A DNA stretch of 63,762 bases, the filler included, from Pseudovirgaria hyperparasitica (taxonomy: Eukaryota), in assembly GCA_010093815.1 (NCBI GenBank). It is 10 parts of 6 records of this genome, joined end to end, with 100 filler letters (N's around TTAATTAATTAA, not from the genome) between each part and the next. Parts side by side here need not be neighbours in the genome. Positions count along the whole stretch, not along the records: positions 1 to 16,026 come from ML996587.1; 9 more parts are not named here. One strand, 5' to 3'. Below are positions 1 through 63,762 of this stretch, one piece after another (the first letter of the stretch is position 1; each line of letters begins with the position of its first letter). Made by a program: the position numbers and the translations under genes. The notes beneath the pieces were generated by a model, which did no database searches, was not told the DNA's origin, and saw only the letters and a program-made list of their open reading frames with translations.

Positions 1-95
1 TATCTAAATAGAGTTATATAATAGGATCTAGCCGTAATAGACTATTATATAATAAACGGATCGGCGGAGTATAGCTTAAAGATAATAAGAATATA
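1..95 (+). repeat. LTR-like repeat B, part 5' of a LINE insertion
   Basis: Near-identical to 47606-47700 and to the reverse complement of ~31260-31355; resumes at 3760 after the LINE. Confidence 0.8.
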
Positions 96-3000
96 ATAAT
101 AATAATAATAATATTATATAACTAGGTAGAGTAGTACTCTACAGGCCTATGCCTCCTCTAGTCTAAGCTATTATATAAGAAGAAACCCCATAGGGAAAAA
201 CTTCCTTATGTCTATAACTATATCTCGTTAAACCTCTATTTCGTCTTAAGTATATAGCTATAGGGTACGCCTATTAGCCTATAGCCTATATTACCGTTAT
301 TTTACCCTTAGGTAGCACGTGTAGGTACGGAGGTTATTAGTTAAGGGCTACCCTTAACTAATAATCGGGGTTCTCCCGGGGTTCTTCTAGTATATATTAG
401 GTTACTACCGGCGTGTGCCGGGTCTCTTCCGGTATATATTTCCGGGTCTACTAGAATTAGAGGAGTAGTAGATATATAATTATCTACCGGGCGACGTCCT
501 TAGAGTACTCATTAAGCTATTATACGATATCGGAGGTTCTTATCGTATAGATGAGCTTCTACCTTTACGTGTAAAGATCGGGGCATATTACGAGATAGTG
601 GTATATTATACCTCTCCGGCCGTACGCCTTATACTATAGAGACACGTTAGGGACGCCTCTCTTATAGAGGTAGTATAGAAGTCCTATGGCGCCCGTTCGG
701 GCTTAGAGGAGTATAGATACCTAGGCCTTTATAAGCCCTTTATATATCTATTTACTCGGCTCCTTCTATGGTCCTCGGATCTACTCTAGGTATCTATCCT
801 ACTAGAAGGCCTACTAGGCCCGGAGTGTCTCTTTCTACTTATCTTAGATCTACGACCGTATACTTCGTCCGAGCTCTTAAAGGCTCTATTAGTCTAGAAG
901 GGTATCTAGGTTATCCTTAATCTCTTATACTACTTAGTTTAAGTCTATTTCTATCGGGCACTTATACTATAGTTAAGTCCGGCCTATATATAAGAGTACT
1001 TAGTAGTATACGCTAACTCGCGCACGTAGCGCGGCGAAGGTATATTCTATATTTCCTATACGTTCCTATACTTATTATTTAGTAAAGTATACTACCCTCT
1101 ATATCTAGTAGAAGTTATATATACTTATAATATCTATCTTACGTCGTAGTAGTACCGTATTAGTAGCTTTATATACGCCTAATATAAGACGGAGTATACG
1201 GTTCTATATGGATTCGAGCTTTATTCGCCTAGTCTATATAAGGGCCGTGTACTAGCACTCGTGTCCGTACGTAAAGGCGGGTCGTACTATAGATATATAT
1301 AGCTAGCGTGCCTTATCCCGGGCGGTTCCCCACGTGGAGGCTATAATCTATTATATAGCGGCTTCTACCTAGAGGGCCCTAGAAACGGCGTATGCTATCT
1401 ATGGTCCCTATTTAAGCTTATTATCGATTATGACGCCGAGTGCGCGTATACTTTATATCGGCGGTTCGTCGAAGGCGTCTATTCTAGAGCGTCACTCGCC
1501 TTCTCTAGTAGCCCATTTCCCACGGCGGTTAATAAAGTATATAAGTTAGTACTTTTCGGGGGCGAACTTTACTCCGTGGCGCTTTACCTATTAGACGTAT
1601 CTCCCGTGGTCTTATTCGAGTCGTCTATATATTTAGCTAGTATTATTATTGATGGCTAGAAGGTATATATCGTCTACGTACCCTACTACCTCTATATATT
1701 ATATTCTCTAGAGGAGGTCTATAGTAAAGAAGAGGAATAGGATTGGGGAGATAGTACTTCCTTATAGAATACCGTAAGCCGTCTTCTTATACTTACTTCG
1801 ATATCCGGGGATATATATCTAGATAACTCTTTCGGTGAGGAAGGACTATATAAACCGCGTAATCTACGCGGGTATACGCCTCTTCCGTAAGTTATAGATA
1901 AGTCTTATATGGTTTACTTTATCGAATGCGCCGGCTATATCGAGGGAGAGTAGCGTTACTACACGTCCCTACTTCCATACGGTCTAGACGACTTCGAGAA
2001 TATATTAGATAGCGGTAATTAGGGAGCTTCTAGCCTTCGCCTTCTAGTTTACTAGAAGGAGGTTATATTCCTATACTACGGCGCTTATCTTCTTCGCGAT
2101 CGTGGCCTCTAGTATCTTCCCGAGATAGAAGAGGAGGGTAATTAGCCTCTATCCTTTCGGGGAGTTAGAGTTCTTCCCTAGTTTCGGGAGTATAACGGTA
2201 TAGACGGCCCGGAAGCTTTGGGGGTGGTATCCGTTCTTAATATATGCTTGAAATATATAACTAATGAGCGGTAGGGTAGCTAGTATAGTACGTTTAAGGT
2301 ACCTATTCGGTATCCTATCCGGTCCGGGTGCCTTATTATTCGGGAGTACTTTAATAGCGTCGAGTATATTCTCCTCGGTGACCTCTTAGGGGATATCGAT
2401 TACGTCTAGATATTTAGTATTATTAATATCTAATAGGTCTACTAGCTCCGGGAGGGGAAATATAACTTTATATAAGATCTCCGTCTTCTCCGGGCTTATA
2501 GAGTATATCCTCTCTTAGTATATTAGGGGAGGCATTAGTAGCGGCGGTATCGGCGCGTCTATATCCTTAGCCTACTTTACCATGCGCTATAGCCCTACGG
2601 CTTACTATATGTGTTTATTAGTAATCGTGCGCTATTACTTTCGTCGTTTATTACGGAGGGCCCTATCACGATATTATACTACTTCCTTCTACTCTTCCCA
2701 CGCCTCGGTTATCCGGATGTAGTATACACGTGTGTATAGTCTATAGGCGTCTCTTCTACACTCTCGTATTTAAGGTATACCCCTCGCTTCTAGGGGTCTA
2801 TACGTTCGGTATGGCACGTGTTTATCTCTCGTGGCTTGGTATGCTTAAAGGAGGACTTACATGGCCTTGTCTATGGCTAGGCCGTTAGATACGTTAACTA
2901 TAGAGGGGTCTAGAATCGCTAATTCTAGGTCCTCTAGGTATTTATCCTAATTAGTATCCTTCTATAGCTATTTCCTATATTATTCGTTAAGAGTAGAGAC

Positions 3001-3759
3001 GTCTATTACGGTTTCTATACATTCGTGGTCGGAGTCCGTCTATATCCGGCTCGGGCGGTAGTACTATACTCTATAGCTAATGTACTCGGTGGCGAGGGTA
3101 AGGTCGAGCGTAGACCCGTCCTCGTCCTATTTATATTTCCTCTAGGTAATCTACCCTATAGGTGTAAGGAGGTATAGGAAGTCATGGCACCGTATATGTA
3201 GTTCCCTTACTCTAAGTTCTTCTCTCGCGACGGCTAGGCCTCTCTACCACCTATGGTAGAGATTAAAGTCGCCTAGGAGGATATGTTATCCCGGCGTCGT
3301 GGTGCCCTCTAGTATGTTATCTAGCGTAAGCGATCGCTATTAATTATAGATGTTATAGATGTGGATAGGCCCTATACTTATCTAGAGATGTAGCGTTATC
3401 CGGAGGTTATCACGTTCGGTATAAGACTATTCTAAGAGCGGGATCGACTTATATATATAAAATATAACTCTCCTATCCGGGCCCGTGGGGTGGATGGTAT
3501 AGTATCCTAGGTGTGTTATTAGCTTGTTGGTTTGGTAGTGTTTATATGGTTCCTAGATGGCTATTATTACGGCTCCTGTTTCTTCTAGGAGCGTCGCTTA
3601 GTTTTCTCGTTTATATTATACGTTCGCCTATATAATGATAAGTATATCTTATACCCTTATTAGGTGCTAGGGAAAGTTCGAGTCTGTATGTTAGTGGCGC
3701 TAAGGCGTGATTATCCTCGCGCGGTGGCGGCTTTGAGTATACCCCGGGGTCGGCCTATA
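96..3759 (-). mobile_element. 5'-truncated Tad1-like LINE (type C body), RIP-mutated
   Basis: (ATT)n tail at 96-112; minus-strand EN (GDFN, DSDH) and RT (GYVDD, GIPQGS) relics; 14-bp TSD ataataagaatata at 82-95 and 3760-3773. Confidence 0.93.
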
Positions 3760-4083
3760 ATAATAAGAATATAGTATAATTCTTAAAGTAAAGACTAGAT
3801 AGAGAGAGAACTAAATACATAGAGAGACCGTTCCTTATATATTCCTTCTTATATATTCTAGATCCTTCTCTTAATTAATAATAGGAATCTTCTAGACCTC
3901 TAGACGTATATATACGTTCTATAGCTCTAGTAGCTTCCTTAGAATAGAATAGAGTAGAGTAGAACTCTATAGAACTTATAGACTCTATAGTAGAACCTAA
4001 TAGAACTCTATAGAAGTTCATGTTTCTAAAGACCTCTAGAAGTTTCTAGAGGGTTCTAGAAACTTCTATAAGAGTATAGAGTA
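3760..4083 (+). repeat. LTR-like repeat B, continuation up to the gap
   Basis: Colinear with 47687-47821 and with the reverse complement of ~31048-31275. Confidence 0.8.
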
Positions 4084-4233
4084 NNNNNNNNNNNNNNNNN
4101 NNNNNNNNNNNNNNNNNNNNNNNNNNNNNNNNNNNNNNNNNNNNNNNNNNNNNNNNNNNNNNNNNNNNNNNNNNNNNNNNNNNNNNNNNNNNNNNNNNNN
4201 NNNNNNNNNNNNNNNNNNNNNNNNNNNNNNNNN

Positions 4234-7200
4234 TTTAGATATCTATCTACTAGTTTTCTAGTAATTTAATTCTTAACTTAATAATATTATATACGTTCTT
4301 ATTTATTCTATAACTATTAAATTCTAGGTTCTAATTTCCTTTAAGTTACTTAAGTATAGATATTATATATAAATTAGTTTATCTCTCTAAATTATATTAG
4401 AGTACCCGAACTAGTAGTCTAGTACTTATTAGTTTAGATACTCTAACCTTTTATATTATATATTACGAGTTTAATTCCGTAGTAGAGTACTTTTTTAGTT
4501 CCTTAGTTCTATATTCTTCTCATATATAATAGTCTATATTAGTCTATTCTAGACTTCTCTATATTATTCTATTATAATATATCGCGTCGCGTACCTATAA
4601 CGGTTATTTATATTTTCTTTACGTTTAGTAACTATATATTACTTAAATTATAGAGCTATCTTATAGAGTTTTCCTAGTATATGTTTAGAATTTATAATTT
4701 AATACTTTATTCTCTATAGTATTCTTCTTCTTTTTATAATAGCTCTAATAGTACTAGACTTATAGTAGTAACGTGTTATTCTATAACCTCTATTTATATA
4801 TAGCTATCGCGGTACTTAAGATATATACCGTAGATTCCTAGGTATTCTTATTCTTAGTATAGTTCTTCTAACGGATTTAATACTTTTAGATACTATTCTT
4901 ATTAAGTCTATGTTTAATAATATAGTCTACTTTATATATATCTAGTCTATCTTAGGGTATAATAGAGTATAATTACACGTTCGTACGTTTATATATATTA
5001 GATTAAAACCTTTTAAGTAATAAGATATAGAATATATTATAGACTTTTATATTATTTCCTAGATTAAGCTTATAGACTCTTATACTAATATAATATTTAA
5101 TTTAGAAGGGACTAGCCATTTTATAATTAAGCTTTTTATTTACTTGCGATATTTATATATTATAGATATTAAGAAGAACTTTATCTCTCTTCTTATACGC
5201 TTAATCTTTAACTAATCTATTATAGTACTTTATATATAACTTATTTACTTACTAGATTATTACGCGATAGTTATATATAGTTTTAAAGATTTTAATCGCT
5301 AGTTCCTATACGTAGATATTAATATCTATTATTCGGTTAAACTAGACTATATAAGGTTTAAAACCTATTCTTAGACTATATTCTAGGTTCGCCTAGAAGG
5401 GCGTGATATCTATTATACTATAATAACTATTATTATATATAAATTCTACTATACTTAGTAGAGAGGTCTAGTTATCTTATTTAAAATTATAGAATATATA
5501 AAGGTAGACCTTAAGCGTTTAGTTCTATTACTCTATCTAACTATCTATTTATAGATAGAATACTATTAATATATTTCTATTTATACTAGCTATTTTATAG
5601 AATAATATCTAGAATTTAGACATGAATATACTCCCTTAGTCTATAATAATTCTTTTTAGTATACTATAGACCTTAATAATCTTATTCTAGAATACTTATA
5701 CTAGTTCTTTTAATATAATTATCTTCTATATAGAGATATACCTAGATATCTTTATAAGTCTATCTATAATAATAAGAATTAAATTATAACTTATTCTAAG
5801 TATCTTACTTAGAGGTAAGTTAACTATAAAATCTATAATAATATCTTTCTATATAAAGAGGGGGACTAGTAGAGGCTATAAGTTTCTATATAGCTTATAT
5901 CTAGATATCTTTATTCTTTAATAAATCGGATAAGTAGCTATCTATTCTTTAATATACTTAGATATATCTTTCTAAAAGTAGTACTAATAAATTAAGCTTA
6001 GAGTACGTATATACCTAAAATATTCTACTAGATTAGTATTATAGTATTAGCTAACTATAGTAAATCGTACGTTATCTATTAGTATATAGTACTTTCTATT
6101 ATAGTAGAGTAAGCCGTCCACGAAGGTCTACTTATAGTCTACTTTATTCTATAATAATCTATCTTACTATATTTTATATAACTTTAGAACTATTAGGTCT
6201 ATCTTTTATAGATCTATAATTAACTAGATAAGGTCTACTTAATATATATACTAGGTACTATCGCCCTCCCTAATAGTACCGATAAATAGCTTACTAGAGA
6301 CTTTAGTACCGTGTCTTTAGTTACTAGCTTCGGTCTTATAAATTTAATTACTAGTATTAGTATTAGTATCTCGCTAATTATTAGATAACTTATTATCTAA
6401 CCTTATCCTTAAGAGTTAGGTCTATAGCTACTCTAGAACCCTATAGCTACTATAATTCTAGGCGCCTTCTTTATAGTTAGGTCTTCTTAATATTCTATTA
6501 GCTAGGTTTATACTTTTAGATTAATAGTAGATTATAAAGTAGAAATTTATAAGCTACTTAGCCTATCGAACCTATTAACGATTTAAAACTATCGTACTTA
6601 TAAACCCCTTTAAGTTATAGTAATTAGTTAGTAACTTAACGTTATATATAGTACCTTTAAGATAATATTACTACTACTTAAATGACTCTACTATTACTAG
6701 TAGCTCTTAGTTATAAATAGTATATCTAGTCTTAACGTTAGCTATCTTACGCGAGAAGAACGTAACTAGATACTATTAGACCTTTTTAGACTCTATTAGT
6801 CTAGGCTAGAAGAGTATACCCGAGATTATAAATTCTAATATATTAGTTTCGACGTGAATAGGTTTAGTTAGATCGAAGTGCACTAGTAATAGGGCGGTTA
6901 TAAATACTTCTTTAATCTTCTCGAAGAATATTCTTTCGACCTTAGTTAATTTAATAGGTTATAATTTAATATTACGCTGTTTCTATCTACTACGGACCGT
7001 AATAGACGAGTTAGTAGTAGTAGTATACGTATTAAGTAGTGCGGCTAAACGGGAGAAGTATTTAATAAATTTTTAGTAGTAGTTAGCGAAGCTAATAAAG
7101 ACACGTATATCTTAAACGGATTTTAGTTTCGACTAGTCTATAATAGTAGTAACTCTATCTCTCTCTATAGTTATACCTTAATTAGTAGTAACGAAGCTAA

Positions 7201-10124
7201 GAAAGTTAATATAGTCCTAATGGAACTCGTATTTAGATAGCTTAATATATAGCTTATACTTTTCTAGCCTATCTAGGACTATATATACATGCTAGATATG
7301 CTCCTCCTCGTTATCTAAGAAGATAAGGATATTATCTAGATATATAATATATGTCGTGTCGAGTAGGCCTACTAGCGCGTTATTAATATACGCTTAGAAG
7401 GTGCCTAGCGCGTTAGTTAGTCTAAAAGAGACCATAGTATACTTAAAGTATCTATAACGGGTTCTAAAAGCCGTTTTCTATTCGTCGCCTTCCTTAATAC
7501 GAAGGCGATAGTAGGCGTTATATAGATTAAGCTTAGTAAAGATCTTTACGCGTCCTAGTCTATTAATAGACTCGGAGATAAGAGATAGTAGATAATAATT
7601 CTTTCGTATAATATTATTTAGACTATAGTAGTCGATATATAGATAGAGGCTTCTATCCTTCTTCTTTATAAAGAGAATTAGAGCTCTAGCTAGGGATATA
7701 CTAGGTCTAATCTATCCTTGCGTAAGGTTCTTTTCGATATATTCTCAAAGGGCTTATAACTTAGATTCTAAAAGAGGGTAGATAGGTCTATATAGAGGTT
7801 ACTAGCCGTCTTTAAGATTAATAGTAAGGTTAGTAGATTAGTATTAAGGTAGTTTAGAGGAATTAATCGCTAACGCGATATATTAGTATATTTTATACTA
7901 ATATAGTAGGTTTTCGTCTACTTTAATACTAAGCTTACTATTTTACGTAAGTAAGAGTATATAGATAGTAGAGATCGCCTTCTTATAATCTTTCTAGAAT
8001 TATTCGTCGTTAATAAGCTATACTAGTTCCTATTAAGGTAGATTTATACGCTAGCTAGCTGTCTTCTTAAGGAAGTCTAGTTTTAGATTATATTTCTTAA
8101 GCCACGGTATACCTAGGATTATATTAAAGGGACTATCTACTACGATAAAGGTTAAGTAGTAGAGTTTCTATTTCCCTCCGCTATCCTAGATACTATATTT
8201 AATACTATAGATACCGTATAACTTAATGGGACCGTTAATACTATAGAATATAGTATCTATTAGAGCTTAGATATCGGCGTTAAGTTCTCGTGCTCGTTAG
8301 ATTAATATAATATTAGTAGCCGACCTACTATTAAGTATTATAGTCTAATATTATCTATAAGGGACCTTAATAGATCTAGTCTATAGTTCGATATACTATT
8401 TAGCGGATTACCTCTCTATTATAGTCGTGTCTATAAGTCGCGAGGGTTTCTTATAGACTATTAGTTTTTTATATTCTATACTAGGTAGTTAGGCGCGATG
8501 TATCCTAGCTACTAGCACTTATAGTATATAACTAGTTAGTTAGTTATATTAGTACTCGGTAGCTTCCCTAAACGGTACTTAGATACTATATAGCCTATTC
8601 TACTATAGGTATAGTAAGTAACTTTAGGTCGTTTATATGAGTCGGTCCTTATATCTTAATATATTAATTAGTAGAGAGATCCACGATATAATCCGTGTGG
8701 TTTTAAATTTAAGGTATAGTAGTAGCCTTATAACGTCCTACAAGATCTATTACTAAATTAGTTTTAGTTAGACGATTTTACGTTAGATTAGATCGTTAGG
8801 GATAGTCGTGTACTAGCGCGGTATTAATTATTTATTATACGCTAGTATCGCTCCGCGAGGTTTATAAGAGCTTAGAGGTCTATAGAGATTATTATTATAA
8901 GGTCGAGACGGTCCTTTATATTTAGGGTAAGGGACCGTTTAAAGTCGTCGCACTATTAAATTATATAATCTTCTTCGGCTTCTCTCTAGAGGGGCCGAAG
9001 GTATTTAAGGAGTTATAATAGTAACTAATTATCTCGTTATCGAGTCTTAAAGTTATAGCCCTAGGCCTAGTTACGTCGTTTAGCCCTATTACTAAAACAT
9101 TAGAGGAGAAATTTAGTAAACGTGTCCTAGTTATAGGTATCCTTAGAATATTTAATTTAGTATACTATCTAACGTTCTAAAGGCGTTAGGTTAAGGTATT
9201 TCTAGGCGAATCTAATTTTATCGCTATCGTTCGTGAATAGATAGAAGAATCGGCTATATTAGTAAGCCTATATATAGAAACTCTTTCTACTTTTACTATT
9301 AAAGTAAGGTAGTTTCTTAGATTAGGGTAATTAGGATAGTAGTAGACTAGAATAGATTATTTTAGTTAGTATAGATCTATATAAATATAGATTAGTCGTT
9401 ACTAGAACTAAAGCGCGTAATATAGCTTTAAGTCTCGTAGTATATTCTTAAGCTTCGTCGAGTTTATATAGTTATTACTTAAGTTAAATCTATTATTACC
9501 TCTCTTCGTGTAGTCTAGTATATATATTATTATAAGGTATAGTTAACGTTAGGCGATTCTAATAGATTAACTCGTTAATATTAATAAGGTCTAGCCTCGT
9601 GTTAAGGTTAGGTCTAGTATAGTTTAAACTAGACCGAGATAGAGTATAATAGACTCTATCCTTATATTCTATAATATCTTCTATAGTTATACGGAATATC
9701 GTGCGAGTTATCGGTGCGATAGCCTATAAGGTATAGTTATTAGTAGGGGTAGTTATAGGTAGACTATTCTCCTCGTTTAGGTTAGGAGAAGGTCTACTAT
9801 AAGAGGCGGTGTCACGAGTATTATAATAAGTAGTTCGAGCTATTTCTATAAACTACTATTATACTATATAAAGGGAAATTAAAATATAAGAATTATAGAC
9901 GTAGAATAGTAGTCTAATAGGTTATAGAAGGATTTAGAAATATATTTAAAAGGGTAGTCTACTCTTATAATAAGGTTAATTTCTAAAGAGTAGAAATTAA
10001 GTATATATAGTCTACTTATATAGTAGTCTTACTTAATCTAGCTAACTTAACCTAGGTCCACCTATCACGGACCGTACTAGACTATAGTAGTCTAGTTAAG
10101 TCTATTCTAGTATTAGCCCTAATA
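4234..10124 (-). mobile_element. Ty3/Gypsy chromovirus A, near complete, RIP-mutated
   Basis: Minus-strand relics: two gag CCHC knuckles (~8490-8620), protease LDSGS (~8330), RT KTAFRTR and YLDD (~7330-7480), RNase H ETDAS (~6845), integrase, chromodomain; 4420-6930 is the reverse complement of 61245-63762; terminus TATTAGGGC (probably TGTTAGGGC) shared with the copy ending at 36615. Confidence 0.92.
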
Positions 10125-10618
10125 CTAAGAAGGTTAATATAATCTACTATAGAGATAAATAATACTATATTAAATAATAGAGATCCTCTATAATTAGTAT
10201 TAAATCTAGCTATTTCTAACTAAGAAGTAGAGATATTAGACTAAATTATAGAGATTTCTAATAAAGAAATAGTAGATATACTAAGTAACTTCTAATAATA
10301 AGAAGCTAGATAATAAGTTATAGCGGAGCTATATAAGGTATTATAATAAACTATTACTAAACTATAGAAGTATATTACTAATTAAGTCTAGAAGATTTAG
10401 ATACTTAAAGAATAGACTAAATATATAAAACTCCTTATAAAGAGATAAGAACTTAAGAAGTCTCTTAAAGAACTATACTAAATAATAGTAGATAAATAAC
10501 TTTCTATACTAATTTAGATAGAATTAGTTTACCTACTACTAGAGTTATAATAATCTACTATAATTCTAGCTACTTCATTACTAACTTACTCTATTCTATC
10601 TCTAGATATACTAAAATC
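10125..10618 (+). pseudogene. Probable gag relic of another LTR retrotransposon, continuing at 15944-16026
   Basis: Joined across the LINE TSD it de-RIPs to about PKxKDPTxFTxKNQKEWKDWKRxCEKYF, resembling fungal retrotransposon gag. Confidence 0.45.
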
Positions 10619-10860
10619 GATCACGTTACTTCTTTTACATCCCTAAGAGGCCAACTTGGTCCATTCGGGGTAATATAGTAAGATACACACCTTAATCGAT
10701 AGAGTATACCGAGTACACCAACTACTACTATACGCACGTACGTGCAGCGTCGAAACCAAGACGCTACCGCCGTATAAAGATATATATATACCCTCTTAAA
10801 ATCCTCACGGAGATAGAGGCACGGACCACGCTACTAGAACGCCGACACGCCGACCCCCTT

Positions 10861-10891
10861 TTATTAGTTAAGGGTAGCCCTTAACTAATAA
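10861..10891. repeat. 31-bp palindrome, 5' copy, ending 2 nt before the ORF1 ATG
   Basis: TTATTAGTTAAGGG-TAG-CCCTTAACTAATAA followed by at-ATG GCG GCC. Confidence 0.95.
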
Positions 10892-10893
10892 AT

Positions 10894-12357
10894 ATGGCGG
10901 CCTTAGGCACCGACATACCCCGGCATATACTAGATATACCCCTACCGGTATAATAGAAAAGACTATATAGCGATATTACCGAGGGTAGCTATATACCTAT
11001 CTAAAACGTAGAACACACCTAAAGGCGCACGCCGCTATAGATAGATAGAATAAAGGGGACCCCGAGAGGGGAAACCCTCCTAGATCGTATTAACTACTAG
11101 GTAGTACGTGTAGAGAAGGAAGCCGGAGAGGGCTAGAAGACCCTCCTATATATATTCTAGAACCTTATCTAGAATCTAAAGGGAATTACGGAGGAGGAGA
11201 AGAAGATATAACTAGGAGGACTAGAGGGTAGGCTCGACCGAATAGAGGCCAGCCTACGTAGAATCTAGGAGAAACTTACTTAAGGTAAGCGCCCTAGTAC
11301 ATAGGTATAAATAGTAGTAATACCGGAGACTATACTACGGGCCCTCCGGACCGGCGACGTGGCGTATAGTATATATATTATAATCTAGGATAAGGATACC
11401 CTAGCATAGGTCTAGCGAGCATCCCTAAAGGACATAGTAAGTAAGATTAATAAATAAAAGGGAATATAGTTAAATGTCGTTACCGCTAAACTCACGCTAG
11501 AAGAAGTAGTACTTACTATGATAACGAATATCATGTAGTAGACTATCTCACGCGATCCGAACGCGATTAGTAGTATCTTCCTAGGCGTCTCTATTAGGGC
11601 GGCCACATACCCGATATAGATATACTCTATGCCCGTAAGCGGATAGGTTATTAGAGAAGAGGATATCACGCGGATAGAATAGTTAAACGAGCGAAAATAC
11701 CTAGAGATTAAGATTATAAGAGTATGGTAGAAGAATATATAAGGGATTAAAACTAGATTAAAGGTATACTCTACTATAATAGTGGAGCTTAAGGACCCCG
11801 CCCTCGCGTATTAAATTATATAAGAGGGATTCCTAGTAGAAGGGGAGCTTCTTATAGCGGAACCATGGGATAGAGCATAGGCGATAACATAGTACTTTAA
11901 CTATTAGGGATACGGGTATACGGCATAGCGGTACTCCTAAAAGACTAGGTGTAGGTAGTATCGATAAGAATATAGTACCTAGAAGTGCCCCCACGGGATA
12001 TAAGGAGAGGGCTAGAGAGATAGGGACACGGCGAAGTACTCTAACTACGACGGCAAGTACCCGTCGTGGTTAGCTATATACGCGAAACGCAAATAGGTTA
12101 CCAAATACATCTACTTAATCCGGATAAAGGGAGTAAGGTAGCTATAAACGATGCGATCTACTACCGTTCCTCTCTTTACTATAATACTACTACTATAGAC
12201 TACCTCCTCACGAGGAAGCGGTTAGGAATAGTAAACCATCCCGAGAAAGCTAATAATAGGACGGCCCTAAGGAATTACCAAGGCCGCCACCGTACGAGAA
12301 TAGTCGCGACTTAGAGGAACGAATATATAGGCCTATACATTCCCTAGCACCCAATAA
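10894..12357 (+). pseudogene. LINE ORF1 (gag-like, three CCHC knuckles), RIP stops
   Basis: ATG at 10894; 1464 nt = 488 codons; de-RIPed CFNCQGYGHTAQRC, CGWC..H..C, CSNCDGKHPSW..C; ends FPSTQ*. Confidence 0.88.
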
Positions 12358-15300
12358 GAGACCAAGACACACTTCTAATTATATAGGCAAACGTATAGTA
12401 TAAACGTAAGAACTAGGCGATACTCCTCGAGGAGACCGGAGCTATAATACTTACTATACAGGAGCTATATAAACACTACTAGACGAACAAACTAACAACA
12501 CACCTAGGATATTATATAATACACCCCCTAGGACCGGAGAGGAGAGTCCTCTTCTATATCTATAAGTCTATCCTACTCTTATTATAGTCGTATACTAAAC
12601 GGGATAACCTTCGGATAATACTATACCTCTAGATGAATATCGGACCCCTCCATATATATAATATATATAATTAGAACCGATCGCTTTAGGCGGATGACAT
12701 ACTTAAGGGCACTACCGAGCTAGGATAATACATCCTCCTAGGAGATTTCAACCTCTATTATAGCTAGTAGGGTGGACTAACCGTCACCCGCGAAGAGCTT
12801 CGAGCTAGAGAACTACGCACCTAATGCTACGGCTTTCTATATCTTCTTATACTAATAGGATAGATTACCTAGCGAAAACATAAATAAGATAAGGGCGGAT
12901 CTACACTCGACCTCACCCTAGCTACTAGATACCTTTATAATAGGACTTAATACTACCGCCTAAGCCTTATATAGATAGACTCCGACCACGAATGCATGGA
13001 GACCTTAATAGACGTATCTACCCCTTAAGACTAACGAGGGCGATAGCTATAGAAGGATACTAACTAGGAAAAGTACCTAAAGGACCTGGAATTAACGATT
13101 CTAGACCCGTCTATAGTTAATATATCTAATGGCCCGGCCATCGACTAGGCCGTGAATATACTCCTATAGGCGTACTAGGGAGCAAGAGATAAACACGTGC
13201 CGTACCGAATATATAGACCCCTAGACCCGAAAAGTATACCTTAAGTGCGAGAGCATAGGCGAGAAGTCCGGAGATTATATAGACGCGTATACTATAACCG
13301 TATACCTAAAGCGTAGGATGAATAGAGAGAGGTAAGAAGATAACGAGATAAAGTCCTCCGTAACAAGCGACGTAAATAGTAGCGTATAGTTACGGATAGA
13401 TACACACGCAACACCACTAGACTATAGTATATAGTAAAATGGGCCAAAAGCACCGCCTCCCCGACACCTATACCACTTATACCTCCCCTTATATATTAAG
13501 AAAAGACGTACTCTACGAGCCTCGAGAAAACAGAGATCCTATAAGAGGTTATATTCCCTCTCCTAGAACCCGTAGACCTATTAGATATTAACGGCACGGA
13601 ATACCCGGAAGCCGTAAGTATCCCTAGAGAAATTACGGACGACGATATACTTAGTACTATTAAGACACTCCCGAACGACAAAGCGCCCGAGCTAGACGGA
13701 ATTCCGAATCAATATCTTAAGAGGACTATATAGGCGACCTTACTAATTATAGACTATATATTCCGAGCGTACGCCCGTATAGGATACCACCTATAGAGCT
13801 TCCGAACCGTATATATAGTTATACTTCTAAAACTAGGGAAGAGCCTAAATACGCCGAAGGGATAGAGGCCGATCGCCCTTCTCTTCTACCTAGGCAAGGT
13901 ACTAGAAGCTACGATTACTAAGAAGATAAGCATAGTAGTATAGGTACACGGCCTTCTCCTAGTAAACCAGAAGGCGAAGGTAGAAAGCTCCCTAATTATA
14001 GCCATTTAACACATCCTCGAGGTTATCTAGACTATATAGAAATAAGGACGAGTCGTTACGCTACTCTCCCTAGACATAGTAGGGGCGTTTAATAAGGTAA
14101 ACCATATAAGACTTATCTATAACCTCCGGATGAGGCGAATACCTAAGTAGATTATATAATTTATATAGTCCTTCCTCGCGTAAAGGACTACTTAAATATA
14201 TATCCCCGGATACCGAAGCGAATATAAGGAGACGGTATACGGCATCCCGTAAGGGAGCACTATCTCCCCGATCCTCTTCCTCTTCTTTATAGTAGATCTC
14301 CTTTAGAGAATAGAATATATAGAGGTAGTCGGATACGCGGACGATATATACCTCCTCGCGGTCGATAGTAGTACTAGTAGAACATGTACACGACTCGAAC
14401 GAGACCACGAGAAATGCGTCTAGTAGGTAAAGCACCATAGAGTAAAATTCGCACCTAAAAAATACTAGCTTATATACTTTATTAACCGCTGTAGAGGATA
14501 GGCTACTAGGGAGGGGGCACGTCGCCCCTAAATCGACGCCTTTATAGAACTACTAGCATAGAGTATACACGTACTCGGCGTTATAATCGATAATAAGCTA
14601 AAATAGGGACCATAGGTGGCACACGCCGTCTCTAGAGCCCTCTAGGTAGAAACCGCTATACGCCGGATTACGGTATCTACGTAGGGAATAGCCTAGGATA
14701 AGACGAGATAGCTATACGTCTCCCTAGCACGCCTAGCCTTTATATACGGACACGAGTACTAGTATACGGCCCTTATATAAGCTCGGCGGGTAAAGCTTAA
14801 GTCCATATAAAACCGTATACTCCGTCTTATCTCCGGCGTATATAAAGCTACTAACATGACACTCCTCTAACGCGAGACAAACGTAATAAGTATATAGGAC
14901 TTCTACTAGATATAGAGACTTATATACTTTACTAAATAATAAGCATAAGAACGTGGAGGAGATAGGGTATATACCTTCGCCGTACTACGTACACGTATCC
15001 GCGCGCATTACTAGGCCCTCCCTACTATAGAATAAACTCGAGTATAATATAAATACTATATAGAGGTAGACTCGAGCTAGACCGCGTAGGAGGTTCGAAA
15101 TAACCCGGATACCGTCCCGAGCTAATAGAACCCTAAGAAGCTTAGCCGCATTATACGGTTATAGATCTAGGATAAATAGAGGGAGATACTTAAAGCCTAG
15201 TAGGCCTCCTAATAGGATAGGTATCTAGAATAGATCTAAGGGCCTTAGAAGGAACCGAGTAAATAGATGTATAAAGGGCTAACGAAGGCCTAAGTATCCA

Positions 15301-15677
15301 TACTCCTCCAAGCCCGAATAGGCGCTATAGGCCTCCTATATTACCTCTACTAGAGAGGCGTCCTAGATGTATCTCCCTAGTGCGAGGACTACGGCCGGAG
15401 AGGCATAATACGCCACTACCTCGCGACGTGCTCTAGCCTATATACCCTAAGATAAGCCCTCGTCCGTATGATGAGGACCTCCGATATCACGCGATAGCTT
15501 TATAAATACCCTAAGGACGTCGCCCGATAGATGCTCGTATACCTTTCTCTCCCCTAGTTCTAGTGGACCCGCGTATATATACTAGAAGAAGCCCGATATA
15601 TACTAGAAGAACCCCGGTATACGTCGGAAGAACCCCGGGAGAACCGCGATTATTAGTTAAGGGCAGCCCTTAACTAA
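12354..15677 (+). pseudogene. LINE ORF2 (APE endonuclease + reverse transcriptase + C-terminal Cys/His motif), RIP stops
   Basis: 3324 nt = 1108 codons; IQEP, LLGDFNLHH, STLDLT, DSDH, KAPxxDGIPN, WRPIALL, GAFDKV, GIPQGS, and GYADD at 14331 in frame. Confidence 0.92.
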
Positions 15678-15680
15678 TAA
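15650..15680. repeat. 31-bp palindrome, 3' copy, overlapping the ORF2 stop
   Basis: TTATTAGTTAAGGG-CAG-CCCTTAACTAATAA; read in the ORF2 frame it de-RIPs to DYQSRAALD*. Confidence 0.95.
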
Positions 15681-15901
15681 TCTCCGTACCTACACGTGCT
15701 GCCTAAGGGCAAACCATTATAATATAGGCTGTAGGCCCATGGGTAGCCTCTAGGGCTATATATATATAAAGAACGAGAGGATAGATAGAGCGTAGTCATG
15801 GATATAAGGGAGTTTTTCCTATTCGTAGGTTTCTTCTTATATAGTAGCTTAGACTAGAGGAGGCATGCGCCTGTAGAGTGGTACTCTACCTAGTTTACCA
15901 A

Positions 15902-15935
<34 letters not shown>

Positions 15936-16026
15936 CTAAAATCTAAAGATCTAACTATATTTATAGAGAAGAACTAAAAGGAGTAGAAAGACTAGAAGAG
16001 AAACTATAAAAAGTACTTCCTTAATA

Positions 16027-16126
16027 NNNNNNNNNNNNNNNNNNNNNNNNNNNNNNNNNNNNNNNNNNNNTTAATTAATTAANNNNNNNNNNNNNNNNNN
16101 NNNNNNNNNNNNNNNNNNNNNNNNNN
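16027..16126. other. Artificial contig linker 44N-TTAATTAATTAA-44N (linker cores also at 23407, 29051, 30992, 33420, 45450, 47941, 56065, 61189)
   Basis: Identical 100-bp structure nine times; the 12-mer gives stops in all six frames. Confidence 0.97.
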
Positions 16127-16346
16127 GCTACCTAAGGGTAAAATAACGGTAATATAGGCTATAGGCTAATAGGCGTACCCTATAGCTATATACTTAAGAC
16201 GAAATAGAGGTTTAACGAGATGTAGTTATAGACATAAGGAAGTTTTTCTCTATGGGGTTTCTTCTTATATAATGGCTTAGACTAGAGGAGGCACAGGCCT
16301 ATAGAGTACTACTCTATCTAGTTATATAATATTATTATTATTATTA
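16127..16346 (+). mobile_element. LINE 3' UTR and (ATT)n tail fragment
   Basis: Matches ~35227-35450. Confidence 0.9.
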
Positions 16347-16529
16347 TACTAATATAATTACTACTTTACTCGCCTACTAGCTAGTTACTATTTATACCCT
16401 ATTAATACTTACTATAAACCTACTTATACTCCTCTAAGTCTTCTAAGTATCTTTACCTTAAGAAAAGTCGGAATACTCTATGTAACGGACTACTTAAGGG
16501 ATAGACCGTACCCTTATCTAGGAAGGTTT

Positions 16530-17035
16530 ATTATATAGACTACTACTACTAAATACTAATATACTAACTCTCTCTTTTTTTATTACTAGTTAAGGGTATC
16601 TCTTAACTAATAACTATAGAGGCCTTAGATACTAATATACTCTAGCTTCTACTAGATATAACTCTAATACTAGTATAGTAGAAATAGCTATATAGTAGAA
16701 TATCCTAGAATAATTAAATCTCTATCTAAAAGATAATAAATAACTAAAAATATAGAATAATATAGATAAAGAAGAAAGAGAGAACTTTAGCTAGAGATAC
16801 TCTTATAGATAAAATTAACTATTAGATAATATATATAGAAAAAAAGATTAAGAAAAAAGAGTCTACTCTTCTTAATATCTTTTAAAGTCTAGTCTAAAAT
16901 ATTAAAGAGCTTACTATAGAAGTAAAATAGATACTAGAAGTAAATCTAGAATCTAGATTAGACTAGATTAAGACTAGTTTACTAAGAATCTAGAAAGGCC
17001 TTATCTAGAAGAAATATCTAGCTACTTAGATATAA
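16530..17035 (+). mobile_element. Old, heavily RIPed LINE 5' UTR/ORF1 start fragment
   Basis: Degenerate palindrome at ~16582-16612 followed by sequence colinear with the ORF1 start. Confidence 0.75.
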
Positions 17036-17037
17036 GT

Positions 17038-17385
17038 TATAGTATAAGAATAGAGTTATTAGATAGTAGTATAGTTAGATAGAATAATAGGGTATATTCT
17101 ATTATAGAATAAATTACTACTAAACTCTTTTAGTAGAAATCTAAGAGTATATATATAAAGAGATACTAATCTATCTAGTATATATAACCGTTTATCGCCC
17201 TTTATACTACCTTCTAACTATATTAGCTAAGGTATATATAGATTAGGTTATATCTAAGGCTAAGTTCTAATAATTATCCCCTTTCTTTGGAAAGCTATCC
17301 TTAGTAATCTAGATTATTATCTATCTCTATATCTCTATTCTAAGTCTTATAAGACCTTAGTTATTCTTTATACTTTATCTTAGAT
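17038..17385. repeat. Unclassified RIPed repeat X (second copy at ~40900-41244)
   Basis: Direct colinear similarity, e.g. aaattactactaaactcttttagtagaaatctaagag in both copies. Confidence 0.8.
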
Positions 17386-18910
17386 ATATATAGATACTAG
17401 CTAATCTAAGAGTTATATAAGTATTTTTCTAATAAACTAGGTTTTATCTATTCTAAATTCTTATATAGATAGAATTATCTAATTAGACATAGTATATCAC
17501 GTAATATAATTAGATAAGTCTAGATACTATCTATATTAAAATCTTTTCTTAGAAATATTTCTTTCTTTAAAAAACTTCTTAACTTATTATAGAGTTTTTT
17601 AGATTATTAGATATATTACCTAATTCTTATAGATATAGATTTATATAGATTTACTATAATTTAGTATAATTTATATAATACTAATTTTTATACTATATAT
17701 AGCTAGTAATAATAATAATCTACTAAAATCTATATTAATTAGTAATAATTATAATATAGTTTTCTAAAACCTTAATACTTAGAAGTAATTAGTATAGAAA
17801 TAGGCGCCTTTAAATAATCCTTATCTTATATATATTACTAATATATTAAAAGCTATTAATCTACTCTAATCTAGACCGGGCTCTAATAATCTAGCTATAT
17901 ATTATTATAGTTATTACTTTCTATTATATACTACTTATAGTAGTACTAATTCTATAACTTATAGTACTTATATAACTAAGAAGTATTATTATTTATAGAT
18001 ATTTAAATAAGTTTAAAGAACTTTATATAGATTTACCTATATTAGTATAGATTACTACTAGATCTCTAGTAACCTCTACTAATAAGAAGTATAGTATTAC
18101 TAATTATAATATCTTAGAGAAAGCTTTCTATAAATTATATATCTATAGTAAAGATTATACCTAGGAGTATAACTCTAATATAATCTATATAGATTTATTA
18201 GAATCTACTATAGCTATTATTACTATAATTACTAGATAATATTATTTTTCTTAAATTATTATAGATTCTTACTAATATATATTAATCTCTATAATAGTAC
18301 TAAAATCTCTACTACTTTAGACTTCTTTCTATATACTAGTAATATTAAAATTCCTAGAAAAGATTCTAGTAAAAAGGCTAAGGTTCCTTTCTTATATATA
18401 TCTAAGAGCTATAAATTTAGAGAAGATAGTTCTAATCTAGAAGTTTCTATACTAAAGGTATATAGTTCTATACTAATTATTAAATCTTTTTACTAATTTA
18501 TATAATTCTTAGTATATCTATACCGGTCCGTCTCTCTCTACTCTAGTTTCTACTACTCTATAGGTTTCTATAGAAGAGTTTATAGCTATAAAGCGCGCTA
18601 TATAGAGTTTATAGTATTAGAATAAAAGGCTAGAGACCTATATTATAAAGCTCTATACTATACTAAATAAGAACTAGTAGAAAGACTTAGATATAATTAT
18701 AGTATTAATTAGCTATTCTATATCTACTCTATCTTAATTAGTTTAGATCTATACTAATTAATACTAATATATTTCTTTTATCTAGTATTTTTAGTTTTTA
18801 GTTTTAATTTTAAAATAATCTTTACTTCTTCTAGATAGATTAGTATAGATTTATATAGATCTATATAGATCTTTATATTTTCTTTTAGTTTTCTTAATTT
18901 TATCTTTCTT

Positions 18911-19954
18911 TAATAATAATTATAATAATATTATATAACTAGGTAGAGTAGTTTACTCTATAGATATATACCTTCTCTAGTCTAAGCTATTATATAAGAA
19001 GAAACCTTTATAAAAGGAAAAACTCCCTACTCTCTATAACTATATTTTATAAAACCTTTATATTATCTTAAGTATATAGCTATTAGGAATATCTATAGAT
19101 CTATAATCTATAGTACTATTATTTTTACCCTTAGGTAGTATATATAGAGTATAGGGGTTATTAGTTAAGGGCTACCCTTAACTAATAATTAGGGTTCTCC
19201 CGGGGTTCTTCTAGCGTATACTAGGGTCTATCTAGTATATATCTAGTTACTTCTAGTATATATATCTAGGTCTATTAGTATTAAGAGAGAGAGAGATATA
19301 TAAGTATCTACCGGGTAATCTTCTTAGAGTACTTATTAAGCTATTATATAATATTAGAGATTCTTATTATATAGATAAGTAATTATCTCTATATATAGAG
19401 GTCTAGATATATTATAAGATAGTACTATATTATATCTCTTTAGCTATATACTTTATACTATAGAGATATATCTAGAACGCCCCTCTAATATAGATAGTAT
19501 AGAAGTTCTATAGCTTCTATTTAGACTTAGAGAAGGATAGATACTTAGGCTTTTATAAGCCCTTTATATATCTATCTACTTAGTTCCCTCTATAGTCTCT
19601 AAATCTATTCTAGATATCTATTCTATTAGAATATCTAATAGATCTAGAGAACTTCCTTCTATTTATTCTAGGTCTATAACTATATAGTCTATATAAGCTT
19701 CTAAGAGTTCTAATAGTCTAGGAAGATATCTAGATTATCCCTAATCTCTTATATAATTTAGTTTAAATCTATCTCTATTAGACTTTTATACTATAGTTAA
19801 GTCTAGTCTATATATAGTAATACTTAATAGTAGATACTAACTTATATATATAGCACGGCGAAGGTATATTTAGCGTATTCTATATATTTCTATACTTATT
19901 ATTTAGTAAAGTATATTACCCTCTATATCTAGTAGAAGTTCTATATATTTATTA
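18911..19954 (-). mobile_element. Old LINE, 3' part (continues at 24126-27170)
   Basis: Tail at 18911-18930 and palindrome at ~19158; interrupted by a younger LINE with a 13-bp TSD. Confidence 0.9.
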
Positions 19955-22900
19955 GAAAAAAACTTCTCATACCCTAACGGACTAAACTAGTTAATTCGGG
20001 GTAAAACAGTGATTTACATACATTAAACGATAGAGTACACCGAGTATAACAACCTCCGACACACGTGTATACGTATAGCGTATAATACGCGACGATACTA
20101 ACGTATAGAGACACTATATATATACGCTCAAAGACTCTTTAATAACATAAGCATAGACTATATCTAATAAACGCCGACACGCCGACCCCCTTTTATTAGT
20201 TAAGGGCTACCCTTAACTAATAACCATAGCGGCCTTAGGCATTATAATACCCCGGCATACGCTGGATATACCCCTACTAGTATAGTAGAAACGGCTATAT
20301 AGCGATATTAACGTGGATAGCTAGACACCTATCTAAAATATAGGAACTAACTAAGGGTGTAAAGCGCTATAGATAACCTAGACTAAGGGGACCCTGAGAG
20401 GGGAGACCCTTCTAGATAAAATTAAATACTAGATAACACGTATAGAGAGGGACGCCGAGGAGGGAAAGAAGACTCTCCTTTATATATTCCGGGACCTTAT
20501 CTAGAATCTAAGAGGAATTACGGAGGAAGAAAGGAAGTCGCTACGAGAGGAACCTAGTGGTAGGCTCGACCGAATAGAAGCTAGCCTACGGAGAATCTAG
20601 AAAGAGCTATCCTAAGGTAAGCGCCCTAATACATGGGCTTAGATTATAGTAATACCCGGAGCTACCGCACTAAGGACTACTAGAACCATAGATAGAGTAT
20701 ATAGTATATATATCGTAATCTAGGATAAGAACACGCTAGCGTAGGTCTAATAGGCATCCCTAAAGGAAATTATAAATAAGATTAATAAATAGAAAGGAAT
20801 GTGGTCGAGCGTCGTAGCTACTAAAGTTACGCTAGGTGGGGTAGTACTTACTACTATAACGAATACTACGTAGTAAAACATCTCACGAGATCCGAACGCG
20901 ATAGATAGTATCTTCTCTAGCGCGTCTATTAGGGTAGCTATATACCCGATTATAGTATATATAATACCCGTATAGAGATAGGCTATCGGAGCGGAGGATA
21001 TCACGCGTATAGAACAATCTAACGCGCGAAAATACCTAGGGATTAAGATCGTAAAAGCGTGGTAGAAGAACCCATAGGCGATTAAGATGAAGGCGAAAAA
21101 ATACTCTACTATAATTATAGAGCTCCGAGACCCCGCCCTTATATAATATATTATATAGGAGGGATTCCTAGTAGAAGGAGAGCTCCTTATAGCCGAGCCA
21201 TGGGATAGAGTATAGGTAATAATATAGTGCTTTAACTATTAAGGGTATAGATATACTATATAAAGATACTTATAGATAACTAAGTGCGGATAGTACCGTA
21301 GAGACCACGCTATCTAGAAGTACCCTTATAAACCGCGAGGAGACGGACTAAGAAACAGGGATATAGTATAGTATTTAAACTACGACGGGAAACACCCGTT
21401 ATAGTTATTAATATATATAAAACGTAAATAGGTTATAGAATACATTCGCACGATAAAAGCGAGAGGCGCGAGATAGTTATAGAATATAATATCTACTACG
21501 GGCCCTTCCTTTATAATACCTCTAACCTCCCCTCCGGAAGATAGTTAGGCGGGATAGTAGACTATCCCGAAGACGATAGGACGACTAAAAGATATAGTTA
21601 AAGCCGCTACCGCGTAAGGATAGTCGCGCCTCCGAGGAATAAGTATATAGATATATATACTCTCTAGTATCTAATAAGGGACTAGAANNNNNNNNNNNNN
21701 NNNNNNNNNNNNNNNNNNNNNNNNNNNNNNNNNNNNNNNNNNNNNNNNNNNNNNNNNNNNNNNNNNNNNNNNNNNNNNNNNNNNNNNNNNNNNNNNNNNN
21801 NNNNNNNNNNNNNNNNNNNNNNNNNNNNNNNNNNNNNNNNNNNNNNNNNNNNNNNNNNNNNNNNNNNNNNNNNNNNNNNNNNNNNNNNNNNNNNNNNNNN
21901 NNNNNNNNNNNNNNNNNNNNNNNNNNNNNNNNNNNNNNNNNNNNNNNNNNNNNNNNNNNNNNNNNNNNNNNNNNNNNNNNNNNNNNNNNNNNNNNNNNNN
22001 NNNNNNNNNNNNNNNNNNNNNNNNNNNNNNNNNNNNNNNNNNNNNNNNNNNNNNNNNNNNNNNNNNNNNNNNNNNNNNNNNNNNNNNNNNNNNNNNNNNN
22101 NNNNNNNNNNNNNNNNNNNNNNNNNNNNNNNNNNNNNNNNNNNNNNNNNNNNNNNNNNNNNNNNNNNNNNNNNNNNNNNNNNNNNNNNNNNNNNNNNNNN
22201 NNNNNNNNNNNNNNNNNNNNNNNNNNNNNNNNNNNNNNNNNNNNNNNNNNNNNNNNNNNNNNNNNNNNNNNNNNNNNNNNNNNNNNNNNNNNNNNNNNNN
22301 NNNNNNNNNNNNNNNNNNNNNNNNNNNNNNNNNNNNNNNNNNNNNNNNNNNNATACTAGAATACGAGAAATAAACACGTACTATACTAAATATACCGGCC
22401 CCCGGAAGCAAAGGGGATTCCTTAAGTATAGGAAAGTAGATAAGACGCCCGAAGACTATATAGACGCGTATACTATATAAGAATACCCGAGTCGTAGAAA
22501 GAATAGAAGGAAGTAATATAATAACGCGATAAAGTCCTCCGTAATAAAAGGCATAAATAGTAGTATATAATTACTAGTTAATAGACACGACACGTAATAG
22601 GGCTATAGTATATAGCGAAATAGGCTAAGGGCGTAGATACTCCGACTCCCCCGCTACTTATACCTCCCCTAATATATTAGGGAAGAATATACTCCACGAG
22701 CCTTAAGAAAACTAAGGCCCTACGGGAGGCTATGTTCCCTCTCCCGGAACTAGTAGACCTATTAGACGTTTATAACGCCGAATACCTATATATAGTAGAT
22801 ATCCCCGAAGAAGTTACGGAGAAGAATATACTTAATATTATTAAGATACTCCTAAATAATAAAGCATCCGGACTAGATAGAATTCTAAATTAATATCTAA

Positions 22901-24125
22901 AAAGAACTATAAAGGCGACTCTACTACTTATTACTCGTATATTCTAAGTATACGTCACGTAGGGGTACTACCTCTAGAGCTTCCGAGTCGCCTATACTAT
23001 TATACTCCCGAAACTAGGAAAGAGCCCTAACTCCCTAAAGGGATAGAGACTAATCGCCCTTCTCTTCTACCTAGATAAGATACTAGAGACTATAATAGCG
23101 AAGAAGATAAGTACCGCGGTATAGGAATATAATCTCCTCCCTCTAAACTAGAAGGTAAAGATAGATAGCTCTCTAATAATAGCTATCTAATATATTATTA
23201 AAGTCGTCTAGGCCGTATAGAAATAGGGACGGGTAGTATCGCTTCTCTCCCTTAATATGGCCGGAGCGTTTAATAAGGTAAACTATATAAGACTTATTTA
23301 TAACCTCCGGATAAGACGAATACTAGAATAGATTATACGCTTTATATAGTTATTCCTTATAGNNNNNNNNNNNNNNNNNNNNNNNNNNNNNNNNNNNNNN
23401 NNNNNNTTAATTAATTAANNNNNNNNNNNNNNNNNNNNNNNNNNNNNNNNNNNNNNNNNNNNAACTAAGTAAATAGATATATAAAGGGCTAACGAAAGCC
23501 TAAGTATCTATACTTATCTAAGCCCGAACGGGCGCTATAGAACTCCTATACTATATCTATAAGAGAGGCGTTCCCGATACCTCTCTATAGTATAAGGCGT
23601 ACGGCCGGAGAGGCATAATACACTACTATCTAGCTATATACCCTAACCTCTATATATAATAGTAATGGCTTATCTACGTTACGAAGACTTTAAATATCGT
23701 ATAATAGCTTAATAAGTACTCTAAGGATATCTCCTAATAGATGCTTATATATTTACTACTCCTCTAGTACTAATAGACCTAGAAATATATACCGGAAGAG
23801 ACCCGGTATACGCCGGTAGTAACCCGATATATACCGGAAGAACCCTAGGAGAACCCCGATTATTAGTTAAGGGCTACCCTTAACTAATAACCTCCGCACC
23901 TATACGTGCTACCTAAGAGTAAAATAATAGTAATATAGGCTATAGACTAATAGGTATACTCTATAGCTATATACTTAAGACGAAATAGAGGCTTAACGAG
24001 ATATAGTTATAGATATAAGGAAGTTTTTCTCTATGGGGTTTCTTCTTATATAGTGGCTTAGACTAGAGGAGGCGTAGGCCTATAGAGTACTACTCTACCT
24101 AGTTATACAATATTATTATTATTAT
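19955..24125 (+). mobile_element. LINE (type B) with both ends, gaps inside, nested in an older LINE
   Basis: 5' end gaaaaaaacttctc and tail at 24110-24125; TSD tatatatttatta at 19942-19954 and 24126-24138. Confidence 0.9.
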
Positions 24126-27100
24126 TATATATTTATTATATTTATCTCGTATTATAGTAGTACTATATTAGTAGCTTTATATACGCTAGATATAAGGTAG
24201 AGTATATAGTTCTATATAGACTTAAGCTTTATTTACCTAGTCTATATAAGAGCTATATACTAGTATTTATATCTATATATAAAGACGGGTCGTGCTATAG
24301 AGATATATAGCTAGTATATCTTATTCTAGGCGGTTCTCTATATAGAGGCCGTAATCTAGTATATAGTAGCTTCTATCTTAAGGGCCCTAGATACTATATA
24401 TATAATCTATAGACTCTATTTAAGTTTATTATTAATTATAATACTAAGTATATATATACTCTATATTAGTAGTTTAGTAAAAGTATCTATTCTAGAATAT
24501 TACTCTTCTTCCTTAGTAGCCTACCTTCTATAATAGTTAATAAAGTATATAAGTTAGTATTTCTTAGGGGCGAACTTTACTCTATAGTACTTTATCTACT
24601 AGATATATCTCTTATAGTCTTATTTAAGGCGTTTATATATTAAACTAGTATTATTATTAATAGCTAGAAGGTATATATTATTAGCGTATTCTACTACCTC
24701 TATATATTATATCCTCTATAGAAGGTCTATAGTAAAGAAGAGAAAGAGAATTAGAGAGATAGTACTTTCTTATAGAATACTATATATTATTTTCTTATAT
24801 TTACTTTAATATCTAGAGATATATATCTAGATAATTCTTTTAGTAAGGAAGAACTATATAAACTTCGTAATCTATTCGGGTATATATCTCTTCTATAGAT
24901 TATAGATAAGTCTTATATAGTTTACCTTATTAAATACGCCGGCTATATTAAGGGAGAGTAATATTACTATATATCCCTAATTCTATATAGTCTAGATAAC
25001 TTTAAGAATATATTAGATAGTAGTAATTAGAGAGCTTCTAGTCTTTACCTTCTAGTTTACTAGAAGAAGGTTATATTCTTATACTATAGCGCTTATCTTC
25101 TTTATAATTATAGTCTTAAGTATCTTACTAAGATAGAAGAGAAGGGTAATTAGCCTCTATTCTTTTAGGGAGTTAGAGTTCTTCTCTAGCTTTAGAAGTA
25201 TAATAGTATAGATAGTCTAGAAGCTCTAGTAATAGTACCCGTTCTTAGTATATACCTAGAAGATAAGACTAATAAGTAGTAAGGTTACCTATATAGTATA
25301 TTTAAGGTATCTATTTAGTATTCTATCTAGTCTAGGCGCTTTATTATTTAGAAGTACTTTAATAGTATTAAGTATATTCTCTTCTATAATCTCTATAGAG
25401 ATATTAACTATATCTAGATATATATTATTATTAATATCTAATAGGTCTACTAGCTCTAGGGGGGGAAATATAACTTCTTAGAGAATCTCTATCTTTTTAA
25501 GGCTTATAGTATATATCCTTCCCTAGTATATTAGGGGAGGTATTAGTAGTAGTAGTATTAGTATATCTACGCTCTTAGTCTACTTTACTATATACTATAG
25601 CTCTATAGTCTATTATATATATTTATTAGTAATTATATACTAGTATTTATATTATTTATTATAGAGGGTTCTATTATAAGATTAGATTATCTCTTTCTAT
25701 TTCTTCTATACCTTAGTTATCTAGATATAGTATATATATATATATATATATAGTCTCTAGGCTTCCCTTCTACTTTTATATATTTAAGATATATTTCTTA
25801 TATCTAGAGACTTATACGTTTAGTATAGTATATATTTATTTCTTAAGTTATAGAAGGCTTAAAGAAGAACTTATATAGCTCTATCTATAGCCGGGCTATT
25901 AGATATATTAACTATAGAGAGGTCTAGAATTACTAATTCTAGGTCCTCCCTATACTTCTTCTAGTTAGTATCTTTCTATAGCTATCTCTTCTACTATTTA
26001 TTAGATATAGATATATCTATTATAGTCTCTATATATTTATAGTTAGAGTCCGTCTATATCTTACTAGGGCGGTAATATTATACTCTATAGCTTATATATT
26101 CTATAGTAAGAGTAAGGTCGAGTATAGATCTCTTCTTATTCTTCTTATATTTTCTCTATATAATTTATCTAACTAGTATAAGAAGGTATAGAAGGTTATA
26201 GTACCTTATATATAGTTCTCTTATCTTAAGCTCTTCTCTAATAACTAACGGGCCTCTCTACTATCTATAATAGAGGTTAAAGTTACCTAGTAGAATATAT
26301 TATTCTAGTTCTATAATACTCTCTAGTATAGCGTCCGGTATAAGTAATTCTCTCTAGTTATAGATATTATAGATATAGAGAGGCTCTATATCTATCTAGA
26401 GGTATAGTATTATCTAGAGATTATTCTATTTTATATAGAACTATTCTAAGAGTAGAATAGATTTATATATATAGAATAGAACTCTTCTATCTAGGCCCGG
26501 GGGGTAGATAATATAGTATTCTAGGTATATCGTTAGTTTATTAGTTTAGTAGTATCTATATAGTTTCTAGATAGCTATTATTATAGTATCTATCTCTTCT
26601 AGAAGCGTAGCCTAGTTTTCTTATTTATATTATATATTTACCTATATAATAATAAATATATCTTAGCTTCTTATTAGGTGCTAGGGAACGCTTAAGTCTA
26701 TATACTAGTAGTATTAAGGCGCGACTATCTCTACACGGTAGCTACTTTAAGAATACCCTAGGGTCGCCCTATCTTTCTCTATATAGTATACTATTATATA
26801 TTAGTCCCGCCTTCTTATAAATTAATTAGTATAGTTATAGATAAGGTTAGAATAGATAGTAGAGACCTTATAGTCTATTATATCTACCTCGCTTCTCTTA
26901 CCTTTATAGTATTAATATACTTAGCGACTTATTTATATTTTATATATATTACTAACTATAATAGGTAATTTCTATTATAGTTAGAGTACTTAGTAGTATC
27001 TTTATTATATATATAATCCCCTTAGGCTTTATACGGGTATTCCTAGATACTATAGTTCTATTAGTATTATCTATAGGTAGCCTTCTAAGAGTATCTCTAC

Positions 27101-27170
27101 TCTATATATCTATATCTCTAATAGTTAAAGTATTAGCTTATTATCTAAGCCCTATTCTATAGTTCTACTA
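24126..27170 (-). mobile_element. Old LINE, ORF2 to ORF1 part
   Basis: Colinear with 1120-3758 and beyond; more heavily RIPed; cut by another LINE at 27172. Confidence 0.9.
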
Positions 27171-27171
27171 T

Positions 27172-29006
27172 AAAAAACTTCTTTTACATCCCTAAGAGGC
27201 TAACTTGGTCTATTCGGGGTAATATAGCGAGATATATACCTTAATCGATAGAGTATACCGAGTATACTAACTACTACTATACGCACGTACGTATAGCGTC
27301 GAAACTAAGACGTTATCACCGTATAAAGATATATATATACCCTCTTAAAATCCTTATAGAGATAGAGGCACGGACCACGCTACTAGAATACTAATACGCC
27401 GACCCCCTTTTATTAGTTAAGGGTAGCCCTTAACTAATAAATATAGCGGCCTTAGGCACTAATATACCCCGGTATATACTAGATATACCCCTACCGGTAT
27501 AATAGAAAAGACTATATAGCGATATTACTAAGGGTAGCTATATACCTATCTAAAACGTAGAATATACCTAAAGACGTATACTACTATAGATAGACGGAAT
27601 AAAGGGGACCCCGAGAGGGGAAACCCTCCTAGATTATATTAACTACTAGATAGTATATATAGAGAAGGAAGCCGGAGAGGGCTAGAAGACCCTTCTATAT
27701 ATATTCTAGAACCTTATCTAGAATCTAAAGGGAATTATAGAGGAGGAGAAGAAGATATAACTAGAAGAACTAGAGAGTAGACTCGACTAAATAGAGGCTA
27801 GCCTACGTAGAATCTAGGAGGAACTTACTTAAGGTAAGCGCCCTAGTATATAGATATAAATAGTAGTAATACTAGAAGCTNNNNNNNNNNACTAAATAGA
27901 GGCTAGCCTACGTAGAATCTAGGAGGAACTTACTTAAGGTAAGCGCCCTAGTATATAGATATAAATAGTAGTAATACTAGAAGCTATACTACGGGCCCCC
28001 CAGACCGGCGACACAGCATATAGTATACACGTCATAATCTAGGATAAGAATACCCTAGCATAGGTCTAGCGAGCATCCCTAAAGAATATAGTAAGTAAGA
28101 TTAACGAATAAAAGGGAATATAGTTAAATATTATCGCCACTAAACTCACGCTAGAAGGAGTAGTACTTACCACGATAACGAATATCACATAGTAGACTAT
28201 CTCGCGCAATCCAAACGCGATTAGTAGTATCTTTCTAGGCGCCTCTATTAGGGCGGCCATATACCTAATATAGATATACTTAGTATCTATACGGGGATAG
28301 GCTATCGGAGCGGAGGATATTACGCATATAGAATAATCTAACACACGAAAATACCTAGGGATTAAGATCGTAAAAGCATGGTAGAAGAACCTATAGGCGA
28401 TTAAGACGACAATAAAAAAACACTCTACTATAATTATAGAGCTCCAAGACCCCGCCCTTATATAATATATTATATAGGAGGGATTCCTAGTAGAAGGAGA
28501 GCTCCTTATAGCCGAGCCATAGAATAGAGCATAGATAATAATATAGTACTTTAACTATTAAGGGTATAGATATACTATATAAAGGTACTTATAGAAGACT
28601 AAGTACGGATAGTACCGGAGAGACCACGCTATCTAGGAGTACCCTTATAAACCGCGAGGAGACAGGCTAAGAAATAGAGATATAGTATAGTACTTAAACT
28701 ATAACGGGAAACACCCGTTATAGTTATTAACGTATATAAAACGTAAATAGATTATAGAATATATTCGTACGATAAAAGCGAGAGGCGCGAGATAGTTATA
28801 GAATATAATATCTACCTCGGGCCCTTCCTTTATAATACCCCTAACCTCCCCTCCAGAAGATAGTTAGGCGGGATAGTAGATTATCCCGAAGATAACAGAA
28901 CGACTAAAAGGTATAGTTAAAGCCGCTACCGCGTAAGGATAGTCGCGCCTCCGAGGAATAAGTATATAGATATATATACTCTCTAGTATCTAATAAGGGA
29001 CTAGAA
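27172..29006 (+). mobile_element. LINE 5' UTR + ORF1 (A/B chimera)
   Basis: Type A 5' end and palindrome at ~27410; type B sequence after ~28280. Confidence 0.9.
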
Positions 29007-29106
29007 NNNNNNNNNNNNNNNNNNNNNNNNNNNNNNNNNNNNNNNNNNNNTTAATTAATTAANNNNNNNNNNNNNNNNNNNNNNNNNNNNNNNNNNNNNN
29101 NNNNNN

Positions 29107-29786
29107 GGGCTATAGAAGGAACCGAGTAAATAGATATATAAAGGGCTAACGAAAGCCTAAGTATCTATACTTATCTAAGCCCGAACGGGCGCTATAGGAC
29201 TCCTATACTACCTCTATAAGAGAGGCGTCCCTGACGTGTCTCTATAGTATAAGGCGTACGGCCGGAGAGGTATAATACGCTACTATCTAGCTATATACCC
29301 TAACCTCTATATATAATAGTAATAGCTTATCCACGTTACGAAGACTTTAGATATTATATAATAGCTTAATAAGTACCCTAAGGACGTCTCCCGATAGATA
29401 CTTATATATCTACTACTCCTCTAGTACTAGTAGACCTAGAAATATATACCGGAAGAGACCCGGTATACGCCGGTAGTAACCTAATATATACCGGAAGAAC
29501 CCTAGGAGAACCCCGATTATTAGTTAAGGGCAGCCCTTAACTAATAACCTCCGCACCTATACGTGCTACCTAAGGGTAAAATAACGGTAATATAGGCTAT
29601 AGGCTAATAGACGTACTCTATAGCTATATACTTAAGACGAAATAGAGGTTTAACGAGATGTAGTTATAGATATAAGGAAGTTTTTCTCTATAGGGTTTCT
29701 TCTTATATAGTGGCTTAGACTAGAGGAGGCATAGGCCTGTAGAGTACTACTCTACCTAGTTATATAATATTATTATTATTATTATT
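29107..29786 (+). mobile_element. LINE 3' end with palindrome and tail
   Basis: Matches ~34769-35450. Confidence 0.9.
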
Positions 29787-30947
29787 ATAGAACTAGGGTA
29801 ACATATCCTTCTAGGAGACTTTAACCTCTACTACTAATAGTAGGGAGGTCTAGCCGTAGTTAGGGAAGAACTTAGAGTAAGGGAACTACGTACCCGCTAC
29901 TATGACTTTCTATACCTACTTACACCTATAGAATAAGTTATATAGAAAAAATATAAATAGAATAAAGACGGGTCTATACTTAACCTTACCTTTACCACGG
30001 AGTATATTAGTTACTAGATCTAATACTACCGCCTAGGCTAGGTATAGACGGATTCCGACTATAAATATATAGAAACCGTAATAAACGTATATACCCCGAA
30101 TAAATAATAGGGACAATAGATATAGAAGGATACTAACTAGGAAAAGTACCTAAAGGACCTAGAATCGGCGATTCTAGATCCCTCTATAGTCGATATATCT
30201 AATAACCTAGCCATAGACCAGGCCGTATAGACACTCCTATAAATATACTAGAATATAAGAAATAAATATATACTATACTAAATATACCGGCCCCCAGAAG
30301 TAAAGGGGATTCCTTAAGTATAGGAAAGTAGATAAGACGCCCGAAGGCTATATAGACGCGTATACTATACGAGAATATCTAAGTCGTAGAAAGAATAGAA
30401 GGAAGCGATATAATAACGCGATAAAGTCCTCCGTAATAAAAGGTATAAATAGTAGTGTATAATTACTAGTTAATAGATATAATACGTAATAGGGCTATAG
30501 CGTATAGTAAAATAGGCCAAGGGCGTAGACACTCCGACACCCCTACTACTTATACCTCCCCTAATATATTAGGGGAGAATATACTCTACGGGCCTTAAGA
30601 AAACTAAGGCCCTACGGGAGGCTATATTCCCTCTCCCGGAACTAGTAGATCTATTAGATATTCACGGCGCCGAATATCTATATATAGTAGACATCTCCGA
30701 AGAAGTTACGGAGGAGGATATACTTAATATTATTAAGATACGTCTAAATGATAAAGCACCTAGACTAGATAGAATTCTAAATCGATACCTAAAAAGTACT
30801 ATAAAAGCGACTCTACCGCTTATTACTTATATATTCTAAGCATACATTACGTAGGGGTACTACCCCTAGAGCTTCCGAGTCGCCTATACTATTATACTCC
30901 CGAAACTAGAAAAGAGCCCTAACTCCCTAAAGGGATAGAGACTAATC
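29787..30947 (+). mobile_element. LINE ORF2 internal fragment (host of the preceding insertion)
   Basis: Colinear with ~53756-54915; EN GDFN through the start of RT. Confidence 0.88.
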
Positions 30948-31047
30948 NNNNNNNNNNNNNNNNNNNNNNNNNNNNNNNNNNNNNNNNNNNNTTAATTAAT
31001 TAANNNNNNNNNNNNNNNNNNNNNNNNNNNNNNNNNNNNNNNNNNNN

Positions 31048-31358
31048 GAGTCTATAAGTTCTATAGAGTTCTACTCTACTCTATTCTATTCTAAGGAAAC
31101 TACTAGAGCTATAGAACGTATACGTACGTCTAGAGGTCTAGAAGATTCCTATTATTAATTAAGAGAAGGATCTAGAATGTATAAGGAGGAATATATAAGG
31201 AACGGTCTCTCTATATATTTAGTTCTCTCTACATCTAGTCTTTACTTTAAGAATTATACTATATTCTTATTATCTTTAAGCTATACTCCGCCGATCCGTT
31301 TATTATATAATAGTCTATTACGGCTAGATCCTATTATATAACTCTATTTAGATATATA
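31048..31358 (-). repeat. LTR-like repeat B (continues at 35451-35514)
   Basis: Reverse complement of 1-95 plus 3774-3985; split by a LINE with a 14-bp TSD. Confidence 0.85.
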
Positions 31359-34300
31359 GACCGATCTAAGATTTATATAAGCGATCTTAAAAGACTATTT
31401 ATATTATTCTATAGAGATACACACCTCAATCGATAGAGTACACCGAGTATACTAACTACTACTATATACACGTACGTGCAGCGTCGAAACCAAGATGTTA
31501 TCGCCGTATAAAGATATATATACACCCTCTTAAAATCCTTACGGAGACAGAGGCACGGACTACGCTACTAGAACGCCGACACGCCGACCCCCTTTTATTA
31601 GTTAAGGGTAGCCCTTAACTAATAAATATGGCGGCCTTAGGCACCGACATACCCCGGTATATACTAGATATACCCCTACCGGTACGATAGAAAAGGCTAT
31701 ATAGCGATATTACCGAGGGTAGCCATATACCTATCTAAAACGTAGAACACACCTAAAGGCGCACGCTACTATAGATAGACGGAATAAAGGGGACCCTAAG
31801 AGGGGAAACCCTCCTAGATTATATTAACTACTAGGTAGCACGTATAGAGAAGGAAGCCGGAGAGGGCTAGAAGACCCTCCTATATATATTCTAGAACCTT
31901 ATCTAGAATCTAAAGAGAATTACGGAGGAGGAGAAGAAGATATAACTAGAAGGACCGGAGGGTAGGCTCGACCGAATAGAGGCTAGTCTACGTAGAATCT
32001 AGGAGGAACTTACTTAAGGTAAGCGCCCTAGCATATAGGCATAAATAGTAGTAATACTAGAAGCTATACTACGGGCCCTCCGGACCGGTAACGCGGCGTA
32101 TAGTATACGCGTCGTAATCTAGGATAAGGACACCCTAGCATAGGTCTAGCGAGCATCCCTAAAGGACATAGTAAGTAAGATTAATAAATAAAAGGGAATA
32201 TAGTTAAATATCGTTACTACTAAACTTACGCTAGAAGGAGTGGTACTTACTATAATAACGAATATCGCGTAGTAGACTATCTTGCGCGATCCGAACGCGA
32301 TTAGTAGTATCTTTCTAGGCGCCTCTATTAGGGCGGCCACATACCCGATATAGGTATACTTAGTACCCGTGCGGGGATAGGCTATCGGAGCGGAGGATAT
32401 TACGCGTATAGAATAATCCAACGCGCGAAAATACCCAGGGATTAAGATCGTGAAAGCGTGGTAGAAGAACCTATAGGCGATTAAGAGGACGGCGAAAAAA
32501 CACTCTACTATAATTATAGAGCTCCGAGACCCCGCCCTTATATAATATATTATATAGAAGGGATTCCTAGTAGAAGGAGAGCTCCTTATAGCCGAGCCAT
32601 AGAATAGGGCATAGGTAATAATATAGTACTTTAACTATTAAGGGTATGGATATACTATATAAAGGTACTTATAGAAGACTAAGTGCGGATAGTGCCGTGG
32701 GGACCACGCTATCTAGGAGTACCCTCATGAACCGTAAGGAGACGGGCCAAGAAATAGGGATATAGTATAGTATTTAAACTACGACGGGAAACACCCGTTG
32801 TGGTCGTTAACGTGCATAAAACGTAAATAGATTATAGAATACATTCGCACGATAAAAGCGAGAGGCGCGAGATAGTTATAGAATATAATACCCACCTTAG
32901 GCCCTTCCTTTATAACACCCCTAACCTCCCCTCCGGAAGGTAGTTAGGCGGGATAGTAGATTATTCTAAAGACGATAGGACGACTAAAAGGTATAGTTAA
33001 AGCCGCTGCCGCGCGAGGATAGTCGCGCCTCTAAGGAATAAGTATATAGGTATATATACTCTCTAGTATCTAATAAGAGACTAGAATATACTCTAAATTA
33101 TATAGGTAAACGTATAATATAAAAGAGAGAACTAGGTAACGCTCCTCGAAGAGACCGGGGCCATAATACTCGCTATCTAGGAACCCTATAAATACTACTA
33201 GACGAGTAAACCAACCACACACCCCGGATACTATACTATACACCCTCTAGAACTAGAAAGACGAGTCCTCTTCCATATTCATAGGTTAATACTACTCTTA
33301 TTATAGTTATATACTAAGCGCGATAACCTTAGGATAATACTACACCTATAAATAGATATAGGCCCCCTATATATANNNNNNNNNNNNNNNNNNNNNNNNN
33401 NNNNNNNNNNNNNNNNNNNTTAATTAATTAANNNNNNNNNNNNNNNNNNNNNNNNNNNNNNNNNNNNNNNNNNNNTATAATCTCCTCCCTCCGAACTAGA
33501 AGGTAAAGATAGATAGCTCCCTAATAATAGCTATCTAATATATTATTAAAGTCGTCTAGGCCGTATAGAAGTAGGGACGGGTAGTATCGCTTCTCTCCCT
33601 TAATATAGCCGGAGCGTTTAATAAGGTAAACTATATAAGACTTATTCATAACCTCCGGATGAGACGAATACCGGAATAGATTATACGCTTTATATAGTTA
33701 TTCCTTATAGGAAGAACAACTTAGATATATATCCCTAGATACTAGAGCGAATATAAAGAGACGGTATACGGCATCCCATAAGGGAGTACTATCTCTCCGA
33801 TTCTATTCCTCTTCTTTACGGTAGATCTTCTTTAAGGAATAAAGTATATAGAGGTAGTTGGATACGCTAATAATATATATCTTCTAGCTATCGATAATAA
33901 TACTAACCGAACGTATAGAAGACTAGAATAGGACTATGAGAGGTACCTCTAGTAGGTAAAACGCCACGGAGTAAAGTTCGCCCCGGAGAAATACTAGCTC
34001 ATGCACTTTATTAATCGTTAAGGGAAATAGGTAACTAGGGAAGGCGAATAACGCCCCCAAATCAACGCATTTAACAAACTACTAGTATAAAGCATACACA
34101 CGCTCGGAGTTATACTAGATAGTAAGCTTAAATAGGGACTATAAGTAGTATACGCCGTCTCTAGGGCCCTCTAGATAGAAGCCGCTATATAACGGATTAT
34201 AGCCTCCACGTAGAGAACCGCCTAGGATAAGGCATGCTAGCTATATATATCTATAGCACGACCCGCCTTTACGTACGGACACGAGTACTAGTATACGGCC

Positions 34301-35450
34301 CTTATATAGACTAGGTAAATAAAGCTCGAATCTATATAGAACCGTATACTCCGTCTTATATTAGGCGTATATAAAGCTACTAACACGGTGCTACTACGAC
34401 GCGAGACAGACGTTATAAGTATATATAACTTCTACTAGATATAGAGGGTAGTATACTTTACTAAATAATAAGTATAGAAATATATAGGAAACGTAGAATA
34501 TACTTTTACCGCGCTATATGTATAAATTAGTATATATTACCGCGTACTTCTATATATAGGCCGGAATCAAATACGGTATAGGTACTTAATAGAAGCCGAC
34601 TCTAGCTAAGTAGTATAAGAAGTCCGAGATAACCCGGACGCTCTTCTAGACTAGTAGAGCCTTTAAGAACTTATAAAAAATATATAGTTATAGACTTAAG
34701 ATAAGTAGAAAGAGACACTCTATACCTACTAGATCTTCTAGTAGAATAGGTATCTAGAGTAGATTCGAGAGCTATAGAAGGAACCGAGTAAATAGATATA
34801 TAAAGGGCTAACGAAAGCCTAAGTATCTATACTTATCTAAGCCCGAACGGGCGCCATAGAACTCCTATACTACCTCTATAAGAGAGGCGTCCCTAACGTG
34901 TCTCTATAGTATAAGACGTACGGCCGGAGAGGTATAATACGCTACTATCTAGCTATATACCCTAACCTCTATATATAACGGTAATAGCTTATCTACGTTA
35001 CGAAGACTTTAGATATCGTATAATAGCTTAATAAGTACCCTAAGGACGTCTCCCGATAGATACTTATATATCTACTACTCCTCTAGTACTAGTAGACCCG
35101 GAAATATATACCGGAAGAGACCCGGTATATACCGGTAGTAACCTAATATATACCGGAAGAACCCTAGGAGAACCCCGATTATTAGTCAAGGGCAGCCCTT
35201 AACTAATAACCTCCGTACCTACACGTGCTACCTAAGGGTAAAATAACAGTAATATAGGCTATAGGCTAATAGGCGTACCCTATAGCTATATACTTAAGAC
35301 GAAATAGAGGTTTAACGAGATATAGTTATAGATATAAGGAAGTTTTTCCCTATGGGGTTTCTTCTTATATAGTGGCTTAGACTAGAGGAGGCATAGGCCT
35401 ATAGAGTACTACTCTACCTAGTTATACAATATTATTATTATTATTATTAT
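31359..35450 (+). mobile_element. LINE (A/B chimera), slightly 5'-truncated, with ~55 nt of extra 5' sequence
   Basis: TSD tatttagatatata at 31345-31358 and 35451-35464; both palindromes present (~31595, ~35179). Confidence 0.9.
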
Positions 35451-35514
35451 TATTTAGATATATATTCCTTATATAAGGAATATTATATATCTATTTATAC
35501 CTGCCCTTTTTACA
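35451..35514 (-). repeat. Terminus of LTR-like repeat B, inserted in Gypsy A gag
   Basis: Ends ...cctgccctttttaca (TG.. terminus on the minus strand) and directly abuts sequence homologous to 9028 onward. Confidence 0.8.
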
Positions 35515-36615
35515 ATTATCTTATTATTAAGTCTTAAAGATATAGCCCTAGGTCTACTTATATTCTTTAGCTCTATTACTAAAATATTAAAGGAGAAATT
35601 TAGTAAATATATTCTAGTTATAGATATTCTTAGAATATTTAATTTAGTATACTATCTAACGTTCTAAAGATATTAGATTAAGATAATTCTAGGTAAATCT
35701 AATTTTATTACTATTATTTATAAATAAATAGAAGAATTAGCTATATTAATAAGTCTATATATAGAAACTCTTTCTACTTTTACTATTAAAGTAAGATAGT
35801 TTCTTAGGTTAGAGTAATTAAGATAGTAGTAGACTAGAATAGACTATTTTAGTTAGTATAGATCTATATAGATATAAATTAGTTATTACTAGAACTAAAG
35901 TATATAATATAGCTTTAAGTTATCTTATAGTATATTCTTAAGCTTTATTAAGTTTATATAGTTATTACTTAAATTAAGTCTAATATTATCTCTCTTTATA
36001 TAGTCTAGTATATATATTATTATAGGGTATAGTTAATATTAGATAGTTCTAATAAATTAGCTTATTAATATTAATAGGGTCTAGTCTTATATTAAGGTTA
36101 GATCTAGTATAGTTTAAACTAGACTAAGATAGAGTATAATAGACTCTATTCTTATATTCTATTATATCTTCTATAGTTATATAGAATATTATATAAGTTA
36201 TTAGTATAATAGTCTATAAGATATAGTTATTAGTAAAGGTAGTTATAGATAGACTATTCTTCTTATTTAAGTTAGAAGAAGGTCTACTATAAGAGATAGT
36301 ACTATAAGTATTATAATAAGTAGTTAGAGCTATTTCTATAAACGACTATTATACTATATAAAAAGAAATTAAAATATAAGAATTATAGATATAGAATAGT
36401 AGTCTAATAGATTATAGAAGGATTTAGAAATATATTTAAAAGGGTAGTCTACTCTTATAATAAGGTTAATTTCTAAAGAGTAGAAATTAAGTATATATAG
36501 TCTACTTATATAGTACCCTTACTTAATCTAGCTAACTTAATCTATATCTACCTATTATAGAACTATACTAGACTATAGTAGTCTAGTTAAGTCTATTCTA
36601 GTATTAGTTCTAATA
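35515..36615 (-). mobile_element. Gypsy A 5' part (terminus + gag start)
   Basis: Colinear with 9028-10124 and ends at the same terminus. Confidence 0.88.
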
Positions 36616-37115
36616 TTCTCTCTCTCTATATATTATCTAGTAATTAATTTTATTTATAAGAGTTTCTCTAAGTAGAGTTTCCTCTATTTTAGTTATTTAT
36701 AATATTTTATATTTTTAGCTATTTTTTATTTTCTAGATAGAGATTTAGTTATTCTAGAATATACTACTATATAACTATTTCTACTATATACATAGTAGAG
36801 ATATATCTAGTAGAAGCTAGAGTATATTAGTATCTAGAGCTACTATAATTATTAGTTAAGGGCTATTCTTAACTAATAAAAGAAGATTAGTATATTAGTA
36901 TTTCTTAGTAGTAGTCTATACTTATATCTTTAAAGAGCTTTTAAGTATATATATATAGTATCTCTATATATTAGTATTATTATATATTATATACTATATA
37001 TATATATATATTAGAGGTTATTATACTTAGTATACTCTATTAATTAATATATATAGATTACTATATTACTCTAAATTAACTAATTTTAGTTCCTTAGAGT
37101 ATAAGAAGTTTTTTC
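36616..37115 (-). mobile_element. Old LINE 5' UTR/ORF1 start
   Basis: Degenerate palindrome at ~36849; 5' end gaagtttttt at ~37105-37114. Confidence 0.82.
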
Positions 37116-37236
37116 TCTATATTTATATTATAATAAGTATAGTATAAATTATAAAGGGTATTACATATTCATAGAATAATTTATAGTATATTCATTTAAT
37201 ACTAAGCCCTTATATAATACTTTGATAACTATCTAT

Positions 37237-38987
37237 CTACTCATCGTCATTTACATCAATGATTGTGTTAGTCCACTGGCGAGCAGGGATTCGACGCTTA
37301 AACATAATATCAATTTCACGGTACGAACGATGCTTCATCTCAGGCAGTCCAAAGTATGCAACTACAAGACAAACGAATGCTGTGGCACCCCTAGTCAATG
37401 TTAGTCGACGCCTAGATGTCTTTGAGTCGTATAGAAAGCATGTTGAACTTACCAAACATATCCACACTTGCCGCCCAGGTTACCGCCGGTCGGGTTCAGC
37501 ATATAAGAGGCAAGGAAGATACAGGGAATTTCAACAATATAGTATGTAGCACGACCCATACCGGTTGTAAGTGGTCGCAGACGCAGAGCCGAGGTTTCTC
37601 CAATGATAACCCAAGAAGCTGGAGCAGGTCCAAGCGTAAAGAGAACGGAAACGATAAGACCCAGAGAAGCCTGCGCCAAGGAGGACGCGTCACTATACTG
37701 GTTAATAGATGCTGCGACACCCAGAGAGATAAGGAGAACAAAGTTTGCACCAGAACCCCATAGGTAGATTGAACGACGCCCGAAGTAGGTCGTTAGAATC
37801 CATGAAATCATAACGAAGATCATCTGAAGTGCGGAAGTGATAAGACCCAAAGCAAAAGCAAGTTGAACACCGATACCGGCCTGTCTGAAAAAGTATACAG
37901 CCTGGTTGGCGATGAGATTCCCAGTGAGATTCTGTGCTGCGTAGACACCGCACACAATGAGAGTTCGTCGAAGATCTGTCCCCTTGAATAACTCGATATG
38001 ATTGGGCTGTGCGTCATTTTTCTCCATCTCCACGACACGGCGCATCATGGCAAGAGTCTCGGTCGTCTTCATCTGATCCTTACGTCCAAGACGCTCCACA
38101 GATTTCGCTGCTTCTTCGAGACGTCCCTTTCGAGTTAGCCACCAGGGGCTTTCAGGCGAGAAATAAATGAGGATGGCAAGAGGGGTCGGGAAAAGCCATT
38201 GGAGCGCAATGGGGATTCTGTATGCGGATTCGTCCAAGTGGTCGTTGTAGACGTAGGTTACGGCGCCAACAATAATGCTTCCGATAGCCCAAAACATCTG
38301 CAGCATCTGGGTTGCAGGAGCTCTGAGTTGAATGGGCACGATTTCACTGCAGTATGCCGGTGCATTAGCAATAAATATACCCCATGGGATGCCCTCGAGA
38401 AGTTGGGCAGCGAAAATGACAGGAAGCGAGTCACCAAAGTAAAAGACGAGGATGAAGGCATTCAGAAGCATCAGGCCAAAGATATTTGCCCATCGATATC
38501 CAATGTGGCTGGTCAGAGGTCCTGCGAGGAAGACACCGATGAGAGCACCGAGCTGTCCAGACACCTGAAGGGCTGACTGCCACTTTGTTTCGATGACCAA
38601 ACTGCCATCTGCCGGATTGACGACGCCGTATCTGTTAATGAACTGTAGAAAAGATCAGTATAGACCAAGGCGTGGACAGCTTGTACTACACGCACAGCAG
38701 GAAGTGCTACAAAATTGCCGATGAGAAAGACGTCATACGACTCCATGATCTAGGGACTGTCAGCGACGTTGATTTGTTGTGTGAAGTACCCAGCTCCCTA
38801 CAATGGTGCACGAGATGACGAAAGCCCAGAAGGAAGCCATGGGATAAGCCTTCACGGCCTGCATGACGGTCATGTCATGTTCAGCATTCTCAGCTTCAAT
38901 AGCATCGGCTTTGTAGTCGGCAACCTGAGCCTTCTCAACAAAGGCAGCACCATGTTTATCGTCGACGTAATGCTTTTCGGGATCCAT
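37237..38987 (-). CDS. MFS sugar porter, alpha-glucoside/maltose permease-like, 527 aa; exons 38987-38802, 38749-38696, 38642-37453, 37390-37237
   Basis: Three GT-AG introns (52, 53, 62 nt) with CTGAC/CTGAT/CTAAC branch-like sites; spliced length 1584 nt, open; motifs MESYD, IGYR, YCSEIVP..LR, PESPWWL.RKGR, FGRR, GETS..LR, PEMKHRSY.EID.MF. Confidence 0.95.
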
Positions 38988-39600
38988 GCTAGATGATATC
39001 GTGTGCTATGTTGTCGAAGGACTGGGCTGAAGGACAACGGACGCAAAATGCCGGGTCGAGCGCGATTGATATAGAATCTTGAATGGCAATTCGCAAGCAA
39101 CAGACAGGCGGCGCCATCTCATGGCAAAGCATGGCTTGGGCCCTGTCTATCTATGGTCTGGAGAAGCGGATCCCGGGAGGGATGAGGAGGAGGAGAAGTC
39201 GAAGTAGCTTGATCGCTAGACTGCCCGTGCGCTCGTGAAAAATGCTTAGAAACAGGCAGCTGTCAAACAGTAGACCGGCGTCCAATCCTCACCACTTGTT
39301 AATGATACAGCCGTCGTATGTAGGTCTCTGGGACTCACTGGTGGGTTAGGTGGGATATCTCCAGCCGAGGCCACCTCCGGTTAGCTAATGTACATTTATT
39401 ATCCGCCAATAGTACTGGAATAGTCGAAAGCCTCCCGGTGGAGCGTAGTCGCAACGCTTAGCATAGTCAATATCATCCGGTGGGGCCATGGGTGAAAGTG
39501 ACGGTCTAGGGCCGAAAAGTCAACACTATCCCTCGTTTTCCTAGAACCTGAGTCGCTTAGCATTTTTCGATTCTACGCGTGTGTTTACACACCCTAATCA
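38988..39600 (-). promoter_or_regulatory. Un-RIPed 5' UTR/promoter of the transporter
   Basis: GC-balanced unique sequence upstream of the ATG; TATA-like CTATATCAA ~80 nt upstream (39065-39073); several CGG/CCG triplets. Confidence 0.55.
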
Positions 39601-39719
39601 GATAGCTTTTTTACCTCTCTACCTCTATATAAGAGTCTATATATAATAATATCTATATAGACTTATAGAGTAGAGTAAGGCGATTAATTCTATATTATTT
39701 TTAAGCTCTATACTCTTAA

Positions 39720-40402
39720 ATTAACTCTATAACAAGAGGGTCTAGTTTCTTAGAGAAGAGAAAGAAGGTAGTTTTCCTAGAACCTAACGTGGTTTTTATA
39801 TAGCTCTCTTCTAAGAACTTTTTAAAATTCTTTTCTATCTCTTTAAGAGAACTTTAAAAGAATTAAATAACTTTATAGAAGGATAGAGATATATCTAATT
39901 AATTATTATATCTACTTTTTAAAGCTCTTATATACTTAGAATAGATATAAAAGTAGAAAGAGCTCTATATATAAAGATAGAAAAGAGAATATATATATAC
40001 TAGTACTAGTAACTTAGGTTCTAGAAAAATAATAGATCTACTAGTTATAGTCTATAGCTATAGAAGTAGTTAAATATTATCTTATTATATATTATAAGAA
40101 AACTAAGTATAAATATTAGTTTACTACGTTTAGCTATTAGATCTATATTTTAGATTATCTAATATAGTCTTATCTATATACTTAGTTAGTCTACTCTATA
40201 ATCTCTATAGATATTCTTCTTAGTCTAGATCTTCTTATAATAGTCTTATCTATTAATAGCTTTTCTCTAAATTCTAGTAGAATATACTTATAGCTAGAGA
40301 CTCTATCTTAAGATTAATAAGTATTCTAATTTTATTCTAGTTAATAAGATAATACTTACTATAAAAGTATCTATCGTTTTTCTAGAACCTAATAAGTAAG
40401 AA

Positions 40403-40437
<35 letters not shown>

Positions 40438-40705
40438 TTACTCTAATCTATTTATATAGAGCCCTTTCTACTTTTATATCTATTCTAAGTAAATAAGAGC
40501 TTGAAAAGATAGATATAATTAGTAATTAGATATATATCTATTCTTCTATAAGTTTATTTTATTCTTATAAAGTCTCTTTAAAGAGATAAAGAAGTATCTT
40601 AAAAAGTTCTTAGAAGAGAGTCTATATAAAACTATATTAGATTCTAGAAAAACTATACTCTTTCTTTTTTATAAGAAACTAAACTCTTTTATTATAGATA
40701 TAGAG
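39720..40705. mobile_element. Foldback/MITE-like element with ~330-bp imperfect terminal inverted repeats
   Basis: 39725-40050 aligns with the reverse complement of 40355-40700, e.g. acttagaatagatataaaagtagaaag vs ctttctacttttatatctattctaagt. Confidence 0.75.
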
Positions 40706-40899
40706 AGTATAATATATAATATCTATCTTCTCTTTATTTATAGAGTATATCTTATCTCTATAGTTAAGAGAAAGATAAGTAGTAGAGATATTATAATATC
40801 TACTAATTTAGTCTATTTTATAAGATACTACTTAGTTCTATAGTATAATAAGTATATTTATAGATAATTATATACTACTTCTTCTAATACTTATACTAT

Positions 40900-41244
40900 A
40901 GTTATAAGAATAGAGTAATAGAATAATAGTATAGTTAGATAGAATAATAGAGTATATTCTATTATAGAATAAATTACTACTAAACTCTTTTAGTAGAAAT
41001 CTAAGAGTATATATATAAAGAGATACTAATTTATTTAGTATATAACTATTTACTATCTATTATACTATCTTCTAACTAAATTAGCTAAGATATATATAAG
41101 TCTAGCTTTTATCTAAGACTAAGTTCTAATAATTATTCTCTTTCTTTAGAAAACTATTCTTAATAATCTAGATTATTATCTAACTCTATAGTTTCTATTC
41201 TAAATTCTAGAAGATCTTAGTTATTTATTATACTTTAGCTTAGA
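40900..41244. repeat. Unclassified RIPed repeat X, second copy
   Basis: Colinear with 17038-17385; cut by a LINE 5' end at 41245. Confidence 0.8.
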
Positions 41245-41343
41245 ATAAAAACTTTCTATATTCTAATAGACTAAACTAGTTAATTTAAGGTAATATAGTA
41301 ATTTATATATATTAAATAATAGAGTATACTAAGTATAATAACC

Positions 41344-41385
<42 letters not shown>

Positions 41386-41791
41386 TTCCTACGGAATTAT
41401 AAAAAGATACAATGTTTTATCTAGCGCCTGCTAGCGCCCTTACCAAAACCACGATAAAAAAACTACCTTTTACTATATATTAAATTAACTAGAGCCTAAT
41501 TTAAAAATCTAGTCCCTAGTTTTATAGCTCTATCTATAATAAGTATTTTTATATACTTTTTACCCTCTATAGGGCTATACTTATAGATAAGATAGGTTTA
41601 TAAGCCTCTAGTATTACGTTTAGTAGTAGCTTAAAAATTCACACATCTTAGCCGTGGATTTTCCGGCGTGCCTTAGTACCTTAGTATCTTAGTAACGTAA
41701 ATTAAGACTACACGTAGTCTACTAGCTATAGGCTACCCTAGTATAATATATAATAATACTAATATATAGAGATACTATATATATAAGCTTA
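41245..41791 (+). mobile_element. Old LINE 5' UTR (contains a 356-bp insert; continues at 45629-46830)
   Basis: RIPed match to 58123-58295 on both sides of the insert. Confidence 0.8.
41386..41741 (+). mobile_element. Candidate non-autonomous Helitron-like element
   Basis: Inserted between host A and T with no TSD; ends CTAG; hairpin AGACTAC-AC-GTAGTCT at 41705-41720; starts TTCC. Confidence 0.6.
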
Positions 41792-44700
41792 CTATTACTT
41801 TATATATTCTATTAGGAACTTCTTATACCCTAACGGACTAAACTAGTCAATTCGGGGTAAAACAGCGATTTACATACATTAAATAATAGAGTATACCGAG
41901 TATAATAACCTCCGACATATGTATGTACGTATAGTGTATAATACGCGACGATACTAACGTATAGAGATACTATATATATACGCTCGAAGACTCTTCGATA
42001 ACACGAGTATAGACTATATCTAATAAACGCCGATATACCGACCCCCTTTTATTAGTTAAGGGCTACCCTTAACTAATAACCATAGCGGCCTTAGGCATTA
42101 TAATACCCTAGTATACGCTAGATATACCCCTACTAGTACGGTAGAAACGGCTATATAGCGACATTAATATAGATAGCTAGACACCTATCTAAAATATAGG
42201 AACTAACTAAGGGTGCGAAGTACTATAGATAACCTAGACCGAGGGGACCCCGAGAGGGGAGACCCTCCTAGATAAAATTAAATACTAGATAATATATATA
42301 GAGAGGGACGCCAAGAAGGGAAAGAAGACCCTCCTTTATATATTCCGGGACCTTATCCGGAACCTAAGAGGAATTATAGAGAAAGAAAGAAAGTCGCCAC
42401 AAGAGGAACCTAGTAGTAGACTCAACCGAATAGAAGCTAGCCTACAGAGAATCTAGGAAGAGCTATCCTAAGGTAAGCGCCCTAACACGTAGGCTTAGAT
42501 TATAGTAATACCCGGAGCTACCGCACTAAGAACTACTAGAACTATAGATAGAGTATATAGTATACGTATTATAATCTAGAATAAGAATACGCTAGCGTAG
42601 GTCTAACGGGTATCCCTAAAGGAAATTATAAATAAGATTAATAAATAGAAAGAAATATAGTCAAGCATCGTGGCTACTAAAGTTACGCTAGATAGGGTAG
42701 TACTTACTACTATAATAAATACTACATAGTAAAACATCTCGCGAGATCCAAACGCGATAGGTAGTATCTTCCCCAGCGCGTCTATTAGAGTAGCTATATA
42801 CCCGATTATAGTACACGTAGTACCCATACAGGGATAGGCTATTAGAGCGGAGGATATTACGTGTATAGAATAATCTAATACGCGAAAATACCTAGGGATT
42901 AAGATTATAAAAGCGTGGTAGAAGAACCTATAGACGATTAAGACGACGGCGAAAAAACACTCTACTATAATTATAGAGCTCCGAGACCCCGCCCTTATAT
43001 AACATATTATATAGAAGGGATTCCTAATAGAAGGAGAGCTCCTTATAGCCGAGCCATAGAATAGGGTATAGGTAATAATATAGTACTTTAACTATTAAGG
43101 GTATAGATATACTATATAAAGGTACTTATAGAAGACTAAGTATAGATAGTACCGTGGGGACCACGCTATCTAGAAGTACCCTTATAAACCGCGAGGAGAC
43201 GGACTAAGAAATAGAGATATAGTATAGTATTTAAACTACGATAGGAAATACCCGTCGTGGTCGTTAACGTATATAAAATGTAAATAGATTATAGAATATA
43301 TTCGTATGATAAAAGCGAGAGACACGAGATGGTTATAGAATATAATATCTACCACGAGCCCTTCCTTTATAATACCCCTAACCTCCCCTCTAGAAGATAG
43401 TTAGATAGGATAGTAGACTATCCTAAAGACGATAGAACGACTAAAAGGTATAGTTAAAGCCGCTACCGCGCAAGGATAGTCGCGCCTCTAAGGAATAAGT
43501 ATATAGATATATATACTCTCTAGTATCTAATAAGGGACTAGAATATACTCCGAATTATATAGGTAAATATATAATATAAAAGAGAGAACTAGGCGACGCT
43601 CCTTAAAGAGACTAGGGCTATAATACTCGCTATCTAGGAACCCTATAAATACTACTAGACGAGTAAACTAACNNNNNNNNNNNNNNNNNNNNNNNNNNNN
43701 NNNNNNNNNNNNNNNNNNNNNNNNNNNNNNNNNNNNNNNNNNNNNNNNNNNNNNNNNNNNNNNNNNNNNNNNNNNNNNNNNNNNNNNNNNNNNNNNNNNN
43801 NNNNNNNNNNNNNNNNNNNNNNNNNNNNNNNNNNNNNNNNNNNNNNNNNNNNNNNNNNNNNNNNNNNNNNNNNNNNNNNNNNNNNNNNNNNNNNNNNNNN
43901 NNNNNNNNNNNNNNNNNNNNNNNNNNNNNNNNNNNNNNNNNNNNNNNNNNNNNNNNNNNNNNNNNNNNNNNNNNNNNNNNNNNNNNNNNNNNNNNNNNNN
44001 NNNNNNNNNNNNNNNNNNNNNNNNNNNNNNNNNNNNNNNNNNNNNNNNNNNNNNNNNNNNNNNNNNNNNNNNNNNNNNNNNNNNNNNNNNNNNNNNNNNN
44101 NNNNNNNNNNNNNNNNNNNNNNNNNNNNNNNNNNNNNNNNNNNNNNNNNNNNNNNNNNNNNNNNNNNNNNNNNNNNNNNNNNNNNNNNNNNNNNNNNNNN
44201 NNNNNNNNNNNNGGCTAGGTATAGACGGATTCCGACTATAAATATATAGAAACTATAATAAACGTATATACCCCGAATAAATAACGGGGACGATAGATAT
44301 AGAAGGATACTAACTAGGAAAAGTACCTAAAGAATCTAGAATCGGTGATTCTAGATCCCTCTATAGTCGATGTATCTAACGACCTAGCCATAGACTAGGC
44401 CGTATAGATACTCCTATAAATATACTAGAATACGAGAAATAAACACGTACTATACCGAATATACCGGCCCCTAGAAGCAAAGGGGATTCCTTAAGTATAG
44501 GAAAGTAGATAAGACGCCTAAAGGCTATATAGACGTGTATACCGTATAAGAACACCCGAGTCGTAGAAAGAATAGAAGGAAGCGATACGATAACGCGATA
44601 AAGTCCTCTATAATAAAAGGCGTAAATAGTAGCGTATAATTACTAGTTAATAGACACGATATATAATAGGGCTATGGCGTATAGCGAAATAGGCTAAGGG

Positions 44701-45601
44701 CGTAGACACTCCGATACCCCTACTACTTATGCCTCCCCTAATATATTAGGGGAGAATATACTCTACGGGCCTTAAGAAAACTAAGGCTCTATAGGAGGCT
44801 ATATTCCCTCTCCCGGAACCAGTAGACCTATTAGACGTTTACGGCGCCGAATACCTATACGCGGTAGATATCCCTAAAGAAGTTATAGAGAAGGATATAC
44901 TTAATATTATTAAGATACTCCTAAATAATAAAGCACCTAGACTAGATAGAATTCTAAATCGATACCTAAAAAGCACTATAAAAGCGACCCTACTACTTAT
45001 TACTTATATATTCTAAGCATGCGTCACGTAGGGGTACCACCCCTAGAGCTTCTAAGTCGCCTATACTATTATACTCCTAAAGCTAGAAAAGAGCCCTAAC
45101 TCCCTAAAGGGATAGAGACTAATCGCCCTTCTCTTCTACCTAGGTAAGATACTAGAGACTATAATAGCGAAGAAGATAAGTACCGCGGTATAGGAATATA
45201 ATCTTCTCCCTCCGAACTAGAAGGTAAAGGTAGATAGCTCTCTAATAATAGCTATCTAATATATTATTAAAGTCGTCTAGGCCATATAGAAATAGGGACG
45301 GGTAGTATTACTCCTCTCCCTCGATATAGCCGGAGCGTTTAATAAGGTAAACTATATAAGACTTATTTATAACCTCCGGATAAGATAAATACTAGAATAG
45401 ATTATNNNNNNNNNNNNNNNNNNNNNNNNNNNNNNNNNNNNNNNNNNNNTTAATTAATTAANNNNNNNNNNNNNNNNNNNNNNNNNNNNNNNNNNNNNNN
45501 NNNNNATAAGGAAGTTTTTCCCTATAGGGTTTCTTCTTATATAGTGGCTTAGACTAGAGAAGGCATAGGCCTATAGAGTACTACTCTACCTAGTTATATA
45601 A

Positions 45602-45628
<27 letters not shown>
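41792..45628 (+). mobile_element. LINE (type B) with both ends, gaps inside
   Basis: TSD tatatatataagctta at 41776-41791 and 45629-45644; 25 nt of extra 5' sequence. Confidence 0.9.
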
Positions 45629-45639
<11 letters not shown>

Positions 45640-46830
45640 GCTTAAAGATCTCTTAATAATATAAGTATAGACTATAACTAATAAATACTAATATACTAAT
45701 CCCCTTTTATTAGTTAAGAATAGCCCTTAACTAATATCTATAGTAGTCTTAGATATTACTATACTCTAGTATATACTAGATATACCCCTACTAGTATAGT
45801 AGAAATAGCTATATTATAATATTAATATAGATAGCTAGATATCTATCTAAAATATAGAAACTAACTAAGAGTATAAAGTACTATAGATAACTTAGACTAA
45901 GAAGACTCTAAGAGAGATAACCCTTCTAGATAAGATTAAATACTAGATAATATATATAGAGAGAGATACTAAGAAGAAAAAGAAGATCCTTCTTTATATA
46001 TTCTAGAATCTTATCTAGAATCTTAGAGAAATTATAGAGAAAGAAAGAAAGTTACTATAAGAGAAATCTAGTAGTAGACTTAACTAAATAGAAGCTAGTC
46101 TATAGAGAATCTAGAAAGAGCTATTCTAAGGTAAGCGCCCTAATATATAGATATAGATAGTAGTAATATCTAGAACTACTATACTAAGGACTACTAGAAC
46201 TATAGATAGAGTATATAGTATATATATTATAATTTAGAATAAGAATATACTAGTATAGATCTAATAAGTATCTCTAAAGAAAATTATAAATAAGATTAAT
46301 AAATAGAAAGAAATATAGTTAAATATTATAGCTACTAAGGTTACGCTAGAAGGGGTAGTACTTACTATTATAATAAATACTATATAATAAAATATCTTAT
46401 AAGATCTAAATATAATAGATAGTATCTTTTCTAGTATATCTATTAGAGCGACTATATATCTAATCTAGATATATATAGTATCTATATAGAGATAGACTAT
46501 TAGAATAGAGAATATTATATATATAGAATAATTAAATATATAAAAATACTCTAGAAATAAGATTATAAAGGTATAATAGAAGAATCTATAGAGGATTAAG
46601 ATAAAAGTTAAAAAATACTCTACTATAATTGTAGAGCTTTAGAACTCTACTCTTATATAATATATTATATAGAAGAGATTTCTAGTAGAAGATAAGCTTC
46701 TTATAGCTAAACTATAGAATAGAGTATAGATAATAATATAGTACTTTAACTATTAAGAATATAGATATACTATATAGAGATATTTATAGAAATCTAAGTA
46801 TAGATAGTACTATAGAGACTATACTATCTT
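45629..46830 (+). mobile_element. Old LINE 5' UTR/ORF1 continuation
   Basis: Palindrome at ~45707; colinear with type B ORF1; heavily RIPed. Confidence 0.87.
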
Positions 46831-47551
46831 ATATTATAGACTTTAGCTTTATCTTATCTCTAGTATTATATAATAAAGTCGAAATAGATAAGACTAGTAT
46901 AGAGGTATTACGTAATCTCCCTTAATACTATACTTAAGCTATAATCTATATAGGGTTATATCTACTTCTTAAGTTAAATTATAATATATTTTAATTACTA
47001 TTATAGTAATACCTTAGTTATATCTATTATATTAATTTAACTTTAATTATCTCTTTCTATATATAGTCTTATAGTATAAGATAGTCTTAATCTATAAGAC
47101 TCTAATCTAATGTAGTAACTCTTTAACTTCTTTCTTAGCTTTTAGAATAAGATATAGTCTATCTATAAGTCTATTATAGCTATCTAAGTAGTAAGTAAGT
47201 CTTAGATATCTAATATTAAATATAGTATCTATATAGCTCTATAATATATTAATACCTACCTTCTTATAGTTAAGTTATATAGCTATACTTCTACTATATT
47301 AATCTATAGTAACTTATCTCTACTCTAGTCTAATCTCTCTCTAGTAGTAGTCTAATATCTATATAGATCTAAACTAGTCTTTTCTATATATACTTCTACT
47401 TTACTACTATCTATACTATATATTATACTTAACTAGCCTTCTAAGAGAAAGTCTCTCTCTCTTAGTAATCTATATAATAGATCTAAGACTCTCTTTTATA
47501 TATAGTCTATTATAATATAGTATAAGATTATCTAGAATACTATAAGAATTA

Positions 47552-47821
47552 TATGAAAAGGGCAGGTATAAATAGATATATAATATTCCTTATATAAGGA
47601 ATATATATCTAAATAGAGTTATATAATAGAATCTAGCTATAATAGACTATTATATAATAAACGGATCGGCGGAGTATAGCTTAAAGATAATAAGAATATA
47701 GTATAATTCTTAAAGTAAAGACTAGATAGAGAGAGAACTAAATACATAGAGAGACCGTTCCTTATATATTCCTTCTTATATATTCTAGATACTTCTCTTA
47801 ATTAATAATAGGAATCTTCTA
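47552..47821 (+). repeat. LTR-like repeat B, truncated
   Basis: Starts TATGAAAAGGGCAGG (TGTGAAAAGGGCAGG at 56213, minus strand); uninterrupted across both LINE target sites. Confidence 0.85.
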
Positions 47822-47996
47822 TAAACTTAACCTCTACTATATCTAATAAGTTTATATAAGGTATTTCCTTATTAGGAATAGCTTAATATTAGTAATNNNN
47901 NNNNNNNNNNNNNNNNNNNNNNNNNNNNNNNNNNNNNNNNTTAATTAATTAANNNNNNNNNNNNNNNNNNNNNNNNNNNNNNNNNNNNNNNNNNNN

Positions 47997-50460
47997 ATCT
48001 ATAAGATCTAGTACTTAGATTATCTCTCTTATAGAGATATAGTATAATATCTTTATAGATCTATCTAGAACTATAAGTAAACTATTATAAATATATCTAA
48101 AATACTTACTTAGAGATAGATCTATAATAAAGTCTATTAATAATTTCTTTTATATCTTCTTTAGTATAGGTAATAGTCTTAATTTACTATATAGTAAGTA
48201 TCTATATACTTTTATATACTTATAAATATTATATATTTTTATATAGTCCTTTATATATTTATAAAGACCTAGCTAGTTATATATTCTTTAGATTAAATTA
48301 ACTATTCTTATAATACTAAAGTATTCTACTAGCGTGTAATTATACTATTCTCTTAAAATATTAATTTATAAGCCGCCTTCTAGTATATAGAGTTGGCCTT
48401 AGAAGTAGATTATATCTAATTATTATTTCTATCTTAATAACTATAGTAGATCTATAGTACTTTCTTTTATACTTATAACTTTCTTTACTAATATATTAGA
48501 ATTCTAGATAGATTTAATTAAGTCTTTAAGAGTTTTATTAGTTTCTTAGATATTTATTTAGATTACTTAATACCCGCTCTAATTTCTATAGAGAATTACT
48601 AAAAGTATCCTAGCTTCTAGTATTCTATTAGATAACTAGTCTTATAGTATCTATAGTATAGTATAGTCTAAATTATACTAACTATCTACGTTATTCTATA
48701 ATAATTTCTTATAATCTTTATACCGCGATAGAGAATTAGCTTTATTCTCTCTTCTAGTTTTATATAAGATTTTAAAGTTAAATATTAATATCTACTTAGT
48801 CTAATATACTTATTAGTAATTAAGAACCTTAGTTAATATAAAGTAATATAGATTTATATAATCTAATAATAATTTAATCTAATATATAGAACCTTCTAAA
48901 TAATATTACTATTACTTAAAACTCTTACTAATTATAAGTAGTTTCTAGTTATACGTATTATAATATATCTCTATATCTACTATTTTATAGAAAAAGAAGA
49001 TAACTAGGTACTATTATACCTTATCTTTTATATTCTTATATAGTTAACTAATAATTCTAGTAATTATAAATTCTAATATATTAGTTCTAACCTAAATATA
49101 CTTCTTAGAATTAAAATACCTAAGAATTAGTATAGTTATAAAGTAATTCTTTAATAATTAGAATATATCTTATACTTCTAGTATTAACTATATCTTAACT
49201 AACTTAGCTTTATACTATACTCGCCTATCTATAGAGATTTTACTACTATTCTTAGTAAGTTTATTAAGTAGTACTATAATTTATAAGAAGTCTATAATAA
49301 ATTTATAATAATAGTTTATAAAACCTATAAACGTTCTAATTTAATATATAGTAGTAGGTTCTAGCTACTCTATAATAGTCTTTATATACTCTAGCTCTAT
49401 TTTTAGACTACTATATATTATAATAAAGCTAAGGAATCTAACTTCTTATTAGTAGAACTTATATTTAGATAATTTTATATAGATTTTATACTACCTTAGA
49501 TAATTTAGTACTAATTTTATATATTCTTTATAATTCTATATACTATTAGAGTAAATTAGTATATTATTAAGATAAACTATATAAATTATATTAAGTAATT
49601 CTATAAGTATAGTATTAATATATTCTTAAAACGCTTCTAGCGTACCTATTAGCCCGAATAGTATAATAGTATACTTAAAATAACTATATCTAGTCTAAAA
49701 TGCGGTTTTCTACTTATCTCCGTAATAAATTTAAAGCTAGTAATATATATCTTATAAATTTAGCTTTATAAAGTACTTTACCTTTATTAATTAGTCTAAA
49801 GATTTACTAACTAGCAGTAATAGATAATAATTCTTCTTAGTTACTATATTTAGTATCTAATAGTTAACATATAGATATAAACTTCTATCTTTCTTCTTTA
49901 TAAAGAGAATAGATATACTAGCTAATAATATACTATAATATATCTAGTCTCTTCCGAGGTATTCTTTAATATATTTATAAAGAACTTTAAGTTCTAGTCT
50001 TAAAAGTAGATAAAGTAGACTATAAGAGATATCTACTCCCTCTTTAAGCTTAATCTTTAGCTTATATAGTTCGTAATTAGAGAGAAGTAATATATCTTCT
50101 ACTAAAAATATATCTATATACTATAAATATATATTAGATAGTATATCTTTACTCTAATTATTACTATTATCCTTATCTTTATTAATAATTAATAGAGATA
50201 TAAGATAGATTAGTAATAATTAAGTCTATATAGTAAGATTCTATACCTTCTTACTAATAGTTATAACTTACTAGTATAGTTTACTATAATATTAATAGAA
50301 CGTTAATATCTTCTTCTAAAAATTAAGAATAGAGTTTAGATATTTAAGCTAAGGTATTCTAAGAATTATATTCTATTAGCTAATATTAGCTATAATAAAT
50401 TTATTAGATATCTACTATTTTATTATCTTTAAGTTATAAACTTTATAATTTATTATAGAT
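47997..50460 (-). mobile_element. Second Ty3/Gypsy pol relic (family C)
   Basis: Minus-strand ILFIKKKD, WKTAF.TRY.. and PFGL motifs at ~49630-49910; RNase H and integrase relics; sequence distinct from Gypsy A. Confidence 0.85.
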
Positions 50461-53400
50461 AGAAAAACTTCTTACACCCTAACGGACCAAACTAGTTAAT
50501 TTAGGGTAAAACAGCGATTTACATACATTAAACGATAGAGTATACTAAGTATAATAACCTCCGACATACGTGCGTACATATAGTATATAATACGCGATAA
50601 TACCGACGTATAGAGATACTATATATATACGCTTAAAGACTCTTTAATAACACGAGTATAGACTATATCTAATAAATGCTAATATGCCGACCCCCTTTTA
50701 TTAGTTAAGGGCTACCCTTAACTAATAACCATAGCGGCCTTAGGCATCGTAATACCCTAGTATACGCCGGATATACCCCCACTAGTACGGTAGAAACGGC
50801 CATATAGCGATATTAATATAGATAGCTAGACACCTATCTAAAATATAGGAACTAACTAAGGGTACGAAGCACTATAGATAACCTAGACCAAGAGGACCCC
50901 AAGAGGGGAGACCCTCCTAGATAAAATTAAATACTAGGTAATACATATAGAGAGGGACGCCGAGGAGGGAAAGAAGACCCTCCTTTATATATTCCAGGAC
51001 CTTATCCAGAACCTAAGAGGAATTATAGAGGAAGAAAGGAAGTCGCCACGAGAGGAACCTAGTAGTAGGCTCGACCGAATAGAAGCTAGCCTACGGAGAA
51101 TCTAGGAAGAGCTATTCTAAGGTAAGCGCCCTAACACGTAGGCTTAGATTATAGTAATACCCGGAGCTACCGCACTAAGAACTACTAGGACTATAGATAG
51201 AGTATATAGTATATATATCGTAATCTAGAATAAGAATACGCTAGCGTAGGTCCAACGGGCATCCCTAAAGGAAATTATAAATAAGATTAATAAATAGAAA
51301 GGAATATAGTCGAGCGTCGTGGCTACTAAAGTTACGCTAGATAGGGTAGTACTTACTACTATAATAAATACTACGTAGTAAAACATCTCGCGAGATCCAA
51401 ACGCGATAGGTAGTATCTTCCCCGGCGCGTCTATTAGGGTAGCTATATACCCGATTATAGTACACGTAGTACCCGTGCGGGGATAGGCTATTAGAGCGGA
51501 GGATATTACGTGTATAGAATAATCTAATACGCGAAAATACCTAGGGATTAAGATTATAAAAGCGTGGTAGAAGAACCTATAGACGATTAAGACAACGGCG
51601 AAAAAACACTCTACTATAATTATAGAGCTCCGAGACCCCGCCCTCATATAACATATTATATAGAAGGGATTCCTAATAGAAGGAGAGCTCCTTATAGCCG
51701 AGCCATAGAATAGAGTATAGATAATAATATAGTACTTTAACTATTAAGGGTATAGATATACTATATAAAGGTACTTATAGAAGACTAAGTACAGATAGTA
51801 CCGTAGGGACCACACTACCTAGAAGTACCCTTATAAACCGCGAGGAGACGGACTAAGAAACAGAGATATAGTATAGTATTTAAACTACAACAGGAAACAC
51901 CCGTCGTGGTCGTTAACGTATATAAAACGTAAATAGATCATAGAATATATTCGTACGATAAAAGCAAGAGACACGAGATAGTTATAGAATATAATACCTA
52001 CCACGAGCCCTTCCTTTATAACACCCCTAACCTCCCCTCCAGAAGATAGTTAGACAGGATAGTAGACTATCCTAAAGACGATAGAACGACTAAAAGGTAT
52101 AGTTAAAGCCGCTACCGCGCAAGGATAGTCGCGCCTCTAAGGAATAAGTATATAGATATATATACTCCCTAGTACCTAATAAGGGACTAGAATATACTCC
52201 AAATTATATAGGTAAACATATAATATAAAAGAGAGAACTAGGCGACGCTCCTTAAAGAGACCAGGGCTATAATACTCGCTATCTAGGAACCCTATAAACA
52301 CTACTAGACGAGTAAACCAACCACACACCCCGGATACCATACTATACACCCTCTAAAACTAGAAAGACGAGTCCTCTTCCACATTTATAGGTTAATACTA
52401 CTCTTATTATAGTCATATACCGAGCGCAATAACCTTAGAATAATACTACACCTATAAATAGATATAGGCCCCCTATATATATATAATATATATAACTAAT
52501 AACGTATACTTATACTAGACGAGATACTTAAGGGTACTACGGAACTAGGGTAATATATCCTNNNNNNNNNNNNNNNNNNNNNNNNNNNNNNNNNNNNNNN
52601 NNNNNNNNNNNNNNNNNNNNNNNNNNNNNNNNNNNNNNNNNNNNNNNNNNNNNNNNNNNNNNNNNNNNNNNNNNNNNNNNNNNNNNNNNNNNNNNNGGGA
52701 TAGGCTATTAGAGCGGAGGATATTACGTGTATAGAATAATCTAATACGCGAAAATACCTAGGGATTAAGATTATAAAAGCGTGGTAGAAGAACCTATAGG
52801 CGATTAAGATAACGGCGAAAAAACACTCTACTATAATTATAGAGCTCCGAGACCCCGCCCTCATATAATATATTATATAGAAGGGATTCCTAATAGAAGG
52901 AGAGCTCCTTATAGCCGAGCTATAGGATAGAGTATAGATAATAATATAGTACTTTAACTATTAAGGGTATAGATATACTATATAAAGGTACTTATAGAAG
53001 ACTAAGTGCGGATAGTACCGTAGGGACTATACTACCTAGGAGTACCCTTATAAACCGCGAGGAGACGGACTAAGAAACAGGGATATAGTATAGTATTTAA
53101 ACTACAACGGGAAACACCCGTCGTGGTCGTTAACGTGTATAAAACGTAAATAGGTCATAGAATATATTCGTACGATAAAAGCAAGAGGCGCGAGATAGTT
53201 ATAGAATATAATACCTACCACGAGCCCTTCCTTTATAACACCCCTAACCTCCCCTCCGGAAGGTAGTTAGGCGGGATAGTAGACTATTCTAAAGACGATA
53301 GAACGACTAAAAGGTATAGTTAAAGCCGCTACCGCGCGAGGATAGTCGCGCCTCTAAGGAATAAGTATATAGATATATATACTCCCTAGTACCTAATAAG

Positions 53401-56020
53401 GGACTAGAATATACTCTAAATTATATAGGTAAACGTATAATATAAAAGAGAGAACTAGGCGACGCTTCTTAAAGAGACCAGGGCTATAATACTCGCTATC
53501 TAGGAACCCTATAAACACTACTAGACGAGTAAACCAACCATACACCCCGGATACCATACTATATACCCTCTAGAACTAGAAAGACGAGTCCTCTTCCACA
53601 TTTATAGGTTAATACTACTCTTATTATGGTCGTATACCGAGCGCGATAACCTTAGAATAATACTATACCTATAAATAGATATAGGCCCCCTATATATATA
53701 TAATATATATAACTAATAACGTATACTTATACTAGACGAGATACTTAAGGGTACTACGGAACTAGGGTAATATATCCTCCTAGAAGACTTTAACCTCTAC
53801 TATTAATAGTAGGGAGGCCTAGCCGTAGTTAGGGAAGAACTTAGAGTAAGGGAACTACGCACCCGCTACCACGACTTCCTATACCTACTTATACCTATAG
53901 AATAAGTTATATAGAAAAAACATAAATAGGACGAAGACGGGTCTATGCTTAACCTTACCTTTACTACGGAGTATATTAGTTACCGGATCTAATACTACCG
54001 CCTAGGCTAGGTATAGACGGATTCCGACCACGAATGCATAGAAACCGTAATAAATATATATACCCCGAATAAATAACGGGGACGATAGATATAGAAGGAT
54101 ACTAACTAGGAAAAGTACCTAAAGGACCTAGAATCGGCCATTCTAGATCCCTCTATAGTCGATATATCTAATAACCTAGCCATAGACCAGGCCGTATAGA
54201 TACTCCTATAAATATACTAGAATGCGAGAAATAAACACGTACTATACTAAATATACTAGCCCCTGGAAGTAAAGGGGATTCCTTAAGTACGGGAAAGTAG
54301 ATAAGACGCCCGAAGGCTATATATATATATATACTATATGAGAATACCCGAGTCGTAGAAAGAATAGAAGGAAGTAATACGATAACGCGATAAAGTCCTC
54401 TATAACGAAAGGCGTAAATAGTAGCGTATAATTACTAGCTAATAGACACGATATGTAATAGGGCTATAGTGCATGGCGAAATAGGCTAAGGGCGTAGATA
54501 CTCCGACACCCCCGCTACTTATACCTCCCCTAATATATTAGGGGAGAACATACTCTACGAGCCTTAAGAAAACTAAGGCCCTACGGGAGGCTATATTCCC
54601 TCTCCCGGAACTAGTAGATCTATTAGACGTTCACGGCGCCGAATATCTATACGCGGTAGATATCCCCGAAGAAGTTACGGAGGAGAATATACTTAATATT
54701 ATTAAGACACTCCTAAATGGTAAAGCACCCGGACCAGATGGAATTCTAAATTAATGCCTAAAAAGTACTATAAAAGTAACTCTACCGCTTATTACTCGTA
54801 TATTCTAAGTATACGTCACGTAGGGGTACCACCCCTAGAGCTTCCGAGTCGTCTATACTATTATACTTCTAAAGCTAGGAAAGAGCCCTAACTTCCTAAA
54901 GAGATAGAGACTAATCGCCCTTCTCTTCTACCTAGGTAAGATACTAGAGGCCACGATAGCGAAGAAGATAAGTACCGTAGTATAGGAATATAATCTCCTC
55001 CCTCCGAACCAGAAGGTAAAGATAGATAGCTCCCTAATAATAGCTATCTAATATATTATTAAAGTTATCTAGGCCGTATAGAAATAGGGACGGGTAGTAT
55101 TACTTCTCTCCCTCGATATAGCCGGAGCGTTTAATAAGGTAAACTATATAAGACTTATTCATAACCTCCGGATAAGACGAATACTAGAATAGATTATACG
55201 CTTTATATAGTTATTCCTTATAGGAAGAATAACTTAGATATATATCCCTAGGTACTAGAGCGAATATAAAGAGATGGTATACGGCATCCTATAAGGGAGT
55301 ACCATCTCTCCGATTCTATTCCTCTTCTTTATAGTAGACCTTCTTTAAGAAATAAAGTATATAGAGGTAGTCGGATACGCCGATAACATATACCTCCTAG
55401 CTATTAATAATAATACTAACCGAATATATAGACGACTAGAATAGAACCATAAGAGGTACCTCTAGTGGGTAAAACGCCACGGAGCAAAGTTCGCCCTAGA
55501 GAAATACTAGCTTATACACTTTATTAATCGTTAAGGGAAATAGGTAACTAGAGAAGGCGAACGACGCCCCCGAATCGATGTATTTAATAAATAACTAGTA
55601 TAAAGTATACGCGCGCTCGGAGTTATACTAGATAGTAAGCTTAAATAGGGACCATAAGTAGTATACGCCGTCTCTAGGGCCCTCTAGATAGAAGCCGCTA
55701 TACGACGGATTACAGCCTCTATATAGGGAACCGCCCGGGATAAGGCACGCTAGCTATATATATCTATAGCACGACCCGCCTTTACGTACGGATATAAGTA
55801 CTAGTATATAGCCCTTATATAGACTAGGCGAATAAAGCTCGAATCTATATAGAACCATATACTCCGTCTTATATTAGACGTATATAAAGCTACTAACACA
55901 GTACTACTACGACGCGAGATAGACGTTATAAGTATATATAACTTCTACTAGATATAGAGGGTAGTATACTTTACTAAATAATAAGTATAGGAACGCATAG
56001 AAAACGTAGAATATACTTTC
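50461..56020 (+). mobile_element. LINE (type B), 5' end through RT; ~1.08 kb repeated across the internal gap
   Basis: 5' end and palindrome at ~50698; EN and RT motifs; 52697-53780 repeats 51480-52561. Confidence 0.9.
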
Positions 56021-56120
56021 NNNNNNNNNNNNNNNNNNNNNNNNNNNNNNNNNNNNNNNNNNNNTTAATTAATTAANNNNNNNNNNNNNNNNNNNNNNNN
56101 NNNNNNNNNNNNNNNNNNNN

Positions 56121-56213
56121 TATTACGGCTAGATCCTATTATATAACTCTATTTAGATATATATTCCTTATATAAGGAATATTATATATCTATTTATACC
56201 TGCCCTTTTCACA
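56121..56213 (-). repeat. Terminus of LTR-like repeat B
   Basis: Ends cctgcccttttcaca, i.e. an intact TGT.. terminus on the minus strand. Confidence 0.85.
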
Positions 56214-56402
56214 TATTTATCTATTATAAGAATATATATCTAGTTACTATAGTTTCTAACGGTCTATATAAGAATATATATATTAATAATATAGTAATAT
56301 AAGTCTAACTATAGTTATAAGACTAGAGAAAGAATAAAGAAGAAGAAGAAGAAATATTAGAAGGGAGAGATACTTAAGGAAGACGTTTCCCTAGTAAGAG
56401 TA

Positions 56403-56531
56403 TTATATACCCGGTATATACTTATTTATACTTATTTATATAGACTCGTTATATACCCGGCATTCATTTATTAATAGACTCGTTATATATCTAATACTTA
56501 CTTAACTATAGACTTGTTATATACCCGGTAT
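56403..56531. repeat. Degenerate tandem repeat, ~34-44 bp unit, 4 cores
   Basis: (atagactcg)ttatatacccgg recurring at ~56403, 56449, 56483 and 56517. Confidence 0.7.
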
Positions 56532-58122
56532 CTAACGAGGTATAAACGCAAATAATAAAAACGTTAGAATTAGGTATAAGCTAGGTCTAGTAGACCTAGG
56601 GATATAATTCGGAATTTAGGGTATTAATATATATAATCTATCTATTTTAGATTAATACTATTTAGGTCTAGTTCTATCTATAAATAAGGATTCTTTAAGT
56701 TCTATATACCCTTTTTAGAGATATAGAGTTTTTATACTAGCTAGTAATTATTAGATAATAAGGAGGTACATCCCTAGATACTCCTTAGCTAAAATTATAG
56801 ATAGTTATTAAATATAAGCCTTTTATAGAACTAATTATAATAAACTATAATTATTTCTTAGAGATATCCTAGTATAGAATATAACTATCGAGTACTACTA
56901 TATATAAACTATAACTTCTACTATATAATAGTATATACTAGTATACTATAGTAGACGGCGGTAGATAGTAATAGACTTACGATACGCGCCTATGTTTTAA
57001 TACTATAGTTATATTTTATCTATTTATAATCTAGAAGTCTAGGTTATATACCTTATTATAGATCCCCTAATTACTATATATATTTAACTAGAATAAACTA
57101 TCTATAACTAACTAACATAATATAATTTATATAGGGTATAGAATATACTCTAGCTCATAGATACGGAACCTATCTATTATATAAGTCTTATTATCTAACC
57201 TTTAACCCGCTATATATAATAGTATAAGACTACTAATAGTATTAATATTACCTCTATCTAAGTTATTAAGTAGTTTAACTAATGTATCTAGAAATCATAC
57301 TACTATACTACTAGTTACGTTAATACTCTCCGTATTATATATCTCTAGAAATATATAGACTTTACTAACCCGCTTCCTATTAAGGTAGTTACTACTCTTA
57401 TTAAACTTCTATACTAATATATAATTCTTTCTAGCCTTACTACTCTTTTACTAGTTATAGATATATCTTATCTAAACTAGATCGAAGGCCTCTATAGATA
57501 TATCTCTATCTAGTTATATTAGTACGTATATAGTCTCGTATATATAGATAGAAAGAACCTATACCTATAAAGGGTCCTTTTTAATATATTTAATATTCGC
57601 TTCTTTTAATATATTATCTCTAATAAGTTAATTATAATAGTTATATATAAAGGGGGTAACTATATTAAGTAATATAAAACTACTACTATACGCGTTATAG
57701 AGGTCGCTAATAGTAGTCTAGTAGAACGTAGATAGTCTATGGCTCTATAAGACATAGATTATATATTTACTCCGGCGTGGCTCCTTTAAAATATACCGCT
57801 AGCTAACTAGCTTACGTATATTATTAAGCTACTCTAGACTAGAGGCTACTAATATACTAGTACTAGCCGCTATCTCTATACTACTAGAGATTTTAGTATT
57901 AGTCGTACGTATATCTACTACTAGTATCTACTATAGAAACGTCTCCCTCTTATTTAAACCTTAATATAATTTCTTTACTATAATATAAGATTACTCTAGT
58001 AGCTCTACTAATATTAGATATAATAAACTATAGTACTTAATAGTATTAACTAGGTATAATAATATATAGAACTTTAGAAAGTTAAAATAATTATCCTCTA
58101 ATTTATCTCTATAATATAGTAT

Positions 58123-61100
58123 AAAAAACTTCTCACACCCCAACGGACCAAACTGGTCAATTCGGGGTAAAACAGCGATTTACATACATCAAACGATAGA
58201 GTACACCGAGTATAACAACCTCCGACATACGTGCGTACGTATAGCGTATAATACGCGACGATACCGACGTATAGAGATACTATATATATATACTCGAAGA
58301 CTCTTTAATAACACGAGTATAGACTATATCTAATAAACGCCGACACGCCGACCCCCTTTTATTAGTTAAGGGCTACCCTTAACTAATAATCATAGCGGCC
58401 TTAGGCATCGACGTACCCCGGCTTCCACCGGGTATACCCCTAACACTAGTACGGTAGAAACGGCTATATAGCGGCATATCCTAGGATGATTAAACCCCCG
58501 TCTAATAAACGACGAATAACTAAGGGCGTATAACGCTATAGATAATAGAGACGGAGGGGACCCTACCCAGGGAGACCCTCCCGGATAAGATTAACCACTA
58601 GGTAGCACGTATAGAGAGGGAAGTCGAGAAGGGAGAAACGGCCCTCCTTAGTATCTTCCGGAACCTCGTCCGGAATATTAGAGAGCTTACCGTAGAAGTA
58701 AAACAGGCGCCGGAATTAGACCCGGAATCTAGACTAGATCGTATAGAGGCCAGCCTATAGAGAATCTAGGAGGGCCTCGCCTAGGGAAAACGCCCTAGCA
58801 CGTGGGCATAGGTCGCCGCACCTATAAGCGGAACAGCCATGTTAGCTAAAACACTAAGGGCACCTATGGACGGGGCATATAGTATACGAGTCGCTATCTA
58901 GGATAAAGAAGTACTTATATAAGTCTAGTAAGCGTCCCTAAAGGACATTATAAATAAGATTAACGAATAGAAAGGGATATAGTTAAATATAGTAGCCGCC
59001 AAACTCACCCTAGGAGGTATAGTACTAACTACTACTACTAATACGGCCTAGTAGACCATCTCGCGCGACCCGAACGCGATTAACGATATCTTCTCTAGCG
59101 TGTCCGTCCGCGTAACCACGTACCCGATATAGGTATATACTATCCCCGTCTAAGGACACGTTATTAGAGAAGATAATATTAAGCGAATGGAGCGATCTAA
59201 CGAACCGAAGTACCCCGGGATTAAGATCGTAAAGGCGTGGTGGAAGAACGTCTAAGGGATTAAGATAAAATTAAAAAAGCACTCTACTATAATAGTAGAG
59301 CTTAGAGACCCTGCTCTCGCCTATAGAATAACGTAGGAGGGCTTCCTAGCTAAAGGAGAGCTACTTACGGCGGAACTATAGGATAGGGCATAGGTAATGA
59401 CGTAATACTTTAACTATTAGAGATATAGGCATACTAGGTAGAGGTGCTCTTAGAAGACCGCCTATGGGTGGTGTAAATAGGGCTATAACACTAAGGAATA
59501 CTCTTATAAGACGTAGAGCGACGAGACGCGAGACAGGGACACCGCTAAGTACTCTAACTACGACGGGAAACACCTATTCTAGTCGGTAACGTGCACGAAA
59601 CGTAAGTAGGTCGTAGAATATATTAACGCGATAAAGATAAGAGGAGCGAGGTAGATATACTAAGCCATAAGGCCCTCGCTACCCTCGCCGCTATCCCTAA
59701 CTTTACTTATGAATCTAGTAACCACCCCCCGAAGGGGAGAGGACAACGCGTAATAGTATACTATATAGAGAAAGATAGGCCGACCCCGGGGTATACTTAA
59801 AGCCGCTACCGCGCGAGGATAATCACGCCTTAGCGCCACTAATATATAGACTCGAACTTTCCCTAGCACCTAATAAGGGCATAAGACATACTTATTATTA
59901 TATAGGCGAACGTATAATATAAACGAGAAAACCAAGCGACGCTTCTAGAAGAGACAGAAGCCGCAATAATAGCCATCTAGGAACTATATAAACACTACCA
60001 AACCAATAAGCCAACAACATACCTAGGATACTATACCATCTACCCCACGGGCCCGGATAGGAGAGTTATATTTTGTATATATAAGTCGATCCCGCTCTTA
60101 GAATGGTCTTATACTAAACGTAATAACCTCTAGATGACGCTATATCTCTAGATAAGCATAGGGCCTATCTATATCTATAACATCTATAATTAATAGCGAT
60201 CGCTCACGCTAGACGATATACTAGAGGGCACCACGACGCCGGGATAACATATCCTCCTAGGCGACTTTAATCTCCACCATAGGTGGTAGGGAGGCCTAGC
60301 CGTCGCGAGAGAAGAACTTAGAGTAAGGGAACTATACACACGGTGCTACGACTTCCTATACCTCCTTATACCCGTGGGGTAGATTACCTAGAGGAAATAT
60401 AAATAGGACGAGGACGGGTCTACGCTCGACCTCACCCTCGCCACCGAGCACATTAGCCATAGAGTATAGTACTACCGCCCGAGCCGGATACAGACGGACT
60501 CCGACCACGAATGCATGGAAACCATAATAGACGTCTCTACTCTTAATAAATAACGTGGGAAATGGCTATAGAAGGATACCGATTGGGATAAATACCTAGA
60601 GGACCTAGAATCGGCGATTCTAGACCCCTCTATAGTCGACGTATCCAACGGCCTAGCCATAGATAAGGCCGTGTAAGTCCTCCTTTAAGTATACTAAGTC
60701 ACGAGAGATAAACACGTACTATACTAAACGTATAGACCCCTAGAAGCGAGGGGTATACCTTAAATGCGAGAGTATAGAAGAGACGCCCGTAGACTATATA
60801 TACGTGTATACCATATCCGGACGACCGAGGCGTAGAAAGAGTAGAAGGAAGTAGTGCGATATCGTGATAGGGCCCTCTATAATAAACGACGAAAGTAATG
60901 GCGCACGATTACCGATAAACACACACGGTAAGCCGTAGGGCTATGGCGCATGGTAAAGTAGGCTAAGGGTGTAGACGCGCCGATACCGCCGCCACTAATG
61001 CCTCCCCTAATATACTAAGAGAGGATATACTCTATAAGCCCGGAGAAGACGGAGATCTTACGTGAAGTTATGTTCCCCCTCCCGGAGCTAGTAGACCTAT

Positions 61101-61144
61101 TAGATATTAATAATACTAAATACCTAGACGTAATTAATATCCCC
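58123..61144 (+). mobile_element. LINE (type B 5' UTR, type C body), least RIPed copy
   Basis: Intact 5' end aaaaaacttctcacacccc; palindrome at ~58358; EN motifs GDFNLHH and DSDHECME visible directly. Confidence 0.93.
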
Positions 61145-61244
61145 NNNNNNNNNNNNNNNNNNNNNNNNNNNNNNNNNNNNNNNNNNNNTTAATTAATTAA
61201 NNNNNNNNNNNNNNNNNNNNNNNNNNNNNNNNNNNNNNNNNNNN

Positions 61245-63762
61245 CATCCTTCGAGAAGATTAAAGAAGTATTTATAACCGCCCTATTACTAGTATACTTC
61301 GACCTAACTAAACCTATTCACGTCGAAACTAATATATTAGGATTTATAATCTCGGGTATACTCTTCTAGCCTAGACTAATAGAGTCTAAAAAGGTCTAAT
61401 GGTATCTAGTTACGTTCTTCTCACGCAAGATGGCCGACGTTAAGACTAGATATACTATTTATAACCAAGAGCTACTAGTAATAGTAGAGTCGTTTAAGTA
61501 GTGGCGATATTATCTTAAAGGTGCCATGTATAACGTTAAGTTACTAACTAATTACCATAACTTAAAGGGGTTTATAAGTATAACGGTTTTAAACCGTCGA
61601 TAGATCTAATAGACTAAGTAGCTTATAAACTTTTACTTTATAATCTACCATTAACCTAGAAGTATAAACCTAGCTAATAGAATATTAAGAAGACCTAACT
61701 ATGAAGAAGGCGCCTAGGATTATAGTAGCTATAGGGTCCTAGAGTAGCTATAGGCCTAACTCTTAAGGACGAGGTTAGATTTTAAGTTATTAGGCGATTA
61801 GCGAGATACTAACGTTAATACTAGTAATCGAATCTCTAAGACCGAAGCCGGTAACTAAAGACGCGGTACTAAAGTCCCTAGTAGACCGTTTATTAGCGCT
61901 ATCGGGAAGGGCGACAATGCCCGGCGTGAATATCTAATTAACCTTACCTAGTTAATCGTGGATCTATAGAAGATAGACCTAATAGTTTTAAAGTTACGTA
62001 AAATATAGTAAGATAGGTTATTATAGACTAAAGTAGACTATAAGTGGACCTTTATGGACGGCTTACTTTACTATAATAGAAAGTACTATATACCGACGGG
62101 TAACACGTAATTTAACGTAGTTAGCCGATACTATAACGCTAACCTAGTAGGATACTTTGGGTATATATATACCCTAAGCTTAATTCGTTAGTACTATTTT
62201 TAGGAAGATATACCTAAGTACATTAAAGAATAGATAGCTACTTATCCGATTTATCAAAGAACGAAGGCCCCTAGGCACAAGCCATATAGAAATTTATAGC
62301 CTCTTTCAGCCCCTCTCTTTATATAGGAAGACGTTACTATAGATTTTATAGTTAACTTACCTCTAAGCGAGATACTTAGAATAAGTTATAATTCTATTCT
62401 TATTATCGTGGATAGACTTATAAAGATATCTAGGTACATCCTAGTATAGAAGACGATTACATCCAAAGAACTAGCGTAGGTATTCTAGAACGAGATTATT
62501 AAGGTCTATAGTATACTAAAAAGGATCGTTACGGACCGAGGAAGTACCTTCACGTCCAAATTCTAGACGTTATTCTACGAAATGGTAAGTATGAATAGAA
62601 ATATATCTATAGTATTTCATCCTTAGACGGATGGCTAGATAGAGCGATAGAACTAGACGCTTGAGGCCTACCTACGCGCATTCTATAATTTCGAGTAGGA
62701 CGACTAGGCCTCCCTACTAAGCATAGTAGAGTTCGTATATAATAATAGTCGTTATAGTATAATAGGTATTATACCTTTCTAGGCGAACCTCGGACGTAGT
62801 CTAAGGATAGGTTTTAAGCCTTAGACGGTCTAATTTAATCGAATAATAGACGTGAACGTCCACGCTTAGAAATTAGTAATTAAAATCTTCGAAACCGTAC
62901 GTAACTATCGCGCTATAATCTAATAAGTAAACGACTCGTATACGAAGTACTATAATAGGTTAGCCAAGGATTAGACGTACGAGAAGGGCGACGAGATTCT
63001 TCTTAACGTCCGTAACATACGAACGTCGCGAGTAAATAAGAAGCTCGATTATAAAATGGCTAGTCCCTTCCGAATTAAACGTTATATCGGTATAAGAGTC
63101 TACGAGCTCGACTTAGGAAGTAATATAAGAATCTATAACGTGTTCCACGTCTCACTACTCGAAAGATTTCGACCTAACGTGTATAGCCGTACGAACGTGT
63201 AGTTACACTCTATTATACCCTAAGATGGACTAGGCGTATTCGAAGTAGACCATATTATCGAACATAGAATCGATAAAGACGGTGTTTAGAAATATAGAAT
63301 CCGTTAGAAGGACTATACTAAGGACGAGGACACCTGGGAACCAGCGGTATACATCTTAAGTTCTATAATGGCTACGTATAAGTAAAAGATATAGAATAGC
63401 GCATTATTAATGTAAGTATAGCGACGTCGCGGTCGTCGTAAAAAGAAGAAGAATACCGTAGAGAACGAAGTATCGAATTACGAATCCTAAACGCACACTA
63501 GAAAAACTCTATAAGGCAGCCCTATAATTCAAGCGATACACGGTTACTAAACGCAAAGAAAACGTAAACAACCGTTGTAGGCACGCGACGTAATATATTA
63601 TAATAGAATAACATGGAGAAGTCTAGAATGGACTAACATGGACCATTATACACGAGAAGAACATAGGACTAAGAAACTAAAAAGGTACCCCACTACGGAA
63701 TTGAACTCGTAATATATAATATAAAAGGTTAGAGTACCCGAACTAATGACTACTAGGCCACT
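61245..63762 (+). mobile_element. Gypsy A pol 3' half: RNase H, integrase, chromodomain, 3' region
   Basis: HVETxxxGF, xxQELL, IVTDRGSTFTS, FHP(Q)TDG(Q), and FEVDHIIEHR...YRIR(W)KDY...DTWEP at ~63240-63345. Confidence 0.93.

Follow-up and report, generated by a model that had tools for sequence, protein, structure and literature searches.

The cis-acting signals of LINEs are usually placed at the extreme 3′ end of the element and in its 5′ promoter. In the case of R2, the model of Christensen and Eickbush from 2005 is said to involve two separate RNA segments, 5′ and 3′, with a protein subunit on each; these two RNA signals reportedly differ from each other and are not palindromes, and the likeness to the element described here lies in the presence of signals near both coding ends. 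Conserved UTR hairpins recognised by the element's own proteins are described, in the accessible sections of one paper, for the C-module of Dictyostelium TRE5-A, for eel UnaL2 and for insect R2 (PMC3159450), and such stringent-type 3′ stem-loops are thought to give specificity for the element's own RNA (PMC3159450 and PMC5135761, both available in part). The closest precedent found for a signal at both coding ends appears to be the TRE5-A B-module, which is present both before ORF1 and after ORF2 and is specific to its family, being absent from the close relatives TRE5-B and TRE5-C according to the same sections (PMC3159450). The original remark that no described LINE is known to carry identical hairpins at both ends stands insofar as a search of literature listings found no paper reporting such a pair at the two coding boundaries; it is weakened by the two-ended B-module. 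Among the retroelements of filamentous ascomycetes, GalEa's Conserved Hairpin Site (CHS) is a further short conserved hairpin, kept better than the surrounding sequence and with extended forms common to families within a species.

The window analysed here, a stretch of 63,762 nucleotides (filler included) from Pseudovirgaria hyperparasitica (GCA_010093815.1), contains copies of a LINE in which one 31-mer lies at both coding boundaries. As in TRE5-A, one module is found at or just before the ORF1 start and again after ORF2; unlike the B-module, which spans 290 bp, contains the ORF1 start and is not described as a palindrome in the sections of the source at hand (PMC3159450), the module found here is a perfect dyad of 31 nt, with 2 nt between it and the ATG at one boundary and an overlap with the ORF2 stop at the other. 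The kinship would be one of kind only, and homology is not claimed. The stringent-type hairpins are placed at the RNA 3′ end and occur once, whereas in this LINE 254 nt separate the 3′ copy from the end and an identical copy precedes ORF1; a 3′ recognition hairpin of this type was rejected on the position of the 3′ palindrome upstream of the tail. The CHS also differs in being single, in lying directly after the 5′ LTR and in having arms CTGATCAGT / ACAGATCAG with a fixed A/A mismatch. Identity with it, judged by CHSeq1 (CTGATCAGT or CTAATTAGT) directly after the 5′ LTR and paired with CHSeq2, was discarded, the window giving no match to ACTRATYAGT and the element having no LTR.

The copy at 10628–15934 (+ strand) is a complete LINE insertion, flanked by an 11-nt target-site duplication, ATACTAAAATC, at 10608–10618 and 15933–15943. 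Inter-copy homology begins at 10628, the 8 nt at 10620–10627 not being common to the LINE copies, and the 5′ UTR of about 233 nt extends to 10860. It is followed by a RIP-degraded ORF1 (10894–12150 by translation, end approximate), by a RIP-degraded ORF2 coding for endonuclease and reverse transcriptase (12210–15656 by domain matches, start approximate), and by a 3′ UTR (15681–15934) that closes the copy with an (ATT)n tail at about 15903–15934; there are no LTRs. By eye, ORF1 presents a coiled-coil-like stretch and CCHC-like knuckles, and its translation gave no Pfam match. The stop-masked translation of ORF2 matched the reverse transcriptase family PF00078 RVT_1 (E 2.1e-18, 67.2 bits against a cut-off of 29.6), and the RIP-degraded endonuclease matched PF14529 Exo_endo_phos_2 below threshold (E 3.5e-4, 20.8 bits against a cut-off of 27.4), a cut-off clearly passed by the best relatives, P0019 and the ORF2 of L067. 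By its reverse transcriptase domain, absence of LTRs, target-site duplication and tail, the element is a non-LTR retrotransposon, probably of the APE type. For the Tad1 clade, the element's tentative original label, an RNase H domain is usual; no match to one was obtained in the ORF2 of this LINE, of P0019 or of L067. All LINE copies in the window are dead, and the element is very abundant in the genome, with 13121 contig pieces in sequencing run X1.

A search with TTATTAGTTAAGGG-N3-CCCTTAACTAATAA, allowing at most 3 mismatches, returned 16 matches in the window, against 0 expected and none in any of 100 dinucleotide-preserving shuffles. Twelve matches had no mismatch, one had a single mismatch (35179), two had two (16583 and 36849) and one had three (45707). 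The 31-mer is a 15+1+15 palindrome, and in the least mutated copies a complementary C and G surround the central letter. Flank comparison and alignments placed all 16 in LINE context, ten at the 5′ site and six at the 3′ site. The former are found on the + strand at 10861–10891 (centre A, TAG), 16583–16613 (degenerate, from a third lineage), 20193–20223 (centre T, CTA), 27410–27440 and 31595–31625 (both centre A), 42049–42079 (centre T), 45707–45737 (degenerate, centre A), 50698–50728 and 58359–58389 (both centre T), and on the – strand at 36849–36879 (degenerate, in a LINE 5′ fragment of roughly 200 nt that was also recognised by self-BLAST). The latter are found on the + strand at 15650–15680 (centre A, CAG), 23860–23890 (centre T, CTA; scaffolded with 20193), 29517–29547 (centre A, CAG; scaffolded with 27410) and 35179–35209 (centre A, with a C at position 9, that is 35187; scaffolded with 31595), and on the – strand at 334–364 and 19158–19188 (both centre A). 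The recurrence of the 31-mer at the LINE coding boundaries was thus borne out, as was its presence in every copy that covers either position (16/16, copies being defined by self-BLAST); the earlier coordinates were right except for two that were off by one (42049, not 42048, and 58359, not 58358).

The two palindromes of the full-length copy match at 30 of 31 letters and are 94% complementary when taken as the arms of an inverted repeat. Beyond the 31-mer, the flanks of the two ends are unrelated, with 5/9 letters matching just upstream and nothing downstream. All four scaffolded copies, three of which cross assembly gaps, carry both palindromes, and the central base, A or T, was the same at both ends in each of the four. 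A "joint" between 10891 and 15688 in X2 was discarded as a sign of a deletion derivative, since its shorter side comprised 25 letters and the two identical palindromes explain it.

At the 5′ boundary, the palindrome ends at 10891 and the ORF1 ATG occupies 10894–10896. The spacer of 2 nt is constant in all ten 5′ copies, across three lineages, and its letters vary (AT, CC, TC, CT, TT); the ATG itself is intact in two of these copies and reads ATA in the other eight. A stop inside the 5′ palindrome (10882–10884) is in frame with the ATG, 12 nt upstream of it. At the 3′ boundary, the ORF2 frame enters the palindrome and stops at the TAG at 15654–15656, within the left arm, which agrees with the overlap with the ORF2 end noted originally. 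The AT-rich 31-mer as it stands has stops in frames 0, 1 and 2 and closes all three frames on both strands. A sequence with stops in every frame has no place in the interior of an ORF, and the exactness of the bracketing is therefore in part a necessity.

On the RNA strand, the palindrome folds as a hairpin of 14–16 bp with a 3-nt loop. In contexts of 71 nt, the folding energies were –27 to –33 kcal/mol (z –5.4 to –6.2), and none of 200 shuffles was as good; the copy with C at 35187 folds more weakly (–18.1 kcal/mol, z –3.2). Pairing between the 5′ and 3′ palindromes of a transcript is possible and would leave a central A·A or U·U mismatch in all four scaffolded pairs; complementarity between the UTRs beyond the palindromes did not rise above the background of RIP-rich sequence. 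A search of Rfam gave nothing relevant, the sole match being DUF805b at E 0.47, far under threshold. The arms are invariant, and hence there is no covariation by which an RNA stem could be told from a DNA dyad.

The best reading, to which we assign a probability of roughly 0.4, is that of a duplicated, family-specific cis hairpin of this LINE that acts on RNA. The sequence of the palindromes, their positions, copy number and foldability, and their persistence in at least three lineages are matters of direct observation. The 31-mer would have been duplicated within the element, both copies being retained while the family was active, and each would contribute a hairpin to the transcript together with the closure of all three reading frames, so that the pair would punctuate the coding region. 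The 5′ copy would end upstream translation 2 nt from the ORF1 AUG and supply the –3 A, and the 3′ copy would terminate ORF2. The twin hairpins would most likely be docking sites for one RNA-binding partner, either an ORF1 or ORF2 protein or a host factor, and docking might mark both ends of the coding RNA for particle assembly in cis or serve translation control. We infer action on RNA, binding of a protein and upkeep by selection rather than by history. Counted in favour of a cis hairpin were the confinement of all 16 copies to the two boundaries, the constant 2-nt spacing, the arms free of transversions, the strength of the hairpin, the stops in all frames and the known protein-recognised hairpins in other LINE UTRs, together with two side observations: the palindrome that relative L067 carries over its ORF2 stop, repeated upstream, and the X3 and X4 contigs, un-RIPed in appearance, which match the LINE best around both palindromes (depth bins 10806–10983 and 15612–15789). 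Counted against it were the invariance of the arms, their unexceptional conservation, the relatives that do without a repeat, the dyad of the L067 type, the partly forced bracketing and the fact that all copies in the window are dead. A hairpin 2 nt before the AUG should also hinder scanning, which counts against the same reading.

The alternative that survives best, considered unlikely, is a historical duplication without a function of its own, like the TRE5-A B-module, in which template switching carried a short stretch from one end of the element to the other, and which persists because, at its mutation rate, the family is still young, the ORF edges being set by the all-frame stops that can be read in the 31-mer. 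Template switching at inverted repeats, with spacer inversion and arm homogenisation, could turn a central A into T while the arms stay perfect, as far as the available parts of two papers describe it (PMC8604942, PMC8794818); it is a mutational process and not a function, and does not alone account for the agreement of the two ends. The conservation of the palindrome between lineages is not exceptional and lies within the range of ordinary windows, which favours such a duplication: 7–17% of all 31-nt windows of the element are free of transversions between lineages, and the flanking 25–31 nt are equally well kept, with 0–4 transversion columns in the 31 nt on either side. The claim that the palindrome persists in subfamilies whose neighbouring sequence has diverged was therefore overstated. 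On the other side, no transversion was found in the 15-nt arms of any of the 16 copies, and the arms of both palindromes are identical in at least three lineages at each end, whereas the lineages differ elsewhere by 5–14% transversions and a pair of lineages normally shows about two transversions in 31 nt. Moreover, only the 31-mer is common to the two ends, and a perfect 15+15 dyad would be unexpected in a randomly duplicated piece.

The metagenome relatives speak for the same alternative. ORF2 has 42081 relatives at E<=1e-3, and a word-based protein search with the ORF2 region gave 15 distant matches at 20–28% identity. In 21 of 23 intact relatives, no sequence was common to the two coding ends, and they had no excess of hairpins there, with a mean rank of 0.55 for the ORF1 start and of 0.42 for the ORF2 stop; a clade-wide hairpin at either place was not seen among them and was rejected, and the device is thus dispensable for the clade. 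A scan of the metagenomes for the 31-mer with RIP-degenerate letters returned no match, and no close relative with the same palindrome pair was found.

Improbable, in our view, is a site acting at the level of DNA, to which a dimeric DNA-binding protein of host or element would bind in order to control sense or antisense transcription, chromatin state or looping. A perfect dyad would suit such a site, and a centre of A or T would make it the same site on opposite strands, both forms occurring in amplified lineages. Relative L067 has a different and shorter palindrome, positioned over the stop of ORF2 and also within ORF1 (7 matches, 0.17 expected), and the 13-nt dyad GGTTCA-N-TGAACC forms tandem arrays with a period of 17–20 nt in L067, L061 and L003, also within coding sequence; too short for a stable RNA hairpin and present inside ORF1, this dyad seems to fit a DNA site better. 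The TRE5-A C-module, at the 3′ end of its element, is a weak antisense promoter according to the accessible part of the source (PMC3159450). On the contrary, the 2-nt distance from the ATG, together with the overlap at the stop, suggests a coupling to translation, and no known binding motif was identified. The proposed GATA-like TGATAA presupposes a de-RIPed form for which the window offers no support: positions 5, 9, 23 and 27 of the 31-mer retain C or G in 1 of 64 site-copies, whereas the central CpA retains its C in 3 of 11 copies, and elsewhere in the element CpA and TpG sites retain the C/G-form on average in 34% and 29% of copies. Since copy 16583 shows a T-to-C change too, at its position 4, the C at 35187 may have arisen anew. 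With G at position 27 in none of the 16 copies, the GATA-factor site was dropped, and the ORF2 tail DYQSRAALD*, which depends on the same de-RIPed form, has almost no support here. Word-based searches with the final 80 codons, taken from the 3′ end that is least mutated, matched nothing among proteins of 44–140 aa or 141–2000 aa and thus gave no reading of the un-RIPed C-terminus; the C-terminus of P0019, the best relative in the full scan, is unrelated to the tail encoded here.

It appears quite improbable that the 31-mer is a module moving between elements, be it a small palindrome that is itself mobile or a junction of recombination or template switching, which several retroelement families of this genome would have acquired and whose centre the exchange would have flipped. 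Mosaic LINE copies do exist, with 5′ parts and bodies from different lineages; in the copy at 58148, the lineage switch falls within an interval of 85 nt that includes the palindrome, and the centres agree in all four scaffolded copies though the 3′ flanks of the centre-A and centre-T forms are 0–0.5% apart. Against this, the second mosaic breakpoint lies inside ORF1, away from the palindrome, and chimeric assembly may have produced the mosaics, since gap joins are crossed by three of the four pairs. In the window, none of the 16 palindromes lies outside the two LINE positions and none joins a 5′-type to a 3′-type flank, as a 5′UTR-palindrome-3′UTR recombinant would. No direct repeat or target-site duplication was seen around the 31-mer at either site, and the window's sole LTR element (reverse transcriptase and RNase H, 6000–7798, – strand) has no 31-mer within 3 mismatches. 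An independent MITE-like palindrome, which needs unrelated sites and target-site duplications of its own, was consequently rejected for this window, where the palindrome belongs to the LINE itself at both boundaries and is not a scattered mini-repeat, as originally proposed.

Very doubtful is a genome-specific boundary hairpin taken up by unrelated retroelements (LINE, Gypsy) via template switching, its ends kept alike as a working pair that might circularise the RNA, with ribosomes ending ORF2 restarting at ORF1, or might hold a single dimeric factor at the two ends; the arrays of GGTTCA-N-TGAACC in L067, L061 and L003 would then be the same device in another host.

The copies are dead, no close relative that has the feature was found, and most relatives lack it. 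As it stands, the feature is a well-documented curiosity and not a demonstrated mechanism. Whatever its role, the palindrome went along with a very successful copying burst. Identical hairpins exactly at the coding start and stop would add a new kind of signal for LINEs, and twin hairpins of this sort would offer a handle on the recognition, translation or packaging in cis of LINE transcripts.

The element flagged in this repeat-rich, RIP-degraded stretch of the fungal genome, with a GC content of 20 to 46%, is a non-LTR retrotransposon. Reading the single frame from 10893 to 15680 with stops as X revealed a reverse transcriptase match (PF00078, E 2.1e-18) and a weak endonuclease match under the curated cut-off (PF14529, E 3.5e-4). 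The frame set by the ATG at 10894 looks like an ORF1, in which CCHC-like knuckles and a coiled-coil-like stretch can be made out by eye; it had no match in Pfam. The copy at 10628-15934 is a complete insertion: it has an 11-nt target-site duplication (10608-10618 and 15933-15943), shows eight unshared letters where its 5′ side joins the flank and terminates in an (ATT)n tail, which places both palindromes inside the element. About 233 nt precede the 5′ palindrome within the element, and 254 nt follow the 3′ palindrome. The window contains artificial contig joins, made of 44 N, TTAATTAATTAA and 44 N, at 11 places in all, including 16027-16126, so copies that span these joins are not necessarily contiguous in the genome. 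A sugar transporter exon at 37452-38471 on the minus strand was spared by RIP (PF00083, E 2.2e-52) and lies in a GC-richer island among the repeats.

The 31-mer is a 15+1+15 dyad whose pattern had 16 matches in the window at up to three mismatches and none in 100 shuffles. Flank comparison and alignment of the copies assigned 10 of these to the ORF1 side and 6 to the ORF2 side, and self-BLAST of the window confirmed that every LINE copy covering either position carries the palindrome. It is a real, built-in and family-specific part of this LINE. Its 5′ version ends exactly 2 nt before the ATG in 10/10 copies, with two filler letters that differ among copies (AT, CC, TC, CT, TT), and the ATG is intact in two copies and reads ATA in eight. 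At the other end, the ORF2 frame enters the 3′ palindrome and reaches a TAG at palindrome positions 5-7. The predicted fold indicates a strong RNA hairpin. In the fold of 10841-10911, the 5′ hairpin rests on an extra helix that pairs GCCG on the upstream side with CGGC directly after the ATG, so that the start codon would be enclosed; the same outer pairs occur in a copy with T at the centre (20173-20243).

Other palindromes were also found in the window. A 22-nt palindrome, CTCCCCTAATATATTAGGGGAG, lies within ORF2 of four LINE copies (22664, 30556, 44733 and 54525; one copy differs by a letter), and another, GGACCTAGAATCGG(C/T)GATTCTAGATCC, at 30155, 44332 and 54124; both may be products of RIP on CpG-rich dyads. 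A RIP-degraded LTR retroelement on the minus strand at 3762-10124, whose reverse transcriptase and RNase H span 6000-7798, has its own palindromes near both ends (4035-4070, 9611-9635 and 9638-9660), unlike the LINE 31-mer. It is the sole LTR element of the window, and the 31-mer does not occur in it.

The original prediction reconstructed a pre-RIP form with C, C, G and G at positions 5, 9, 23 and 27, which the copies do not support: C or G occurs in 1 of 64 site-copies across the 16 copies, the only one retained being at 35187. The C of the central CpA was retained in 3/11 copies, and recognisable CpA and TpG sites elsewhere in the element keep C or G in a mean of 34% and 29% of copies, an overestimate, since a fully mutated site escapes recognition. 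Copy 16583, with a T-to-C change at position 4, indicates that such changes do occur. The simplest reading of these sequences is that the active master elements already had the AT-rich form, which also removes the proposed GATA-like site. The AT-rich form carries stops in all three frames (TAG at 5-7; TAA at 9-11, 22-24, 26-28 and 29-31), with the same stops on the opposite strand owing to the palindromic sequence, and one of them is in frame with the ORF1 ATG, 12 nt upstream. The precise bracketing of the coding region holds for 16/16 palindromes at the two coding boundaries, but it is partly a logical consequence of the all-frame stops, since the palindrome cannot sit within an ORF.

Protein searches for the un-RIPed form of the ORF2 tail gave no match. 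Next to the 3′ palindrome, the final 90 nt of ORF2 (15560-15649) consist of about three imperfect direct repeats with a unit like TATACCGGAAGAACCCCGG, encoding a repetitive tail (ILEEARY / ILEEPRY / TSEEPRE) that relatives do not have. Two sequencing runs of another study under the same species label, X3 and X4, contained next to none of the RIPed copies; compared with 10628-15940, they yielded GC-rich contigs of up to 4.4 kb with patchy LINE matches that were best around both palindromes. These contigs may represent un-RIPed, possibly expressed copies.

Because RIP makes transitions uninformative, transversions alone were counted when lineages were compared. The LINE lineages are 5-14% apart by this measure, and no transversion was found in either 15-nt arm across the 16 copies, which is suggestive of conservation. 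It had been claimed that the palindrome is kept where its neighbours have diverged, which was not borne out: the 25-31 nt on each flank are kept as well as the palindrome itself, and 7-17% of all 31-nt element windows are likewise transversion-free between lineage pairs. Consequently, the case for selection does not come from conservation relative to neighbours; it is suggested by the identity of the two ends in several lineages and by the perfect dyad.

The best explanation, held tentatively at a probability of about 0.4, is a duplicated cis hairpin that would act at the RNA level at both boundaries of the coding region. In the literature excerpts available, no description of a LINE with identical hairpins at both coding ends was found, and no Rfam family matches the palindrome. 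The nearest precedent in these excerpts is TRE5-A of Dictyostelium, with the layout AB-ORF1/ORF2-BC, in which the 3′ UTR holds a duplicate of the 290-bp B-module of the 5′ UTR (PMC3159450). According to the same excerpt, the authors judged the B-module duplication irrelevant because sister elements do not have it (PMC3159450). A functionless duplication of this kind is the strongest of the alternatives and is nevertheless unlikely; set against it are the identical ends and the dyad. It is also reported there that the C-module hairpin of TRE5-A is required for retrotransposition, and the stem-loops of UnaL2 and R2 are cited beside it (PMC3159450). In fungal GalEa Copia elements, a hairpin of unknown role is conserved downstream of the 5′ LTR (PMC5445492); its sequence, as far as that excerpt gives it, differs from the LINE palindrome.

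A full HMMER scan returned 42081 relatives, the best of which (P0019) has 31% identity to the degraded translation and an unrelated C-terminus. The 31-mer with RIP-degenerate letters had no match in metagenome contigs. A profile built from ten relatives recovered 80 metagenome loci, the best 15 of them with roughly 26-36% identity to the window ORF2, and 23 of the 80 have intact ORF1 and ORF2. In 21 of these 23, the ORF2-stop region and the upstream part had nothing in common above control level, and hairpins were not generally enriched at the ORF1 start or the ORF2 stop of the 23; thus, paired palindromes are not a clade-wide requirement. Locus L027 consists of two tandem copies. In L067, a 15-nt match between the two regions contains the 13-nt palindrome GGTTCA-A-TGAACC, and GGTTCA-N-TGAACC forms four tandem copies from the ORF2 stop, the first holding the stop TGA, with two more in ORF1 (5442-5509 and 959-1013; 7 matches against 0.17 expected). 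L061, 81% identical to L067, kept the first ORF1 copy exactly (1275-1287) and lost the second. L003 belongs to another lineage; it carries three tandem copies close to where ORF1 ends (6611-6663) and a single copy about 230 nt upstream of ORF1 (5132-5144). L067 is a second, independent case of a palindrome that recurs at the ORF2 stop and upstream. Being short and arrayed in tandem, this motif is more in keeping with a site bound by a protein than with a stem in RNA. For the 31-mer of the window LINE, a DNA site for a putative dimeric protein is less probable again than a functionless duplication.

As for the duplicated hairpin, its two ends also appear to vary together. Read along the element strand, 11 copies have A at the centre and 5 have T, and in the four scaffolded copies with both ends the centres agree 4/4 (A/A three times, T/T once), a small sample in which, given margins of 3 and 1, all pairs would agree by chance one time in four, and in which only 10861/15650 is gap-free, the other three pairs crossing assembly gaps. 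The 3′ ends at 29517 and 35179 (both A) and at 23860 (T) differ by 0-0.5% transversions over 15260-15649 and 0-1.8% over the 3′ UTR, whereas the 5′ parts of these copies belong to lineages 12-14% apart (20193/23860 with T against 27410/29517 and 31595/35179 with A). The 3′ centre thus tracks the 5′ centre of its copy and not its own flanks. These mosaic copies may be assembly chimeras, and an exchange module or mobile palindrome is the least probable reading, as none of the 16 palindromes in the window lies outside the LINE and no mixed-flank copy appeared in the flank comparison and alignments. Template switching at inverted repeats is described, in the excerpts available, as a process that can turn a one-base spacer into its complement (PMC8604942, PMC8794818), which leaves the agreement of the two ends unexplained. 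Among the leads, the paired change of the central base alone could make the palindrome pair more interesting.
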